This document shows, in pieces, positions 1-64,000 of a DNA stretch of 64,000 nt. This DNA is from Limnothrix sp. BL-A-16 (lineage in GTDB: Bacteria; Cyanobacteriota; Cyanobacteriia; CACIAM-69d). Each line of letters opens with the position of its first letter. Within the stretch, counting starts at the first letter, position 1. Position numbers and translations under genes: made by a program. The stretch spans positions 2,272,001 to 2,336,000 of the forward strand of contig CP166615.1 in assembly GCA_041937175.2 (NCBI GenBank), read 5' to 3'. The notes under the pieces were generated by a model. That model was given only the letters and a program-made list of their open reading frames with translations. It searched no databases and was not told where the DNA came from.

Positions 1-2
1 TT

Positions 3-65
3 TTGCGGCCCAAGAAAGGTCTGGATCAAGACTACGCCAAAGAACTCTGGCAAGTGGATGAGTAG
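3..65 (+). CDS. Probable 3' end of a gene truncated by the window start
   Basis: Frame 3 reads LRPKKGLDQDYAKELWQVDE then TAG at 63-65, converging on the hairpin at 134-169. Confidence 0.4.
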   Translation: MRPKKGLDQDYAKELWQVDE

Positions 66-129
66 TGGTTTTTAGCAACCACCCATTTCGTTCAGTTGCT
101 TCACAAAAACACATCATCAAAATTCATAC

Positions 130-169
130 AAAAAGTCCGTAGCCAGCCTCAACAGCCATGCTACGGACT
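130..169 (-). terminator. Rho-independent terminator
   Basis: Inverted repeat AGTCCGTAGC (134-143) / GCTACGGACT (160-169), followed by a T-run on the minus strand, downstream of the 281..1300 gene. Confidence 0.65.
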
Positions 170-280
170 CAGTTCGGTTGTAAGGAAGAAACGAAGGCGA
201 ATGCTAAGTGCAGCACTCCTGAGCACAGAACGCTGATATTCAGTGCATTATCAGTGCATTAACGGTCTTGCCGCGATCGC

Positions 281-1300
281 CTAGAGGCCAAAGACCCGAC
301 TACGGCCCATTTGGTTGCCGATCGTGCTGAAGGCGTTCCCCGTGGCGTTGTTCACCGCAAAGCGACCATTCCCCATAATGCGGTTGTTGCCCGGAGCAGT
401 GCTGGTTCCCAGATCGGGGCGAGCGCGCAAAATTGCCACAATGCCGTCCCGTCCATTGTTCTCGATCGAGTTATTGCGCAACACCGGCCGCGCTTGGTCA
501 GAAATCACCACGCCATCCTGGTTATTGACGATCGTGTTATTCACCACCAACGGATTGGCCGTGCCCCCGATCGCCAGGCCAAAGCCCGTGGCCTGGAACC
601 AGCTATCCCGAATTTCGCCACCGGCCGCCCGCGTCAGCGCAATGCCATTCCCCTTGTTTTCATGGAACAGGCAGTTTTGAATCATGGGCGCAGCATTCCC
701 GGTCACAAAAATGCCATCGCGGTGATTGCCCTTGAACACACTGCGGCGAATCACTGGGTTTGCAGACTCCACCCAAACGCCCGTACCACGCGTGTTGCCA
801 TTGGTGACGGTGATGCCACTCAGCACGGTGTTGCGTTGCACCCGCACCGCCGCATTCTGACGAGCAAAGCTGGGACTAATGAAGCTACCGCCCCCTTGAA
901 TGACCGTGTTTTTGCCCTCGGCGGCTTCGTCACCCCGCAGGGTCACCCCTTCCGGAACCATCAGCGGAAACGTTTCCCCCGTGGTGGCGCTATAGACTCC
1001 CGGGGCCAACTGCACCACATCACCCGGCTGAGCTTGGCTGAGGGCGTAGGCGATGGTGCGGAAGGGGGCCCGCTGGCTACCGCTGGGGGCCGTGTCCGCG
1101 CCCATGGCAGGGTTCACATGCAAAATGCGGGCATTGCTGGGCAGGGTGCTGGCGATCGGCTCGGGGCCGGCGGCTCGCACCGCTTCAGCGGCCATCAGCG
1201 GCGTTGCAACACCTTGCACCATCGGCAGAGCCAACAGCAGAGCCAGAAGGGTTTGAGCCGAACGGGATTGGTAGATACCTTGGGGGCGCAGCATAGCCAT
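281..1300 (-). CDS. DUF1565 / right-handed parallel beta-helix secreted protein
   Basis: Signal peptide; motifs PFRTIAYAL, LAPGVYSATTGETFPL, LRGDE; repeated N-x-x-x-G-I beta-helix units. Confidence 0.85.
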   Translation of the reverse strand: MAMLRPQGIYQSRSAQTLLALLLALPMVQGVATPLMAAEAVRAAGPEPIASTLPSNARILHVNPAMGADTAPSGSQRAPFRTIAYALSQAQPGDVVQLAPGVYSATTGETFPLMVPEGVTLRGDEAAEGKNTVIQGGGSFISPSFARQNAAVRVQRNTVLSGITVTNGNTRGTGVWVESANPVIRRSVFKGNHRDGIFVTGNAAPMIQNCLFHENKGNGIALTRAAGGEIRDSWFQATGFGLAIGGTANPLVVNNTIVNNQDGVVISDQARPVLRNNSIENNGRDGIVAILRARPDLGTSTAPGNNRIMGNGRFAVNNATGNAFSTIGNQMGRSRVFGL

Positions 1301-1662
1301 AGGTCGTCTCTGATGGGGGTGTGAAAGGAGCGATTGGATTTGAATCTCGTCTCTTGGGTTCAGATTCCCTGAGCAATTGCCAAATTCCGGAAGCCCTTGG
1401 CCAGTGGTGCGATCGCCACAGTTCCCCTATTCCACTCACCCAATTGGCGCGGCGATCGATCCCCGTAGCAGCGTGGTTGGGCAATCCCGTCCCCGCCCGA
1501 TCGCCCGGCCCCTTCAAAAAATGCCCCAAGCGGTTCCGGATTTCCCCTGGCAATCCAGAAGGATGAGGGTTAATCAACAGATCGCCAAATCCAGAGCGCC
1601 AGAGAGATTGATTGATTGATCAATGACCAAGGGGCAACAGCCTTGGATCGTTCTTGGATTCC

Positions 1663-2865
1663 TCAGGCGATGCTGTTGCGTTTGCGGGCTTCCTTGTAGG
1701 AAGTGCCAATGTTGCTAAGGCCAGCCTTCACCATTTCCCGCTCCAGCAAGGAGAAAAACCGGCTGCGATCGCTCCCACGCACCACCGCTTGATTGTGGGC
1801 CTCGGCCAGGGCGATCGGGTAACCATAGCCCTTTTGCACCTGACTGAGAATCAAACTCAAGGCCTGGTTCAACAAGGCCCGATCGGTCGCCACCCACTCC
1901 GGCATTTCGACCCGCGCCACCTCGGTTCCCACATGCAGGTAACAGAAATAGATGCGGTGGCGGCCATAGTCCTCCAGGACACGAGCGTTCGATCGCCACA
2001 GGGGCCCCCGCTCGCCCGACTCCAGCAACACCGACCAAAGGGCCGCATCCCGCAGCGGTTTCAGCCGGTTACAAGGGGCCTCATCAGCCCGCCCAGGACA
2101 GTGGGTTTTGCAATCGGGCGTGATTTGATTGCAAGTTTTGAGCCGGAAAAAGTTAGCCGCCTCGCCGCTGCGGGGAGCGCTTAGGTAGCTGACGAGGGGA
2201 ATGCCCGCCAATCGCAACCGTTCCCAGGCGGCCAGGATCGGCGGCAAAATTCGATCGACCGCTGTGCTCGGCATTCGATCGAGAAACCAATAGATCAGTG
2301 AGCCATCCACCATGGCCAGCGTGGGCGGTGCGTCTTTGCTGTTGCCAGTGGTGATGCTGTGGGCTAAATCCGTGCCCAAATCCGCCAGGGCTTCCGCCTC
2401 GGCCACGGTGCGCCGATGGCCCATCCAATCTTCGGTGCTGATTCCCCACTGGCGGGAAATGTAGAGGTCTTCGGGTTTGTAAAAAATTTCCGGCAAACTA
2501 TCTAGCATGGGATAGCGCTTTTGGCCGTAGTGCAGGGCCACGCGCCCGGTGTTGATCAAATAGCAATAGGCGATTTCGTGGTGACTGGGGGCAATTTGGG
2601 AACCATCGGTGGCGATCAAGCTGTGGGCGATCGGGGCGGGGCCGATGGATTCACGCCTGTCCAAGGGTTCGATCGGCTCGGCCGCCACAAATTCCAGGCG
2701 ATCGCGCCATTGGTGAAGCTGCCCCACCCAATAGTCCTGTTCCGGCTGCACCTGGGCTAGCAACTCTTGGGCGATCGTCAGCCGTTGGCGTGCCGCTCGT
2801 GACTCCTGGGTGAGCTGTTGCCCCATGCCCTGCATTTGTTTGGAAAGCTTTACCAGATCCAGCAC
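1663..2865 (-). CDS. nurA: NurA-family DNA double-strand break repair nuclease
   Basis: ATDGSQ and MVDGSL acidic motifs; C-terminal GYGYPIALAEAHNQAVV. Confidence 0.85.
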   Translation of the reverse strand: MLDLVKLSKQMQGMGQQLTQESRAARQRLTIAQELLAQVQPEQDYWVGQLHQWRDRLEFVAAEPIEPLDRRESIGPAPIAHSLIATDGSQIAPSHHEIAYCYLINTGRVALHYGQKRYPMLDSLPEIFYKPEDLYISRQWGISTEDWMGHRRTVAEAEALADLGTDLAHSITTGNSKDAPPTLAMVDGSLIYWFLDRMPSTAVDRILPPILAAWERLRLAGIPLVSYLSAPRSGEAANFFRLKTCNQITPDCKTHCPGRADEAPCNRLKPLRDAALWSVLLESGERGPLWRSNARVLEDYGRHRIYFCYLHVGTEVARVEMPEWVATDRALLNQALSLILSQVQKGYGYPIALAEAHNQAVVRGSDRSRFFSLLEREMVKAGLSNIGTSYKEARKRNSIA

Positions 2866-2998
2866 AGCCCGCTCTCAATTCCGTTTGAATGCTATTGATT
2901 TGAATGCTATTTAAACAATGGTTGAATCCCGCAAGAATTGCAAATTACAAATCAAGCGACGCACTACAAATTAAGTCATTAGCTTAAGTCATTAAATT

Positions 2999-3127
2999 AG
3001 AGGATGTCTGAGAAGTATCTTTCAGTACGGGCTAAAGATTAATTGTCGTAGAAGGGGCTTGAGCATCTTGTCTACATCGATCTCTGGGGCGTACAGAGTA
3101 GCAATTTTGGCTTTTCAGACATCCTCT
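2999..3127. mobile_element. MITE copy 1 (~129 bp, 17-bp terminal inverted repeats)
   Basis: AGAGGATGTCTGAGAAG (2999-3015) / CTTTTCAGACATCCTCT (3111-3127), 1 mismatch; interior homologous to 15053..15185; no ORF. Confidence 0.8.
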
Positions 3128-3136
3128 TAGGTCATT

Positions 3137-4048
3137 GTGATGGAAAACCTGTCAGCACTATGGTCAACGATCGCCCGAGCCATTCGAGAACAGGGCGGCG
3201 GTTCAGCGGAGTCGCCCGCAGCCCGATCGGTCGGTGGCGGTTGCATTAACCAAACCTATCGCCTGAGTTTTGGCGATGCTGCCAACGCTCCCGTTTACTT
3301 TGTCAAGCTGAATCAGGCCAGCGGTCTGGAAATGTTCGCCGCCGAAGCCGCAGCCCTCCGAGACCTAGCTGCCGCCCAAGCCATTAAAGTGCCCCAGCCC
3401 CTCTGCTATGGCCAAGCGGGCGATCGCGCCTATTTGGTTTTGGAGTGGCTGGAGCTGGGCCGTGGCAACCACGAAGCTTGGGCCCAATTGGGGCGAAATT
3501 TAGCTCAGTTGCACCGTTGGCAGCCGGTCTCCGGTCAACGGGCCTTCGGGTGGTGGCGAGGCAACACGATCGGCTCCACCCCCCAACCGAACGATTGGGC
3601 CGATGATTGGGTCACCTTTTGGACAGAACGGCGCATTGGGTTTCAGTTGCAGTTGGCCCAACGGCGTGGCGGTCATTTCCCCGAGGCCGATCGCCTGTTG
3701 GCCGCCATTCCCCGCTTGCTGAAGGGACATCGGCCCCAACCTGCCTTGCTCCATGGGGATTTGTGGTCGGGTAATGCGGCGGTGATGGTGGATGGCACAC
3801 CCGTGATCTTTGACCCGGCAACCTATTGGGGCGATCGGGAGGCCGATTTGGCCATGACTGAATTATTTGGCGGCTTTCCCAACAGCTTCTATCAAGGTTA
3901 TGGTGAAGTGAATCCCCTGGAATCAGGTTATGAAATCCGCAAAGATCTTTACAATCTTTACCATATCTTGAATCACTTTAATCTATTTGGCGGTGGCTAT
4001 GGTAGCCAAGCCAATGGCATGATTCATCGGCTTTTAAAAGATTGTTAA
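3137..4048 (+). CDS. Fructosamine/ketosamine-3-kinase family protein (start GTG 3137 or ATG 3140)
   Basis: GGGCIN, YFVKLN, LLHGDLWSGN, FDPATYWGDREADLAMTELFGGF. Confidence 0.92.
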   Translation: MMENLSALWSTIARAIREQGGGSAESPAARSVGGGCINQTYRLSFGDAANAPVYFVKLNQASGLEMFAAEAAALRDLAAAQAIKVPQPLCYGQAGDRAYLVLEWLELGRGNHEAWAQLGRNLAQLHRWQPVSGQRAFGWWRGNTIGSTPQPNDWADDWVTFWTERRIGFQLQLAQRRGGHFPEADRLLAAIPRLLKGHRPQPALLHGDLWSGNAAVMVDGTPVIFDPATYWGDREADLAMTELFGGFPNSFYQGYGEVNPLESGYEIRKDLYNLYHILNHFNLFGGGYGSQANGMIHRLLKDC

Positions 4049-4494
4049 TTCCTGAGGGGTTTGAAAAATCTGGGCCATGATAGGGATGCGATCCATGATT
4101 CTGGATCAGTAGCAGTCCTGAAGCAGGATTTTGAAAGATCCAAACCCAAATCACTTCACGCCAGGCAACCTCAATCAAGACTCGATAAAATTCACTGACC
4201 ATCTTCCAATCATTTCATTCTCTTGGCAGAGGAGCAACTTTGCTCGGAAATCAATAGCGAAAATGAATAAATTTGGCTAGGAAAGACTGAATTTGAAAAT
4301 GGCTTATGGATGATTTTCGCATCGCTTTGGCAAGCTAATTGGGCGAACTTAGGAGATGGATATTTCAGGACTCCAAAGTTAGCGCTTAATGACTCCATGG
4401 AGGATTCATATCCCCTCGGTAGGGATTGTTTTCTGGGGCTGACCTTGTTTTTTTGGAATGGCAATCTGTTGTGTGATTAACGCTGGCTGGTTTC

Positions 4495-5427
4495 ATGCAT
4501 ATTCCTGACGGTTTTGTTTCAGTGCCCGTGGCAACGGTCACATCGGCGGCCGCGATCGGGGCGATCGCCCTGTCCTTGGTGCGAACCCGATCGACCTACG
4601 GCCTCAAGCAGGGGCCAATTTTGGGGCTAACCACGGCTTTCGTCTTTGCAGCTCAGATGGTGAACTTCCCTGTCACTGGCGGCACAAGCGGCCACCTGCT
4701 GGGGGGAACGCTGGCGGCCGTGTTGATGGGTAACCCCTGGGCGGGAACCCTCTCAATCACCACAGTCCTGCTGATTCAGGCGGTGTTGTTTGCCGATGGC
4801 GGCATCACAGCCCTGGGAGCCAACATTCTGAATATGGCCGTCTTGGGGGTCTGGACGGGCTGGATTTTGACCCAGGTGATTCAGCGCCTGCTCGGGGGAT
4901 CCCAGCGACGGTTACCGCTCGCGGCCGGCATTGCAGCGGGGCTGAGTGTGGTGGTGGCGGCGATCGCCTGTGCGATCGAGCTGGTGCTATCCGGGACGGC
5001 GGCCTTTCAGCTCGCCGTGCCCGCCATGGCCGGAGTGCATATCCTGATTGGCTTGGGCGAAGGGATCATCACTGCTGGTGTCATTGGCTATTTGACCAAG
5101 GCCCGCCCCGATCTGCTGCCGGGAGCCAAGCCGCGTTTGGAACAGTGGCAAGGGCCGGTGATCGGCGTGCTGCTGGTGGCGGGGGTGCTGTCTTTGTTGG
5201 CATCTTCCTGGCCCGACGGCTTGGAAAAGGTGGCGGAAGATTTGGGCTTTATTCGGCTCGCGGAAGAGGTGCGAATTACCGTGCCTACGCCCTTTGCGGA
5301 CTATGGCATTGAAGGATTGGGGCCCTTGGGCACAACCATTACGGGGTTGTTGGGCAGTGTGGTTTCCTTTGGTGCAGCCTTCGGGATCGCTAAGTTGGTG
5401 CAACCCAAACGAGCTGAAGAGTCGTGA
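4495..5427 (+). CDS. cbiM: ECF-type Ni/Co transporter substrate component (CbiM/NikMN) with fused PDGLE domain
   Basis: N-terminal MHIPDGF metal-binding motif, GGTSGHLLGG, ADGGITALGAN, C-terminal PDGLEKVA. Confidence 0.9.
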   Translation: MHIPDGFVSVPVATVTSAAAIGAIALSLVRTRSTYGLKQGPILGLTTAFVFAAQMVNFPVTGGTSGHLLGGTLAAVLMGNPWAGTLSITTVLLIQAVLFADGGITALGANILNMAVLGVWTGWILTQVIQRLLGGSQRRLPLAAGIAAGLSVVVAAIACAIELVLSGTAAFQLAVPAMAGVHILIGLGEGIITAGVIGYLTKARPDLLPGAKPRLEQWQGPVIGVLLVAGVLSLLASSWPDGLEKVAEDLGFIRLAEEVRITVPTPFADYGIEGLGPLGTTITGLLGSVVSFGAAFGIAKLVQPKRAEES

Positions 5428-6134
5428 TTGAAATCAGCCTGAATGCCAATCGCCAATCAACATGGGGTTCGGAGCGATCGACTCCGGGCCCGGCCCTGGT
5501 GGTGTTGCGGTTGCGGTTGGCTCTGATTTGGGTGTTGGGGGCTGCTTGCTTGCGGGTGGGAGCTTGGGCCCCGTTGGCGGTCTATGGCGGCTTGGCGATC
5601 GCCTGGGTCTGCTGGTTGCGGGTTCCGGCGCGATCGCTCCTGGGTTTGTTGGGGGCAGAACTGTTGTTTCTGAGCCTGGCGGCCTTGCCCCACGGTTGGG
5701 AACGGGCCAGCTTTCTGATGGTGCGATCGCTGGTTTGCCTGCTGTTGATGAATGGGGTGTTGTTGACCCTGCCGCCCCATAGTTTGGCGATCGCCTTGAA
5801 AAGTTTGCCGCTGCCGGCTGCGTTGCGAGAAACGGCTCTGTTGGCGGGGCAATACCTGGAAATTGTGATCGACGAGGTGCAACGGATGCAGCGGGCGGCA
5901 GCCTGTCGGGGGCTGTCGGGGCCGGGCGGCTGGTTGCGCTATGTCAGCGCCGCTACCATCGGCTCTCTGTATTTGCGTAGTCTCGATCGGGCTGAGCGGG
6001 TCTATGCGGCCATGGTGGTTCGGGGCTATGGGGGAACCTTGCCCCTGTTGCACCCCAGCCCGCCACACCATCGCTGGTGGCTGTGGGGCGCGGCGGTGGG
6101 GGCCGCTGGTCTGGCGATCGGCTCCTACGGTTGA
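5424..6134 (+). CDS. cbiQ: ECF transporter transmembrane T component (CbiQ/NikQ)
   Basis: 4-bp overlap with cbiM; RMQRAAACRG and RAERVYAAMVVRGY motifs. Confidence 0.88.
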   Translation: MIEISLNANRQSTWGSERSTPGPALVVLRLRLALIWVLGAACLRVGAWAPLAVYGGLAIAWVCWLRVPARSLLGLLGAELLFLSLAALPHGWERASFLMVRSLVCLLLMNGVLLTLPPHSLAIALKSLPLPAALRETALLAGQYLEIVIDEVQRMQRAAACRGLSGPGGWLRYVSAATIGSLYLRSLDRAERVYAAMVVRGYGGTLPLLHPSPPHHRWWLWGAAVGAAGLAIGSYG

Positions 6135-6257
6135 GTAAGGTTTTGGCGCAAGGTTGGGGCGACTCCAGCGGGTGCTGGTTTGGCGCTTCTGCTCCCATCC
6201 CCTTAAGGTTGAGCAAGCAGGAATCAAGTTCGATCGCATGGCCGCCGCAACAGTTTC

Positions 6258-7016
6258 ATGACCCTTTTTTCTGAATGCGAGCTTGATCGCGCTGAATTGT
6301 CGGCCGCCGTTTTGGTGCAAGATTTGCAATTTGCCTATCCCCAACAGCCGCCGGTTTTGCAGGGGATTTCCTTTGCGTTGGAGCCGGGCGATCGGGTGGC
6401 TCTGTTGGGGCCCACCGGTTGCGGCAAAAGCACCCTCTTGGAGCAACTGATTGGCCTGAAGCAACCGAGCCGGGGCGCTGTGTGGATTGGGGGAACTCGG
6501 GTGGAACCGCGCACCCTGCCCACCATTCGCCGCCGATTGGGCTTTTGTTTCCAGGATGCCAACGACCAATTGTTTATGCCGACCATCTTGGAAGATGTGA
6601 TGTTTGGGCCGCTGAATTATGGCATCCCGATCGCCCAGGCCAAGAACCAAGCCAGGGAACTCCTAGCCCGTTTTGATCTGTTGGCTTTTGAGGGGCGATC
6701 GGCCCATGAACTTTCGGGGGGGCAGCGGCGGTTGGCGGCCTTGGCGGCTGTGCTGGCCCTGGAGCCGGCCATTTTGGTGTTGGATGAGCCAACCACGGGC
6801 CTCGATCCCCGGTGGCGACGATCGCTCGCTCAGGTTTTGGAAACCTTGCCCATTCAATCGCTGATTGTGGCTTCCCATGACTTGCAATGGATTGGCAAAA
6901 CCACCCATCGAGCCTTGATTTTGTCCCATGGCCGAATCCGAGAAGATCGACCCACGGCGGAATTATTGGGCGATCGGGCGCTGTTGGAATCCTACGATTT
7001 GCCGCTGGATTATTAG
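6258..7016 (+). CDS. cbiO: ECF transporter ATP-binding component (CbiO/NikO)
   Basis: Walker A GPTGCGKST, FQDANDQLF, LSGGQ, LDEPT. Confidence 0.9.
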   Translation: MTLFSECELDRAELSAAVLVQDLQFAYPQQPPVLQGISFALEPGDRVALLGPTGCGKSTLLEQLIGLKQPSRGAVWIGGTRVEPRTLPTIRRRLGFCFQDANDQLFMPTILEDVMFGPLNYGIPIAQAKNQARELLARFDLLAFEGRSAHELSGGQRRLAALAAVLALEPAILVLDEPTTGLDPRWRRSLAQVLETLPIQSLIVASHDLQWIGKTTHRALILSHGRIREDRPTAELLGDRALLESYDLPLDY

Positions 7017-7056
7017 CAAAATCATGGGCGAAATTGCGAACAACCAATATCTCGAA

Positions 7057-7719
7057 TTATTCGGATGACTCTGCTGGATTTCCAAAAAGGTCTGACAGGG
7101 CGATCGATTCGTCGGGAAAGGCCAAGCAAGCGGCTCGATCGGCAGCGGTGAGAGTGAATTTGGTTTGATAGCCCTCAGGACTCGGATCGCGATAAACCTC
7201 GAGTTTTTTGTGCTCTAAATCCACTAGCCAAAACTCGCCAATCCCCGATCGCGCGTAGAGCGGCCCTTTGACCGCGCGATCATATTTGGCGGTGAAATCT
7301 GCCACCTCAATCAGCAACAGCACATTGCTGGGTTTAGGGCCATAGCTGGCATAAAAATCATCTGCCCGTTCCAACAGCACCAAGTCTGGCTGAGGCTGCG
7401 AATCTTCACCCAAATTGAGCGGATTTTTAACACTCACGATCGCTCTTTTTTGGAGCGACAATACCCAATCCCGGGCCAATCGATTGATACAAGCAGCATG
7501 TTGTGGGCTAGTTGAAATCAGATTCAGAACAATGCCGTGAATGAGTTCGGTATAGACTTCGGGCCCAAGAATGCCTGTTTCGTAAAGACGCTCGTACTCT
7601 GCGATCGTGAATCTATAGATTTGCTCGGGTGCGATGGATTGCAGCGACAAGCGGTTAATCGATTCGGTTGTTGATTGGCTAGGCGGGCAAATTTGGCTCG
7701 TAAAATTATTTTTTGCCAC
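7057..7719 (-). CDS. Uma2 family (DUF820) endonuclease
   Basis: TELIHG, PQPDLVLL, LLIEVA, KGPLYARSGIGEFWLVDL. Confidence 0.88.
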   Translation of the reverse strand: MAKNNFTSQICPPSQSTTESINRLSLQSIAPEQIYRFTIAEYERLYETGILGPEVYTELIHGIVLNLISTSPQHAACINRLARDWVLSLQKRAIVSVKNPLNLGEDSQPQPDLVLLERADDFYASYGPKPSNVLLLIEVADFTAKYDRAVKGPLYARSGIGEFWLVDLEHKKLEVYRDPSPEGYQTKFTLTAADRAACLAFPDESIALSDLFGNPAESSE

Positions 7720-10483
7720 TCCTTGTAGCTCCGCGATTCATTTTTCTGGTCGTGGGTTTTCGTTGAGCAATGGGGAGTAGAGGACTCGTCAGTTTTTCAT
7801 AGCATTCAAAGAGATATTGAATGCGACTTGACTCGCTAGTGAACGGTTGCGATCGGTAACATAAATCGACAGCTTTATCAAGTTTCTGATGAGCTTTCAT
7901 CAGATCAGCAGGCATAGTTAAAGGGTCGTATAAATTGGCAAGGCTGCTCTCAGGATATTTTGCTCTGGTATCCAACACCGCTTGAGCACAGGCTTCAATA
8001 GCTTGTTTTTGCTTACCAGTAGGAGTTTTGGGAAAGGGAAAGTTATTGTAAACAATGTATTTTGAGTAACGAAAACGCCCCTCTAATCTACCACAAACAT
8101 ATCTAGTCCATGCCATATGCATCTCAGAAGTCAAGATGCCAAATAGCAAAAGATCTGCATTGGCAATAATGAACAGCAAATCACTAGATAGCGTATGTGC
8201 ATCAAGAAAGCCAATAGGAATATACTTGCGTCTTTCGCTAGAAGCTTTTGGAATAACTAGATATTCTGATGCAGGTATATTTTCAACATGAAAACGTGTT
8301 GGCGTTAATGCTAATTTCTGAGTGGGGAGACTTGCCCTCGCCAATCTATAGCTTTTGACAGATTCAATTCTTTGCAAAACATGGGGCATTTTTTTTAATT
8401 CATTAGGAGGACAATCACCTAACCACAAACACCATCTCTCATAATTATTAATAAATTCATCAAACCCCAACCATTTCCTAAACCACTTTTCAGAGCCAGG
8501 CTCAATCTTAATAAATTCTTCTTTCTCAACCGTTGTAAACAGATAGTATCCACCATCAATTGGTTTATTTCCAATTCCAATCTGAGGAACATCACACAAA
8601 GGTAATCTTCGTCTAGGGAGAGCTATATCGTTGCCATCTGCAAGATATGGGTTAATATTTTTAGCCTTTACTTCTAATGGCTCGCCTTTAATATTTTCAT
8701 ATTCAAACAAGCGCTTTTCTGAAGCATTAAAATTAGCAAACCCAATAATTACACAGTACACAGCCGCGCTTTTTTTAGCTTCATTTGACCATTTAAAGGT
8801 TTGATGAGCGAAGTGAATTTTAATGTTGTATGTGCTAAATAAAACATTCCAAAGGATTCCAGCTTGCTCTCCTTGAGAAATTGAGTTTGTACTTACAAAA
8901 GCAACTTTAATATTTGATGCTTGGATCAATTCTGCTGCCTTAATATACCAAGCTGAAACATAATCTATTACGCCTGCGCCCTTGGCTTTCTTAAACAGTG
9001 CCAACAAATCTTCTCTCTGAACCTTAGTCATCATCTTCGATCCCACAAAAGGCGGATTTCCTAAAATGAAACTGAGCTTTTCTTTGGGTAAAATGTCTTC
9101 CCAGTTCATCCGCAATGCATTCCCATGGACAATCTTCACTGATTTTTTGAGTGGCAAACGCACAAAATATTGACCAAAAGTGTTGCTCACCTTCATATTC
9201 ATCTGGTGATCAATTAGCCACATTGCCACTTCTGCTACTCGTACCGGAAACTCATCATATTCAATGCCTGCAAATTGATCCACATCTACTTGAATAATCG
9301 AACCAATATCTGTCACCAATTGTCCTGTCTTATTTAATTCCTGTAATACCAAAATCTCTAGATCACGTAGTTCTCGATAGGTAATCACTAAAAAATTACC
9401 GCAACCACAGGCGGGATCAAGAAAGTGTAAGTTGGCAATTTTTTTGTGAAATTCTAATAGTCCATTACGACTTCCTTTAATTTTCTCAAATTCCGTGTAT
9501 AGATCATCTAACAACAATGGTTTAATAACTCTTTGAATATTTTTCTCGGAGGTATAGTGCGCCCCCAAATTGCGTCGTTTCTTTGAATCCATCACTGCTT
9601 GAAACATAGATCCAAAAATAGCAGGTGAAATTTTTCCCCAATCAAAAGCACAGGCTTCTAGCAACATTAATCGCATCTTGCTATCGAAAGCCGCCAAAAG
9701 TAATGGCTCTTCAAATAGCTTGCCATTCACATAGGGAAATTGAGTTAAATTTTCATCCAGATTTTTTAAGCGTCTTTCTTCTGGCGTATTCAAAACCTGA
9801 AAGATGGAAGCAAGGTGCATTGCCAGATCACTGCCATCTTCTTTTGTGTGCAGATCAATATATTCTCGAAAAATACCTTTATTGAAAATACCTGTATCGT
9901 CTGCAAATAAACAAAACAGCAGCCGCACAAGATAGACTTCTAAATCATGACCCATATAACCAATTTCTTTGAGGCAGTCATGAAATTTTCCCATCAATTC
10001 GGCTGCTTCGATATTAACTGGATCGCTGTCCTTATAGACTCGCTTTTCGTATCCTGCAATGAAGTCAAATAGGTGAATATTTTGAGCAAATTCATCCAGT
10101 CCGAACTCTGACTGATGACCTAAATCTAGGTCGTATAATTTAAATCTTTGAAAATCCGAGACTAGAATATATCGTGGCAATTCATGTTCTTTTAAATTTG
10201 GAAAATAATCCTTAGCCTGCTGCGTTGCTCTTTCTAAGTCCTTGCTTCTTGATTTATGCTCAACTAAAATCATTCCTTTCCATAGCAAATCGATAAAGCC
10301 TTGCTTGTTATCTGCTTTTTTAACGGGTTGCTCAAAACTAGCTACCCTACGTCGCGAAATTCCAAAGACATTAAAAAAATCATTCCAAAAAGATTGGGCT
10401 TCAGCTTTTTCTGAAGTCTCTCCTTCCCACTCTTTTTGAAAAATAATCGCCCGACTTTTGATTTCATTCCAGCTTAAGGGCAT
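7706..10483 (-). CDS. MmeI-like type IIL restriction-modification enzyme (fused PD-(D/E)xK nuclease, N6-adenine methyltransferase and target recognition domain)
   Basis: FIDLLWKGMILVEHKS nuclease motif, LGAHYTS, DPACGCGNFL (SAM binding), GNPPFVG (motif IV), VYNNFPFP; 925 aa; AT-rich. Confidence 0.88.
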   Translation of the reverse strand: MPLSWNEIKSRAIIFQKEWEGETSEKAEAQSFWNDFFNVFGISRRRVASFEQPVKKADNKQGFIDLLWKGMILVEHKSRSKDLERATQQAKDYFPNLKEHELPRYILVSDFQRFKLYDLDLGHQSEFGLDEFAQNIHLFDFIAGYEKRVYKDSDPVNIEAAELMGKFHDCLKEIGYMGHDLEVYLVRLLFCLFADDTGIFNKGIFREYIDLHTKEDGSDLAMHLASIFQVLNTPEERRLKNLDENLTQFPYVNGKLFEEPLLLAAFDSKMRLMLLEACAFDWGKISPAIFGSMFQAVMDSKKRRNLGAHYTSEKNIQRVIKPLLLDDLYTEFEKIKGSRNGLLEFHKKIANLHFLDPACGCGNFLVITYRELRDLEILVLQELNKTGQLVTDIGSIIQVDVDQFAGIEYDEFPVRVAEVAMWLIDHQMNMKVSNTFGQYFVRLPLKKSVKIVHGNALRMNWEDILPKEKLSFILGNPPFVGSKMMTKVQREDLLALFKKAKGAGVIDYVSAWYIKAAELIQASNIKVAFVSTNSISQGEQAGILWNVLFSTYNIKIHFAHQTFKWSNEAKKSAAVYCVIIGFANFNASEKRLFEYENIKGEPLEVKAKNINPYLADGNDIALPRRRLPLCDVPQIGIGNKPIDGGYYLFTTVEKEEFIKIEPGSEKWFRKWLGFDEFINNYERWCLWLGDCPPNELKKMPHVLQRIESVKSYRLARASLPTQKLALTPTRFHVENIPASEYLVIPKASSERRKYIPIGFLDAHTLSSDLLFIIANADLLLFGILTSEMHMAWTRYVCGRLEGRFRYSKYIVYNNFPFPKTPTGKQKQAIEACAQAVLDTRAKYPESSLANLYDPLTMPADLMKAHQKLDKAVDLCYRSQPFTSESSRIQYLFECYEKLTSPLLPIAQRKPTTRKMNRGATRSGKK

Positions 10484-10811
10484 GGTTTCAAGTCCTGATT
10501 TATTCTTGACAAAGCAATCTCAAGTGACTTTTTTAGTACAACGTGAGAAGGCTAATTCTATGATTATAAGGGTTTTCGAGATTCAATCAACCATTAAATT
10601 GTATTTTGTTATGTGTTTTAATTTCAGAGCCTCAATAGGCTCGCTCGTATCCTGCCGTCAAATGCGGCAAGCTGCAAAGTTTTTTCCAAGTCGATTGCAA
10701 AACTAGCCCAATCGATCGAGCCAGGGCAGTCAGCCGATCGCCCCGCACCAGGGCCGCGAACCGTTACAATCGAGACCGCTCTAACAAGACCCTTTAGCCC
10801 CCAAAATCATC

Positions 10812-12260
10812 GTGTCCGTTCGCGTTCGCCTCGCCCCTAGCCCCACCGGAAACCTCCACATCGGCACGGCCCGCACCGCCGTTTTTAACTGGCTTTATGC
10901 TCGTCACACGGGTGGTACCTTCGTGCTGCGGATTGAAGACACCGACACCGAGCGATCGCGGCCCGAATTTGAAGCCAACATCCTCGAAGGCCTGCAATGG
11001 CTGGGCATGAACTGGGATGAAGGCCCCTTCTACCAGTCCAAGCGCAATGAGTTTTACAAGCAAGCGATCCAAACCCTGCTCGACAAGGGCTTGGCCTACC
11101 GCTGCTACACCACGCCCGAAGAATTGGACAAACTGCGCGAGGGCCAAAAAGCCCGCAACGAAGCGCCCCGCTACGACAACCGCCACCGCAACTTAACCCC
11201 CGAGCAGGAAGCTGCCTTCATTGCCGAAGGTCGCCAGCCGGTGATTCGCTTCAAAATTGACGATAAGCGGACGATCGCTTGGAACGATCGGGTGCGGGGC
11301 ACGGTCACTTGGAAAGGCTTTGACCTAGGCGGCGATATGGTGGTGGCCCGGGCGGCCGGCATCGATGATGTGGGCCAACCGCTCTACAACCTGGCCGTGG
11401 TGGTCGATGACATTGATATGCAAATCACCCACGTGATTCGCGGCGAAGACCACATCGCCAACACCGCCAAGCAAATTTTGCTCTACGAAGCCCTGGGCGC
11501 AACGGTTCCCGAGTTTGCCCACACGCCGCTGATTTTGAACCGAGAAGGGCGCAAGCTCTCGAAGCGGGACGGGGCCACCTCGGTTTCGGAATTTCGCAAT
11601 ATGGGCTATTTGTCCGAGGCGATCGCCAACTACATGACCCTGTTGGGTTGGGCCCCGCCGGAAGGGATGGAAGAAGTCTTTTCCCTGGAGCAAGCGGCGG
11701 CCCAGTTTGAGATCGATCGCGTCAACAAGGCGGGCGCGAAGTTCGATTGGGACAAGCTGAACTGGCTGAACGCCCAATATCTGCACAAGATGCCGCCGGC
11801 CGAGCTGCTCGATCGCCTGATTCCCTACTGGCAAGGTGCGGGCTACAGCTTTGACTCCGTAGCCGATCGCCCCTGGCTGGAGGCCTTGGCGGGTCTGCTG
11901 GCCACGGCGATCGTCCGGTTGGATCAAGCGCCCGAGGCGGCCAAGCTGTTCTTTAGCGAAACGGTGGACTACACCGACGAAGCCCGCGCCCAACTGGCCC
12001 AGGCCGGTGGCGCGGAAATCCTGGCGGCCCTGGCGGAGGGACTCAGCGATCAGCCCTTAGATCACGACGCGGCCATGGCACTGATTAATCAGGTGGTGAA
12101 GTCCACGGGCACGAAGAAGGGCCAGGTGATGCGGACGCTGCGGGCCACCCTGATGGGGGCGATGCAGGGGCCGGAGATGGTTCCCACTTGGCAGATCTTG
12201 AACCAACGCGGGTTCGATCGCGCCCGGATTGCGGCGGGCCAGGCGATCGCCCAGCCGTAG
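10812..12260 (+). CDS. gltX: Glutamate--tRNA ligase
   Basis: [13 protein letters not shown] (HIGH), RIEDTD, VIRGEDH, KLSKR. Confidence 0.97.
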
Positions 12261-12275
12261 ATCCCAGCAGGGTGG

Positions 12276-12295
12276 CAAGGGGCTGAAGCCCCTTG
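12276..12295. repeat. 20-bp REP-like palindrome (CAAGGGGCTTAAGCCCCTTG family)
   Basis: CAAGGGGCTGAAGCCCCTTG, 15 bp after the gltX stop. Confidence 0.8.
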
Positions 12296-12354
12296 TCTTT
12301 GGTTCCCTGTCCACAGATGGGATGGCCCCGCAAGCCCTAAGATCTTCGGCAATA

Positions 12355-12414
12355 ATCTTCAGCAATAAATCTTTGGCCAGAGATCTTCAGCAGTAAATCT
12401 TTGGCCAGAGATCT
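12355..12414. repeat. 28-bp tandem duplication
   Basis: ATCTTCAGCAATAAATCTTTGGCCAGAG / ATCTTCAGCAGTAAATCTTTGGCCAGAG. Confidence 0.85.
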
Positions 12415-12463
12415 CCTGTAACGCTTCCACTCGCTCGATCGCGCAAGGATCGAAACCGCAACT

Positions 12464-13573
12464 ATGGCCATTCAATCCTGGTTTCAACCCCGCCACCGTC
12501 GGCTGATTGGGCGATCGCTGGGGTTACTGGTTTGGTTCGGGGCGATCGGGCTGGCCCCCGAGTTGGCCCAAGCCAGCCCCCTCACCCTGGCCCAAGTCAG
12601 CAACAGCAGCAACAATCCCCAACTTCAGGATCTGATTGAGCGGGGCGAGCAGTTTGTGCAGCGGCGCGATTGGGAATCGGCCCTAGTGATCTATGAACGG
12701 GCGGCCCAGCTCGATCGGGACAATGCCCGCATCTATTCCGGGATTGGCTATGTGCAAGCCATGCGCGGCAACTTCGCGGAAGCGGCCCGGGCCTATCAAC
12801 AGGCAACGGTGCTGGATCCGCGCAATGCTGAATTTTTCTACGCCCTTGGGTTCAGCCTCGCCAACACTAACGACCTGGAACCAGCCTTAGCCGCCTACTA
12901 CCGCGCGGTGCAGTTGGATGAGCGCCACCTGAATGCCCATTTGGGGCTGGGAGCCGTGCTCTATCGCCAGGCCAACTACAGCGGCGCACTGCAAGCCTAC
13001 CGTCAAGTTCTGAATCTGGATCCCCGGAATGCGACGGCCCAGGAGTTTGTGGGGCTAACCCTCCTGAAGACCGGCGAAGTGCAACAGGCGATCGCGGCGT
13101 TGCAAGCGGCCCAAAAGCTGAACCCCCGCCGCGACAGCACCTATGTTTCGCTCGGGGTGGCCTGGTTGGCGGCCGGCAACAGCACGGAGGCCACGGCGGC
13201 TTTTGCCCAGGCGGCTCGACTGAATCCGCGAAATCCGACCGTCCATCTGCAAATTGGCAAAATTCTGCGGGAACAGGGCGATATTCCTGGAGCGCTCGCC
13301 GCCTATCAACGGGCGGTGTCGGCCGATGGCGATTCCTACGATGCCCAAGAAGCTTTGGCGGATCTGAGTTTGGAATCGGGCGATGTGTTGGTGGCGATTA
13401 TTGGCTACCGGCGGTTGGTGGAATTGCAGCCCAACACGGGCATGGCCCATTTCAAATTGGGTCGCGCGTTGGCCAAGCAAGGGCGGAATTTTGAAGCCCG
13501 GGAAGCGTTTGATCGCGCGGCCGCTTTGGGGGTTCCCGATGCGATCGCCGCCCGCGATGCCCTGCCCAAGTGA
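12464..13573 (+). CDS. Secreted tetratricopeptide repeat protein
   Basis: Signal-like N-terminus; about 8 repeats of 34 aa (LG...A..AY..A..LDP). Confidence 0.88.
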   Translation: MAIQSWFQPRHRRLIGRSLGLLVWFGAIGLAPELAQASPLTLAQVSNSSNNPQLQDLIERGEQFVQRRDWESALVIYERAAQLDRDNARIYSGIGYVQAMRGNFAEAARAYQQATVLDPRNAEFFYALGFSLANTNDLEPALAAYYRAVQLDERHLNAHLGLGAVLYRQANYSGALQAYRQVLNLDPRNATAQEFVGLTLLKTGEVQQAIAALQAAQKLNPRRDSTYVSLGVAWLAAGNSTEATAAFAQAARLNPRNPTVHLQIGKILREQGDIPGALAAYQRAVSADGDSYDAQEALADLSLESGDVLVAIIGYRRLVELQPNTGMAHFKLGRALAKQGRNFEAREAFDRAAALGVPDAIAARDALPK

Positions 13574-13580
13574 TGGGCGA

Positions 13581-14405
13581 TTAAGCCGGGTCGCCAATCG
13601 TCGCGGTCTGGGGTGGGTTCAAATTCGGCGGTTCCAACTGATCCAAAAAAGTCAAGGGATTAGCCATATTGGCGGCGAAACCCAAAATTCCCCGATCGCG
13701 ATGTTCATAGAGCAACGTCCCGGCGCGATCGAACAAAAACGTTCCCCCCCGTTGGGTCATGTATTGGGCATCGGGAACGTAGCGATTCCAGTGGCTCAAC
13801 ACTTCCACCATATTTCGCAGTCGCAAGGTCGCCAGCTCAAAGGGACGCTGAAACCCGCGCCCACCGGCCAGGGCAAAAAAGTCACCCTTCATCGGGGGCA
13901 AGAATTTTGTGTCGATCGTTTCGTCGTCAGCGATCAACTGCGGTGCGGCGCGATCGCCCCGATAGCCCCGAAACACTTCCGCCAGCGTGCCCGGACTGCC
14001 CAGCCCCGCACACATCAACATCAAATTCAGCCAAGCGCTTTGACCCGATCGCAAGCCCGGCCACGATCGAGTCAAGCCCCCGTATAGCCCCAATTGCCGA
14101 TGGAGATCCGCCGTCGGATCGATCAACAGTGCTTCGGCGGGAAACCCCGTGTAATCACAAAATTTTTCCCCCGAGGAGCGATCGCCAATTCCCACAGCCC
14201 GCAGCACAATTTCGTGATCACGCAGGCGATCGGCCTCCCGACGCAACCACCAGGCATATTCCAAACTGTCAAAATCCCCCAATTGGGGCAGCGCGATAAA
14301 CAGAATTTTGGCTGCCCGATCGCACCCGTTCAAAACAGGGACGATCGCACCATCACTCACGCGTTCTCGCTGGTAGGTTTGCAGAATTTGGTAGCAAGAA
14401 TCCAT
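13581..14405 (-). CDS. Peroxiredoxin-like (AhpC/TSA_2) family protein
   Basis: PQLGDFDSLEYAWWL, MCAGLGSPGTLAEVFRGY, QRPFELATLRL, TQRGGTFLF; start taken at ATG 14405 (MDSCY). Confidence 0.82.
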   Translation of the reverse strand: MDSCYQILQTYQRERVSDGAIVPVLNGCDRAAKILFIALPQLGDFDSLEYAWWLRREADRLRDHEIVLRAVGIGDRSSGEKFCDYTGFPAEALLIDPTADLHRQLGLYGGLTRSWPGLRSGQSAWLNLMLMCAGLGSPGTLAEVFRGYRGDRAAPQLIADDETIDTKFLPPMKGDFFALAGGRGFQRPFELATLRLRNMVEVLSHWNRYVPDAQYMTQRGGTFLFDRAGTLLYEHRDRGILGFAANMANPLTFLDQLEPPNLNPPQTATIGDPA

Positions 14406-14460
14406 GACATTCAAGATCTTTCCAAGACTGTTGGCAAGGCTAGAATTTTTCGGACATTCT

Positions 14461-14982
14461 CTAGGGACAAGGGCCCGGTGCAAAGGGTGGTTCTTTCCAA
14501 TTTCCTTCAATGCTAAAACGAACCCGATTGCCCGCAACTTGCACCCGTCCCATGTCAATATGGCGGACTGGCTCACCCCCTCCGACGGGAACCACCTCCA
14601 CACAACTCAAAAGCCGACGCGGATAGTTGCCAGTCATGAGCCGGGCTTCGTTGGGATAAATGCCAATCGAATCTGCTAATAAATCGGTTCCGGGACGATT
14701 TCGCCGTTCTCGAATCACAAACCGCCGAATAAAAGCATCTTTGGTGCGGTTTTCTAGAATTAGGGACATGGTTGGCGGGCGATCGGGCGCATTATTCGGA
14801 TCATTACTATTGCTGGGGAGCTGGGCCCGCAAAGGATTAGCCATCAGAATTAGCCCGATCGCGATCGCCCCAGAGCCTAACCAAGTTCCACGATCAATGA
14901 GCCTATTCTTCAAGATTTTGGGCTGGATTTTGGACTGCTCGCCTGGCTTTTGAGCAGTGTTTTGCTGAAGTTTCTGAATCAT
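14461..14982 (-). CDS. Hypothetical exported protein
   Basis: Hydrophobic signal-like segment ending PLRA-Q, then a small beta-rich domain; start uncertain (14982 or 15003). Confidence 0.6.
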   Translation of the reverse strand: MIQKLQQNTAQKPGEQSKIQPKILKNRLIDRGTWLGSGAIAIGLILMANPLRAQLPSNSNDPNNAPDRPPTMSLILENRTKDAFIRRFVIRERRNRPGTDLLADSIGIYPNEARLMTGNYPRRLLSCVEVVPVGGGEPVRHIDMGRVQVAGNRVRFSIEGNWKEPPFAPGPCP

Positions 14983-15052
14983 ACCCGTTAGTTTAGTTTT
15001 CAATTGAATCTCAGAGCTTCCAAGGATATCGGAAAAGAATCTTTGAGGACTA

Positions 15053-15185
15053 AGAAGATGTCTGAGAAGTGTCTTTCAGTACGGGCCAAGCATCAATTAT
15101 CGTGGGGGCAAGGGGCTTAAGCCCCTTGTTTACGTTGATCGCTGGAGCATACAGAGTAGCAAGTTTGGCTTTTCAGACATCCTCT
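15053..15185. mobile_element. MITE copy 2 (~133 bp) containing a perfect 20-bp palindrome
   Basis: AGAAGATGTCTGAGAAG / CTTTTCAGACATCCTCT ends; interior aligns with 2999..3127; CAAGGGGCTTAAGCCCCTTG at 15109-15128. Confidence 0.8.
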
Positions 15186-15285
15186 AACAAAGTAAAGACA
15201 ATTGCGGCGCAAGGTGATTAAGCATTTTGTCTTCATCAACTGTTCAGATCCGCAGCCTCTCGATTTTGACGTTTCAAATATCCTG

Positions 15286-15924
15286 TTAGTCTTCAGGCTG
15301 ATCAATCGCCAGCTCATCAGTCGATGAATCCATTTCCGAAAAATCAATATTGCTATAAAGATCGGTTAATTGCAAAGTTAATTCAACAGTTTTGAGCTGA
15401 AGAGTAGATTCAGGCTTGCGATATTCCAAAAATCGCCATTCGCAATCCTCTAGTTTGATGAATTGCTCAACACGCATTTCGTATTGATCAATTAGGAGAT
15501 ATTCCTGAAAGCTGGGAATGGTGCGGTAGGCGGCAAATTTTTCGCCCCCATCATAGTTTCGAGTGGATTTGGACAACACTTCTGCAATCAGCAAGGGATT
15601 CGTTACCGTATCTTTGCGACCCGCTTGCAGTTCGATCGGCTTGGGCAACACCATCACATCGGGATAGGTATACATCTGCCGCTCAGGAATCCACAGCCGC
15701 TGATCAGCTTGAAAAACACGGTAATTCCGATGCCGGAGTGCCAGCTTGAGGACAATGTAGAGATTCCCTGTAATGTCGTTGTGATTAGGGGTTCCGCCAG
15801 TCATGGGGATGATGACTCCATCTCGGTATTCGTGACGCTGATCGCTGTTGACTTCCCGATCGAGATAAGCTTCCGGGCTATAGGCTCCGAGGCTGTGGGG
15901 TTGCTTGTCCAGTTGGGCGATCAT
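15286..15924 (-). CDS. Uma2 family endonuclease
   Basis: RHEYRDG, MTGGTPNH, YTYPDVMV, NPLLIAEVLSKST, EYLLIDQ; start at ATG 15924. Confidence 0.9.
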   Translation of the reverse strand: MIAQLDKQPHSLGAYSPEAYLDREVNSDQRHEYRDGVIIPMTGGTPNHNDITGNLYIVLKLALRHRNYRVFQADQRLWIPERQMYTYPDVMVLPKPIELQAGRKDTVTNPLLIAEVLSKSTRNYDGGEKFAAYRTIPSFQEYLLIDQYEMRVEQFIKLEDCEWRFLEYRKPESTLQLKTVELTLQLTDLYSNIDFSEMDSSTDELAIDQPED

Positions 15925-16093
15925 GGGCAAAATCTCTTTACTGGGGAACTGGGGCAAGCTGGCTTGGGTCGATCGCCCCGTCACTTTCCATCCTACCGTT
16001 TCGGTCTCGGCCGCGCCGCCGCCCGCCCCGATCGAACGCTAGGATAAAGAGCGCTATTTTCAATTTGCTGGCGTTTGTTGCGGTGGTTGCCCA

Positions 16094-19102
<3,009 letters not shown>

Positions 19103-19223
19103 ACTCTGGGGGCGATCGAACCCCTGCCAGGCAGCCGCTTAAGGGCGATCGCCCAGTCGCCGCTCCCTCAAGGCAACGGCTAAACTGATTAGCAGCCTGA
19201 GAGACCCGAGGAGACTGGATTCA

Positions 19224-20159
19224 ATGAAATATGGCATTGACATGGGCCACAACGCGGCCCCCGACACTGGCGCAGTGGGCATCAAAAAAGAAGATGACCT
19301 CACGATCGCCGTCGGCACAAGGGTGATCAGCCAACTGCAAGCCTTGGGTCATCAGGTGGTGAACTGCACCCCCAAAAGCGCCTCCAGCGTCATGGACTCA
19401 CTTTCCAAGCGCTGTGCCACCGCCAATGCCAACAATGTGGATTTATTTGTCTCCATCCACTTCAACAGCTACAACGGCCGCACCAGCGGTTCTGAAGTTT
19501 GGTACGCCAGCAATTCCGGGAAGAAATTTGCCCAACCCGTGCTCACGGAAATTCTGAAGCTGGGCTATGTCAACCGTGGCATCAAAGAGGGCAATTTTTA
19601 CGTGCTAGCCCATACGGATATGCCCAGCATTTTGGTGGAATGCTGCTTTGTGGACTCCGCCGATGATATGAAGCGGTTTGACCCGGACAAAATGGCGCGG
19701 GCGATCGTGGCGGGCGTGACCGGCGGCCAAACGGCCACCACACCCCCCCCGGCCTCTAGCGACCCAGAAATTTTGAAATTGCAGCAGGCCCTCAACCGAC
19801 TGCAAGTTTACGCCACACCCACGGGCCAGCCCTTGGCCGCCGATGGCAAGCTGGGGCCCCAAACCAACCAAGCCAGACAACGCCTCAAAACCATCTTTGC
19901 CATTTCGCCTGCGGAAACGGAAGCGAGCAATCGCGCCATGTGGGAGGCGATCACGTCGATCACGGTCGATCGCGTTGTGTTGCGACCCAATCACGGCTAT
20001 GGCCCGGCGGTGCGCTATTTGCAATTCCGATTGAATGTTCCACCCACGGGGCTATATAGCGACGCGACGGTTAGCGCAGTGCTGGCCTACCAAAAAGCCC
20101 AAGGGTTGGCGGCTGATGGGGTGGTGGGCCCAGCCACCTGGGGCAAATTGGTTCCCTAG
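19224..20159 (+). CDS. N-acetylmuramoyl-L-alanine amidase (Amidase_3) with peptidoglycan-binding domains
   Basis: IDMGHN, FVSIHFN, ILVECCF; C-terminal ADGKLGPQT and ADGVVGPATW. Confidence 0.9.
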   Translation: MKYGIDMGHNAAPDTGAVGIKKEDDLTIAVGTRVISQLQALGHQVVNCTPKSASSVMDSLSKRCATANANNVDLFVSIHFNSYNGRTSGSEVWYASNSGKKFAQPVLTEILKLGYVNRGIKEGNFYVLAHTDMPSILVECCFVDSADDMKRFDPDKMARAIVAGVTGGQTATTPPPASSDPEILKLQQALNRLQVYATPTGQPLAADGKLGPQTNQARQRLKTIFAISPAETEASNRAMWEAITSITVDRVVLRPNHGYGPAVRYLQFRLNVPPTGLYSDATVSAVLAYQKAQGLAADGVVGPATWGKLVP

Positions 20160-20212
20160 GCCAGGACGTTGGGCGATCGATCAGGCTATAGTCTCCAAGG
20201 TGTTGATATTGC

Positions 20213-21004
20213 ATGGCTATGCGTTCTACCCCTGACTGGTCACCGGAATCCGATCCCAACGAGGGGCGATCGGACGATGCGGCCCTTGAGGCGCAAGACC
20301 CGTCAATCAATAATCACAAGGCTCCAGAGAGTGCTCAAGGGATTGCTCAGGACGGTGTTCAGACTGGTGCTCAAAGCGCCCAATCGGACTCCGATGCTTC
20401 CGATGCTGAGGATGACAGCGATGGGCCCATGCGGTTCTATAACCGCTTTGAGGACTACATGGAAATCGCCGCCGCCCCGGAAACCTTCGCCAACTATTTA
20501 GATGGGCATCAGGAGTGGTTTCACCGCTGCGCTCATCCGATGCAGGTCAACCCGATCGACCAGAACAGCTATGCCATCACGATCGGGCACTTTGGCGCAT
20601 TTGACTATTACGTGGAACCGAAAGTGGGCCTCGAACTCCTGCCGCCGGATCAGGGCGTTTATGGGATCCGCACCGTCCCCGTGCCCGACTATGACCCACC
20701 GGGCTACGCCGTAGACTTCCAGGCCGCCATGAAACTGGTGGCGGTGGACAATCCCGACGAAGCGGCCGAGCAACCCATAAATACCCATGTCACCTGGACG
20801 CTGGATTTGCACGTGGATGTGTGGTTTCCGCGCTTTATTCGGGTTTTGCCCCAAGGATTGATTCAAAGAACGGGCGATCGACTGTTGGGGCAAATTGTCC
20901 GCCAGGTGTCTCGCCGGTTAACGGCTAAGGTACAAACGGATTTTCATGAGTCCCAAAATTTGCCGTTTCCCCAGCAATTGCAACGCAACCGCAGCTTCTT
21001 TTAA
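20213..21004 (+). CDS. DUF1997 family protein
   Basis: YLDGHQEWFHRCAHPM, VEPKVGLELLP, TGDRLLGQIVRQVSRRLT. Confidence 0.8.
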   Translation: MAMRSTPDWSPESDPNEGRSDDAALEAQDPSINNHKAPESAQGIAQDGVQTGAQSAQSDSDASDAEDDSDGPMRFYNRFEDYMEIAAAPETFANYLDGHQEWFHRCAHPMQVNPIDQNSYAITIGHFGAFDYYVEPKVGLELLPPDQGVYGIRTVPVPDYDPPGYAVDFQAAMKLVAVDNPDEAAEQPINTHVTWTLDLHVDVWFPRFIRVLPQGLIQRTGDRLLGQIVRQVSRRLTAKVQTDFHESQNLPFPQQLQRNRSFF

Positions 21005-21078
21005 AAGCTTTTTCAAGGGGTTTCCCTGATCATTGGGGAAGACTAGGGAATCAGTCCAGGAGTTTAAAATATGTGCCG

Positions 21079-21102
21079 GACAAGGGGTTTAAACCCCTTG
21101 TC
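21079..21102. repeat. REP-like palindrome (family member)
   Basis: Perfect palindrome GACAAGGGGTTTAAACCCCTTGTC between convergent genes. Confidence 0.8.
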
Positions 21103-21187
21103 TTTGATTTTGGCAACTGCCCAACGCCAGGATTAGAACCTTGGAAATTGGATGATAATCCTTGGCGCTGGAGGTTAGTGCTGCGGG

Positions 21188-22753
21188 TTAGCGCTTGAGG
21201 TTATTGATCCATTCGCGGAGTTGCTCGCTGGCCACATCACGGCCGCCCAAACCGAAGGCGATCGCGCTGGCCACGGCCACTGCACCCAAGATCAACCCAA
21301 AGGCCAGGTTTACAATATCCGGGGCAATTCCCATCTGTTGCAACGCCATGGCCCCCACCAACACAATGATCGCCAACCGGGCCACTTGAGCCAGCAGGGT
21401 GGCTTGGCGAGAGCCGGGCATGGCAATCACCCGGTAAGCCAAGTTAGCCAGATACAGGCCTACGGCAAAAATCAAGGCCCCGACGAGCACTTGACCGAGG
21501 ATGGTGGTTAGCCCCGCCACGAGGGCTGTCAGTTCCGGCACTTTCAGGCTGTCGATCGCGGCGATCGCAGCAAACAGCATGATGCCCACCAGGGTGATGA
21601 TCCCGGCAATATCCGAAGGAGACTTGGCTCCCACGGTCATGGGCAACCCTAAGGCGAGGGGCATGTTGTTGAAGCCCACGCCGCTCAGGAAATTGCTGAC
21701 CAAATTGGCCACGAATCGCCCGATCGCGTAGGCGAGCGCCAAAATAATTACCGCCCGCAGAATATACGGAATGGACAGCAGAATTTCATTCAGCATGGCC
21801 ACGGCGGGTTCCGAAATGGCCTGGATTTGCAGCTCTTGCAAAACCGAAATGGCCGTGACGATCAAAATCACCGTGTAGGCAATGGTTCCCGAGATCCAAG
21901 ACAGGCTTTGGGTTCCTGCCAATCCGCTCAGGCCAATGCGGTAACCGAGTCGATCGACCCCTGCTGATCCTAGGAAGTTGGTCAACACCACCCGCACCAA
22001 GCGGGCAATGAACCAGCCGATCGCCCCCACCAGCACCGCCTTAAAGATGCGTGGCAGCGCTTCTAGCACCTGAGCCACGGCCCCTTGAATTGGCTCCAGC
22101 GGCCCTTGCAAGGCCAAGGCATCCAGCACAAAGGGCAGGAACAGCAGCAGAATCAGCCAGTAGAGGATGTTGCCGAGGGTTTCGTTCAGCAGAATCGGAC
22201 TGCTGCCCCCCATTTGACTCGCCAAGCGATCGTCTAGGGAAAAGCGCTGTAGCCCTCGGGTGAGCAGCAGTTTCACCACCGTGGCCACAAGCCAAGCCAA
22301 TGCCGTAAGAACCAGGGCGCTGAAGATGCGAGGGGCATAGCCCAAAATTTCCCCTAAAAAGCGCTGAAGGGGAGTTGAAGCCGCCTGCAGGCCGACCGCA
22401 TCCAGGAAAACCAAAATGGCAAAGAGCATGATCGTCCAAAAGGCGATCGCCCCGGCCCAGTTTTCGATCGGGACAAGGGTGGCATCGTTAGCCGACTGAC
22501 CCGACAGCCAACCCGACAGCCGCCGCCCCATATCCAGCCGGCCGAGGAGGTGGCGCACAACGCTGGCCACCAAAATAGCCAACAGCCAGCCCACCAACAG
22601 GGCCACCAGCCCCCGCACCAGGCCATTCAAGAAGGGGGCCACATCCGGACTCGTGCCCGGGATTTGGGGAACTTGGGCCGAATAAAGGGCAGCAGCCCCG
22701 GGCAAGGCAAGGGCTGGGGGCATAGAAACGATTTGCCAAATTGCGATTGTCAT
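21188..22753 (-). CDS. Mechanosensitive ion channel / TM-helix repeat (CmpX-like) membrane protein
   Basis: Repeated TM-helix units; C-terminal AIAFGLGGRDVA; start uncertain (22753 chosen, ORF open to 22900). Confidence 0.82.
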   Translation of the reverse strand: MTIAIWQIVSMPPALALPGAAALYSAQVPQIPGTSPDVAPFLNGLVRGLVALLVGWLLAILVASVVRHLLGRLDMGRRLSGWLSGQSANDATLVPIENWAGAIAFWTIMLFAILVFLDAVGLQAASTPLQRFLGEILGYAPRIFSALVLTALAWLVATVVKLLLTRGLQRFSLDDRLASQMGGSSPILLNETLGNILYWLILLLFLPFVLDALALQGPLEPIQGAVAQVLEALPRIFKAVLVGAIGWFIARLVRVVLTNFLGSAGVDRLGYRIGLSGLAGTQSLSWISGTIAYTVILIVTAISVLQELQIQAISEPAVAMLNEILLSIPYILRAVIILALAYAIGRFVANLVSNFLSGVGFNNMPLALGLPMTVGAKSPSDIAGIITLVGIMLFAAIAAIDSLKVPELTALVAGLTTILGQVLVGALIFAVGLYLANLAYRVIAMPGSRQATLLAQVARLAIIVLVGAMALQQMGIAPDIVNLAFGLILGAVAVASAIAFGLGGRDVASEQLREWINNLKR

Positions 22754-23570
22754 GGATTGTGATGCTCCAGTGGAATGCACCTGAAGGGATGGAAGGGCCA
22801 CCGCGATCGGGCTGTTACCCTTGGCCCCGCCCCAAGTTTGGGGATTGGGGGACGGTTGGTCGATCGCGGCGATCGCTGGGCCCCCATGGGCGAAACCCAC
22901 TGGGGCCCCAAATGGGCCACCAGCACCATTCCATCAGGCTTCAAGGCACAGCTAGTAACGGGTTGAGCCGTCTTGGCCGCTGCGATACCGTAAGGCTAAC
23001 AGATGGATTACAGAAGGTCTCTGGGGACAAGGCGATTCAAAGGGCCCGATCGCGCCGTTGGCTGGCGGTGGCCAACAGGCTCAAAACTTGCAAACTGGCG
23101 GCTGTTGGCATCCCAGGCAAGGGATCAAGTTTCTTGAGATCCGTCCGGGGGCATTCACCCCCCAATAGAAAATGTTAAAGTTTGGGGCGTTTCTCGCAGG
23201 ATCTCGACCAAAATTTCGATCACCCACTTGATCGACGGCTTGACCAACAGAAAATATCGGCAGCCCGCAATTCTCCAACGGTCTCTGCCGCCTGCTGTGG
23301 TTCACCGAGGTTTCCGTCCATTCCGCCCCGGGTTTCTCGATCGCTGATCCCCTCAAGCAGCCCCTATCCAGGCATACTGGTCAACGGCTTAAAAATAGCC
23401 CTTTGTCCGTTAGCCCTATGTCGATGAGCCGGTGTACGGGATTGAACCAATCAGTGCTTTCCCTTGCTTCCCTTGGCCGAAACAGCGGCTAATGGCTGTC
23501 TGTGCCCCAGGCCAAGCCCGAACCCCTCCACGCTTAAACCACTCCACTCCTAGTTTTTGCCTTCGAGTCC

Positions 23571-25013
23571 ATGCTCTCTCTGCTCCTTGGCTTGTTTCCG
23601 CTCCAGGTGGGGCCCATTGCTCAACTGCCCCCGATCGAACAGGCCGAACCCGATTCCCCAGGGAGCCGGGAGGCCGCAGAAGATGAAATTTTGGCTCCGC
23701 AGCCCGTGCGGCGGCGAGAGATTACCCAGCGCCATGAGGTGCGATCGCTCCCCGGGCGGCTGGACAATGTGCCGGTTTTTAACAGCAACAGCCCTGAAGT
23801 GGTTCTGACGGAAGGGATTTTGCTGTCCACTTTTCCGGCCAACGGCATGGCCGTGCCTTCGGCGCACCTAAACTATGCCTTTCAGGGGCGGTTCGACATT
23901 TTCTCGCACCATATTTCCCGAGCGGCGGCCTATCAGGAAGGGCGCACGCTGTTTCAGGGGGTGATGGTCTATAACCCAGGGCCGCGAACCGTTGATGTGA
24001 ACATTCGCGAGGCCGCTAGCTATATCAGCCGCTTTGAAGCGCCCTTTAAACCCTTGCCGGCCTACCTGGAAGACCCGATCGGGGCGATCTATTCCGGTTC
24101 CGGTAGCCGAGTGGTGGGGGATGTGTTGCGCGGTCGGCGGCGGGGCCTGCTGCGATCGGATCTGCGGTTAGGGCCTCGGGAAGCAGAAATGGTGGTGAAT
24201 TCCCCAATTCCGGTGGGCAAAATCACCCCTTCTTCCAACACCCGATCGACCCTAATTCGGGCCGAGTCCAATGGGCCGGTCTATCTGGCCAGTTTGGCCA
24301 TGTTTTCGCCCAAAACCCCCGACGGCCGCGAACAAATTCCCAGCCTGCGGGAGTGGCAATACCTGCTGGTGCGCAGCGGTCTTTCGGGCCCGCGTGACGT
24401 GGCTCCCACCTCCCTGAGTTTGGCGGAAACCAGTGCTCGATTCTTCTATGGCCGAGTGGCCGGCGTGGCTAAGGGGTCGCGCTGGGAGGCCACCCTCACG
24501 GATCCGGGGGTGAATGAACTGCGAGTGCCTACCGATGGCGGGGCCATCTCTTACCCGATCGCCACCTTGCCCCGAGGAACATTGGGCACGCGCCAGGTGC
24601 AAAGTGCGCCCATGGTGGCTCGTTATCCCGACACAGCCTACCTGGCCCACGGTAATTACGGGGTGCAATACAGCTTGACCTTGCCCTTGACCAACCGCAC
24701 CGGCAGCCCGCAACAAGTGGCGATTTTGTTTCAAACCCCTTTGAAGGAAGACGGGCCTAACGATCAACTACGATTTTTAGAGCCGCCCGAAGAGCGGGTC
24801 TTTTTCCGGGGGCCCATTCGGTTGCAGTACCAAGATGATTTGGGCAATTCAATCGATCGCTTCATCCATGTGGTGCAACATCGCGGTGAACAGGGACAAC
24901 CCCTGGCTACCCTGACCCTACGACCCGGTTCTAAGCGGGTGGTGCAGGTGAATTTTCTCTATCCGCCCGATGCCACACCGCCCCAAGTGCTGACGGTGCA
25001 ATCCATCCGTTAG
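23571..25013 (+). CDS. DUF3370 family protein
   Basis: PVFNSNSPEVV, GILLSTFP, AHGNYGVQY, YPPDATPPQVLTV. Confidence 0.82.
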   Translation: MLSLLLGLFPLQVGPIAQLPPIEQAEPDSPGSREAAEDEILAPQPVRRREITQRHEVRSLPGRLDNVPVFNSNSPEVVLTEGILLSTFPANGMAVPSAHLNYAFQGRFDIFSHHISRAAAYQEGRTLFQGVMVYNPGPRTVDVNIREAASYISRFEAPFKPLPAYLEDPIGAIYSGSGSRVVGDVLRGRRRGLLRSDLRLGPREAEMVVNSPIPVGKITPSSNTRSTLIRAESNGPVYLASLAMFSPKTPDGREQIPSLREWQYLLVRSGLSGPRDVAPTSLSLAETSARFFYGRVAGVAKGSRWEATLTDPGVNELRVPTDGGAISYPIATLPRGTLGTRQVQSAPMVARYPDTAYLAHGNYGVQYSLTLPLTNRTGSPQQVAILFQTPLKEDGPNDQLRFLEPPEERVFFRGPIRLQYQDDLGNSIDRFIHVVQHRGEQGQPLATLTLRPGSKRVVQVNFLYPPDATPPQVLTVQSIR

Positions 25014-25095
25014 GGGCGATCGATCCTGAATCGTCCATTGGGGTTTCTGGGTAACGACCGGCCCTATCATTCGGGGAAGCAACGGGGGGCGTTCC

Positions 25096-26598
25096 ATGAC
25101 GTTTCTGTCACAAGTCTATGGTTGGCTGCTGATTTCAACGGTGGGCCTGTTCTGGCTGCTGCCCTGGCGATCGGGGCGGTGGGCCCTGCTGTTGGTTGCC
25201 AGTCTAATTTTTTATGGCCTGCGGCAGCCCCTCTACGTCCCTCTGCTGTTGGTGGGCACAGCCCTGAACTACAGCTTGGGCTGGATGTTGCGTACCGATC
25301 GGCGATCAATTCGACATTACGTGGGCGGGCCAAACCCGGAAGCCCGCCAGCGACAGCGCAAACGCCTGCTATGGGTGGGAATTAGCCTCAACTTGCTGTT
25401 GTTGTTTGGGTTTAAATATGTGCCCTTTGCCCTCAACTCCCTGGGCTGGGCGTTCCAGAGTCCGCCCCTGCTGGATGCGGCCAATTGGGTCGATCGGATC
25501 GAAGCACCCTTGGGCATCAGCTTCTTTTGCTTTGAATGTATTGCTTATCTTGTGGATGTCTATCGCGGTGCGCCTCCGGCCCGCGATTGGCTGAAATTTT
25601 GTACCTATAAGCTCTTTTTCCCAAAGCTGATTTCCGGGCCGATCGTCCGCTATCACGGCTTAGCCGGCCAACTAGAAGAGTTGGATCACCCGCGCAATCC
25701 CCGGGCTGAGCAAATCACCGAAGGTCTGTGGCTGATTGCCTGCGGTGCCATCAAAAAGGGACTGATTGCCGATTCCTTGGGCCTGTGGGTACGCACGATC
25801 TTCAGCCCCGGAACCCTGGAGCGGGCGGGCAGCGGGGACTTGTGGTTGGCGATCGGGGCCTATGGTTTCCAGCTCTATCTGGACTTCAGCGGCTATGTGG
25901 ACATCGCCCGAGGCAGCGCGATGTTACTGGGGATTCAACTGCCCCACAACTTTGATTTTCCTTATCTCAGCACCAGCATTGCGGACTTTTGGCGACGCTG
26001 GCACATCACCCTTGGCGACTGGCTCCGAAACTATCTCTACATTCCTCTGGGGGGTTCCCGTCAAGGTCTGGTTCGCACCTGCATCAACCTAATGATCGTG
26101 ATGTTATTGGGTGGCCTGTGGCATGGGGACAACTGGGGCTATGTGCTTTGGGGTGGGGCCCATGGGCTGGCTTTAGCGGTGCATCGGTTGGTGGATGCGG
26201 CTTCCCACCGTTTCAGTCCCCTGGCGGCCCTATGGGCCCATCCGGCGGGGGTGGCGCTGGCTTGGGGCCTGACGCAACTGATGGTGTTTTTGAGCTGGGT
26301 GCTGATTCGGTTGCCGGACTGGAGCCAGTCGAGCCTGGTGTTTCAGCACCTTTGGGGGCGATCGAGCGATGTATCTTTCCTGGAAAAGGTTTACGACGAA
26401 GCATTGGGGTTGGATCCTTGGCGGTTGGGAGCGGCCTTGGGGGCGATCGCGCTGCTGATGGTGGTGGCTTGGTTTGGTCAACGGGGCCTGCGGTTGCAGC
26501 TCACACAGCCGGTAAAAATCGCCCTCGTCCCCATCTGCCTTTATCTGGTCTGGATTCTGGGGCCCGAGGGCGTACCGTTTATTTACTTTGACTTCTAG
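25096..26598 (+). CDS. MBOAT family O-acyltransferase (AlgI/DltB-like)
   Basis: PLGISFF, FFPKLISGPI, DFSGYVDIARG, FWRRWHITL, GLWHG. Confidence 0.92.
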   Translation: MTFLSQVYGWLLISTVGLFWLLPWRSGRWALLLVASLIFYGLRQPLYVPLLLVGTALNYSLGWMLRTDRRSIRHYVGGPNPEARQRQRKRLLWVGISLNLLLLFGFKYVPFALNSLGWAFQSPPLLDAANWVDRIEAPLGISFFCFECIAYLVDVYRGAPPARDWLKFCTYKLFFPKLISGPIVRYHGLAGQLEELDHPRNPRAEQITEGLWLIACGAIKKGLIADSLGLWVRTIFSPGTLERAGSGDLWLAIGAYGFQLYLDFSGYVDIARGSAMLLGIQLPHNFDFPYLSTSIADFWRRWHITLGDWLRNYLYIPLGGSRQGLVRTCINLMIVMLLGGLWHGDNWGYVLWGGAHGLALAVHRLVDAASHRFSPLAALWAHPAGVALAWGLTQLMVFLSWVLIRLPDWSQSSLVFQHLWGRSSDVSFLEKVYDEALGLDPWRLGAALGAIALLMVVAWFGQRGLRLQLTQPVKIALVPICLYLVWILGPEGVPFIYFDF

Positions 26599-26675
26599 GC
26601 CTGACTTCTAGTCCTAACTTCTAGGTCTCGTTGGGTCTCGCTAGATTTTGCTAGATCCTTGGGGGCCTCGAGTCA

Positions 26676-27674
26676 CTAGGCCGCGATCGCCAGCCAGAGG
26701 GATTGCACTTGATCAAACAGGGCCACTTGCAGGCTGTGGGTAACCGGCAACCCAGCCAGGACGGCTCCGGCACAGAGCAGCATCAGGTAGCCGATCGAGT
26801 ATTTGAACAGATCCCGGGCTACGGTCCGATCACTCGGTAGGGCCAGCAGTTGCCAGGACTTTTGCACCAAAATGACCCCCAAAATCAGGGCGATCACCCC
26901 GTAGAGCCAGCCGGTTTCGCCCAGGGGCCAAGCCAGCGTCAAGGTCAAAGGAACCAGGGCGATCGAGTAACCCAGAATTTGCTTCGCTGTGGCCTCGTCG
27001 CCACTCACCACCGGCAGCATGGGCACACCCACACTGGCGTAGTCATCGCGAATCATCAAAGCCAGCGCCCAGAAGTGCGGCGGAGTCCAGAGGAAAATAA
27101 TCCAAAACAAGGCCCAGGCGGGCCAATCCAGCGTGCCCGTCACGGCGGCCCAACCCACCAGGGGCGGAATGGCCCCCGCCGCGCCGCCAATCACGATGTT
27201 GTGGGGGCTGTGGCGCTTCAGCCAGTGGGTATAGACCACCACATAGCAGCCAATTCCCGCCATCGCCAACAGAGCCGCCAGCAGATTGGCCATCCAGGTC
27301 AACAGCCCAAAGGACGCAACGCCCAGGACGATCGCGAACAGCAAGGCATCACGGGGGCGAATTTGCCCGGAGGGAATTGGGCGCTTTTGGGTGCGCACCA
27401 TGATCGAATCAATGTCGCGATCGTAAAAACAGTTGATCGCATTAGCGGAACCGGCGGCCAAGGCTCCACCGGCCAAGGTTGCCAAAAACAGCACCGGATC
27501 CACATCACCCCCCCCAGCCAGGGCCATGGCCGCTGCGGTGGAAATCAGCAGCAACACAATGATCCGGGGCTTGGTGAGCTGAACATAGCTCCGAATGATC
27601 AACCCAGCTCGCTGCCAGGGTGACACAGCCGCTTCCTCGGTCATGCTCGACAGGTTTTGCACAATTTCTTGCAT
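26676..27674 (-). CDS. ctaB: Protoheme IX farnesyltransferase (heme O synthase)
   Basis: [45 protein letters not shown]. Confidence 0.95.
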
Positions 27675-27741
27675 AGCAGCTATTCCGGCAACATCAACAA
27701 CCAGCGAATTCTGAGGGAGTCCTGAGCGAGTCCTGAGCCGT

Positions 27742-28707
27742 TTAGGCTGTCAGACCATCGGGCGACTCCCGCAACCGATCGCGTCCGGCCCAAACCGTGA
27801 AGGCCACCAGCGAAGCCAACAGGGCCGCCGCAATCGCCTCATGCAACACCGTTAGCCCTGCCACCCGCAATTGAAAGTGATAGGTGCTGTAACCAATGGC
27901 CAATTGCGCCACCAGCAACAGGGCAATCAGGCTCCGTAGGGAACGGAGACGCGGATTCAAAGCCGGGGTGCGCCAAGCCATGATCAGCAAAATGCCAGTG
28001 GTCAAGACGGCGGGCACAATGCCCCAAAAGTGGGTGTGGAGAACGCCACAGAGCTGATCGCCCTCCAAGCATTGGTGTACTGCCCAGCGCGATCCGACAA
28101 TGCCACCGATCAGACTTTGGACATCGATCGCGATCGCCGCCAGCAGGGCCCAACCCGCCAAGCCGGCCGCCGTGCCCGAAGCTTGTTGGGGAGTCAAGCC
28201 CGCCGCGATCGCCACCAACAGGGCCAAGAATGCCAACGCCGTGCCCAAGTGCGCCGTTACCACATCAAACCGCAGCAACTCCGTTACCGTCAGGGCCCCC
28301 AGCCCCGCTTGCAATACCACCAGGGCTAAGGCCGCCACCGTTGCCGGAACCACCCAACCGGGCAGCTCCCGCCGAAACCGGACTGCCGTGCCCGCCAAGC
28401 CCAAAGCCCCAAAGGCCACCACCGCTGCATCCAGCCGGTGGAACCATTCCAAAAACACCTGCCAATTCATCTGGGCCCAGGGAACCGCCTGGCCATAGCA
28501 GAGGGGCCAATCAGGACAGGCAAGCCCCGCATTCGCCACGCGGGTGGCCGAGCCGATCACCATCAGCAACCAGGCCGCCACCGCCAGCCGCTTGGCCAAC
28601 CACCGCACTCGATCGCTTCCCAAAGATGAATTGACCTCGATGATCGCGATCGAGGTCTTCACCGATTCGGAAGAATGCCCCGCCTGATGAAACACGGTTT
28701 CCGCCAT
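27742..28707 (-). CDS. ctaA: Heme A synthase (Cox15/CtaA)
   Basis: [23 protein letters not shown]; start ATG 28707 (MAETV). Confidence 0.92.
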
Positions 28708-29440
28708 AGGAATTCTTAAGAAAATCTTGAGTCTAAAAAGCCGCAATGAGGTGCATCGCCACCATAACTCAGTTCCGAAAATTGCGGAAATGTCATGCCA
28801 AAGATTGCAACACGTTGCAATGTACAACAATTAGTCGATTCGACCTAAAATTCGCTGACAACTAACGGTAAGCTCATCAAGAACTACCCATTTGATCAAA
28901 ATTTGCTCCCAAGAAAGCGTTACATATCAAACGATTTTTGATTTAGTTTGTATTGTAAATAACAGCTTTCCCAGGACTTCTGCCCTTCGTCCTCCTAGGG
29001 CAATTTTCAGCCCAGTTCTCAAATCATCCCCAGATATTGATGTATCAATGGGCGATCGCCCCAAGATTTCAAGATTTTTGGCAGCCGATGAGTTCGTACA
29101 ATCTAGAGCATGTTAATTGTTGATGACAAATCACGGCCAGAATGGCTGAAAATCGCCATCGACAGATTTCAGGAAACCCAAAGATTTCCTAAAGGTTGTT
29201 AACGGCAAAGAGAATCCTAAAGATATTTAAAAATATTGACAAACCAAATCAGCTCCCTAAAAAAACCGTCTACCTTTGAAGGCAGTAACGCAGTGGCAAG
29301 CGCAATGGGCCGCTGCCCCCACTCCTTTCCCCTTCGTTGGCCGCCGCCCTCGATTAGCCGTTGCCCCCCAACGGAGGGGGGCAGACCTGTCCCGATCGCC
29401 TGTTGCCCTTTGCCTTTACAGTCTTGCGTGACGCACCACC

Positions 29441-30442
29441 ATGAATGTTCCTAGTACGATCCTGACCCTGCTGATGGGCATTGGCTTAACGCTAATCAGC
29501 CTTTGGGTTGGGCAAAACTATCATTTCCTGCTGCCGGTGTCGGCTACGGACGTGTCGCCCGAGGTCGATCGCCTGTTTGGGGCCATGTTGACCATTGCCA
29601 CGGGCCTTTTTCTGCTGGTGCAAGGATGTTTGGTCTATGCGATCCTGCGCTTTCGGCGCAAGCCCGGCGATGACACCGACGGCCCGCCCATCCGGGGCAA
29701 CATTCCCCTAGAGATCCTTTGGACTGCGATCCCCGCCGTGATTTGTTTGGGCATCTCGGTCTTTAGCTTTGATGTGTATAACTCCATGGGGGGCTTGGAT
29801 CCGATGGCCAGCGGAGCCGGGATGGGCATGGCCCACCACCACGGCCGCCACACCGCGATCGCCGCCACTTTGGATCAGACCCCGGCGGCGACCGGGACGG
29901 AAGTGGCCCTAGGGTTAGGGGCGGCTCCCGGCTCCCAAGGCCAAGCCCCCGACTTGCAGGTCAATGTGCAGGGGCTGCAATACGCCTGGATTTTTAACTA
30001 CCCTGACTTGAACGTGATAGCTGGGGAACTGCATGTGCCCGTGGGGCAAGATGTGCAGCTCAACATTTCCGCCATGGATGTGTTGCACGCCTTTTGGATT
30101 CCGCAGTTTCGGATTAAGCAGGATGCGATCCCCGGTCGCCCCACGCAATTACGGTTCCGGGCGATTCAGCCGGGCCGCTACCCGATCGTTTGTGCCGAGC
30201 TTTGCGGTTCCTTCCACGGGGCAATGCGCACCGAAGTACTGGTGCAAACACCGGAAGAGTATGAAGCCTGGGTGGCGAGTGTGATGCCCGAGGCGGAAAC
30301 CACGGAAACGGGCCAAGGATCAACGGTGACCCTGGCGCAAAATCCTCAAAATTTGACGGATTCGGAATATTTACAGGTTTACAGCGATCGGCTGGGGATC
30401 GAGACCCGGGCGATCGCTCAATTGGCTCCCGTTGCGCTGTAA
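29441..30442 (+). CDS. ctaC: Cytochrome c oxidase subunit II
   Basis: LEILWTAIP, DVLHAFWIP, CuA motif CAELCGSFHGAM. Confidence 0.95.
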   Translation: MNVPSTILTLLMGIGLTLISLWVGQNYHFLLPVSATDVSPEVDRLFGAMLTIATGLFLLVQGCLVYAILRFRRKPGDDTDGPPIRGNIPLEILWTAIPAVICLGISVFSFDVYNSMGGLDPMASGAGMGMAHHHGRHTAIAATLDQTPAATGTEVALGLGAAPGSQGQAPDLQVNVQGLQYAWIFNYPDLNVIAGELHVPVGQDVQLNISAMDVLHAFWIPQFRIKQDAIPGRPTQLRFRAIQPGRYPIVCAELCGSFHGAMRTEVLVQTPEEYEAWVASVMPEAETTETGQGSTVTLAQNPQNLTDSEYLQVYSDRLGIETRAIAQLAPVAL

Positions 30443-30536
30443 CCAGCGGTCACCCTTGGCCTCAGCATCCGGGCTGGGCTGAATTGACATCCAACTGTTC
30501 GATTTTTGTTGTTTCTTGTTGTCTCTTGTCGTTGCT

Positions 30537-32213
30537 ATGGCCCCAGCAGAACTCAGAACGCCCGGTGCGATCGAACCCGATCCCGAACCCTGGCAACGGT
30601 TTTTTAGCTTCAGCGTCGATCACAAAGTGATCGGCATTCAATACCTCGTCACCAGCTTTTTCTTCTTCTTGATTGGCGGAGCCTTGGCCACCGCCGTGCG
30701 CGTGGAGTTGGCCACTCCGGAAGTGGATTTCGTGAGCCGCGAACTCTACAACCAACTCTTCACCATCCACGCAACGGTGATGATTTTTTTGTGGATTGTG
30801 CCGGCCGGAGCAGGCTTTGGCAACTATCTCATTCCCCTAATGATTGGGGCCAAGGATATGGCCTTTCCTCGGCTCAACGCGATCGCCTTTTGGATGATTC
30901 CGCCGGCCGGGCTGCTGCTGATTGCCAGCTTTTTTGTGCCCACCGGAGCCGCCGCCGCCGGTTGGACTTCCTATCCTCCCCTCAGCCTGGTGAGTGGCCA
31001 GTGGGGGGAATTGATTTGGATTCTCAGCATTTTGCTGTTAGGAACCTCTTCCATTTTGGGCGGGATTAACTTTGCCGCCACCATCCTCAAAATGCGCATC
31101 CCCGGCATGACTTTAAATGACATGCCGCTGTTTTGTTGGGCCATGTTGGCCGCTTCCATTTTGATTTTGATGTCCACCCCGGTGCTGGCTGGCGCATTGG
31201 TGCTGTTGTCCTTCGATTTGATGGCGGGAACGGCCTTTTTTAACCCCACTGGGGGCGGCGACCCGATCGTCTATCAGCACATGTTTTGGTTCTATTCCCA
31301 CCCAGCGGTTTACATCATGATCCTGCCGCTGTTTGGAGCCATTTCCGAAATTTTGCCTGTCCATGCCCGCAAACCGATTTTTGGTTACAAGGCGATCGCC
31401 TATTCCAGCATTGCCATTAGTTTGTTGGGCTTGATTGTTTGGGCACACCACATGTTCACCAGTGGCACACCGGCATGGTTGCGGATGTTTTTCATGATTG
31501 CCACCATGATCATCGCCGTGCCCACCGGAATCAAAGTGTTTGGTTGGGTGGCCACCATTTGGGGTGGCAAATTGCGGCTTAATTCCGCCATGTTGTTTGC
31601 TATTGGGTTTGTGTCGATGTTTGTGGTGGGCGGTCTCAGCGGTGTAATGATCGCCTCCGTACCCTTTGACATGCACGTTCACGACACCTATTTCATCGTT
31701 GCCCACCTGCACTACGTGTTGTTTGGCGGCAGTGTGTTTGGTCTCTATGCGGCGCTTTACCACTGGTTCCCCAAAATGACCGGGCGAATGTTGAATGAAC
31801 CCTGGGGAAAAGTACATTTTGTTTTGACCCTGGTGGGTTTCAATCTTTGCTTTTTGCCCATGCATTACTTGGGCTTGATGGGAATGCCCCGACGGGTGGC
31901 GGAATATGATCCCCAATTTTCAACGGTGAATGCAATTTGCAGCATCGGTTCCTATATTTTGGCTGTGTCTACCATTCCGTTCCTGGTGAATGCGATTTAT
32001 TCCTGGGTGGCTGGCGAAAAGGCATCGGCTAATCCTTGGAATGCTTTGACATTGGAGTGGACGGTTTCTTCGCCGCCGCCTGAGCATAATTTTGTGGGTC
32101 AGCCGGTTTTGAAAACGGGTCCCTATGATTACGGGGTGACGAAACGGGGTGCAAGCCGCAAGCCAATTTCGCAACTGAAGGCTTCCGATATTTTGAGTGG
32201 TTCAACACGCTAG
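30537..32213 (+). CDS. ctaD: Cytochrome c oxidase subunit I
   Basis: DHKVIGIQY, FWFYSHPAVY, VWAHHMF, HDTYFIVAHLHY; start ATG 30537. Confidence 0.97.
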   Translation: MAPAELRTPGAIEPDPEPWQRFFSFSVDHKVIGIQYLVTSFFFFLIGGALATAVRVELATPEVDFVSRELYNQLFTIHATVMIFLWIVPAGAGFGNYLIPLMIGAKDMAFPRLNAIAFWMIPPAGLLLIASFFVPTGAAAAGWTSYPPLSLVSGQWGELIWILSILLLGTSSILGGINFAATILKMRIPGMTLNDMPLFCWAMLAASILILMSTPVLAGALVLLSFDLMAGTAFFNPTGGGDPIVYQHMFWFYSHPAVYIMILPLFGAISEILPVHARKPIFGYKAIAYSSIAISLLGLIVWAHHMFTSGTPAWLRMFFMIATMIIAVPTGIKVFGWVATIWGGKLRLNSAMLFAIGFVSMFVVGGLSGVMIASVPFDMHVHDTYFIVAHLHYVLFGGSVFGLYAALYHWFPKMTGRMLNEPWGKVHFVLTLVGFNLCFLPMHYLGLMGMPRRVAEYDPQFSTVNAICSIGSYILAVSTIPFLVNAIYSWVAGEKASANPWNALTLEWTVSSPPPEHNFVGQPVLKTGPYDYGVTKRGASRKPISQLKASDILSGSTR

Positions 32214-32281
32214 GAATTTGGATTCTCATAGCGCGGCAGCCGTAATTCATGGGGTCAACGTTGCGGAGTTGGTCGTGATGA

Positions 32282-32300
32282 CAAGGGTCTTAATCCCTTG
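32282..32300. repeat. Degenerate REP-like palindrome
   Basis: CAAGGGTCTTAATCCCTTG in the ctaD-ctaE spacer. Confidence 0.6.
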
Positions 32301-32582
32301 TTGCTTAACGATCGAGTCACAGCAACAGGCCATTGAATTAACCGATGAATTAACCGATCGAAATCAGCTTGCCGTGCTAATAGGGTGATGAGGCAGTTGT
32401 CGTGATCATGCAATGCACGCAGACCCTGTTCAGTTAGGGATCCTTGGCCAAGCATGATCACGCCCCGGTACTACCGATTATTGGAAGCCTCAACCCTCAA
32501 AATGAAGTCTCAACCCTAAAAATCTGCGCAGGCTGGATTTCAAAATAGCTGTTCCATTGTCCTTCTTTTCTTTTGGGTTTCT

Positions 32583-33197
32583 ATGCAAGGTTCCGCAGTT
32601 GATTCTCAACAGCCGATCGCCCTCGAAAGCACTAGTCATGGCAGCGAGGAACATCATCCCGATTTGCGGCTGTTCGGCATTGCTCTGTTTTTAGTGGCGG
32701 AGGCGATGATCTTTTTGGGCCTGTTTGCGGCCTATCTAACCTTTCGATCGGTTGCGCCCAGTTGGCCCCCGGAAGGCACACCAAAACTGGAGCTATTGCT
32801 GCCAGGAATTAACACCCTCATCCTGATTTCCAGTAGCTTTGTGATCCATAAGGGCGATGATGCCATTCGGGCCAATGATGTGAAGGGAATGCGCCTATGG
32901 TTTGGGATCACAGCCGCCATGGGGGTCATCTTTTTGGTGGGTCAGCTTTATGAATATTTCCACTTGGAATTTAGCCTGACCACCAACCTGTTTGCGAGCA
33001 CCTTTTATGTGCTAACGGGCTTCCATGGACTGCACGTTTGCTTTGGGCTGTTTTTGATTTTGGCGGTGTTGTGGCGATCGCGCCGTGAGGGGCACTACAG
33101 CAACCAAAGCAAGTTTGGGATCGAGGCGGCCGAACTCTACTGGCATTTTGTGGACGTGGTGTGGATTGTGTTGTTTGCGCTGTTGTATTTGCTGTAG
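32583..33197 (+). CDS. ctaE: Cytochrome c oxidase subunit III
   Basis: LFLVAEAMIF, NTLILISSSF, LTGFHGLHV, YWHFVDVVW. Confidence 0.95.
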   Translation: MQGSAVDSQQPIALESTSHGSEEHHPDLRLFGIALFLVAEAMIFLGLFAAYLTFRSVAPSWPPEGTPKLELLLPGINTLILISSSFVIHKGDDAIRANDVKGMRLWFGITAAMGVIFLVGQLYEYFHLEFSLTTNLFASTFYVLTGFHGLHVCFGLFLILAVLWRSRREGHYSNQSKFGIEAAELYWHFVDVVWIVLFALLYLL

Positions 33198-33296
33198 CTG
33201 TACCGGCCGCAAGAACATGAGGGCGATCGGGTGAACGTTGGTTAAAGCATTGGTTAACCTTTGCCCCCAAGTCCGTTCCAAATTGGCGACCCAGAG

Positions 33297-33330
33297 GAGG
33301 GCGATCGGGAGGAGATCCCCGATCGCCCTC
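33297..33330 (+). terminator. 13-bp stem-loop after ctaE, possible terminator
   Basis: GAGGGCGATCGGG / CCCGATCGCCCTC; weak U-tail. Confidence 0.45.
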
Positions 33331-33450
33331 TGTGCTGAATGGGTGATGCCTGAAGCACTTCACCGTTTCGTTAAGGAATCTTACATTTTTCGTAAATTCC
33401 GTTAATGTAAGAGCAGTACCTTACGCAATCAGCCCGGGATCGCGCTCAGG

Positions 33451-35223
33451 ATGGCTATTGAACACGGCATTGTTCTTGACTTTGCAACCGTCCTTGGAAC
33501 CTCCGCTATTGGCGGATATATCGCCAATAAGCTCCGACAACCGGTTATTTTGGGCTATTTGGTGACGGGTCTCATTATTGGTCCCTTCGGCTTGCAATTA
33601 CTCAGCGATGCAGCCCAAACGGAAGCCCTTGCGGAAATTGGGGTGGCGTTTCTGCTGTTTGCGTTGGGGATGGAATTTTCTCTCTCAGAATTGGGGCGCG
33701 TTCGCAAAATTGCGATCGAGGGTAGCCTGCTGCAACTGGGCTTAACCACCGCGATCGTGGCGGCGGCCACCACCCTCACCGGCTGGGCGAAGGATTTGCC
33801 CGAGGGGGTGTTTTTGGGGGTGGTGTTGGCCCTGTCGTCCACGGCGGTGGTACTGAAAACCTTGAGCGATCGGGGCGAAACCAACACCCCCCATGGTCAA
33901 GTGATGCTGGCGATTCTGATTGCTCAGGACATCGCTTTGGGGTTGATGTTGGCGGTGCTGCCCGCCTTGACCCAACCGGAAGACTTGGGGCAGGCGTTGG
34001 CGATCGCCCTGCTGAAGGCCTCGGCTTTTTTGGGGGCGGCCATCCTGGCAGGTAAATGGGTTGTGCCACGCTTAATGAGCGCAGTGGCAGCCACGGAAAG
34101 TAATGAAATTTTTCTGCTGACCACGATCGCCTGGTGTTTGGGTGTGGCCTTCGTGACGGCGGAACTGGGACTGTCGATCGAAATGGGAGCCTTTGTGGCG
34201 GGTGTGACGATTGCCGAACTCGACCAAGCCGATCAAGCCCTCTCGAAAATCTTGCCGTTGCGGGACACCTTCGCCAGCCTCTTTTTTGCTTCGATCGGGA
34301 TGTTAATTGATCCCCACCTGTTGATCGAAGAAATTTTTCCCATTTTGGGATTGGTGGTGCTGGTGATGATCGGCAAAGCGGCGATCGTCACTCCAGTGGT
34401 TTTGCGGTTTGGCTATTCCTTTAAAACAGCAGTTTTTGCCGGATTTGGCATTAACCAAATTGGAGAATTTTCTTTCATTTTGGCTGCCCAAGGCTTGGCC
34501 ATGGGCTTAATTGATAAAAAGCTGTATTTGCTGTTATTAGGAACCACTGCGATCGCCCTGATGCTGACCCCGCTATCTTTGGCCACTGCGCCTTGGATTG
34601 TGGAAGTGGCAGGGCGTTGGTCTTGGGTTAATAAGTATTTTTCGGGACTGGGGGAGCCAAAATTAACCTCCATGCCCGATGAATTGGCTGGGCAAGTGGT
34701 GGTAGCGGGCTATGGGCGGATTGGTCAAACCATTGTCAAAATTTTGCGCGATCAAGGCTATCCCGTTTTGGTGATTGACAACAGCGAAGCCGTTATTAAC
34801 AAACTGCGGGAAGCCAAAATTCCTTACCTATTTGGGGATGCGGATTCGGAGTTGGTGTTAGAAAAAGCCAGGATCGATCGCGCCAAGGCCCTGGCGATTG
34901 CGTTACCCGATCCCGCCAGTACCCGCTTGGTGTTGCAACATGCCTTGAAGATTGCCCCGGATTTGGATGCGATCGCCCGGGCCCGCGATGGTGCGGAAAT
35001 TGAGCGGCTGACCAACTTGGGAGCCAAGGAAGTGGTGCAACCGGAGTTTGAAGCGGCTTTGGAACTGACTTCTCATCTGTTGCTCACCTTGGGTGAAGAC
35101 GGCGACGATGTGCGCCAACTGACGGGGACGATTCGCCAAGACTGCTACGGCATCCATCCCCCCGCCCTAGCCTTAGCCATTGAGCCGCAGGCCGAACCGG
35201 AACCCCAGGAAATGGCCGCTTAG
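33451..35223 (+). CDS. CPA2 cation:proton antiporter with C-terminal TrkA-N (KTN) domain
   Basis: LFALGMEFS, LSSTAVVLK, QDIA, FFASIGM, QIGEFSF, AGYGRIG. Confidence 0.92.
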   Translation: MAIEHGIVLDFATVLGTSAIGGYIANKLRQPVILGYLVTGLIIGPFGLQLLSDAAQTEALAEIGVAFLLFALGMEFSLSELGRVRKIAIEGSLLQLGLTTAIVAAATTLTGWAKDLPEGVFLGVVLALSSTAVVLKTLSDRGETNTPHGQVMLAILIAQDIALGLMLAVLPALTQPEDLGQALAIALLKASAFLGAAILAGKWVVPRLMSAVAATESNEIFLLTTIAWCLGVAFVTAELGLSIEMGAFVAGVTIAELDQADQALSKILPLRDTFASLFFASIGMLIDPHLLIEEIFPILGLVVLVMIGKAAIVTPVVLRFGYSFKTAVFAGFGINQIGEFSFILAAQGLAMGLIDKKLYLLLLGTTAIALMLTPLSLATAPWIVEVAGRWSWVNKYFSGLGEPKLTSMPDELAGQVVVAGYGRIGQTIVKILRDQGYPVLVIDNSEAVINKLREAKIPYLFGDADSELVLEKARIDRAKALAIALPDPASTRLVLQHALKIAPDLDAIARARDGAEIERLTNLGAKEVVQPEFEAALELTSHLLLTLGEDGDDVRQLTGTIRQDCYGIHPPALALAIEPQAEPEPQEMAA

Positions 35224-35359
35224 CAGGCTATTGGGGCTTGGAGCGCTGTTGAGAGCCACGGCCCGGCATTGCCCGGGATCAGTCGGCTCGATCGACCCGT
35301 AAGCTGTTGATGACCCTCCACAGGCGACGCAGGCCGTTGGTCTAGTACAATCAACGGCT

Positions 35360-36370
35360 ATGCGAATTTTGATCTTGGGCGGAACAACCTTTCTGGGGCG
35401 GCATCTGGTGGATGCGGCCGTGGCTCGCGGCCATGAGGTCACTATCCTGACGCGGGGGCGGCGCAACCCGGAACCCTTCCCAGCGGTGGAGCGGCTGGTG
35501 GGCGATCGACTCACGGATGACCTGGCTGCCCTGAGCGATCGCACCTGGGACAGCGCGATCGATACCAGCGCGATCGTGCCCCGAGCCGCTCGCCACACGG
35601 CCGCCCGGCTCCAGAATGCTGTAGGTCACTACGTTTACCTATCCAGCATTTCCGTTTACGAAGATTTTGGGTTACCGGGGATCACGGAAAACGATCCCCT
35701 GCGATCACCCCTCTTGGATGACCAAGCCTCGATCGAAACCGGCGATGACTACGGGGCCCTGAAAGCGGGTTGCGAGCAACTGTTGGGCGAATCCTTTGGC
35801 GATCGGTTACTGATTGCTCGCCCCAGCTTGATCGTGGGGCCCCATGACCCCACCGATCGCTTCACTTACTGGGTGCGTCGCCTGGCCCAGGGTGGTGACC
35901 TGTTAGCCCCATCACCGCCGGAACAGTGGGTGCAACTGATCGATGCCCGTGATTTGGCTGCTTGGCTGATCAAAACCTGCGAAACCCAGCGATCGGGGGT
36001 TTACAACGTTGGCACTGCCGAAAAATCCCTCACCCTCGACAAGGTGTTGGATGAATGTGCTCGGGTCACCCGCAGCGATGCGCTGATCGATTGGGTGCAT
36101 GAGGACTTTTTGCTAGAGGCGGGGGTTGCGCCCTGGACAGAGCTGCCCCTTTGGATTCCCAGCAGAGAGGCTCCCATGCGCGGCTTCACCAGCATGGACA
36201 CTCGCCGGGCGGCGGCGGCCGGCCTGAAATGTCGTCCTCTGGCGGGCACGGTGCGGGATCTGTGGTCTTGGGATCGATCGCGCCAAGCGGATTTGAAAGC
36301 AGGCCTTTCGCCGGAACGGGAACAGCAGCTTTTGGCACAGTGGCGCGCGAACCAAGCTCGCTGGTTGTAA
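35360..36370 (+). CDS. NAD-dependent epimerase/dehydratase family protein
   Basis: ILILGGTTFLG, SSISVY, YGALK, RPSLIVGP. Confidence 0.88.
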   Translation: MRILILGGTTFLGRHLVDAAVARGHEVTILTRGRRNPEPFPAVERLVGDRLTDDLAALSDRTWDSAIDTSAIVPRAARHTAARLQNAVGHYVYLSSISVYEDFGLPGITENDPLRSPLLDDQASIETGDDYGALKAGCEQLLGESFGDRLLIARPSLIVGPHDPTDRFTYWVRRLAQGGDLLAPSPPEQWVQLIDARDLAAWLIKTCETQRSGVYNVGTAEKSLTLDKVLDECARVTRSDALIDWVHEDFLLEAGVAPWTELPLWIPSREAPMRGFTSMDTRRAAAAGLKCRPLAGTVRDLWSWDRSRQADLKAGLSPEREQQLLAQWRANQARWL

Positions 36371-36973
36371 GAGCTTGGGCGGGCGGCTGGGCCCAATCGA
36401 CGGTCAGGAATTGATCAGACTGTGCCGTTGATTAACCTTCAGTGCTGAAATCTCTGTGTCCCAAAAATCCGAAATCGAGCAACAAAGTGATGCTCGCCCA
36501 AGTTTTGATCGAGTTAGTTTCCGACGTTGGGTGATGGCCTTGTCGGTTGGCCTTGCCTCTAGACTGGTCGGTTGATGGGCCCCTGTTAGCGATCATGATG
36601 TTGGCCCTTGACCAGATTCACCAGTGATCTGGATCGCGTTGGAGATCTGGATCAGTCACGCGGGGGCTAGAAAGCAGTCACCCAAAGACCTTGAGCCGAT
36701 CGCCCCTGCAAAACCAAGGAATCACGGCCAGAGGGGAGGGCGATCGCTGAATTGATCAGTAATTTTGGCAATCATAACGAAGAGAATTCACCCACCCGTC
36801 TGATCTCCGTCGATCGGGGGCGTGAGTTCAATTCCCCGCACGGCCCACGGGGCAGCGGGGCCTAACGCCATGCCTTGGATCGCTTGGCGTTAGGCGTTTC
36901 AAGCAATTAAAAAATTGCCCACTCAGCCGCTGCTGCCGGGGAAGCATCGCCGTCTAGACCCAACTCTGAGCCA

Positions 36974-39265
36974 ATGATTGCGAAAATCCCCACAACCATC
37001 AATCCCATGGAGTCTCCTCCTCGCCCTCCCGATATTTCTGCCCGGGTCAAGCGGCGATCGCTGGCTTGGGTGTTAACGTTTCCGTTTGTGAGCCTTTCCT
37101 GTGCGGCGGTGGTGGTGGCCGGGGCCCTATCCCTGTGGGCTGGCGAGCGATCGGTGCAAGAGCTGTCCGATCGCCTGCACCTACAACTGCGGGAACGAAT
37201 TCGCGGTGGCCTAGCCCAATACTTTGAGCAACCCAAGCGGGCCACCCGCCTGTTTCTGATGGCCCTCAATTCTGGGTTGGTGTCCCCCCAGAATTTGCAA
37301 CAGGTGGGGCAATATAGCTGGCAATTACGCCAGGCCTTCGATGCCAGCTACATCAACTTTGGTTTAGCCACGGGGGAGTTTGCAGGTTCCGGTGTGGGGC
37401 GGGATGGGCTGATTGTGGGGGAGCGATCGGCCGCCTTGGGCTGGCGCTATGAGGAATATCGGGCCGATCGGCTGGGTCGTCGCCAGCAACGGCTGGGGGT
37501 GTATTCCTATGACCACCGCAAAGAACCCTGGTATCAGGCGGCCATTCGGCGCAACCGTCCCAGTTGGAGTGCCATTTACGCCTGGGATAGCACCCCAGAG
37601 TTTGTGTCGATTAACTATGCCGTTCCCTTTCGCGATCGCAATGGCCAACCGATCGGGGCGATCGGGGTTGACCTGTTGCTGGCCCGCATCAGCGCCATGC
37701 TCAAGGAGTTGAACGTTCACCCAGAATTAACCATCACCATTCTGGAGCGGAACGGCAACTTGGTTGCCAGCAGCAACGAGCAACCCCTGTTTGTGCTCAA
37801 AACCTCCGAACAGGGATCAACCCTAGAGCGCATCACGGCCCGCACCAGTAATGATCTGCGATTGGTCGCCGCCTTCGATCATTTGAATCAAAAAGGCGGT
37901 TTGGGGGCCGTGGTTAGTCCCCTATCAGAAACCTTCCAGGTCGATCACCAAACCTATCTCCTCTGGACTTCCCCTTGGCGAGATCCCGATGGCCTCGATT
38001 GGGTGATTGTGGCCACCGTGCCTCGATCGGCCTTCATGGGACAAATTGAGGCGAATCGCCGCGTCACAACCCTGCTCTGCGGTTTGGTGATCGTCCTGGC
38101 TGTGTTTCTGGGCCTGGTGATGGCGCGGCGTTTGGGGCGGCCCGTGCAGTCCCTAGCCGGAGCAGCCGGCCAGTTGGCGGCCGGTCAGCTTAACCATCGA
38201 GCGGAAACCTTTGATATTCGCGAATTGGATGAGCTGGCCCAGGCCTTTAACCGCATGGCCGACCACCTCCGCAATTCCCTGATTGCTTTGGAATCCGCCA
38301 ATCAAACCCTAGAAAGTCGGGTGACCACAAGGACAGCCGATTTAGCCCAGGCCCTTGAGAATCTCAAAAGTGCCCAGGCTCAATTGATTCAGACTGAAAA
38401 AATGTCCAGCTTGGGGCAAATGGTGGCGGGTATTGCCCACGAAATCAATAATCCCGTTGCATTTATCCATGGCAACTTAGGGGTGTTGCGGCAATACATT
38501 GAAGAACTCACGGATTGTTTCACCCTGTTGGGACTCACGCAATCTGGGAACGGGTCAGGGGCGATCGACCCGGCAGCCGGTGCCACCATCGACACAGAGG
38601 AATTAACCTTTGTGCTGGATGACTTGCCGAATCTGATCCAATCCATGGAGGAAGGCACGCGGCGGATTCAGGAAATTGTGCAGGGCCTGCGTAACTTTTC
38701 ACGTTTAGATCAAGTAGATCTCAAACCTGTGAGCTTGCATGATGGCCTCGACAGCACATTGCTGATGTTGTCCCATCGCCTAAAGCGGTATAGCGATCGC
38801 CCAGAAATTCGAGTTGTTAAGCAATACGGCGACCTGCAACCCGTTTGGTGCTATCCCGGTCAGCTCAACCAGGTATTCATCAATCTCCTCAGCAACGCGA
38901 TCGAGGCCCTCGATCAGGCCTGGCAGCAGCAGATAGCTCAACAAAGCTCAGGAGAAACTGCCCAATGGACACCCACCATCACCCTGCAAACGGTGGCCCT
39001 GAAAACCGACCAGGGCCCCCAAGCGGAATTGGTCATTCAAGACAATGGCATCGGCATTTCCGAAACCATTCGCCATCGGTTATTTGATCCCTTCTTCACC
39101 ACCAAGCCGGTGGGCAAGGGAACCGGCCTAGGGCTAGCGATCGCCTATCAAATCGTGGTCGATCGCCACGGGGGCCAAATCAACTGTGAATCGACATTGG
39201 GGAAAGGAACCACATTTCGGCTGCGGTTACCGGTGGGGCGGCCAGCCACTGACCCGATCGCGTAG
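36974..39265 (+). CDS. Membrane sensor histidine kinase (Cache-HAMP-HisKA-HATPase)
   Basis: Two TM segments, PWY Cache motif, HAMP ELDELAQAFNRM, AHEINNP, QVFINLLSNA, DNGIG, GKGTGLGL. Confidence 0.93.
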   Translation: MIAKIPTTINPMESPPRPPDISARVKRRSLAWVLTFPFVSLSCAAVVVAGALSLWAGERSVQELSDRLHLQLRERIRGGLAQYFEQPKRATRLFLMALNSGLVSPQNLQQVGQYSWQLRQAFDASYINFGLATGEFAGSGVGRDGLIVGERSAALGWRYEEYRADRLGRRQQRLGVYSYDHRKEPWYQAAIRRNRPSWSAIYAWDSTPEFVSINYAVPFRDRNGQPIGAIGVDLLLARISAMLKELNVHPELTITILERNGNLVASSNEQPLFVLKTSEQGSTLERITARTSNDLRLVAAFDHLNQKGGLGAVVSPLSETFQVDHQTYLLWTSPWRDPDGLDWVIVATVPRSAFMGQIEANRRVTTLLCGLVIVLAVFLGLVMARRLGRPVQSLAGAAGQLAAGQLNHRAETFDIRELDELAQAFNRMADHLRNSLIALESANQTLESRVTTRTADLAQALENLKSAQAQLIQTEKMSSLGQMVAGIAHEINNPVAFIHGNLGVLRQYIEELTDCFTLLGLTQSGNGSGAIDPAAGATIDTEELTFVLDDLPNLIQSMEEGTRRIQEIVQGLRNFSRLDQVDLKPVSLHDGLDSTLLMLSHRLKRYSDRPEIRVVKQYGDLQPVWCYPGQLNQVFINLLSNAIEALDQAWQQQIAQQSSGETAQWTPTITLQTVALKTDQGPQAELVIQDNGIGISETIRHRLFDPFFTTKPVGKGTGLGLAIAYQIVVDRHGGQINCESTLGKGTTFRLRLPVGRPATDPIA

Positions 39266-39524
39266 GGCCCCTTTTCAATTCGGATAAGTCAAGAAAACCT
39301 GACATTTCCTGAAGTGGGTTTTGTTCATCCGGATCAACATGTCATGAAATCTTGATATTTGGCTTGATCGCCCTCGACGGGTGGGGATCGAGTTCAGTAG
39401 GATAACGGCCATCAAGAGCTGAGATTGGGATCGCCCATCCCAAACCGTGCCCAAGGCACCATTGCTGCTATTGACGTGCGATCGCCCTTTGATGGCCTGC
39501 CCTATTCGCTGAGGAGCTTTCGAG

Positions 39525-40898
39525 TTGATGAGCGCGCCCAAAGAACGTCCACCCCTAGAGGAAATGACACTGCGCCAACTGCGCCGTGTTGCCAGCGAGT
39601 TAGGTATCTCGCGCTATAGCCGAATGCGGAAAGATCAGCTTTTGGCCTCCATTCAGACCAAATCGGCTGGTCTGCCGGCATCCAGCCCTACGCCACCCAC
39701 CGCCCCGCCAGCCATCGCCCAAGTTATTCCCGTTCGTACCATTGAGGCCCAAGAAGCTGTGGAAGCTGCAAAATTCGACCTCGGACAACCGAACAACCTC
39801 GCCGACCTCTCCGAAGAGCTGATTTTGGATCCGGAAACGCTCTCCGGTGTTGATGAAGGATTGCCCGACCTGCCCGGTGGCTATGGCGAAAGTCGGATTC
39901 TTCTGTTGCCTCGCGATCCCCAATGGGCCTACACCTACTGGGACATTCCCAACGAGCACAAAGCGGAGTTGCGGGCCCAGGGTGGTCTTCAGCTTGCGTT
40001 ACGGGTTTATGACGTGACCGATTTGGACTTGAGTGTCCAACGGGCCCACACGGTTCAAGAGTTCCCCTGCGATGAATTGGCTCGGGAATGGTACTTGCCC
40101 ATTCCAATCAGCGATCGGGACTACGCGATCGAAATTGGTTACCGTTGCGGCGATGGCCGGTGGCTGGTGCTGGCGCGATCGGCCCCGGTTCGGATTCCGC
40201 CCGTGTATCCCTCCGACTGGATCGAAGACGTATTTGTAACCGTTGATTGGGAACAGGATCTGCGCGGCACCACCGTCGCCACCCTGATTCCGCCCGCCCA
40301 AAAAGCTGCCCAAGCTGCCGAAAACGCCATTTACCAACAGGTGTTTGGGATGGCCGCTGGAGTCGAAGCCATGCGCGTGGCCGGTTCCCTCTTTGGTTCC
40401 ATGCAGCATGTGCCCGGTTCCGTTCCCGCTGGCTCGATCCAACACCTGGGCGAGCAAGCCATCAGTTCCTACGTCTTCCCTTCTGGCGTGGGCATGTGGG
40501 CTGGTGCGGTGGGTGCGCCGGGTCTGCCGGGGGCCCTGTCAGCCTCGGGCATGGGCATGTCCGGTGTAGGCATGATGATGTCTGGGATTGGGTTTGGGGC
40601 CTCGATGCCACCGATCCGCCCGCGTCAATTCTGGCTGGTGGCCGATGCGGAACTGATTGTTTACGGAGCCACGGAACCCGATGCCACGGTGACGATCGGC
40701 GGACAACCGATCAAACTGAATCCCGATGGGACGTTCCGCTTCCAGATGTCCTTCCAGGACGGCATGATCGACTACCCGATCATGGCGGTGGCGGCCGATG
40801 GCGAACAGACCCGATCGGTTCACATGAAGTTCGAGCGCCAAACGCCCGCCCGCAACACCAACAGCAAGGAAGAAGCCAAGTTGGAGTGGCTGTCTTAA
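39525..40898 (+). CDS. DUF4912 domain protein with N-terminal Rho-N-like motif
   Basis: LEEMTLRQLRRVA..YSRMRKDQL; LPRDPQWAYTYWD; FWLVADAELIVYGATEPDA. Confidence 0.88.
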   Translation: MMSAPKERPPLEEMTLRQLRRVASELGISRYSRMRKDQLLASIQTKSAGLPASSPTPPTAPPAIAQVIPVRTIEAQEAVEAAKFDLGQPNNLADLSEELILDPETLSGVDEGLPDLPGGYGESRILLLPRDPQWAYTYWDIPNEHKAELRAQGGLQLALRVYDVTDLDLSVQRAHTVQEFPCDELAREWYLPIPISDRDYAIEIGYRCGDGRWLVLARSAPVRIPPVYPSDWIEDVFVTVDWEQDLRGTTVATLIPPAQKAAQAAENAIYQQVFGMAAGVEAMRVAGSLFGSMQHVPGSVPAGSIQHLGEQAISSYVFPSGVGMWAGAVGAPGLPGALSASGMGMSGVGMMMSGIGFGASMPPIRPRQFWLVADAELIVYGATEPDATVTIGGQPIKLNPDGTFRFQMSFQDGMIDYPIMAVAADGEQTRSVHMKFERQTPARNTNSKEEAKLEWLS

Positions 40899-41033
40899 GG
40901 GCAAGCTAATCTTGCGCCAATCTCATGTCCGTTTTGAGCTGGTTTGCATTCCTTGATTCAACCAGTTTCTAAACAGTTGTTACTTGGTGCTGGAGTTCTT
41001 GCTCGCGTTCATTAACTTGTTCTAGTTCCTCGG

Positions 41034-41070
41034 ATCGCCCATGACCTCGTTGCAGGTCTGGGCGATTTCT
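41034..41070 (+). terminator. Probable terminator hairpin
   Basis: ATCGCCCA-TGACCT..AGGTC-TGGGCGAT followed by TTCT. Confidence 0.5.
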
Positions 41071-41908
41071 GATGTTTATCAAATTAGTTATTCACAAAAA
41101 TTCAAAAATCCATAAAGAATCTACAAAAACTCACCGAATGATTCATACAAAGTCATTCATTAATCGTCATTGATCAATGGTCGCGACTCAAAAATCGTGA
41201 CTCAAAACACGATTAGAAACAAATCAAGGCAAACAGAAACAAGGCAATTGTCAACCATGATGCAGAAGTAGGAAAAGCGTAATAATTTTTTATCGTATTT
41301 TCACATCATTATTTGATAATTTGTCATTCTTTTGAGTCTAATTAGGTCTGATATTGAAGATTTTTGACAAAACCGGTGTTTGAACGGAAAGCCCTAAAAT
41401 CAATTCGTATTCTGGAAGTATATTGATGGGCAGAGCAACGGGGCAGAGCTAGCGAGGCAATTACCCTCATCATTACACTGCCCGATCGGGTGCATTTTTA
41501 GACCGGACTGAAAATTCTGCCCCAACCCCAGGAGAACACTGGCCCGCGCTCCGATGGCTCAACCTCAACTGGATCAACATCAACAAACGCGATCGGCCCC
41601 ACGGCCATGACTCAATCGTCAGAAAATAAACAGCCCAAGAACTCCGATTTCAATCGCTGAATGGAGTTGGTATTGGATTGGACAGTTTGCCAAGACCAGT
41701 GATGCGGCTTCAGGGTGAATGCTGAGACTATGGAGCGATCGCCTCAGGGAAAGTTTTAGCTGGGAGGATTGGGGCGATGCAAGGATGGGTGGAAATGTAT
41801 CAACAAATTGCACAGGTTTTGGGGGCGATCGGGGGGCGATCGGGGCGCTGTCCCGGATTGGTCATTGATAGCCAAATGGTGCGCGATCGCCTGAGTTCCG
41901 TAAACACA

Positions 41909-42199
41909 ATGCTGATCGATCTATTACAGTCCTTAATTTTGGCCGCCAGCTTGGGTTTTCTGATTCCCGTGGCGGGTTTGGGAATTTTGCTGCTGGCGAT
42001 CGGGGTTTGGGTTTACGTGCCGGTTTTGAATATGATTGCGGCCACGACATTGCAACACATCATTTTATTTTTAACTGTTTTTGGTAATGGCTCCCCCATT
42101 CAAGGCACGTTAATCATTGGGTTGGCCTGTAGCTTTGTTTGCGTTTTATTTGATGCGTTTGTGTTTTATCAATATCGCAACCTGCGCCGAGAAGGTTAG
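41909..42199 (+). CDS. Small cyanobacterial membrane hypothetical protein
   Basis: Hydrophobic segments with FLTVFGNGSP and LFD motifs; start ATG 41909 preferred over 41777. Confidence 0.65.
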   Translation: MLIDLLQSLILAASLGFLIPVAGLGILLLAIGVWVYVPVLNMIAATTLQHIILFLTVFGNGSPIQGTLIIGLACSFVCVLFDAFVFYQYRNLRREG

Positions 42200-42255
42200 A
42201 GGTGTCGTCGTTTCGCCGAAAACCCTGATTCCGCCGCGAGCCGATCGTTGGGCAG

Positions 42256-42275
42256 CAAGGGGCTTAAGCCCCTTG
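42256..42275. repeat. REP-like palindrome
   Basis: Perfect CAAGGGGCTTAAGCCCCTTG. Confidence 0.85.
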
Positions 42276-42849
42276 TTACGACAGTTGAGGCAAGGAAAAT
42301 CAGCCGTTTCAGTTTGTTTTAGCTGGCACTCAGGAAATGACGACAGGCCCTAGGGTTTGGGGCAAATTTCTCTTAGTTATTTCCCCTAGTTATTTGCCCT
42401 AGCAATGTCTTCTGGCAATTTGCCCTAGCTTAATCCTGTGGTTGCCGGATTCTAGGGATCGGAAACCGCTGCTTGATGCTTTCGGGGTGAGAGCTTCAGC
42501 CTGCTAGCGCAATTCTAAAGTAATGTTGGAAGACACAAAAAAAGCGCACGAGCGTACGCCTTTTTGGTCAGATTTTTGATTAGGAGATAATGAAAATCTG
42601 AGTTGATCTAATTCAGGAAAGCTGTGTTGAACTGAACTGAATCAGTGGGCGATCACTCCCGATCGCGCGCTCAACTGTCCAGCCGTTGAGCCAAAACCCA
42701 GACGAGCAACCTCAGGTCATTAAGCTCAAAGAAGCTTAGAGAAACTCAGCAAGACTGGGACAGAATTGGACGCTTTTGGACAATTTTGGATGAGGACGGG
42801 GTTCAGCAGGCTGGCTTTCAGCCTAGGTCTAGCCGAAAGGTGTCGTGCT

Positions 42850-42987
42850 TTAGCGGAAACCAACAGCAGCTTGCCACACAAAGGCCAGCGCCAGGAACAG
42901 CAAAGGGATAATCGGCAGAACGTCAACCAACGGCGAGAAGGCGGAGTAAGCTTCGGGCAACTTGGCCAACAGCAAGGCGGCTTCCAT
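42850..42987 (-). CDS. psbK: Photosystem II reaction centre protein K (45 aa; not in ORF track)
   Basis: Translates [55 protein letters not shown] upstream. Confidence 0.97.
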
Positions 42988-43449
42988 TGTGGGTATCCTC
43001 TCCAACACGAATTTTATTAAAAGCTGCCGAAAATTCTATCAGAAAACAGGGGTTCCAGCCCCGCCCTTTTGGGGGCTGCAACGATCGCCGCCTGCCCACC
43101 CCAATTCACCGCTGGCCGATCGGGATTCGATCCTGAGCCAGGAAAAACAGGAAAAAACACGAAAAAAGCGCCGGCTCTGTCGAACGGCGCTTTAGCTGTG
43201 CTGAGTGTGCTTTAAGGGCTTTAGGCATCTCAGGGGTTGCCTAGAAACCGCACTGAGATGCAAAAGCAGTGTGGATTTGACTGGCGCGATCGCGAGGGAA
43301 TTGCGATGCTTCGGCCCGATCGTTGGAGCTTTGCCCTTGGGTGGATGGCGGCCAAAGGAATTGACCGCCGACCCAAAACGATTGCTGTGACTGAGTTTGA
43401 GGATATCAAGGCAGCCTTCAGGACTGAATCCTGGGATCCGCTGACCCCG

Positions 43450-43668
43450 CTACACCAGTGTGGACAAATCGTTCACTATCTCCACCCGCCCACGACGAAT
43501 CGATCGCAAAAGACGGTCAATAGAGGCTCGTTCCTCTTCCGTGATCGAGTCGTCCATGAGCGCTGCGAGCAAGCCGTAGCGATCGGCGAGGGTGAGGCGA
43601 CCGGTCGCCGTCACTTGGGCAAATAACTCGGACAATGCAAAGGGCAATAGTCGAACGGGCGGTTGCAT
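43450..43668 (-). CDS. Small conserved-looking cyanobacterial hypothetical protein (72 aa)
   Basis: LSELFAQV..TGRLTLADRYGLLAA...EEERASIDRLL...RRGRV resembles a cyanobacterial small-protein family (from recall). Confidence 0.7.
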   Translation of the reverse strand: MQPPVRLLPFALSELFAQVTATGRLTLADRYGLLAALMDDSITEEERASIDRLLRSIRRGRVEIVNDLSTLV

Positions 43669-44007
43669 AATTCACCCCTGCATCGACATTCGCAGTCGAA
43701 TCTACGTTTCTAATATGACGCTTTGGGGGCGCTGGCCAGGTGATTCACCCCAGTAAGGAAGCGTGATCATTGCGGAAGATCAAGGCGATCGCAACAGACC
43801 GTATTCTGTGATACAAATCTTTACTCCCTGCGATCGAGATCGTCATCAGACGTGCATTGTGTCACTAAGCTTCCTCAAGTCCGTCAGTAACGGGGCTTGC
43901 GCTAAGTTGCTAGCGAAATGGCGACACTCCAGGTGTTTTTTAGAGAAAAAGCCATTCTGAATCGGTAATTTGGCAGATTTTTTCAAGATTTTCCTTAAAT
44001 CACCCTG

Positions 44008-44055
44008 AAAAAACATCGGGCGCTAGGAACTGCAACAGTTCGATCGCGCCCGATG
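44008..44055 (-). terminator. glmU terminator
   Basis: CATCGGGCGC / GCGCCCGATG with inner GAACTG / CAGTTC; T-run on the minus strand. Confidence 0.6.
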
Positions 44056-44080
44056 GGAGGAGATCATTTAGAGCGCGAGC

Positions 44081-45436
44081 CTAGTCAGCACTGGGCAAGC
44101 GCCAACCGGGTTTCACGACTTGGCGCGATCGGGCAATCACCAAGGCATCGTCGCTCACGTCTTCGGTGACGGTGGAACCGGCGGCGATCGTCACGTCTTG
44201 GCCAATGGTGACGGGAGCCACAAGCACTGTGTTTGCACCGGTTTTGCTGCGATCGCCGATCGCGGTGCGGTGTTTGTTCACGCCGTCATAGTTCGCCGTG
44301 ACGGTTCCTGCGCCGATGTTGACCCGATCGCCCAAGGTGGCATCACCCAAATAGGACAGATGGGACGCTTTGGTGTTGCTGCCCAATTGCGCATTTTTCA
44401 GTTCCACAAAGTTCCCCAGGCGACAATCGGGGCCGGTGCTGGCATGGCCGCGCACATGGGCAAAGGGCCCCACTTGGTTGTTGGGGCCAATTTCGCTGTC
44501 GGTGACGACGGAATAGAGCACCTGGGCGTTGTCCCCGATCGTGGCGTTTTCAATTAGTGAGCCGGGGCCGATTCTGGCCCCGGCCCCGATCGAGCTGTGG
44601 CCGCGCAGATGGGTTTGGGGTTCAATGATCGCATCGGGGCCGATGGTGACCGTATCGTCGATCGTGATGCTGCTGGGATCAATCAGGGTCACGCCCGATC
44701 GCATCCATTGCTCCTTGGTGCGTCGTTGCAACACCTGGGCCGCCGCCGCCAGTTGCACCCGATCGTTAAATCCCCAAATCTCCTCCGGATCGGCCACATC
44801 CAAAGCCATCACCGGATTCAAGGCCCCGATCGCATCGGTTAAATAATATTCCCCTTGGCTATTGTCATTTTTGAGATGGGGTAAAAAAGCCGCCAATGCC
44901 GACCAGCGAAAACAATAAATTCCGGCATTAATTCGGCAATTCTGGCGTTGCTCTGGGCTGCAATCTCGGTCTTCAATAATTTCTTGAACAATCAGATGTT
45001 GATCGCAAAAAACACGACCGTAGCCCTGAGGATTTGCCAGTTGCGCTGTCAGAATAGTGGCAGCATTTTGGTGAGTTTGATGAATTTTCAGAAGGTTGGC
45101 TAGGGTTTCTGGGCGCAAGAGAGGCACATCCCCATTGAGCACCAATAAATCACCTTCATAGTCCGCTAAAGGGGCGAGTAATTGTTGAACGGCGTGGCCG
45201 GTTCCCCGTTGCTCCTGTTGTTCCACAAATTCCATTTGCGGCCAGGCGGCCAGGTGCGATCGCACTAAGTCTGCTCGATGGCCAACAATGGTCAGGCATC
45301 GATCGACCGATAATTGAGACAGGCTCTCCAAGACTCGGGCGATCGCGCTTTTGCCCCCCAACTCATGTAACACCTTAGGTAAATCAGATTTCATGCGCGT
45401 GCCTTTACCGGCCGCAAGAATCGCAACGGCAACCAC
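44081..45436 (-). CDS. glmU: Bifunctional UDP-GlcNAc pyrophosphorylase / glucosamine-1-phosphate acetyltransferase
   Basis: [27 protein letters not shown], hexapeptide repeats, HLSYLGD; start GTG 45436. Confidence 0.96.
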
Positions 45437-45903
45437 AGGAATTCCCTCAGAAAATAATAGGAAATAACAACCGAAAAAAGCAGCAGCAAAAGCAATCGTG
45501 TAGACCAATCGCCCAAGCAAACAGCCCAAACCAACAGGGCAAGCCAACGGGGCAGACAATCGCTCATCCAACAGCCAAGGATCTTGATGATTAAGCGTTT
45601 TGGTAATCCCTGGCGATCTTTGACGAGAAATTGATGGTGATCAACAACGCTCTACAACCATCCATGATGATCCATGCAACCGTTGCCGCCGGCCCAATCT
45701 CGACAACACCATAGCCGTTGATTGGCCCTGAATTCACCCGAAATTTGCGGTTCGGGACGGCGCGATCGGGGAACTCCCGCGCTAGGCTGGATGCGAATCC
45801 TTGGCGGATTTGCCCCGGCGCTGGGCCCTTGGGCTTTAGCCCCGGCCACCGCTCGATTTTGCCCATCTGTTTTGATCGACCCGTTTCCCCAGGAGCAAGC
45901 AAC

Positions 45904-46281
45904 ATGCCTGACTTCGGTAACTTGGTGCAAAAAGCCCTGTATCTGGGTGTTGGCCTTGCCAGCTATGCCGGTGAAAAGGCCAGCGAAACCTTCACCGACT
46001 TGCCCAGCAAACTGCAACAACTGGCCGATGAGATGGTAGCAAGAGGTGAAATGTCTACGGAAGAGGCTCGCCGCGCCGTGGAAGCCCTGATTCAACAATC
46101 CCAAGACAACACCCCCAGCCGCGAGCCATCCGCCGGCCAAGAGCCGCGCCGCATTGAAATTTTGGACGCAGAAGTGAGCGCAGATGCGGCCAATGGTGGG
46201 GCCAATCTGGATGCCATGCGCCAAGAGGTGGAACGGCTCCAGGCGGAATTGCGACGGCTGCGGGATCAGGCGGGATCCTAG
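45904..46281 (+). CDS. Phasin-like / coiled-coil hypothetical protein
   Basis: KALYLGVGLA...LADEMVARGEMSTEEARR, C-terminal coiled coil. Confidence 0.7.
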   Translation: MPDFGNLVQKALYLGVGLASYAGEKASETFTDLPSKLQQLADEMVARGEMSTEEARRAVEALIQQSQDNTPSREPSAGQEPRRIEILDAEVSADAANGGANLDAMRQEVERLQAELRRLRDQAGS

Positions 46282-46348
46282 GAGCGCGGCTGCCTTAACG
46301 TGATAGGCCAAGTCAACTGACTGTTGTCGCCACCAAGCCGTTAGGCAG

Positions 46349-46368
46349 CAAGGGGCTTAAGCTCCTTG
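46349..46368. repeat. REP-like palindrome
   Basis: CAAGGGGCTTAAGCTCCTTG (1 mismatch) between convergent genes. Confidence 0.8.
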
Positions 46369-46421
46369 TTAGCACGACTGCCTTTGCCGCTTTGACCCAA
46401 TAAATTAAGCCTGTCGCCCTC

Positions 46422-46784
46422 CTAGTTACCGTTTTCCTCGCGATCGGGCATGGGCGATCGCCCCAATTCCCGCAAGGTGGAAACGGACGCAAAGGTGGCC
46501 ACCAGATAGGGAACCATGTAAGTTAGCCCAATTTTGGCGAGGCGATCGGGCGGACAGTCGCGCCGCAGCAGGGCATCGCCGTGATTAATCCCCACCAAGA
46601 TCGTGCCCACCAGCAGCGAAGTCCGCAGGGCCCGCTGCACCACGGAGCGCTGGCGGGCCAAAAGCCACCAATCGGGCCCGCTGGCGGGCTGCTGACCGGC
46701 GATGGGAGAATTGGACGGACTCAAGCGGGGCGATCGGGAATGGGCGGATGGTTCAGGTTGTGGGGGAGATACCAAAGGAGCCAT
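46422..46784 (-). CDS. nrtS: NrtS-family small nitrate/nitrite transporter
   Basis: ALRTSLLVGTILVGINHGDALL...LTYMVPYLV signature. Confidence 0.75.
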   Translation of the reverse strand: MAPLVSPPQPEPSAHSRSPRLSPSNSPIAGQQPASGPDWWLLARQRSVVQRALRTSLLVGTILVGINHGDALLRRDCPPDRLAKIGLTYMVPYLVATFASVSTLRELGRSPMPDREENGN

Positions 46785-47169
46785 AGCGTCAGAGAAGAAG
46801 AACCCAAATTGAAAGATCCGGGAATCAAGATCCGGGAATCAAGACCCAAAAATCAATGAACCAGAGGAATCGCCCAAAGGGAAGCGGCGATTGTCCCTGA
46901 ATCGAGACCGCAACGAATCGAGATTGCAACGAATTCGGTTTGTCACCGGTCAAGTTTGTAACCGGCCCTGAAATCGTCCTTGTGCTCAAGGGGCGATCGG
47001 GCAGCGGCCTTTCCCCTCGTTATCATGGCCTAACCTTGGCTTTTCGCTGGCTTCGCATGAACCGTTTGCCGCGCAAGCGTCATCACCGCGTCATGTCTGT
47101 ACCATAACCCCGTCAAACAAGCTGACTAGATTGGGGTCAAACAGGCCAGAATGGAAAGGACACAGCCCG

Positions 47170-48471
47170 ATGACATTTCGACTGCCGAAAGCTGCCATGA
47201 CATCTCCCAACGATCGCCCCGATCGGGTGCAATTTCAAAATCCCCCCAATCGTTCCGGCGGCGGATCGAAAGCCTTGCTTTACGTTTCCCTGATCCTCTT
47301 TGGGGCGGGGGCTGCTTTGGCAGGGGTGCGGATGGTGTCGCCCAATGCCTGGGGAATTTTAGCGAGTGGGGGTGAACCGGCTTCCCTGCCTAACACCAGT
47401 TCCGTACCGGTGTCGCTGCCGTTGGGATCCGCCACCAGCGCCAATAATCCTGGCAACTTCGTCACCACCGTGGTCAATCGCGTGGGGCCAGCCGTGGTGC
47501 GCATTGACTCCGCCCGCACCGTTCGGAGCGAAATTCCCGGTGAATTTAGCAATCCCTTTTTCCGTCGCTTCTTTGGGGAAGAGGGGCCCGCACCCCAGGA
47601 GCGGGAAACCCGTGGCTCCGGTTCGGGCTTCCTGGTCACCAATGACGGCAAAATTTTCACCAATGCCCACGTGGTGGAGGGAGCCACTTCGGTGACCGTG
47701 ACCCTGAAAGATGGGCGCAAGTTTGATGGCAAGGTGGTTGGGGCAGATTCCCTGACGGATGTGGCGGTGGTGCAAATCAACGCCAAGGATTTACCGACGG
47801 TCAACCTGGGCAACTCTGACCAGTTGCAACCGGGACAATGGGCGATCGCGATCGGGAACCCCCTGGGGCTAGATAACACGGTCACCACCGGCATTATTAG
47901 TGCCACCGGGCGATCGAGCAATCAGGTTGGCGTACCGGACAAGCGGGTCAACTTCATCCAAACCGATGCAGCCATTAACCCCGGTAACTCCGGCGGCCCG
48001 CTGATCGATGAGCGTGGAGCTGTGATCGGCATGAACACGGCTATTATCCGAGGGGCCCAGGGGATTGGCTTTGCGATTCCGATCAACCGGGCCCGCCAAA
48101 TTGCTGAGCAACTGGTGACCAAGGGACGGGCTGATCACGCCTTTGTGGGGGTGCGGATGGTGAAGCTCACGCCCGAACTGAAGCAGCAGATCAACGAAGA
48201 TCCAAACAGCAACGCCAAAATCGAGCTGGATGCGGGGGTGCTGATTGTGCAAGTGATGCCCCGATCGCCCGCTGCGGAAGCGGGTTTGCGCCCCGGAGAC
48301 ACGGTGTTTCAGATTGATGGCAAGGTGGTGGAAGATCCCAGCGAAGTGCAGCAAATGGTGGAAGCCACGGGCACAACCCGTCCTCTCACCTTTGCCATCA
48401 ATCGCAACGGACAAAACCTGTCATTGCAGGTGAAGCCCCAAGTCATGAGTCCCGATCGCGCCAATGAGTGA
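47170..48471 (+). CDS. HtrA/HhoA/HhoB family serine protease with PDZ domain
   Basis: TM anchor, GSGSGF, TNAHVV, DVAVV, IQTDAAINPGNSGGPL, PDZ; start uncertain (47131, 47170 or 47197). Confidence 0.93.
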   Translation: MTFRLPKAAMTSPNDRPDRVQFQNPPNRSGGGSKALLYVSLILFGAGAALAGVRMVSPNAWGILASGGEPASLPNTSSVPVSLPLGSATSANNPGNFVTTVVNRVGPAVVRIDSARTVRSEIPGEFSNPFFRRFFGEEGPAPQERETRGSGSGFLVTNDGKIFTNAHVVEGATSVTVTLKDGRKFDGKVVGADSLTDVAVVQINAKDLPTVNLGNSDQLQPGQWAIAIGNPLGLDNTVTTGIISATGRSSNQVGVPDKRVNFIQTDAAINPGNSGGPLIDERGAVIGMNTAIIRGAQGIGFAIPINRARQIAEQLVTKGRADHAFVGVRMVKLTPELKQQINEDPNSNAKIELDAGVLIVQVMPRSPAAEAGLRPGDTVFQIDGKVVEDPSEVQQMVEATGTTRPLTFAINRNGQNLSLQVKPQVMSPDRANE

Positions 48472-48570
48472 TGAGCAAACGGTGGAATGACGGGCGATCG
48501 AGCAATCTTGAATCAAGAACTCGATCGCTCCATCTCTGCCCTGCTCACCGATTCCCGGCCGGATGGGGAT

Positions 48571-50058
48571 TTAGAAGCGATCGACCTCCTCGGGGAATCG
48601 CTGTGCTGGAATCTGAGCATTGGCCGCTTCACCACAGGTTTTGGGTGTAGGAAACACCTTATCAGGATTGGCTAAACGCAAAGGATCAAAGGCCGATCGC
48701 AACCATTGCATCGTCTCCAAATCCGCCGCTGAAAACATATCGGGCATATAGCAGCGTTTTTCCGCGCCAATGCCATGCTCGCCGGAAATCGTACCGCCCG
48801 CTTGCACACAGCGCTTGAGGATTTCGCCGCCCATTTCTTCCACCGCTTCCAGTTGTCCCGGCACGGACTTATCGTATAGAACCAATGGGTGTAAATTGCC
48901 ATCACCCGCATGAAATACATTGGCCACTTTGTAGCCATATTCCTCGCTCAGTTTGGCAATTTCTTGCAAAATCCAAACCAATTTGCCGCGCGGCACAACG
49001 CCATCTTGTACATAGTAATCAGGGCTGACATGGCCAGCAGCGGCAAAGGCAGACTTACGACCTTTCCAGAGTTTAAGCCGCTCTTGAGGATCCGTGGCGA
49101 TCGTAATATTGCGCGCTCCATTTTCGCGGCAAATTTCAGCGACGCGATCGCTATTGGCCGCCACTTCCACCGCCAAACCATCCAGCTCAACTAATAGAAT
49201 CGCCTCCGCATCTCGGGGATAACAATTGGTTTTGGCCACGTCCTCCACCGCATTAATGCTGAGGTTATCCATAATTTCCATCCCACCAGGAATAATCTTG
49301 GCGGCAATGATATCGGCCACGCTCTTGGCCGCTGCATCCATGCTGGTAAAATCCGCTAATAAAACAGCAATCTCATCGGCAGTTTTGAGGATTCTGAGCG
49401 TCACTTCCGTGGCAATTCCCAACGTGCCTTCAGAACCTACAAAAATTCCCGTTAAATCGTAACCAGGCATCTCGGGAACTGTGCTGCCTACCTCGACAAT
49501 TTCCCCATCGGGCAACACCAGTTTTAGACCCAAAACATGGTTGGTGGTTACGCCATATTTGAGGCAATGAACCCCGCCGGAATTCTCCGCCACATTCCCC
49601 CCGATCGAACAAATAATTTGACTCGATGGATCGGGCGCGTAATAAAATCCTGCACCGCTCACGGCCTGGGTCACCCAATTGTTAATCACCCCCGGTTGCA
49701 CCACCACTCGCTGATTATCCAAATCCACCTTTAGGATCTGTTTCATCAAGGCCGTGACAATCAGCACCGAATCCTCGATCGGGAGTGCGCCCCCCGAAAG
49801 TCCCGTGCCCGCTCCCCGCGCCACAAAGGGCACACGAAACCGATTGCAGAGCTTGACCGCCGCCGCCACTTGCTCCGTGGTACGCGGCAACACCACCAGC
49901 GCCGGCCGATGGCGATAGCTGGTTAATCCGTCGCATTCGTAGGTCAGCAGCTCATCCTTGCGACGAATCACGGCCCGATCGCCCAGCGCATTCACAAATT
50001 CCCGGGCGATCGCTTCCCAATCGGGGCGAGTGGCCGATAGCGGCGGTGCAAAAACCAT
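48571..50058 (-). CDS. glcD: Glycolate oxidase/dehydrogenase subunit GlcD
   Basis: RGAGTGLSGGA, YAPDPSSQ, GSEGTLG, HAGDGNLHP, SGEHGIG. Confidence 0.93.
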   Translation of the reverse strand: MVFAPPLSATRPDWEAIAREFVNALGDRAVIRRKDELLTYECDGLTSYRHRPALVVLPRTTEQVAAAVKLCNRFRVPFVARGAGTGLSGGALPIEDSVLIVTALMKQILKVDLDNQRVVVQPGVINNWVTQAVSGAGFYYAPDPSSQIICSIGGNVAENSGGVHCLKYGVTTNHVLGLKLVLPDGEIVEVGSTVPEMPGYDLTGIFVGSEGTLGIATEVTLRILKTADEIAVLLADFTSMDAAAKSVADIIAAKIIPGGMEIMDNLSINAVEDVAKTNCYPRDAEAILLVELDGLAVEVAANSDRVAEICRENGARNITIATDPQERLKLWKGRKSAFAAAGHVSPDYYVQDGVVPRGKLVWILQEIAKLSEEYGYKVANVFHAGDGNLHPLVLYDKSVPGQLEAVEEMGGEILKRCVQAGGTISGEHGIGAEKRCYMPDMFSAADLETMQWLRSAFDPLRLANPDKVFPTPKTCGEAANAQIPAQRFPEEVDRF

Positions 50059-50359
50059 GGTTGGTGATCTTTCTAAAACGGCAGCAAACCTTTACTTACT
50101 ATAACAATTTTGGTCTGCTTAATTTTAATTAGTCTTATACAAGCAAGCTATTAGTATGAAAAATATTGACAGTGGATCACGAGTTAGATTTAAGCACTTA
50201 GCTTGTCGATAATTAAGGAAGAACTATTGATTTTTACTTCAATATTTTTAGGCTGATTTGAGCTTGTCTGATGCTGATTAGAACGCTCAGGCAATCGTAC
50301 CTAGGGCGGCGTTGGGACGATCGGGCTAGAATTCTCGCAAGTGTGGCACGCGGGGCGAT

Positions 50360-53116
50360 GTGGGGCTTGTGATGGATTTTGGATCAATTCTGTCGCCCGA
50401 GAAATGGTGGCTGTTGCTGGTGACAGTGCTGTTGGGCATCAACACGGGGGTGATTTTGCCAGCTCAGTATGATTCATCGGCTCCTGCGCCTCGCAAGTGG
50501 TTGATCATTAGCACTTGGCTTTTGAACGGGATTTTGACAGGGTTGGCGGGGCTGTTGTTTTCACAGGAGAAGCCCAATTTTCAGCTTTGCCAAGGCTTGA
50601 CGATCGGGGGTGCGATCGTGGGTGTTGTGACGCTGGCGATCTTTTTTCGGGGCCCCAAGGCTGTAGTGACAGCGCACGATCGCCGATCGGAGTTGTTGGG
50701 GGTGCTGAAGGAGGAGTATGGCCAGCGGGAAACGGGGGCGGTGTTGGGCAAGTCGATCGCCCCTGTGCCCTTGGAGCCGCCGCGATCGATTCCCTTTCTT
50801 GGCAAGTTGTTCGGGTTTGGGCAGGAGCGATCACTATCGGGGCTGGATGACTTGCTCAAAACGTTTGATGAAGCCCAGCGGCAGGTGTTGATTTTGGGGG
50901 AGCCGGGGGCGGGCAAAACTACGCTGCTGGTGGCGTTGGCGAATCGGTTGGTGCAACGGGCGATCGAGGGCGATCGGGAACCGATTCCGGTGATTTTGGA
51001 GTTGTCGGCTTGGCGGGCGGGCGAGTCGCTGCCCGATTGGATTGTGGCGGAGGTGGCGGAGCGCTATCGGCCGCTGCCGGCCGCGCAGGTGGCGAACTGG
51101 CTGGCTACGGGGCAACTGCTGCCGCTGTTGGATGGGTTGGATGAGCTAAAGGATCGCCAGGGCGCGGCGATGGTGGCGATTAATGAGTGGGTGTCGCAGT
51201 CGCAAAAGTTGGCGGGGGTGGTGGTCTGTTGTCGGCGGGCGGAATATGACGCGGCGGTGGCGGCGGGCGACGCGCCTTTGGAAGAGCGGCTCAACAAGCG
51301 AATTGAGTTGCAGCCGTTGGATGAGGCAACGATTCGCACCCATTTACATGACTGCGAGCGGGATTTTTTATGGGAGAAAATTAAGCAAGATCGCGACGGG
51401 TTTCGCAAGTTGGCAGAGTCGCCGTTGTTGTTGGATTTGATGGTGGCGGCCTATGACAAACCGGGAAAATGGCAACGAGAAGCGCCGCGAAATCCTGATG
51501 ATCTAGCAGCCTATTATCTTGATTGTCGAGATCGTCTTTTAGATGATTATTTTGAAGTGCGGTTGCATAGTGTGCCGCATCCCAAATACAAACCAGCAGA
51601 TACGCGCCGTTATTTGGAATGGTTAGCGCGATTGATGCGCGATCGCAACCAAACGGAATTTTTGATTGAGTATATGCAGCCTGATTTGATTGAGGATCTA
51701 AAAGATCTGAAAGGCTATCGAGACTGCTTGGGATTTATAGCTGCAATACCTCTTGCTCTTGGCTCTTGGTTGCTTGGAGTAGTCCTCAATGAAGAATTTT
51801 ACGGACTCGTATTAGGTCTTGGGATTGGATTACAAGTATTTTGCTCGATGGAGATTCTCTATATTAGAATCTCAAAAACAATTTGGTCTGATATATCTCT
51901 GTTATTTCTTAGGGGACGAATCTTTATACTATTTATTTTTCAATCTTTCTTAAAAGGGGAGTTCATAGGAAATTATTTCTTTGCTCCCTTGCTCATCTTA
52001 ACTTTTTGTGGATATTTTTACGTATTATCTAGTGTTTTCAACATCGAAAACCAAAATCATCTTTCATATTTTCTCATATCAATTCCCTTTCTTTTTATAG
52101 TTGCAGTTGTTGCATTAGGTGCAATTCTTGAAAGTAATTCTTTATACTTAAAAAAGATTTCTTATAAAGAAACAAACGAAGGAACAATAGAGTCAAGAAA
52201 AAGTCTTGCTTTACTAACATTTTTATTTTTTCTACTGTTTTTTATAAATCAGTCAATTTCAACTATTTTTCAAAACAAGTTATCTTGGGAGGTGACTTTC
52301 TTTCATGATATTCCAATTGCATGTATTCTCTCAGGCTTAATGGGTTTTTATTACTTTGGTGGAATTCAGATATTTCAGAAAAAATTACTGTTCATATTTT
52401 TAAATAAAGCCAATCATATCCCCATTAACTATGATGATTTTCTTCAATATGCATCAGATAAGTTAAGTCTACTTAAGAAAAGTGGCGCATACTTTCGTTT
52501 CTATCATGAATTACTCAAGATTAATATGGCTAAGTTCAGTTCACCGGCTTGTCAGCTTGAAGCACCAAGAATATCTTTAAAGAGTAAGTTGATTGCTCTT
52601 CTTATTCAATTGATACTGATTTACTTGTTGATTTTCGCCTGCTTGAATATCAATAGTTATTTTGATTCAAGCAATTCATCATTTCTCAACAGTCTTGACC
52701 TAAAGAAAAGTGATATTGTTTTTCGTAATTCTATAATTAACTCAAGATTCAAAGTGCACAAGAACAGTCTAGTTCTAGTTAATTTTATGATCAAAACAGA
52801 GACTAATCACAGTCATTCCAATTTATCAATAGACCTCATTGGAAAAGTTGTTCAATTACCTGGAGATACAATCAATTTAGGTAATAAATACTTGTTTGCC
52901 ATAAACGGAAAGTCCATAAATGAGATTTATAAAGATGCCAAAACCTGGAGTTCACTATGTTTTGATGGAAAACTTAGAGTTCCTCAAGATTCTTACGTCG
53001 TTCTACTTCAGTGGGTAGACGAACCATGGCTGGTCTTAGTTAAAGAGAAAGACATCCAAACAAAAATTCTCTTTCGGATCTACCCGTTCGATCGCTTCGG
53101 GCCGATCGAGCCGTAA
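50360..53116 (+). CDS. Membrane NACHT NTPase with multi-TM region and C-terminal S26 signal-peptidase-like domain
   Basis: Walker A GEPGAGKTT, Walker B LLDGLDE, PLLL, YFRFYHELL; C-terminus VVQLPGD..INGK..VPQDSYVVL..FRIYPFDRFG. Confidence 0.85.
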   Translation: MGLVMDFGSILSPEKWWLLLVTVLLGINTGVILPAQYDSSAPAPRKWLIISTWLLNGILTGLAGLLFSQEKPNFQLCQGLTIGGAIVGVVTLAIFFRGPKAVVTAHDRRSELLGVLKEEYGQRETGAVLGKSIAPVPLEPPRSIPFLGKLFGFGQERSLSGLDDLLKTFDEAQRQVLILGEPGAGKTTLLVALANRLVQRAIEGDREPIPVILELSAWRAGESLPDWIVAEVAERYRPLPAAQVANWLATGQLLPLLDGLDELKDRQGAAMVAINEWVSQSQKLAGVVVCCRRAEYDAAVAAGDAPLEERLNKRIELQPLDEATIRTHLHDCERDFLWEKIKQDRDGFRKLAESPLLLDLMVAAYDKPGKWQREAPRNPDDLAAYYLDCRDRLLDDYFEVRLHSVPHPKYKPADTRRYLEWLARLMRDRNQTEFLIEYMQPDLIEDLKDLKGYRDCLGFIAAIPLALGSWLLGVVLNEEFYGLVLGLGIGLQVFCSMEILYIRISKTIWSDISLLFLRGRIFILFIFQSFLKGEFIGNYFFAPLLILTFCGYFYVLSSVFNIENQNHLSYFLISIPFLFIVAVVALGAILESNSLYLKKISYKETNEGTIESRKSLALLTFLFFLLFFINQSISTIFQNKLSWEVTFFHDIPIACILSGLMGFYYFGGIQIFQKKLLFIFLNKANHIPINYDDFLQYASDKLSLLKKSGAYFRFYHELLKINMAKFSSPACQLEAPRISLKSKLIALLIQLILIYLLIFACLNINSYFDSSNSSFLNSLDLKKSDIVFRNSIINSRFKVHKNSLVLVNFMIKTETNHSHSNLSIDLIGKVVQLPGDTINLGNKYLFAINGKSINEIYKDAKTWSSLCFDGKLRVPQDSYVVLLQWVDEPWLVLVKEKDIQTKILFRIYPFDRFGPIEP

Positions 53117-53145
53117 AGCAGCGATCAGCCCGAAAGTTTTGAACC

Positions 53146-55086
53146 CTAGGATTCGGCTAGCTCCGATAATTCAAGCCAACGTTCAGTGCCCTGATCAATT
53201 TGGTGACTGAGATCCGCCAGCTTTTGCGATAATTTCTCGACCTCGCTATAGCCGCTAGGGGGATTTTCATAGAGGCGCTTTTCAATCGTCGCTTTCTCCT
53301 CTTCCCACTGGGGCAAATGGGTTTCCAGGTGCTCAAGTTCCCGCTTTTCCTTGTAGGACAATTTGCGCGATCGCCCCTTAGATGAATTGCCTTGATCCGG
53401 CTCCGTCTTAGTTGCAGCCTCAGCCTTCTTCTCAGCCGATCGCCCGTTTTTCTCCGGAGCCTCACTCGCCACATCGGGCGATCGCAAATCCAAATAAACC
53501 GAATAGTTACCGGGATATTGGCGAATCTGGCCGGCTTGCTCAAAGGCGAAGATTTTCTCCACCGTGCGATCGAGAAAATAGCGATCGTGCGACACCACAA
53601 TCACACAGCCGTTGAATTCTTCTAGATATTCCTCCAACACCGCTAAGGTCTGCACATCTACATCGTTGGTCGGCTCGTCCAAAATCAACACATTCGGCGC
53701 TTCGAGCAACACCTTCAGCAGAAATAAGCGCCGCCGTTCGCCCCCCGAAAGTTTGTTGAGAGGCGCATATTGTTGATCAGGTGGAAACAGGAACCGTTCC
53801 AACATTTGGGCCGCCGTGATGATTTGTCCATCGGCGGTTTTCACCAGTTCCGCCGTTTCCTTCAGATAATTCAACACCCGTATTTCGCCCTTATCGGACA
53901 AATCATCCGAGTGCTGATCAAAATAGCCAATCTGAATCGTGCTGCCCCGATCGACCTGGCCCGCCGTCGGTTCCAACTTGCCCATGATCAGGTTCATCAG
54001 GGTTGATTTACCCACGCCGTTACCACCGATGATTCCCACCCGATCGTCCGGTAGAAATTGGTAGGTAAAATCGCGAATCAGCACCCGATCGCCCACTTGA
54101 TAAGTCAAATTCTCTAGCTCGATCACCTTCTTGCCAATCCGCCGGCCCGCCGTGGCAATTTCTACCTTGCCTTGGTTGGCTTTGAACTCCGTTTCGCGCA
54201 TGTCCTGGATCCGATCGATCCGGGCTTTCTGCTTCGTGCTCCGCGCCTTTGGCCCCTTCTTCAACCATTCCAATTCTCGCCGCAACACCCCTTGAAACTT
54301 GCGCTGGCGGCTATTTTCAGCGGTTTCCGCCTCGGCTTTTTTCTCCAGGTAATAGCCATAGTTGCCCGCATAGCTAAACAGATCGCCGCGATCGAGTTCC
54401 AAGATCCGATTGGTCACCCGATCGAGAAAATAGCGATCGTGCGTCACCAACAACAACGCCCCGCGAAATTGTTGGCGTAAATAGTCTTGCAACCAGTTCA
54501 CCGAATCCGCATCCAAGTGGTTGGTTGGCTCATCCATTAACAACAAATCCGGCTGGGCCAACAGCGCCGCTGCCAGCGCAATTCGCTTGCGATAGCCCCC
54601 GGAAAGTGTCCCCACCTTCGCTTCAAAATCCTCAATTCCTAACTGGGACAGCACAATTTTCGCCTGGGTTTCCAGTTCCCAAGCGCCCGCCGCTGCCATC
54701 TTGTCGCCCAAGCTAGCCAACTGAGCCATCAACCGATCGAACTCGGGCCCCGTGGTGTGGCCCAGCCGGTGGGATAGATCCTCGTATTCCCGCACCAGGG
54801 CCATTTGCTCGCCACTGTCGGCAAACACCTGCTCCAGCACCGTGCGATCGGGGTCGAGCGGCGGATCTTGGGGCAAATAGACCAATCGATAGTTAGGGTT
54901 CACCAGCCGATCGCCCCGGTCGATCGGCTCCAGCCCCGCCAGCATCTTCAGCAGCGTGGACTTGCCCGAACCATTGGTGCCAATCAAGCCAATTTTGTCC
55001 GTTGGCTCGATGCTAAAGGTTCCATCCCGCAGAATTTCTTTGATTCCAAAATCCTTGTGGGCATTCTTCAGAGACAGCAGACTCAT
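53146..55086 (-). CDS. ABC-F family ATPase (Uup-like)
   Basis: Two ABC domains (GTNGSGKST, GGNGVGKST), DEPTN twice, HDRYFLD, PKARSTKQKARI linker, C-terminal coiled coil. Confidence 0.93.
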   Translation of the reverse strand: MSLLSLKNAHKDFGIKEILRDGTFSIEPTDKIGLIGTNGSGKSTLLKMLAGLEPIDRGDRLVNPNYRLVYLPQDPPLDPDRTVLEQVFADSGEQMALVREYEDLSHRLGHTTGPEFDRLMAQLASLGDKMAAAGAWELETQAKIVLSQLGIEDFEAKVGTLSGGYRKRIALAAALLAQPDLLLMDEPTNHLDADSVNWLQDYLRQQFRGALLLVTHDRYFLDRVTNRILELDRGDLFSYAGNYGYYLEKKAEAETAENSRQRKFQGVLRRELEWLKKGPKARSTKQKARIDRIQDMRETEFKANQGKVEIATAGRRIGKKVIELENLTYQVGDRVLIRDFTYQFLPDDRVGIIGGNGVGKSTLMNLIMGKLEPTAGQVDRGSTIQIGYFDQHSDDLSDKGEIRVLNYLKETAELVKTADGQIITAAQMLERFLFPPDQQYAPLNKLSGGERRRLFLLKVLLEAPNVLILDEPTNDVDVQTLAVLEEYLEEFNGCVIVVSHDRYFLDRTVEKIFAFEQAGQIRQYPGNYSVYLDLRSPDVASEAPEKNGRSAEKKAEAATKTEPDQGNSSKGRSRKLSYKEKRELEHLETHLPQWEEEKATIEKRLYENPPSGYSEVEKLSQKLADLSHQIDQGTERWLELSELAES

Positions 55087-55194
55087 GCGATCGGGCAGGG
55101 GCTAAACACTACTGTCTATGATTCCACGGCCCGCCCCGATCTCCCCCGTTACCTTTGCTACGATCGACCTGTTTCCCAAACACCGACTAGCCCC

Positions 55195-55617
55195 ATGACC
55201 GCCGCCCTCAGCCCCGCCGATCGCCACAATTACCAAACCCTGCTGGCCGACTATGGCCCCGGTCTGCGGGCGATCGATGCCCTTGATCAACACGATGGCG
55301 ACCTGATCAGCGCCGTCGAAACCCTGTGGAATCAGTCAGAAACTCCCAGCACTTTTGGCAAGGGTCAAAAACTGTGGGAAACCCTGTTAAAAGTCTTGCG
55401 CAAGGAACTCTGTGGCAACGAAGGGGTGCGCGCCCAGTTTCAGGAATACACCAAAAATCCCGGCAGTGCGCCCCTGTTGACGGGCTTGATTGTGTCAGTC
55501 ACCACGGCGGCGGGTTTACCGATCGACCCAGCGATTTCCACAATTGTGGTGTTGTATTTGCTCAAAATCGGTCTGAATGTGTTTTGTGAATACACCGAAC
55601 CCAAACCAGAATCATGA
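55195..55617 (+). CDS. Hypothetical protein (140 aa) with C-terminal hydrophobic hairpin
   Basis: ATG 55195 (MTAALSP); upstream part of the track ORF is antisense to the ABC-F gene; ATGA overlap with the next gene. Confidence 0.7.
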   Translation: MTAALSPADRHNYQTLLADYGPGLRAIDALDQHDGDLISAVETLWNQSETPSTFGKGQKLWETLLKVLRKELCGNEGVRAQFQEYTKNPGSAPLLTGLIVSVTTAAGLPIDPAISTIVVLYLLKIGLNVFCEYTEPKPES

Positions 55618-55973
55618 TCAGTCCATTACTCATCACTGATTCCATCACCCCCGCAACCTGGGAATTGCGATCGCGCCTGATCTGTCATCGTGAGCAAATC
55701 CAGGCGATCGCCGCTGACTACGGCATTAGTCACATGCGCATTTTCGGTTCCGTGGCCCGAGGAGAAGCAACCGCCGAAAGTGATATCGATTTTTTGGTGG
55801 AGATGGAACCCGATCGCAGTTTGCTCGATCGAATTGGCTGCATTCAGGATCTATCGGACTTGTTAAATTGCCCGATTGATGTTGTCACTCTCAAAAATAT
55901 CCGTGAGGAATGGCGCGATCGCATTCAACACGAGGCAATTTCACTGTGTGAAGTCCAACACGATCAAATTTGA
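55614..55973 (+). CDS. Minimal nucleotidyltransferase (MNT/MntA-type antitoxin)
   Basis: IFGSVARGE....SDIDFLV (GS-x10-DxD), DVVT. Confidence 0.88.
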   Translation: MISPLLITDSITPATWELRSRLICHREQIQAIAADYGISHMRIFGSVARGEATAESDIDFLVEMEPDRSLLDRIGCIQDLSDLLNCPIDVVTLKNIREEWRDRIQHEAISLCEVQHDQI

Positions 55974-55984
55974 TTTTGCTGGGG

Positions 55985-56350
55985 TTAATCGATCGCGTAG
56001 CCTGTATATTGTCGAACGGTGGGAGCATGGAAAGCGAGAACAATGTGATCTTTCGGAACTCCCAACTCTGTTAACTCATTGGCAATTCCACCTTCAATGC
56101 CATCATAGTGAATCCAGATTTTTTGGTTCCGAATTTCGGCATGAACTAGGCAACCATGCACTCTCTGATTCTCTTCCCAACCTTCTTGCATGAGCAGGAA
56201 ATGATTGCAATCTTGGCTCACCACTAAGTAGGTCACTACATTTCCATAGCGATAGGGCAACTTGGCATAGTCACCGAGAATTTTCTCTAGGAGCGATCGC
56301 CACTGGTTTAGGTTTTGTCCTTCTTGAGTGTCGAATGCTTCCATACTCAT
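55985..56350 (-). CDS. xisI: XisI family protein
   Basis: HFLLMQEGW..RVHGCLVH..KIWIHYDGIEGGIANEL..GVPKDHIVLAFH; start 56350 or 56344. Confidence 0.9.
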   Translation of the reverse strand: MSMEAFDTQEGQNLNQWRSLLEKILGDYAKLPYRYGNVVTYLVVSQDCNHFLLMQEGWEENQRVHGCLVHAEIRNQKIWIHYDGIEGGIANELTELGVPKDHIVLAFHAPTVRQYTGYAID

Positions 56351-56375
56351 GATTTGATAATAGTTCGGTAGTCCA

Positions 56376-56490
56376 GTAGGTTGGGTTGAGCCTCGCGAAA
56401 CCCAACGCAAGATCTGGGCTATGCGATCAATTACTTTCAAAACATAGCGTATTGATCGTGTTGGGTTTCGCACGGCTCAACCCAACCTAC
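56376..56490. repeat. GTAG-type REP doublet (REPIN-like)
   Basis: GTAGGTTGGGTTGAGCC-TCGCGAAACCCAACGC ... GTGTTGGGTTTCGCAC-GGCTCAACCCAACCTAC; each arm is itself a hairpin. Confidence 0.8.
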
Positions 56491-56600
56491 TGCTCTCAGT
56501 TAACGGTAGCTTCTGCGATCGCTGGTGGTTGATTTCGACATCCCGATCGCCTTGGTGAGGTTGTTAGGATGGGGCGAGTGATGAACCGATCGCTCCACCT

Positions 56601-59600
56601 ATGCCGACCATTCAGATTCGCGAAGTTGCTGCCGTTGTCGATGGGTTCACTGCTGAGGTGACGATCGCCCAGGATCTCAACACGAGCCGCGCCTATCCCG
56701 TCACGTTGCGGAATCCGTTTCAGCACAACGAAGAAGCGGATCTGGAATTCTTCTTTGAAGAGTGGTATCAGTTCCCGACGCTCGATCGGGAGCGGGCCGA
56801 TCGCGCCCGCCTGGCGATCGCTCAATATGGCCAAGAGCTGTTCGAGCAACTGTTGAAGGCGAATTCCGATGCCTACGCGGACTATCGGGACTTGCGGCGA
56901 TCGCAGGCCTTTGAGCGGGGCACGGTGCTGATCGAAATCATCGGCTCGCCGGAGTTTCAGGGGTGGCATTGGGAAGCCCTGCGCGATCCCGATTTGCCGG
57001 AACCGCTGTCACTGATGACCCCGATCGTCCGGCGCGACCCCCGGCGATCGGTTGCCAATCCGGCGCGGGTTGAGCCGTCTGGCTGGCTGAATTTGTTGGT
57101 GGTGACGGCGCGGCCCGGTTGGAGCCAGGATGTGAACTACCGGACGATTTCCCGGCCGTTGGTGGAGGCGATCGCCAATGCTCAGTTGCCCGTGAAGGTG
57201 GAGCTATTGCGGCCCGGCACTTGGGAAGCGCTCGATCGCCACCTGCAAGATGTCGGGCCGGGGTTCTATCACGCGGTGCATTTCGATTTGCATGGGTCGG
57301 TGCTGACTTACAAAGAAGCTAGCAAACTGCTCGATCGCCCCGCCCAAGCCAGCGGCCAAACCTTTCGGCGCGGTTATGGTTTGGGGGATTTGCCTGAATA
57401 TGACGGCTATCGGGCATTTCTGAGCTTTGAAGGAGAAGCGGCGGGCCAGTCAATTTTGGTGGAAGCGGCGGAGGTGGCAAATCTGCTGAAGACCCGGCAA
57501 ATTCCTCTTTGCATTTTGAATGCTTGCCAGTCTGCCAAGCAGATTAGCGGTGGCGAGGGGCCGGCGGCGGAAACCAGCCTGGGGGCCAAGCTGCTGGAGG
57601 CGGGGATGCAGGCGATCGTGGCCATGCGCTATTCGGTGATGGTGCGGGCGGCGGAACTGATGATGACGCGGTTCTATCAGGCGCTGTTTACCGAGCAGCC
57701 GGTGATGGAGGCGATTCGGTTGGGGCGGCGGGAGCTGTGGCAAACCAAAACCCGCCCCGGCCGGTTCAACATGCCGATCGAGCTGGAGGATTGGCTGTTG
57801 CCGGTGGTCTACAGTGGCGCGACGGTGAATTTGAATTTGCGGCCCCTGACGGCCGACGAAGAGGCGGCCCGGTGGACGGCGGAGGCCGATCGCGATCGCT
57901 TTGAGCCGCCGATCTATGGCTTTGTGGGACGGGACACGGACATTTTGGAGCTGGAGCGGCGGTTGTTGCAGCCCGATCGCAACGCTCTGTTGTTGCAGGG
58001 GATGGGCGGCACGGGCAAAACCACGCTGCTGCGCTATTTGCGCGACTGGTGGCAGCGGACGGGGCTGATTGAGCGATCGTTCTATTTTGGCTATGACGAG
58101 CGGGCCCACAACCTGGAGCAAATCGCCGCCAGCATTTTTCAGCAGCTTGATCCCGAGGGGTGGTTGCGGTTCCAGTCGTTCCCCTTGGCGGCGCGGTTGA
58201 CCAAGCTGACCCAACTGTTGCGATCGCGCCGCTATGCCTTGATTCTGGACAATTTGGAATCGGTGACGGCGGCGGCCCTGTCGATTCCCAACAGCCTGCC
58301 GGAGTCGGAGCAGCGGGCCTTGGCCCAATGGTTGCGCGGGTTGGTGGGGGGCAAAACCCTGATTTTGTTGGGGTCGCGGGGGGCGGAATCCTGGCTGGAG
58401 CCGGTCTATGGAGCCAATCGGCTGGGGTTGCGGGGGTTGGATCGGGATGCCCGCACGGAGCTGGCCCAAAAAATTCTGGAGCGACAGGTGGGCGACTCGC
58501 GCCGCATCGCTCAGATCAAGGATGATCCGGCCTTTGGGCAGTTGATGAAGCTGTTGGATGGCTATCCATTGGCGATGGAGGTGGTGTTGGGGAATCTGAA
58601 GCGCCAAACCCCCAGCGAAATTGTGGCGGGGCTGGCGGCGGCGGATGTGAATCTGGACAATCCGCAGGCCCAGGGCGACAAAACCCAAAGCATCATTGCT
58701 TGCATTGACTATTCCCACGGGGCGCTGTCGGCAGCGGCCCAGCAGGCATTGCTCTGTTTGGCTCCCTTCAGTGGGTTTATTAATTGCGATGGCAATTGCT
58801 TGGAACAGTATGCGGCGCGGTTGGCGGAGCAGCCGGCCTTAGCGGCTTGGTTGGGGGATTCGGGGGCAGAAATTTTGGCGGCGGCGGTGCAGGAGGCGGT
58901 GGATTGGGGGCTGTTGTCGCCGATTTCGCCGGAAGTACCGATCTTACTGACCATTCAGCCGACGTTGCCCTATTTCCTGAAGCTGAAGTTAGCGGAACGG
59001 GACAAAGAAACCCAAGCGGCGATTCGCAATGCCTTTAAGCAGCACTACATCGGCTTGGCGAATTACTACAACAATCGATTGCTGAAATCAAAGGAGCCAG
59101 ATCAGCGGCAATTGGGGATCTTTTTTGTGCGGCAGGAGTATGAAAATTGCTATGCAGCGCTGCAAATTTGCCTAGAGAAATTCGAGACGGCAGATATTTT
59201 CTTTTGCCTATTCCAATATTTGTACGTGACCCAAGATTGGCCGACTGCCAAGGCTTTGGCGGAACAAGTTCGGGCGGCCCATGCCCAATATCCTCCCGAA
59301 ATTCGTCAGGGCAAAATCGGCTTGGAAATTACGATGTCGCTCGATCGCCTGGCCTCTTGCCAATTGGAACTCAAGGACTATGCAGGCGCTCGGGCGGCTT
59401 ATTTGGAAGAACTCCAACAACTCGATCAACTACAAGGCGTTGACCGTCGCCAAATCTTAGCCAGCCAAGCCAGCACCTACCACCAGTTGGGAAGGGTTGC
59501 CCAGGGCTTGCGGGAGTATGCCGAAGCCCGCCGCTGCTACCAACAGGCCCTCGAAATCAAAATCGAGTTCGGCGAGTCTCCAGAGGAGAGGCTTCGCCAA

Positions 59601-60581
59601 CGCTACGAGCAAGCTGGCACCTACCACCAGTTGGGAATCGTTGCCCAGGAATTGCGGGAGTTTGCCGAAGCCCGCCGCTGCTACCAACAGGCCCTCGAAA
59701 TCAAAATCGAGTTCGGCGATCGCTACAGCCAAGCCAGCACCTATGGTCAGTTGGGAAGTGTGGCCCAGGAATTACGGGAGTTTGCCGAAGCCCGCCGCTG
59801 CTACCAACAGGCCCTCGAAATCAAAATCGAGTTCGGCGATCGCTACAGCCAAGCCAGCACCTACCACCAGTTGGGAATCGTCGCCCAGGAATTGCGGGAG
59901 TTTGCCGAAGCCCGCCGCTGCTACCAACAGGCCCTCGAAATCAAAATCGAGTTCGGCGATCGCTACAGCCAAGCCAGCACCTACCACCAGTTGGGAATCG
60001 TCGCCCAGGAATTGCGGGAGTTTGCCGAAGCCCGCCGCTGCTACCAACAGTCCCTCGAAATCAACATCGAGTTTGGCGATCGTTACGAGCAAGCTGACAC
60101 CTACCACCAGTTGGGAATCGTTGCCCAGGAATTGCGGGAGTTTGCCGAAGCCCGCCGCTGCTACCAACAGTCCCTCGAAATCAACATCGAGTTTGGCGAT
60201 CGTTACGAGCAAGCTGACACCTACCACCAGTTGGGAAATATTGCCTATCTACTGCGGGAGTTTGCCGCAGCCCGCCGCTGCTACCAACAGGCCCTCGAAA
60301 TCAACATCGAGTTCGGCGATTCCTATAGCCAAGCCAGCACATTCAATCAGCTAGGGTTGCTGTCTCAAGCAACGGAAAATTTCCCCAAAGCTCTCGATTA
60401 TTTCCTGCAAGCGCTGCAAATTTTTGCCCAATTTGAAGACACCCACCACGCCCAAGTTGTCCTCAGAAACATCGCCAACCTTTACCAACAAACCCAAGAC
60501 CCCAACATCCTCACCGCCGCCGCCGAAATCCTCGGTTGCACCCCCGACGACCTCGCCACCGCCTTCACCCAACAGCCGTAG
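56601..60581 (+). CDS. CHAT (caspase-like) protease - STAND/NB-ARC-like NTPase - TPR protein
   Basis: WHWEAL, VHFDLHG (His) and LNACQS (Cys) dyad; GMGGTGKTT Walker A, ILDNLE Walker B, GYPLAME; C-terminal 40-aa TPRs. Confidence 0.9.
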   Translation: MPTIQIREVAAVVDGFTAEVTIAQDLNTSRAYPVTLRNPFQHNEEADLEFFFEEWYQFPTLDRERADRARLAIAQYGQELFEQLLKANSDAYADYRDLRRSQAFERGTVLIEIIGSPEFQGWHWEALRDPDLPEPLSLMTPIVRRDPRRSVANPARVEPSGWLNLLVVTARPGWSQDVNYRTISRPLVEAIANAQLPVKVELLRPGTWEALDRHLQDVGPGFYHAVHFDLHGSVLTYKEASKLLDRPAQASGQTFRRGYGLGDLPEYDGYRAFLSFEGEAAGQSILVEAAEVANLLKTRQIPLCILNACQSAKQISGGEGPAAETSLGAKLLEAGMQAIVAMRYSVMVRAAELMMTRFYQALFTEQPVMEAIRLGRRELWQTKTRPGRFNMPIELEDWLLPVVYSGATVNLNLRPLTADEEAARWTAEADRDRFEPPIYGFVGRDTDILELERRLLQPDRNALLLQGMGGTGKTTLLRYLRDWWQRTGLIERSFYFGYDERAHNLEQIAASIFQQLDPEGWLRFQSFPLAARLTKLTQLLRSRRYALILDNLESVTAAALSIPNSLPESEQRALAQWLRGLVGGKTLILLGSRGAESWLEPVYGANRLGLRGLDRDARTELAQKILERQVGDSRRIAQIKDDPAFGQLMKLLDGYPLAMEVVLGNLKRQTPSEIVAGLAAADVNLDNPQAQGDKTQSIIACIDYSHGALSAAAQQALLCLAPFSGFINCDGNCLEQYAARLAEQPALAAWLGDSGAEILAAAVQEAVDWGLLSPISPEVPILLTIQPTLPYFLKLKLAERDKETQAAIRNAFKQHYIGLANYYNNRLLKSKEPDQRQLGIFFVRQEYENCYAALQICLEKFETADIFFCLFQYLYVTQDWPTAKALAEQVRAAHAQYPPEIRQGKIGLEITMSLDRLASCQLELKDYAGARAAYLEELQQLDQLQGVDRRQILASQASTYHQLGRVAQGLREYAEARRCYQQALEIKIEFGESPEERLRQRYEQAGTYHQLGIVAQELREFAEARRCYQQALEIKIEFGDRYSQASTYGQLGSVAQELREFAEARRCYQQALEIKIEFGDRYSQASTYHQLGIVAQELREFAEARRCYQQALEIKIEFGDRYSQASTYHQLGIVAQELREFAEARRCYQQSLEINIEFGDRYEQADTYHQLGIVAQELREFAEARRCYQQSLEINIEFGDRYEQADTYHQLGNIAYLLREFAAARRCYQQALEINIEFGDSYSQASTFNQLGLLSQATENFPKALDYFLQALQIFAQFEDTHHAQVVLRNIANLYQQTQDPNILTAAAEILGCTPDDLATAFTQQP
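59463..60340 (+). repeat. Intragenic array of about 7 near-identical 120-bp TPR-coding repeats
   Basis: Units in register at 59601, 59721, 59841, 59961, 60081, 60201, with partial flanking units. Confidence 0.95.
59572..59603. mobile_element. Very small structured element inserted in frame into a HIP1 site
   Basis: Other junctions read GGCGATCG(C/T)TAC; this one reads GGCGA-GTCTCCAGAGGAGAGGCTTCGCCAA-CGCTAC (net +24 nt). Confidence 0.7.
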
Positions 60582-60705
60582 GGTGCATGGGAGAACACTT
60601 GGCCATTAACAATCCTTTCCCTACACCTCCCATGCACCGCAATCGATCGCGCAAAAACAACAATCCTCGATCGATTGAATAACCACAACCCTCGGTGCGT
60701 GGGAG
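60578..60705. repeat. GTAG-type REP-like element, right arm incomplete
   Basis: GTAG-GGTGCATGGGAG (60578-60593) / CTCCCATGCACC (60627-60638); CAATCGATCG / CGATCGATTG; GGTGCGTGGGAG (60694-60705). Confidence 0.65.
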
Positions 60706-60726
60706 AGCAAATCAACCTTATGGCAA

Positions 60727-61947
60727 TCACGGGCGATCAACCCCAAACCCTTCCGCTTTCAGCATAGCTAAAGTTGCAATTGCTGCTTGGGTTTCTGCTT
60801 CCTTGATGGTCTTCCCTATCCCTTGGCCATACACTCGGTTCTGAAGCTTGACTTCTACAGTCCAAGGCTCCGCCCCTGGAACTGGACAGTAATCTACCAT
60901 GCCATATTTACTTGCATTTTCTGGCTGTTGTAGAAATTCTTGAAGAGCATTTTTAGGATGTCGGGCCGTTGCACCTTCGTAGCCCAGTTTATCGATCACT
61001 TGATCAAGCTTTGGCCAGAAGAATGCCTGAACTGCTGCCAAACCAGAATCAAGATAGTAGGCTCCAATCAATGCCTCAAAGGCATTAGCAAGAACTGAAT
61101 TCTTTTGACTAATTTTCTGATCACGCTTAAGCCCATTTCCTAGTCTCAGACAATCACCCAGATCCAATTGACTCGCAAAAAGCTCGAGTTGCGTATTTTC
61201 CACAATTCGAGATTTAATTTGAGTCAATTCTCCTTCGGTTAGGTACGGGTGTTTATTATGAATATACTCGGCCACTACCAATCCCAAAACGGAATCGCCT
61301 AAAAACTCCAGCCGTTCATTGTCATCGCCACTGCTTGGGTGTTCATTTTTATAAGACCTATGGGTTAAAGCCTGTTTCAGGAGGCTGAGATTCTGGAACG
61401 GAATTTGAGAAATGAGGCGATCGCACTGCTCTTGAAACTGTCGGTCTGCCTGATTGTTAGGGTTTAGACCCCATTGCTGCGCTTGGTTTTGATGACTCAA
61501 GGCTAGCAAAGCTTCATTTTGCTGGGTGACTACCTCTTCCAATAGAGGCGATCCGATCGCCTGTAGTAACCGACGAATGCTATCGAGCGATCGATAAACA
61601 TCTGCGGTGGGAAATTCTGATTCATGGGCCCACTGGTTACGAATTTCCTGAAGTTCATTGACTAGAACTTTGTCGCTTTTGCTTAATCGGTCTTTAAAGA
61701 CCTTGGTGTAATGCTTATCTAGAATTGTTAGTAAATTGGCTACATCTTCACTAATGATTTTGATGGGAGAATACTTTTTTAAAATTGGCTGGGCTGTTCG
61801 TAGCTTGGGTAAGAAATGTAGGGATTTTGTAGCCCAATCATCCCCATATTCTGTCTGCATGGCTTCCTGAATGAAAGGAAACAATCCCTGGCGCAAAAGC
61901 TCTAGGCCACGGGTAATCGTTTCCTTTCCCCAGTTTTGGTTTGACAT
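60727..61947 (-). CDS. rnc: Swt1-like HEPN domain fused to ribonuclease III and dsRBD
   Basis: N-terminal RNQWAH (RxxxxH); ALTHRSY, NERLEFLGDSVL, AFEALIGA; dsRBD PKNALQE...GIGKTIKEAETQAA. Confidence 0.85.
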   Translation of the reverse strand: MSNQNWGKETITRGLELLRQGLFPFIQEAMQTEYGDDWATKSLHFLPKLRTAQPILKKYSPIKIISEDVANLLTILDKHYTKVFKDRLSKSDKVLVNELQEIRNQWAHESEFPTADVYRSLDSIRRLLQAIGSPLLEEVVTQQNEALLALSHQNQAQQWGLNPNNQADRQFQEQCDRLISQIPFQNLSLLKQALTHRSYKNEHPSSGDDNERLEFLGDSVLGLVVAEYIHNKHPYLTEGELTQIKSRIVENTQLELFASQLDLGDCLRLGNGLKRDQKISQKNSVLANAFEALIGAYYLDSGLAAVQAFFWPKLDQVIDKLGYEGATARHPKNALQEFLQQPENASKYGMVDYCPVPGAEPWTVEVKLQNRVYGQGIGKTIKEAETQAAIATLAMLKAEGFGVDRP

Positions 61948-62005
61948 GATGTGAATTCACAATGACTAATTTCATGGTAGTCAGCAATTCACATTTCGTG
62001 GGAAC

Positions 62006-63148
62006 CTAGCGGCGACGATCGCCCCCAAATCGTCCAACTCGGCCGGTGGGTTTGCCCAGGTTGGCGCGGAGTTGGCCACAGGCTGCATCCGACTCCAGGC
62101 CCCGGGTGCGGCGGACACTGACGGCGACGCGGCGATCGTCCAGGGTTTGCATGAAGTCCCGCACGCGCATCGGGTCAGGGCGCTGGTAGTCTACCTCCGC
62201 GATCGGGTTGTAGGGAATCAGGTTGACGTGAGCTTGGAACCCGCGCAGCAACTCCGCTAGCTCGGCGGCACAGTCGCGGCTGTCGTTGACCCCCGCCAAC
62301 AGGATGTATTCAAAGGTGACGCGGCGGCCGGTTTCGGCGGCATAGTCGCGGCAGTCCTCGATCAGCTCCTCGATCGGGTATTGGGCGGCGCTGGGAACGA
62401 TCGACTCACGGATTTCCTGGTTGGGCGCGTGGAGGCTGACAGCCAGGGTGGCTTGCAACCGTTCGTTGGCGAGCTGCCGAATCCGGCCGGGAATACCGAC
62501 AGTGGAAATGGTGATGTAGCGCTTGCCGATGCCGATGTCTTGGTTGAGCGATCGCGTTGCACTCAGGACGGCGGCGGGGTTATGTAGCGGTTCGCCCATG
62601 CCCATAAACACCACATTGCTGACCCGGCGATCGAAGTCCTCTTGGACAGTCAGCACCTGATCCAAAATTTCCGATCGCGATAGGTTGCGCACAAAGCCGC
62701 CTTTGCCCGTGGCGCAAAAGTCGCAGGCCATGGCACAGCCCACTTGGGAGGACACACAAACCGTCAGCCGATCGCGGGTGGGAATGCCGACGGTTTCCAC
62801 GATCTGCCCGTCGGCCATTTTCAGCAGAAATTTTACGGTTCCGTCATGGCTCTCGGAGCGGTGGTGCAGCTCGGAGCGGCCGATCGGAATGTCGGCGGCC
62901 GCTTCCCGCCAGTTTTTGGGGAAAACGGTGATATCCATCAGCGATCGGGCCCCGCGTTCGTAGATCCATTGGTGGAGCTGCTTGGCACGGTAGGCGGGCT
63001 GTCCCTGGTCTTTCACCCATTGGGTGAGTTCCGTGAGGGAGCCACCCAACAGCGGCGGCAGGGGCTGACGATCGGGACGGGACTGCAAAATCTGCGAATC
63101 GGTTTGGGCAGCGGTGTTCAGGGCGATTGGGGCGGGAGCCATGGTCAA
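62006..63148 (-). CDS. rlmN: 23S rRNA (adenine2503-C2) methyltransferase
   Basis: [40 protein letters not shown]. Confidence 0.96.
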
Positions 63149-63362
63149 GTCTCAAGACAAAGGGCCGAACAAACCCCAAGACACCATCGCCACCAGCCAA
63201 GCGGGCGATCGGGCATGGGATTTGGGAATTAGGCGGATCAACGGCGGGCGATCGTGAAGCGATTCAGTAGTCGATTAGGGGTCGATCGAAGCCTGTATTA
63301 GCTTAGATCGTAGCGACTCTGATCGATGATTGCCCCGTTGTTTGTTTCTTGCCCGTCTCTCC

Positions 63363-64000
63363 ATGACCCTCGAAGCCGAAAACGCCCGCCTCCAGCAGCG
63401 CGTGCATGAGCTGGAACAGCAACTGGCCCAATGGCGCGATCGCCCACCCGCCGGGCCGCCACCCAAGCCCTATGGCATCAACTTGGATCGGAAACGGGAA
63501 CCCACGGAAGTGGATCCCTTTAACTCCGAAGGGCTGTTTCGGGCCTATGTGGAAACCGCCAATGACATGGTGTATGCGGTGGATTTGCTGGGCCGGCTCG
63601 TGTTTATTAATCCCTACGGAGAGCGACTGTTGGGGATTGAACCGGGTGAATGGCGCGGCCGCCCCTACATGGACTTTGTGGCTCCGGCCTTTCAGGAACC
63701 CACGGGCCAGGCCTTTGCCAACCTGTTGCACACGGGCGAGCTAATGGATTTTGAGTTCGCGCTGCTCGATCGCGCCGGTCGAGAAATTCACATGCAGGTG
63801 AACGGGCGCTTGCTCTATGCGGATGAGGAGCTGATTGGTGGTTTGGGTATTGCGCGGGATATCACCGATCGCAAGCAGGCAGAACAGCAGGTACAGATGT
63901 TTGTGCGGGCCCTGGAGTCAACCCACGACAGCACCGCGATCGCGGACTTGCAGGGGGGCTTCATTTATGCAAACCCGGCGACCGATCGGGTTTTTGGTTG
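63363..64000 (+). CDS. PAS/PAC domain signalling protein, truncated by the window end (not in ORF track)
   Basis: ATG 63363 MTLEAENARLQQRV..FRAYVETANDMVYAVDLLGRLVFINP..IARDITDRKQAE..ADLQGGFIYANPA; open to the end. Confidence 0.88.
   Translation, partial: MTLEAENARLQQRVHELEQQLAQWRDRPPAGPPPKPYGINLDRKREPTEVDPFNSEGLFRAYVETANDMVYAVDLLGRLVFINPYGERLLGIEPGEWRGRPYMDFVAPAFQEPTGQAFANLLHTGELMDFEFALLDRAGREIHMQVNGRLLYADEELIGGLGIARDITDRKQAEQQVQMFVRALESTHDSTAIADLQGGFIYANPATDRVFG

Follow-up and report, generated by a model that had tools for sequence, protein, structure and literature searches.

NACHT/STAND-TPR proteins, CHAT proteases, and HEPN RNases are kinds of modules known from biological-conflict systems. 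In passages of Kibby et al. (bioRxiv 10.1101/2022.07.19.500537), the C-terminal regions of bacterial NACHT (bNACHT) proteins are described as rapidly diversifying. Apaf-1-like proteins, which join a caspase-like protease to a STAND module and repeats, are known from multicellular bacteria according to passages of a recent report (Nature 2026, PMC13581612; Kaur et al. 2020 cited therein). Fusions of HEPN, RNase III, and dsRBD were predicted computationally in 2013 as two-headed RNases, as set out in part of Anantharaman et al. (PMC3710099); among the matches listed for literature from 2014, we found no experimental study of such a fusion in cyanobacteria.

Here, we analyzed a 64-kb window (the whole stretch of DNA examined, to which positions refer) of the Limnothrix sp. 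BL-A-16 genome (G000), in which relatives of all three lie between glcD and rlmN. The NACHT protein P0003 is closest to the "TM regions" sensor class of bNACHT proteins as passages of that paper present it, with the Walker B signature D[GAS]hDE of NACHT (DGLDE in P0003) in common. This class and the relatives of P0003 are likewise both common in filamentous bacteria, cyanobacteria among them, but P0003 extends beyond the winged-helix (WHD) motif with a transmembrane (TM) anchor and an S26 fold without its dyad (10.1101/2022.07.19.500537). In the passages of Kibby et al., no phage test of the P0003 clade was found. P0004 resembles the Apaf-1-like proteins in its N-terminal caspase-fold protease (CHAT, with His and Cys motifs), central STAND P-loop NTPase, and C-terminal repeat sensor; it differs from them, as described in part of PMC13581612, in having a TPR sensor rather than a WD40 propeller and Walker B LILDNLE rather than the NACHT signature. 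P0002 is identical in architecture to the two-headed RNases as passages of PMC3710099 describe them (the example given is cyanobacterial, from Lyngbya), and in both the HEPN domain belongs to the Swt1/Abi2 group with an intact Rx4H motif.

Layout and variability of the glcD-rlmN interval

Each gene named in a preliminary description of this DNA was found, with its domains, between glcD and rlmN at or near its reported place (Table 1). The AT-rich patches it listed are real (50065 to 50280; 51700 to 53050, GC 0.28 to 0.32; and 61000 to 61950, GC 0.42 to 0.44; genome GC, 0.552), the second falling within the NACHT open reading frame, and its REP-like elements correspond to an inverted-repeat element and a ~140-nt element, each with a few partial copies elsewhere in the genome. 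HIP1 palindromes (GCGATCGC) are frequent in the stretch; no tRNA and no Rfam match was found in it, and the flanks, which encode housekeeping genes, yielded no integrase or transposase in a Pfam scan. The ABC-F gene, which had been counted as part of the hotspot, has to be taken out of it: its product scored ~530 bits against NCBIfam Uup and EttA, under the equivalog cut-offs, and an orthologue with 58 to 97% identity is present in 26 of 31 relatives, making it a core housekeeping gene and not island cargo. Synteny between glcD and rlmN, the check proposed earlier, did reveal variable slots, but with this core gene between them (slot A, glcD to ABC-F; slot B, ABC-F to rlmN).

Table 1. Features between glcD and rlmN in the window
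Feature	Position	Strand	Evidence
glcD, conserved left flank	48571-50058	-	TIGR00387, 578.4 bits vs cut-off 567.9; 98% aa identity in G002
AT-rich region upstream of NACHT gene	50065-50359	.	Within 3.07-kb segment missing from G002
TM-NACHT P0003, 918 aa	50360-53116	+	Pfam NACHT PF05729, 8.4e-10; PF10502 Peptidase_S26, 23.9 bits vs cut-off 22.9
Swapped AT-rich sensor block (TM insert, WHD, TM anchor, S26-like domain)	51688-53049	+	blastn vs G001 allele
S26 signal-peptidase-fold domain of P0003, Ser/Lys dyad absent	52667-53113	+	Profile, Foldseek, aligned columns
Uup/EttA-type ABC-F ATPase	53146-55086	-	Pfam ABC_tran x2, ABC_tran_Xtn, ABC_tran_CTD
P0001, 140 aa, hydrophobic C-terminus	55195-55617	+	Stop overlaps MNT start as ATGA
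Solo MNT nucleotidyltransferase	55614-55973	+	PF01909, 1.4e-13; PDC-S09, 8e-36
XisI, 119 aa	55985-56344	-	PF08869, 1.2e-35; XisH absent
Inverted-repeat (MITE/REP-like) element	56361-56490	.	Self-inverted match; 6 partial copies elsewhere in genome
CHAT (caspase-like)-STAND-TPR P0004, 1326 aa	56601-60581	+	Pfam CHAT, 2.3e-18; NACHT and NB-ARC, 1.3e-6 each; TPR_12, 2e-54
P0004 domains	CHAT 57162-57755; NTPase 57921-58481; TPR region 59394-60506	+	Pfam
Tandem array encoding near-identical 40-aa TPR repeats	59601-60340	+	TRF, 6.2 copies of 120-nt unit, 91% matches, score 1159
Repeated ~140-nt element	60576-60717	.	4 partial copies elsewhere in G000
HEPN_Swt1-RNase III-dsRBD two-headed RNase P0002, 406 aa	60727-61947	-	Pfam HEPN_Swt1, 1e-30; Ribonucleas_3_3, 2.6e-33; dsrm, 1.6e-9
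P0002 domains	HEPN 61552-61911; RNase III 61018-61386; dsRBD 60760-60957	-	Pfam
rlmN, conserved right flank	62006-63148	-	TIGR00048, 458 bits vs cut-off 290

Comparison with close relatives rests mainly on two congeneric genomes, G001 and G002 (a sister species), both fragmented into 100 to 110 contigs. The flanks of G002 are collinear with those of G000 (91 to 94% nucleotide identity), and RlmN is 99% identical in G002 and 91% in G001. Between glcD and ABC-F, 3072 bp in G000 compare with 276 unrelated bp in G002, and the NACHT gene is missing there; at the MNT position, 331 bp compare with 51 hairpin-like bp, and MNT is missing. Of G000 and G002, only the latter carries xisH, immediately upstream of xisI (PF08814; 5e-53), and the inverted-repeat element stands in its place in G000, judging by blastn boundaries. 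The CHAT-STAND gene matched G002 over 56361 to 58987 (89.7%) and 60480 to 60603 (91.9%), with no match over the replaced TPR block between. Beside rlmN, where G000 has the HEPN-RNase III gene, G002 has an AbiL-like pair, namely, an ATPase (PDC-M38A, 1.4e-72; AbiLi-like, 1e-46) and a partner truncated by the contig end. Past 60603, the G002 contig runs into sequence homologous to G000:2486108-2490582, and the ~140-nt element coincides with this synteny breakpoint; because the difference next to rlmN is part of a wider rearranged region, the two genomes share a slot there only approximately. The variability claimed for the stretch is supported by the differences at NACHT, MNT, XisH, the TPR block, and the PDC-M38 pair.

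A NACHT protein with a TM insert and an S26-like tail

The newest item of the stretch is P0003, in which a TM insert splits the NACHT module and a terminal TM anchor is joined to a dyad-less S26 fold. Its database record gives 914 aa, with an ATG start at 50372. N-terminal TM helices are followed by the NACHT nucleotide-binding domain (Walker A GEPGAGKTT at 180; Walker B LLDGLDEL at 256), a multi-TM insert, a winged-helix motif (FRFYHELL at 712), the TM anchor, and the S26-like domain (PF10502, residues 747 to 882), which the preliminary description had missed. All six family-invariant residues of the WHD motif downstream of the TM insert are kept (P688, Y691, F694, L695, F714, and H716). This post-TM motif is carried by 64 of 79 related loci, compared with a single one of the 79 GTDB loci (L058) for the TM anchor and S26-like tail after it; the tail was also present in 7 of the 15 representative-library matches analyzed by Pfam (15 of 83 matches examined). 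Against the EruA model, the protein scored 38.7 bits (cut-off, 1000).

Signal peptidases carry a box E motif, GDNRxxSxDSR, and SipA of Streptococcus pyogenes is a non-catalytic signal peptidase homologue. The P0003 domain shares its fold and clear sequence homology with type I signal peptidases (S26; SpsB and LepB) and with SipA (PDB 4n31 and 4k8w; titled [quoted passage not shown]). A family profile of the domain matched solved signal peptidases in the PDB at 4e-31, and signal peptidase I or SipA occupied all 14 rows listed among Foldseek ranks 1 to 15 for its AF2 model (pLDDT, 73.6). As in signal peptidases, a TM anchor precedes the domain; unlike them, P0003 has it fused to a STAND ATPase, box E is not recognizable, and Leu and Gly occupy the aligned Ser and Lys columns. 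None of 20 aligned rows from the NACHT-linked clade kept both residues, versus 7 of 7 free-standing peptidase-like matches. Hydropathy and charge predict that the domain lies outside the cytoplasm.

Relative to the G001 allele, the gene is a mosaic. Nucleotide identity was 93.1% from 50304, where homology starts, to 51688 and 87.5% over 53049 to 53120, with no blastn match between; GC3 drops from 0.8 to 0.12 to 0.37 in the AT-rich block. P0003 and P0006 were correspondingly 78 to 98% identical over residues 1 to 450, 8 to 42% over residues 451 to 900, and 83% over the last 18. The G001 allele lies at a different locus, and its 5' 1.4 kb is 93% identical to that of G000, exceeding the neighboring core DNA (75 to 89%, mostly 78 to 81%); by these sequence criteria, the NACHT gene is mobile.

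Modules between ABC-F and rlmN

P0001 had no Pfam match and a weak match to PDC-M35B (4e-4). Homologues occur in 51 of 301 cyanobacterial genomes, no constant neighbor gene was found across 10 loci, and among the five closest genomes an orthologue is present in G002 only. A 63-aa minus-strand frame (55102 to 55293) is a Gly/Ala-rich antisense frame.

The next two genes are orphan toxin-antitoxin parts, as had been proposed. MNT has the fold of the type VII MNT-HEPN toxin-antitoxin pair (MntA/HepT), and its match to candidate family PDC-S09 is the only strong one in PADLOC or NCBIfam for the stretch; however, its HEPN partner is missing, and it scored 53.3 bits against the MntA equivalog cut-off of 60. 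No orthologue was present in the five closest genomes, the closest relative in four close genomes being 47% identical. XisI belongs to the family found in XisH/XisI pairs but stands without XisH.

P0004 carries the motifs HFDLHG at 227, NACQS at 307, GMGGTGKTT at 467, and LILDNLE at 547. Residues 1 to 933 had no PDB match at E ≤ 0.01, and matches to defense models (PADLOC and NCBIfam) were generic TPR and SAVED_CHAT fragments. Its tandem array falls within the block that differs from G002 (38% identity over residues 1050 to 1326), and six to seven near-identical 40-aa units point to a recent repeat expansion.

P0002 exceeded the cut-off of TIGR02191 (199.6 versus 166.25 bits), had no PADLOC match, and carries RNQWAH at 103, ERLEFLGD at 211, and NAFEAL at 288. 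RNxWAH was invariant in 8 of 8 fusions. Their RNase III sites retain E, E, D, and E, and the catalytic Asp of DxFEA, present in the canonical paralogue as well as in Thermotoga maritima RNase III, is Asn in seven of eight and Ala in one. To the description in the relevant passages of PMC3710099 we add here this family-wide change of Asp to Asn, the frequency of the fusion (9 of 401 cyanobacterial genomes), and its variable contexts.

One system or independent modules

The stretch is probably not one system but a core ABC-F translation-factor gene flanked by two variable slots, in which lineage-specific, conflict-type single-gene modules have been independently gained, lost, and remodeled. Direct observation covers the domains, the state of their motifs, which genes the relatives have or lack, and the mosaic structure of alleles. 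The immunity proposed in the preliminary description is a candidate role drawn from domain analogy; no gene had a full match to a validated defense system in PADLOC or NCBIfam.

That same lack of validated matches suits an account in which the genes are accessory and non-immune, the STAND proteins acting as signal-transduction or developmental cell-death switches (STAND proteins such as AfsR are reported to act as regulators) and the HEPN-RNase III protein as a specialized RNA-processing rnc paralogue. G000 has three RNase III paralogues, the fusion lies in tandem with canonical rnc in G055 and within a conserved Glrx-Mur ligase neighborhood in G205 and G185, and its neighbors in other genomes are mostly housekeeping genes, so that a role in RNA metabolism fits as well as defense. 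This account is nevertheless rather unlikely given patterns resembling those of immune receptors: the patchy presence of the fusion and of P0004 (two of six close genomes, G000 and, of five relatives, G002), low GC, sensor halves swapped in both STAND genes, P0003 and P0004, and, in the sister species, an AbiL-like pair standing where the fusion would be.

It is improbable that the AT-rich half of the NACHT gene is decaying or junk DNA joined by accident, leaving a pseudogene-like chimera. Positions 52001 to 53000 have the lowest GC among 9078 1-kb windows of the chromosome, the G001 allele is split into separate frames beyond residue ~495, and a word-based search returned P0003 alone. However, ~440 codons remain open where base composition leads one to expect a stop about every 12 codons, the invariant WHD residues and S26 fold are retained, and metagenome contigs from four runs showed no differences from parts of the gene, the AT-rich half included.

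One integrated multigene defense system, in which, e.g., P0004 would sense a trigger and HEPN-RNase III act as effector under regulation by MNT or XisI, is highly improbable: all genes do lie inside 11.5 kb, the fusion in G033 is preceded on its own strand by a TPS+CHAT gene (1577 aa) at a distance of 129 bp, and XisH/XisI adjoin one in G118, but cyanobacteria very often carry CHAT, XisHI, and Uma2 genes, the CHAT-STAND and HEPN-RNase III genes are convergent in G000 and hence not one operon, a CHAT neighbor occurs at two of nine fusion loci inspected (G000 and G033; the G001 contig ends ~400 bp beyond the gene), and co-occurrence is already largely missing, with CHAT-STAND lacking HEPN-RNase III in G002 and the reverse in G001 (no P0004 homologue at E ≤ 1e-20), which argues against the functional linkage that the preliminary description had rightly called unproven.

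For independently acquired modules, we infer the activities and topology given below, and likewise any part in defense against phages. In slot A, two or three N-terminal TM helices and a TM insert of about six helices, between the nucleotide-binding and winged-helix parts of the NACHT module, would embed the ATPase in the membrane and place it at the inner face, a topology drawn from hydropathy and charge. An extra TM helix would present the catalytically dead S26 fold on the outer face, where this pseudo-peptidase and the TM bundle may sense an envelope or periplasmic cue; ATP-dependent oligomerization of NACHT could then cause the TM helices to disturb the membrane. Slot B would hold P0001 as a small membrane protein without an assigned family and solo MNT and XisI as likely leftovers of two-gene modules. 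There, trigger binding to the TPR sensor of P0004 would unleash its protease, and P0002 may form dimers through RNase III, recognize dsRNA, and cleave RNA using both the HEPN Rx4H site and an altered RNase III site in which Asn replaces one Asp.

Gene content and turnover between glcD and rlmN

ORF listing combined with Pfam and NCBIfam scans gave the gene order of the stretch in the genome of Limnothrix sp. BL-A-16 (G000; 4.56 Mb, GC 0.552, with HIP1 palindromes), of which the window spans C1:2272001-2336000. Because these scans returned all of the genes named in the preliminary description, its gene list was correct. Two features had been overlooked there: a Peptidase_S26 domain (Pfam) at the C-terminal end of the NACHT protein P0003, and the location of the main AT-rich patch, which lies inside the P0003 ORF. 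A Pfam scan of the flanks identified genes for cytochrome oxidase, a Na/H exchanger, histidine kinases, a GlmU-like protein, trpF and a ccsA-like protein.

Features from the HtrA-like protease gene to rlmN, in window coordinates
Feature	Position	Strand	Basis or remark
HtrA-like protease	47131-48471	+	ORF listing, Pfam/NCBIfam
glcD	48571-50058	-	ORF listing, Pfam/NCBIfam
TM-NACHT P0003, 918 aa	50360-53116	+	ORF listing, Pfam/NCBIfam
ABC-F ATPase	53146-55086	-	ORF listing, Pfam/NCBIfam
P0001, 140-aa ORF	55195-55617	+	stop overlaps MNT start as ATGA
MNT nucleotidyltransferase	55614-55973	+	ORF listing, Pfam/NCBIfam
XisI	55985-56344	-	Pfam/NCBIfam
Inverted-repeat element	56361-56490		
CHAT-STAND-TPR P0004, 1326 aa	56601-60581	+	ORF listing, Pfam/NCBIfam
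HEPN_Swt1-RNase III-dsRBD P0002, 406 aa	60727-61947	-	ORF listing, Pfam/NCBIfam
rlmN	62006-63148	-	ORF listing, Pfam/NCBIfam

The sister species (G002; rlmN 99% and glcD 98% identical to G000 in amino acids) was collinear with the window on either side at 91-94% nucleotide identity. The glcD-ABC-F interval measures 3072 bp with the NACHT gene in G000 and consists of 276 bp of unrelated sequence in G002, where the place of the MNT gene is taken by ~50 bp with a small hairpin-type repeat. Upstream of xisI, G002 carries xisH (PF08814; 5e-53), which is absent from that position in G000, where the inverted-repeat element is found instead. Past 60603, the G002 contig runs into DNA homologous to G000:2486108-2490582, and this synteny breakpoint coincides with a repeated ~140-nt element. 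Next to rlmN, G002 has a gene for an AAA ATPase that matches PDC-M38A (1.4e-72) and AbiLi (1e-46) and, after it, a partner gene truncated where the contig stops; this AbiL-like/PDC-M38 pair occupies the place of the HEPN-RNase III gene in G000 (L011 3-1537, from G002:C53). The contig break there falls within a repeat that also occurs at G000:3867943 and 798659. In a second congener (G001; rlmN region ~81% nucleotide identity), rlmN and the HEPN-RNase III gene still adjoin, no homologue of P0004 (E <= 1e-20) or of P0001 was found, and the NACHT allele sits at another locus. The cargo differs among G000, G001 and G002, a comparison of three genomes only that includes a rearrangement at the right edge.

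An orthologue of the ABC-F protein, which has a Uup-type C-terminal domain (Pfam), was present in 26 of 31 relatives (58-97% identity, E <= 1e-150; best 39 candidates scored per genome), the five misses including G001. ABC-F is a single conserved orthologue across the class, a core gene and not island cargo, and divides the stretch into two variable slots, one on the glcD side and one on the rlmN side. Given the cargo differences among the three genomes, all of the other genes are accessory and turn over independently; the region is therefore variable, and this turnover argues against functional linkage. The preliminary description had called such linkage unproven, and we saw no sign of it. 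A single system or operon was rejected on the grounds of gene orientation and absent co-occurrence. The earlier proposal of a variable immunity hotspot thus stands with respect to variability and the many conflict-type domains, but the stretch is pieced together on both sides of a core gene, and PADLOC and NCBIfam gave no full match to a validated defence system in G000; across the three genomes, the AbiL-like/PDC-M38 pair is found beside rlmN in G002. Most of the genes belong to types already known: cyanobacterial STAND proteins, toxin-antitoxin (TA) remnants and the two-headed RNase predicted in 2013.

Mobile-element borders were also dismissed: the stretch contained no tRNA gene and no match to an Rfam family, the flanking ORFs scanned with Pfam included neither an integrase nor a transposase, and no convincing target-site duplication surrounded the NACHT gene, just HIP1-containing 16-mers. 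Promoter and terminator scans performed no better than on shuffled sequence. Elsewhere in the window, a second low-GC patch (8001-9500; G000:C1:2280001-2281500; GC 0.365-0.375) ranked within the 40 lowest-GC 1-kb windows of the chromosome. At least two dispersed ~150-nt MITE-like repeat families were found at 42220-42310 and 15061-15188, recognized via L011 6657-6830 and L013 8597-8745 in extracted loci; blastn returned ~60 to >90 partial copies of each over the G000 chromosome.

Among the small genes, P0001 belongs to a family of ~144-aa uncharacterized proteins present in 51 of 301 cyanobacterial genomes (Atlas cluster with 242 members), and its homologues had no constant neighbor in 10 loci. 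The idea that P0001 is an adaptor with a domain in common with P0004 was rejected, as BLASTP returned nothing (best E 0.37). Fixed pairing with MNT was likewise rejected: of 10 homologue loci, two had an MNT-like match within ~650 bp, in one case a weak one (6e-4), and in G002 P0001 is present although MNT is not. The MNT protein matched PADLOC candidate family PDC-S09 (8e-36) and fell under the MntA equivalog cut-off. No HEPN (DUF86-type) toxin gene adjoins it; the XisI stop lies 12 bp downstream on the opposite strand (11 bases separate the ORFs), and an overlapping plus-strand ORF (55876-56193) had no family match. The earlier reading of MNT and XisI as orphan TA parts was borne out by this missing HEPN neighbor and by the missing xisH. 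Four close genomes contained no MNT orthologue (best match 47%), and G000 has nine MNT-like matches, its own MNT gene counted.

The HEPN-RNase III fusion

P0002 carries two RNase modules in one chain: a HEPN domain (PF18731; 1e-30) with the Rx4-6H motif present as RNQWAH (residues 103-108), and RNase III (PF14622; 2.6e-33) with a dsRBD (PF00035; 1.6e-9), TIGR02191 scoring above its cut-off. When eight fusions were aligned with one canonical enzyme, the HEPN motif RNxWAH (R, N, W, A and H) was invariant in all eight fusions, and E211, E214, D218 and E291 of RNase III were invariant across the alignment. The canonical rnc acidic set is nevertheless incomplete in P0002: E214, D218 and E291 are kept, and the Asp of DxxE is replaced by Asn288. 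This 'DxFEA' position is Asn in 7/8 fusions and Ala in the other, and Asp is retained in the canonical paralogue and in Thermotoga maritima RNase III (1o0w). The Asp of DxxE is one of the four acidic metal ligands of RNase III, as established in Escherichia coli and Aquifex aeolicus; the other three are the E and D of ExxEFLGD and the E of DxxE. Because this ligand is replaced, dsRNA cleavage by P0002 is expected to be altered, perhaps weakened. The conserved substitution points to tuning of the RNase III module in HEPN-RNase III proteins, perhaps to dsRNA recognition rather than cleavage, which would bear on how the fusion works.

Full-length fusions were recovered from 4 of 41 relatives and, class-wide, from 9 of 401 sampled genomes (8 of 169 genera); a single one of these genes has an internal TGA. 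G000 encodes two RNase III paralogues besides P0002. The gene adjoins rlmN in G000 and G001, a TPS-CHAT gene and Uma2 in G033, SLT and amidase genes in G016, glutaredoxin-like and Mur ligase genes in G205 and G185, a 1795-aa helicase and DUF4058 in G212, and XisH/XisI and Uma2 in G118. In G055 it stands 47 bp upstream of, and in tandem with, a canonical rnc whose 230-aa product keeps the catalytic Asp (L035 7250-9191), which could be a snapshot of the fusion family arising from rnc.

The architecture of P0002 is exactly that of the 'two-headed RNase' in the relevant passages of Anantharaman et al. 2013 (PMC3710099), where the example is from Lyngbya. Swt1-type HEPN domains were also N-terminal in ~1130- to 1160-aa proteins of five relatives (G001:C14:1834-2253, G016:C1:2480185-2480613, G023:C1:2814616-2815047, G026:C1:693432-693857 and G027:C1:42763-43200). 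These are probably members of the Ava_2192 HEPN-AAA+ (DUF499) family, which the same passages place in R-M-like operons (PMC3710099).

A predicted membrane-threaded NACHT protein with an S26-like tail

P0003 has both nucleotide-binding motifs of a NACHT ATPase. The Walker A motif GxxxxGK[ST] is present as GEPGAGKTT (residues 180-188), with G183, G185, K186 and T187 invariant in the family alignment (A6). The Walker B sequence LLDGLDEL (256-263; D258, G259, L260, D261 and E262 invariant) fits D[GAS]hDE, given as the NACHT signature in the text of Kibby et al. (bioRxiv 10.1101/2022.07.19.500537). Beyond residue ~450 follow approximately six hydrophobic segments and then a family motif, PxNYxxFLxYA...GGxYRFxHxLL (FRFYHELL at 712), in which P688, Y691, F694, L695, F714 and H716 were invariant in 19 sequences. 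We infer that this motif, with its conserved His, is the winged-helix (WHD) part of the NACHT module; if so, the TM bundle is an insertion inside the module, a class mentioned in the text of the same preprint. A further TM segment (738-769) has Arg/Lys ahead of it and a beta-rich domain after it. NACHT proteins with such a TM insert form a family that is common in cyanobacteria and Chloroflexota, and the WHD motif was found in 64 of 79 loci retrieved with an 8-sequence alignment as seed. The NCBIfam model EruA was not matched by P0003 (38.7 bits; cut-off 1000). Further NACHT paralogues occur in G000, one ~46 kb beyond the window end: three were located at C1:2382250-2382807, 942281-942874 and 4513609-4513953 (ORFs of 796-1060 aa).

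Homology of the C terminus to Peptidase S26 was detected by PF10502 at 23.9 bits (cut-off 22.9), and the family profile matched solved type I signal peptidases in the PDB at 4e-31. Residues 640-918 were modelled with AF2 (27 alignment rows; mean pLDDT 73.6), and the Foldseek matches listed for the model (14 rows within ranks 1-15; prob up to 1.00, E from 3e-3) were all signal peptidases or SipA. The Ser-Lys dyad is missing: the columns that align with Ser and Lys are occupied in P0003 by Leu and Gly. Both residues were kept in 0 of 20 NACHT-linked clade rows (eight with a Pfam NACHT domain, the remainder shorter or fragmentary) versus 7 of 7 free-standing peptidase-like matches; two clade rows had Ser with Arg, and one had Lys with Ile. 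By its residues, the S26-like domain of P0003 is a predicted pseudo-enzyme and not an active family member.

The tail is rare among TM-insert NACHT loci (1/79). In a representative library, the C-terminal half of P0003 matched 83 proteins at E <= 1e-3 (best 38% identity); Pfam assigned NACHT and S26 to 7 of 15 of these, S26 only to 6 and NACHT only to 2. The one locus of the 79 with the tail (L058 5296-8172) is from an uncultured Chloroflexaceae genome and codes for a TM-NACHT protein of 959 aa; the S26 tail is therefore not limited to cyanobacteria. The main texts of the Kibby et al. preprint, Kaur et al. 2020, Kaur et al. 2021 and the 2026 Nature STAND survey contained no mention that we found of 'signal peptidase' or 'S26'.

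Replaced putative sensor blocks in the two STAND genes

Composition changes sharply within the P0003 gene: GC3 falls from ~0.8 at codons 180-250 to 0.12-0.37 beyond codon ~450, and 52001-53000 has the lowest GC (0.299) among 9078 1-kb windows of the chromosome. Other kilobases of extremely low GC encode a sulfotransferase-like protein (L119; G000:C1:1171501-1172500) and a 760-aa N6-DNA-methylase-domain protein (L120; G000:C1:3787001-3788500), probably further foreign genes. The G001 NACHT allele was 93.1% identical in nucleotides over 50304-51688, compared to 75-89% (mostly 78-81%) for nearby core DNA, and 87.5% over the last 72 nt; between these stretches the DNA of the two alleles shows no relationship, and the G001 allele is broken into several frames. 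An intact relative, P0006, was 78-98% identical to P0003 over residues 1-450, 8-26% over residues 451-650, ~40% in the WHD, 20-26% in the S26-like domain and 83% in the last 18 residues. An open frame of ~440 codons in AT-rich DNA, the invariant residues kept and the folded model argue for a block that is functional. With the AT-rich half as query, a word-based search returned only P0003 itself; its homologues came from an exhaustive search. Contigs from four metagenome runs, one of which may be the source sample, contained parts of the NACHT gene with 0 differences, including 52397-52684 and 51961-52329. In run X2, a loose end at 50067 is similar to the 'empty-site' sequence of G002, which is only a hint of a presence/absence polymorphism.

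Alleles of the P0004 gene are organized in the same way, with the 5' part and the 3' end conserved and the TPR block in between replaced. Nucleotide identity to G002 was 89.7% over 56361-58987 and 91.9% over 60480-60603, and no nucleotide match was found between these two stretches, a gap that corresponds to the TPR block (6.2 copies of a 120-nt unit, 91% identity, in G000); the proteins were 83% identical over residues 1-936 and 38% over 1050-1326. P0004 contains a CHAT domain (PF12770; 2.3e-18) with HFDLHG at 227 and NACQS at 307, which we take from caspase-fold motifs to be the His/Cys dyad. No named Avs or defence STAND model matched P0004: PADLOC returned generic TPR and SAVED_CHAT at 0.003, and NCBIfam matched the TPR region only, always below cut-off.

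It is conceivable, though we consider it unlikely, that P0003 is an outward-looking NLR-like receptor. The inactive signal-peptidase domain, exposed at the outer membrane face, would together with the TM bundle bind an envelope-side cue, possibly a signal-peptide-like or phage-derived peptide, and binding would switch the cytoplasmic NACHT ATPase, whose chain would pass through the membrane. Exchange of whole sensor cassettes between the conserved 5' and 3' gene ends would yield new specificities, the present cassette coming from a very AT-rich foreign donor.

The novel part is the combination, in the NACHT protein, of a predicted membrane-threaded NTPase with a predicted outward pseudo-signal-peptidase on a swapped, foreign-looking sensor cassette. 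If a STAND/NLR-like ATPase does carry an extracytoplasmic pseudo-signal-peptidase, NLR-type sensing would reach from the cytoplasm to the envelope. P0003 and P0004 share an allele structure of conserved effector/NTPase half, replaced sensor block and conserved 3' end, providing a concrete example on which cassette-like exchange of bacterial sensors can be tested.

Follow-up and report, generated by a model that had tools for sequence, protein, structure and literature searches.

What is the role of a cyanobacterial RNase III that carries a second putative ribonuclease at its N-terminus: is it a variant of an ordinary RNA-processing enzyme, or does it take part in conflicts with phages and mobile elements? 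The question arises from a 64,000-nucleotide stretch of the genome of Limnothrix sp. BL-A-16 (contig CP166615.1; hereafter the window), in which a single open reading frame, beginning with ATG, joins a HEPN domain through a glutamine-rich linker to an RNase III catalytic domain and a double-stranded RNA-binding domain (dsRBD). A sequence-only reading had singled out this gene and its order of domains at 60727..61947, and both Pfam and NCBIfam confirm them. The gene lies on the minus strand, which that reading did not mention. The features on which the argument draws are these:

60727..61947, minus strand: whole coding sequence, 406 aa, HEPN_Swt1 - linker - RNase III - dsRBD (ORF list, Pfam, NCBIfam)
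61552..61911, minus strand: HEPN_Swt1 domain, residues 13-132, all-helical (Pfam, structure model)
61624..61641, minus strand: Rx4H motif RNQWAH, R103...H108 (sequence read directly)
61387..61551, minus strand: Q-rich helical linker, residues 133-187 (translation, structure model)
61018..61386, minus strand: RNase III catalytic domain, residues 188-310 (Pfam, NCBIfam, PDB profile alignment)
61294..61317, minus strand: ERLEFLGD signature, residues 211-218; E211, E214 and D218 correspond to E. coli E38, E41 and D45 (alignment)
61075..61086, minus strand: N288-A-F-E291, corresponding to E. coli D114...E117, with Asn in place of Asp (alignment)
60760..60957, minus strand: dsRBD, residues 331-396, degenerate, with GKTIKEAETQAA in place of KKEAEKxAA and no loop His (dsrm, alignment)
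60793..60921, minus strand: mosaic dsRBD core, residues 343-385, two allele types in the genus (allele comparison)
60604..62015, no strand: segment without counterpart in the sister genome G402, holding the fusion gene only (blastn borders)
62006..63148, minus strand: rlmN, conserved flank, 99% amino-acid identity in G402 (ORF list, Pfam)
56601..60581, plus strand: CHAT-NACHT/STAND-TPR protein, 1326 aa, convergent neighbour (ORF list, Pfam, PADLOC)

Domains, composition and active sites

The fusion gene is confirmed to be intact, and the observation is real. In Pfam, HEPN_Swt1 (PF18731) matches with an E-value of 1e-30 and 106.8 bits against a cut-off of 27.5, over profile positions 1-115 of 115; RNase III (PF14622) follows at 2.6e-33, and dsrm at 1.6e-9 (38.7 bits, cut-off 23). 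NCBIfam places the protein in TIGR02191, the bacterial class-1 RNase III equivalog, with a score of 199.6 bits (cut-off 166.25), and HEPN_Swt1 clusters make up 26 of the 30 atlas feature matches. Both signature motifs reported as intact in the sequence-only reading are present, RNQWAH at residues 103-108 and ERLEFLGD at residues 211-218, and the linker is as rich in glutamine as described (~10 Q per ~36 residues, counted by eye).

The composition of the gene is unusual for its genome: GC is 0.445 and GC3 is 0.405, against means of 0.567 and 0.634 for 2446 long ORFs, and only 91 and 74 of these, respectively, have values as low or lower. A sliding window gives 0.41-0.46 across the fusion and ~0.60 in the flanks, in keeping with the lower GC originally noted; the RNase III paralogs of the same genome have typical GC and GC3. 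As also noted at the outset, the gene follows rlmN on the same strand after a gap of 58 bp, which agrees with the ORF coordinates. A promoter and terminator scan gave no site between rlmN and the fusion, and none downstream, which is compatible with co-transcription of the two genes; a metatranscriptome run (X1) supplied one 295-nt contig together with small pieces of other organisms' rlmN, which do not amount to evidence of transcription. We found no convincing direct repeats or integration scars flanking the fusion.

A model of the HEPN domain alone is all-helical (pLDDT 85.4, pTM 0.80) and places the Rx4H motif at the end of helix 90-107. Its best Foldseek match is the C-terminal domain of yeast Swt1 (4pqz), with an E-value of just 0.37; the same entry ranks first in VIA-align (Z 7.8, rmsd 3.2, 114 residues aligned), followed by AbiF (Z 7.7, 134 residues aligned), and Csm6, the sacsin HEPN and HEPN toxins come lower. 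Of the top 13 VIA rows, at least seven belong to HEPN proteins, judged by title (Swt1, 2hsb, Csm6, sacsin HEPN, 8xdj, AbiF and 9fcv); this count includes AbiF and 9fcv (a 'Cas nuclease' entry), both of which we take to be HEPN proteins. Because the Z values of these 13 rows (5.9-7.8) are in a range common among helical bundles, we regard the fold match of the model as supportive only. A PDB sequence-profile search matched the RNase III/dsRBD half and returned no match for the HEPN half. In the full-length monomer model the linker forms helices 136-158 and 166-181 around a low-confidence break at 160-164, and residues 331-398 show the alpha-beta-beta-beta-alpha order of a dsRBD; with a pTM of 0.46, the relative placement of the domains in this model is unreliable.

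An alignment of 20 fusions reveals which residues are kept. In the HEPN domain, E98, R103, N104, W106, A107, H108, R119 and D122 are invariant in 20 of 20, and R103, N104 and H108 are at least 90% conserved across 150 representatives of this HEPN type. The doubt raised beforehand, that RxxxxH might be unconserved and the HEPN domain inactive, is thus answered by an Rx4H motif present in every one of the 20 fusions and a HEPN dN/dS of 0.14. The invariant residues of the RNase III domain, again in 20 of 20, are E211, E214, D218, E238 and E291; these include the counterparts of all the essential acids (E. coli E41, D45 and E117, here E214, D218 and E291), and only the fourth metal-site acid, E. 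coli D114, is lacking, Asn288 standing in its place.

The sequence-only reading had drawn attention to this N-A-F-E in place of D-x-x-E. The asparagine at residue 288 is indeed present, but it is no peculiarity of the gene: all fusions, and likewise the unfused type-A paralog L002 (SSAFEA), have Ser, Asn or Cys as the D114-equivalent, and among the window genome's full-length paralogs the aspartate is kept in the type-B L003 only. A PDB profile alignment pairs Asn288 with the Asp of Thermotoga RNase III (1o0w), and the first RNase III domain of human Drosha likewise has Asn at the aligned site. According to the excerpted text of a deep mutational scan of E. coli RNase III (PMC10037077), the active-site acids are barely tolerant of change 'except for D114': the D114G mutant has a fitness of 0.99 and a cleavage of 48%, compared with 69% for wild type, and zero mutations are tolerated at E41, D45 and E117. 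Bearing in mind that D114 tolerates mutation in E. coli and that the intolerant acids are invariant in the fusions, we predict an active RNase III site. We also considered whether N-A-F-E marks a dead RNase III, and rejected this, given the clade-wide S/N/C and the tolerance of D114 in E. coli.

The dsRBD is a different matter. Its dsrm score of 38.7 bits falls below the 51.6-83.9 bits of 14 other fusions, and where those have KKEAEKxAA the fusions of the window's genus have GKTIKEAETQAA. The lost lysines are those of a KKxAK-type motif, and would be expected to contact RNA. Since the canonical lysine motif has gone from the dsRBD of this clade, its binding of dsRNA may be weak, which in turn weakens the picture of a simple dsRNA sensor.

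Family history, paralogs and neighbours

Neither the design nor the functional guess of the sequence-only reading is new; both have been in print since 2013, when HEPN+RNase III+dsRBD 'two-headed RNases' of cyanobacteria, with an example from Lyngbya, were described computationally and the two domains were proposed to make multiple cleavages in dsRNA targets (Anantharaman et al. 2013, Biol Direct 8:15). Subscription-only literature aside, we found no further papers on a HEPN-RNase III fusion in full text, and HEPN is not mentioned in the excerpted text of a review from 2022 on RNA degradation in cyanobacteria (PMC10989914). As a kind, then, the fusion has been known since 2013, and this gene is an unusually divergent member.

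A search of 401 genomes drawn from across the phylum gave a HEPN_Swt1 match in 46 of them. The frames concerned fall in two sizes: one of ~1100-1180 aa, the database relatives of which carry DUF499, and one of 333-473 aa (21 frames, 20 genomes). Of these 21 smaller frames, 14 from other genomes were checked with Pfam, and all 14 contain HEPN_Swt1, RNase III and dsrm, so that the fusion is verified in 15 of 401 genomes, the window's own included; the distribution is patchy. When an alignment of the HEPN domain alone was used as the query, the best 120 clusters at 90% identity comprised 116 with PF18731 and RNase III and four with PF18731 and DUF499. All came from cyanobacteria (Nostoc, Anabaena, Dolichospermum, Calothrix, Microcoleus, Limnoraphis, Phormidium and others), and the fusion clusters among them are annotated just as 'ribonuclease III'. 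An exhaustive profile search recovered 2986 cluster representatives of this HEPN type; RNase III is found in 10 and DUF499 in 12 of the best 150, most of which have no second recognised domain. A single-sequence word search with the HEPN region matched the genus's own clusters only.

The window's genome contains four RNase III-family loci: the fusion, a type A (L002, 277 aa), a type B (L003, 268 aa) and a Mini-III-size frame of 178 aa. The separate canonical rnc that the sequence-only reading wished to see confirmed is thus present twice over at full length, with a Mini-III-size gene in addition. The idea that the fusion is the genome's only rnc is rejected by the same count. Elsewhere the complement varies. 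In three non-fusion genomes (G220, G008, G023), type A and type B occur once each; ten further fusion genomes, like the window's, have the fusion, an unfused type A and a type B, and in three cases (G005, G320, G148) the unfused type A follows the fusion immediately, as a tandem gene. In four of the 15 fusion genomes (G180, G242, G020, G278) only the fusion and a type B are present, which leaves the fusion as the sole type-A rnc. It follows from this state in four genomes that the enzyme must fit in with normal RNA metabolism, for which it may even be required.

A maximum-likelihood tree of RNase III plus dsRBD (49 rows; L053, L057, L058, L077, L082 and L083 were left out as having no signature motif, and L075 as having no anchor) resolves type B as a clean clade (100/100), with type A and the fusions on the other side (100/100). 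The fusions of G180, G242, G278, G020 and P0006 are nested among unfused type-A genes in a clade supported at 96/96; the remaining 13 fusions form one weakly supported group (84/50). Judged from these sequences, the RNase III part of the fusion is derived from the cyanobacterial type-A rnc lineage. Within the group of 13, the stem that leads to the clade of the window's genus is 1.56 changes per site long, and in a tree of HEPN domains it is 0.88; the members of this clade are the most divergent fusions seen in our analysis. The HEPN-only tree (37 rows, quick method) splits 21 fusion HEPNs from 16 DUF499-type HEPNs with an SH-aLRT of 99, and the fact that the HEPN parts of all the fusions form one group fits a single fusion event.

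Comparison of the window's genome (G000) with the same-genus G401 by the Nei-Gojobori method gave dN/dS values of 0.144 for HEPN, 0.113 for the linker, 0.069 for RNase III, 0.215 for the dsRBD part and 0.110 for rlmN, all of which are approximate because dS is ~0.9 and hence near saturation. On these figures every domain looks to be under purifying selection, with no decay apparent.

Is the fusion a defence gene by the company it keeps? We scanned 12 other fusion loci, two neighbours per side (44 ORFs). Most of the neighbours are housekeeping genes: pheT, valS, ispG, argG, coaE, hemD, trpE and psaD. Some of the arrangements recur: a Mur ligase and a glutaredoxin-like gene are common to the loci of G041, G160 and G050, a histidine kinase gene lies near the fusion in G180 and G242, and an ABC-transporter permease gene does so in G242 and G020. 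Uma2, XisH/XisI and TnpB genes are scattered near fusions. A defence-type neighbour was found in one of the 12 loci only, that of G166, in which a HEC-01A/HEC-01B pair (5.9e-187 and 4.1e-112) lies immediately upstream on the same strand; in the other 11 the fusion stands among housekeeping or ordinary genes. No family in PADLOC-DB 2.0 matched the fusion protein at E-values up to 0.1, a phage collection gave zero matches to it, and none of 119 matching plasmid records covers 80% of it. The association with defence islands that the sequence-only reading wished to see checked is therefore not family-wide, and the housekeeping neighbours, together with the four genomes in which the fusion is the sole type-A rnc, argue that the fusion is no generic defence gene.

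The slot after rlmN and the mosaic alleles

The position of the gene in its own genus tells a different side of the matter. G401, in which the rlmN protein is 91% identical to the window's, has the fusion after rlmN as in the window. In G402, the rlmN of which is 99% identical, blastn homology runs from 64000 down to 62016 and stops at the rlmN stop codon, after which comes different cargo with a GC of 0.42. The first cargo gene encodes a 394-aa AAA_15/AAA_21 ATPase, for which PADLOC gives matches to PDC-M38A (1.8e-72) and AbiLi (1.4e-46); the second overlaps it and runs off the end of the contig. At the other flank of the slot, the similarity of G402's CHAT homologue to the window extends to 60603, beyond which unrelated genes follow, all on another contig; with the two flanks of the slot on different contigs in G402, strict allelism of the two cargoes is unproven. 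HEPN_Swt1 occurs nowhere in G402, nor in the same-family genomes G403, G404, G405 and G220, in which genes of normal GC follow rlmN (in G404, a DegT aminotransferase by Pfam). On present sequences, the slot directly after rlmN appears to be strain-variable and to hold an AbiL-like pair in the sister genome. A variable, low-GC slot with an AbiL-like pair in a sister genome supports the earlier defence reading for this genus; a family-wide link to defence islands finds no support.

A further observation emerges from a segment-by-segment comparison of six alleles from the genus, some of which derive from metagenome contigs, so that chimeras are possible. The dsRBD core (residues 343-385) comes in two types that are 37-52% identical to each other, between neighbouring segments that are 81-100% identical. 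The window allele and P0001, for example, are 93-98% identical over residues 1-39 and 136-342 and 43% identical in the dsRBD core. Between P0005 and P0003, identity is 100% over residues 188-406 and falls to 33% over residues 40-100, from which the HEPN core of P0005 appears to have been swapped; in the HEPN tree this divergent core is nonetheless placed with the genus. Furthermore, a contig from run X15 independently has the background of the window allele, with 60806-60913 replaced by 115 other letters.

Proposed role and comparison with known systems

Taken together, these results lead us to favour an intact, selectively maintained two-headed endoribonuclease that, in this genus, leans towards phage or mobile-element conflict over core RNA maturation; we would put the probability of this reading at about 0.55. 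The conflict role in this genus is suggested by the accessory status of the gene, its foreign composition, its exchangeable slot and its mosaic alleles; the HEC-01A/HEC-01B pair next to the G166 fusion and the structural likeness to the abortive-infection protein AbiF add to this. We envisage that the fusion, like every RNase III, would be a homodimer, and that this homodimer would hold two HEPN domains together to create a composite HEPN site. The RNase III/dsRBD half would cut RNA that is double-stranded or structured, or at least dock on it, and the HEPN half would cut the single-stranded RNA next to it, so that each target would be cut several times. That RNase III dimerisation or dsRNA binding might license the HEPN nuclease is an inference only.

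A more specific version is tentative, and we would not bet on it: in this genus the fusion may be an exchangeable single-gene effector against phages or plasmids, in which recognition of the invader's structured or double-stranded RNA by the RNase III/dsRBD half would fix the two HEPN heads of the dimer in an active composite site, with degradation of RNA in the manner of abortive infection. If this were true, the HEPN and dsRBD cores swapped among strains could have been left behind by an arms race, whether with inhibitors or with targets.

A specialised RNA-processing role is a strong rival, even if we incline against it. On this account the fusion would be a housekeeping-type enzyme of RNA processing or turnover, a variant Rnc, the location and composition of which are incidental here; the HEPN head would give the enzyme a second cut in, or a hold on, its cellular RNA substrates, for instance antisense duplexes, rRNA or tRNA precursors, or plasmid copy-control RNAs. 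It stays strong because other cyanobacteria have this architecture as their only type-A rnc (4 of the 15 fusion genomes). It also accounts well for the nesting of the RNase III part within type-A rnc, with five fusions placed among unfused orthologues at 96/96, for the housekeeping neighbours and the synteny common to G041/G160/G050 and to G180/G242/G020, and for the strong purifying selection; moreover, the excerpted text of the 2022 review states that cyanobacteria carry one to three RNase III genes with divided roles (PMC10989914). However, the window's genome already has a type A, a type B and a Mini-III-size gene, and G402, G220, G403, G404 and G405 do without the fusion altogether. Nor does a housekeeping role sit easily with the low GC and long branch, with alleles that are mosaic at the level of domains, or with the AbiL-like pair in the slot of G402.

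It is improbable, in our view, that the HEPN domain is no nuclease and instead serves RNase III by binding RNA, by stabilising the dimer or by regulation, as proposed for eukaryotic Swt1, the HEPN of which is predicted to be inactive and RNA-sensing (Anantharaman et al. 2013, Biol Direct 8:15). Four genomes with the fusion as sole type-A rnc would be easier to understand if no free-running RNase were attached, but R103, N104 and H108 are invariant in all 20 fusions and at least 90% conserved in 150 representatives, and in the same survey the bacterial Swt1-like HEPNs are counted among the active ones. The least credible account, that of a selfish toxin-like or addiction gene with its HEPN toxin checked by an unseen antitoxin protein or RNA, can appeal to the frequency of HEPN toxins (Anantharaman et al. 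2013, Biol Direct 8:15), to a non-coding RNA bound to the structurally close AbiF in entry 8vz6 and to a low-GC, strain-variable gene, but it founders on gaps of 58 bp upstream and 145 bp downstream that have no room for a partner ORF (including the small nucleotidyltransferase of a HEPN-MNT pair, which is found in neither gap), on 60300-63400 without an Rfam match, on the lack of repeats hinting at an RNA antitoxin array, and on the stable inheritance of the family among housekeeping genes in many genomes.

The preferred reading, a maintained two-headed endoribonuclease leaning towards conflict in this genus, bears on a family that is large in filamentous cyanobacteria and yet is labelled only 'ribonuclease III' in databases. 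By pairing a metal-dependent cutter of dsRNA with a HEPN RNase in one predicted obligate dimer, the family offers a test case for how HEPN nucleases are restrained. It also offers two settings in which to ask whether such an enzyme serves housekeeping, defence or both: as sole type-A rnc in some Nostocales-like genomes, and as exchangeable, low-GC, mosaic cargo in this genus.

How does the fusion compare with known systems? The two-headed RNases of Anantharaman et al. (2013) have the same domain order and HEPN family as the window fusion, and belong by sequence to the same protein family; the clade of the window's genus differs from the others in being the most divergent, and in its degenerate dsRBD, low GC, variable slot and mosaic alleles. 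Type A and type B RNase III are homologous to the RNase III + dsRBD half, and type A resembles the fusion in its NERLEFLGD signature and in having a residue other than Asp at the D114 position, but both lack the extra 187-residue head of HEPN and linker. Eukaryotic Swt1 has a HEPN of the same Pfam family, likewise paired with a second endoRNase domain; its partner, however, is PIN instead of RNase III, and its HEPN was found to be without the catalytic motif in the 2013 survey, whereas that of the fusion is intact. The abortive-infection HEPN proteins of the AbiF/Abi2 type belong to a related HEPN clade (Abi2/Swt1), but have no RNase III domain. The HEPN+DUF499 proteins, which are linked to restriction-modification operons and represent the other common cyanobacterial architecture of this HEPN, also have no RNase III, and the HEPNs of the fusions form a group of their own apart from them (SH-aLRT 99).

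The convergent neighbour of the fusion and other genes of low GC

The features in the window that concern us here are as follows.

7706-10483 (-): ORF of 926 aa; GC very low at 0.378, GC3 0.321
50360-53116 (+): NACHT protein of 918 aa; GC low at 0.441
56601-60581 (+): CHAT-NACHT/STAND-TPR protein of 1326 aa
60582-60593 / 60627-60638: inverted repeat, perfect over 12 bp; spacer of 33 nt

The TPR units of the CHAT protein are 42 aa each and near-identical. In G402, a genome of the same genus, the homologue of this gene matches window positions 57011-58987 and 60480-60603; in place of what lies between these two blocks it carries a segment of low GC (0.36-0.37). We also noted the inverted repeat that lies between the CHAT gene and the convergent HEPN_Swt1-RNase III-dsRBD fusion; it may be a terminator hairpin common to both genes, and it was not called in a terminator scan. 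Upstream of the CHAT gene, at about 56361-56492, lies a short (~40 bp) palindromic element that is scattered across the genus. With a query of 1.6 kb, 84 matches were obtained in G402 and 90 in G401, a second genome of the genus; nearly all fall on this part of the query, and they occur on both strands.

The 918-aa NACHT protein, for which a PADLOC search gave no match, is a second STAND NTPase less than 11 kb from the fusion. The 926-aa ORF is another gene of the window with foreign composition.

Neighbours of the fusion, and its site, in other genomes

The loci in other genomes are as follows.

L089 (G320:C8) 5951-7898; also G005:C60 and G148:C102: fusion, then an unfused type-A rnc
L095 (G166:C28) 5706-9121: complete HEC-01A + HEC-01B candidate defence pair
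L111 (G402:C53) 3-1537: alternative cargo after rlmN

In G320, G005 and G148, which belong to one genus, the unfused rnc of type A (the cyanobacterial lineage from which the RNase III part of the fusion derives) follows the fusion by ~50 bp on the same strand. The two genes fall into different clades of the RNase III tree, and a recent tandem duplication is therefore ruled out. Excluded from this tree were additional RNase III-domain ORFs that lack the usual signature motif: L053, L057 (345 aa), L083 (595 aa), L082 (411 aa), L077 and L058, from G320, G005, G148, G050 and G312.

In G166 the HEC-01A/HEC-01B pair immediately precedes a fusion that has a long branch, and all three genes share one strand. 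The second gene of the G402 cargo, which the contig end cuts off, encodes at least 117 aa beginning MERRCIMIIVEGPNDQ, and had no hit in PADLOC with an E-value of 1e-5 or below; its start is overlapped by the stop of the first gene, which encodes a 394-aa ATPase that is AbiLi/PDC-M38A-like.
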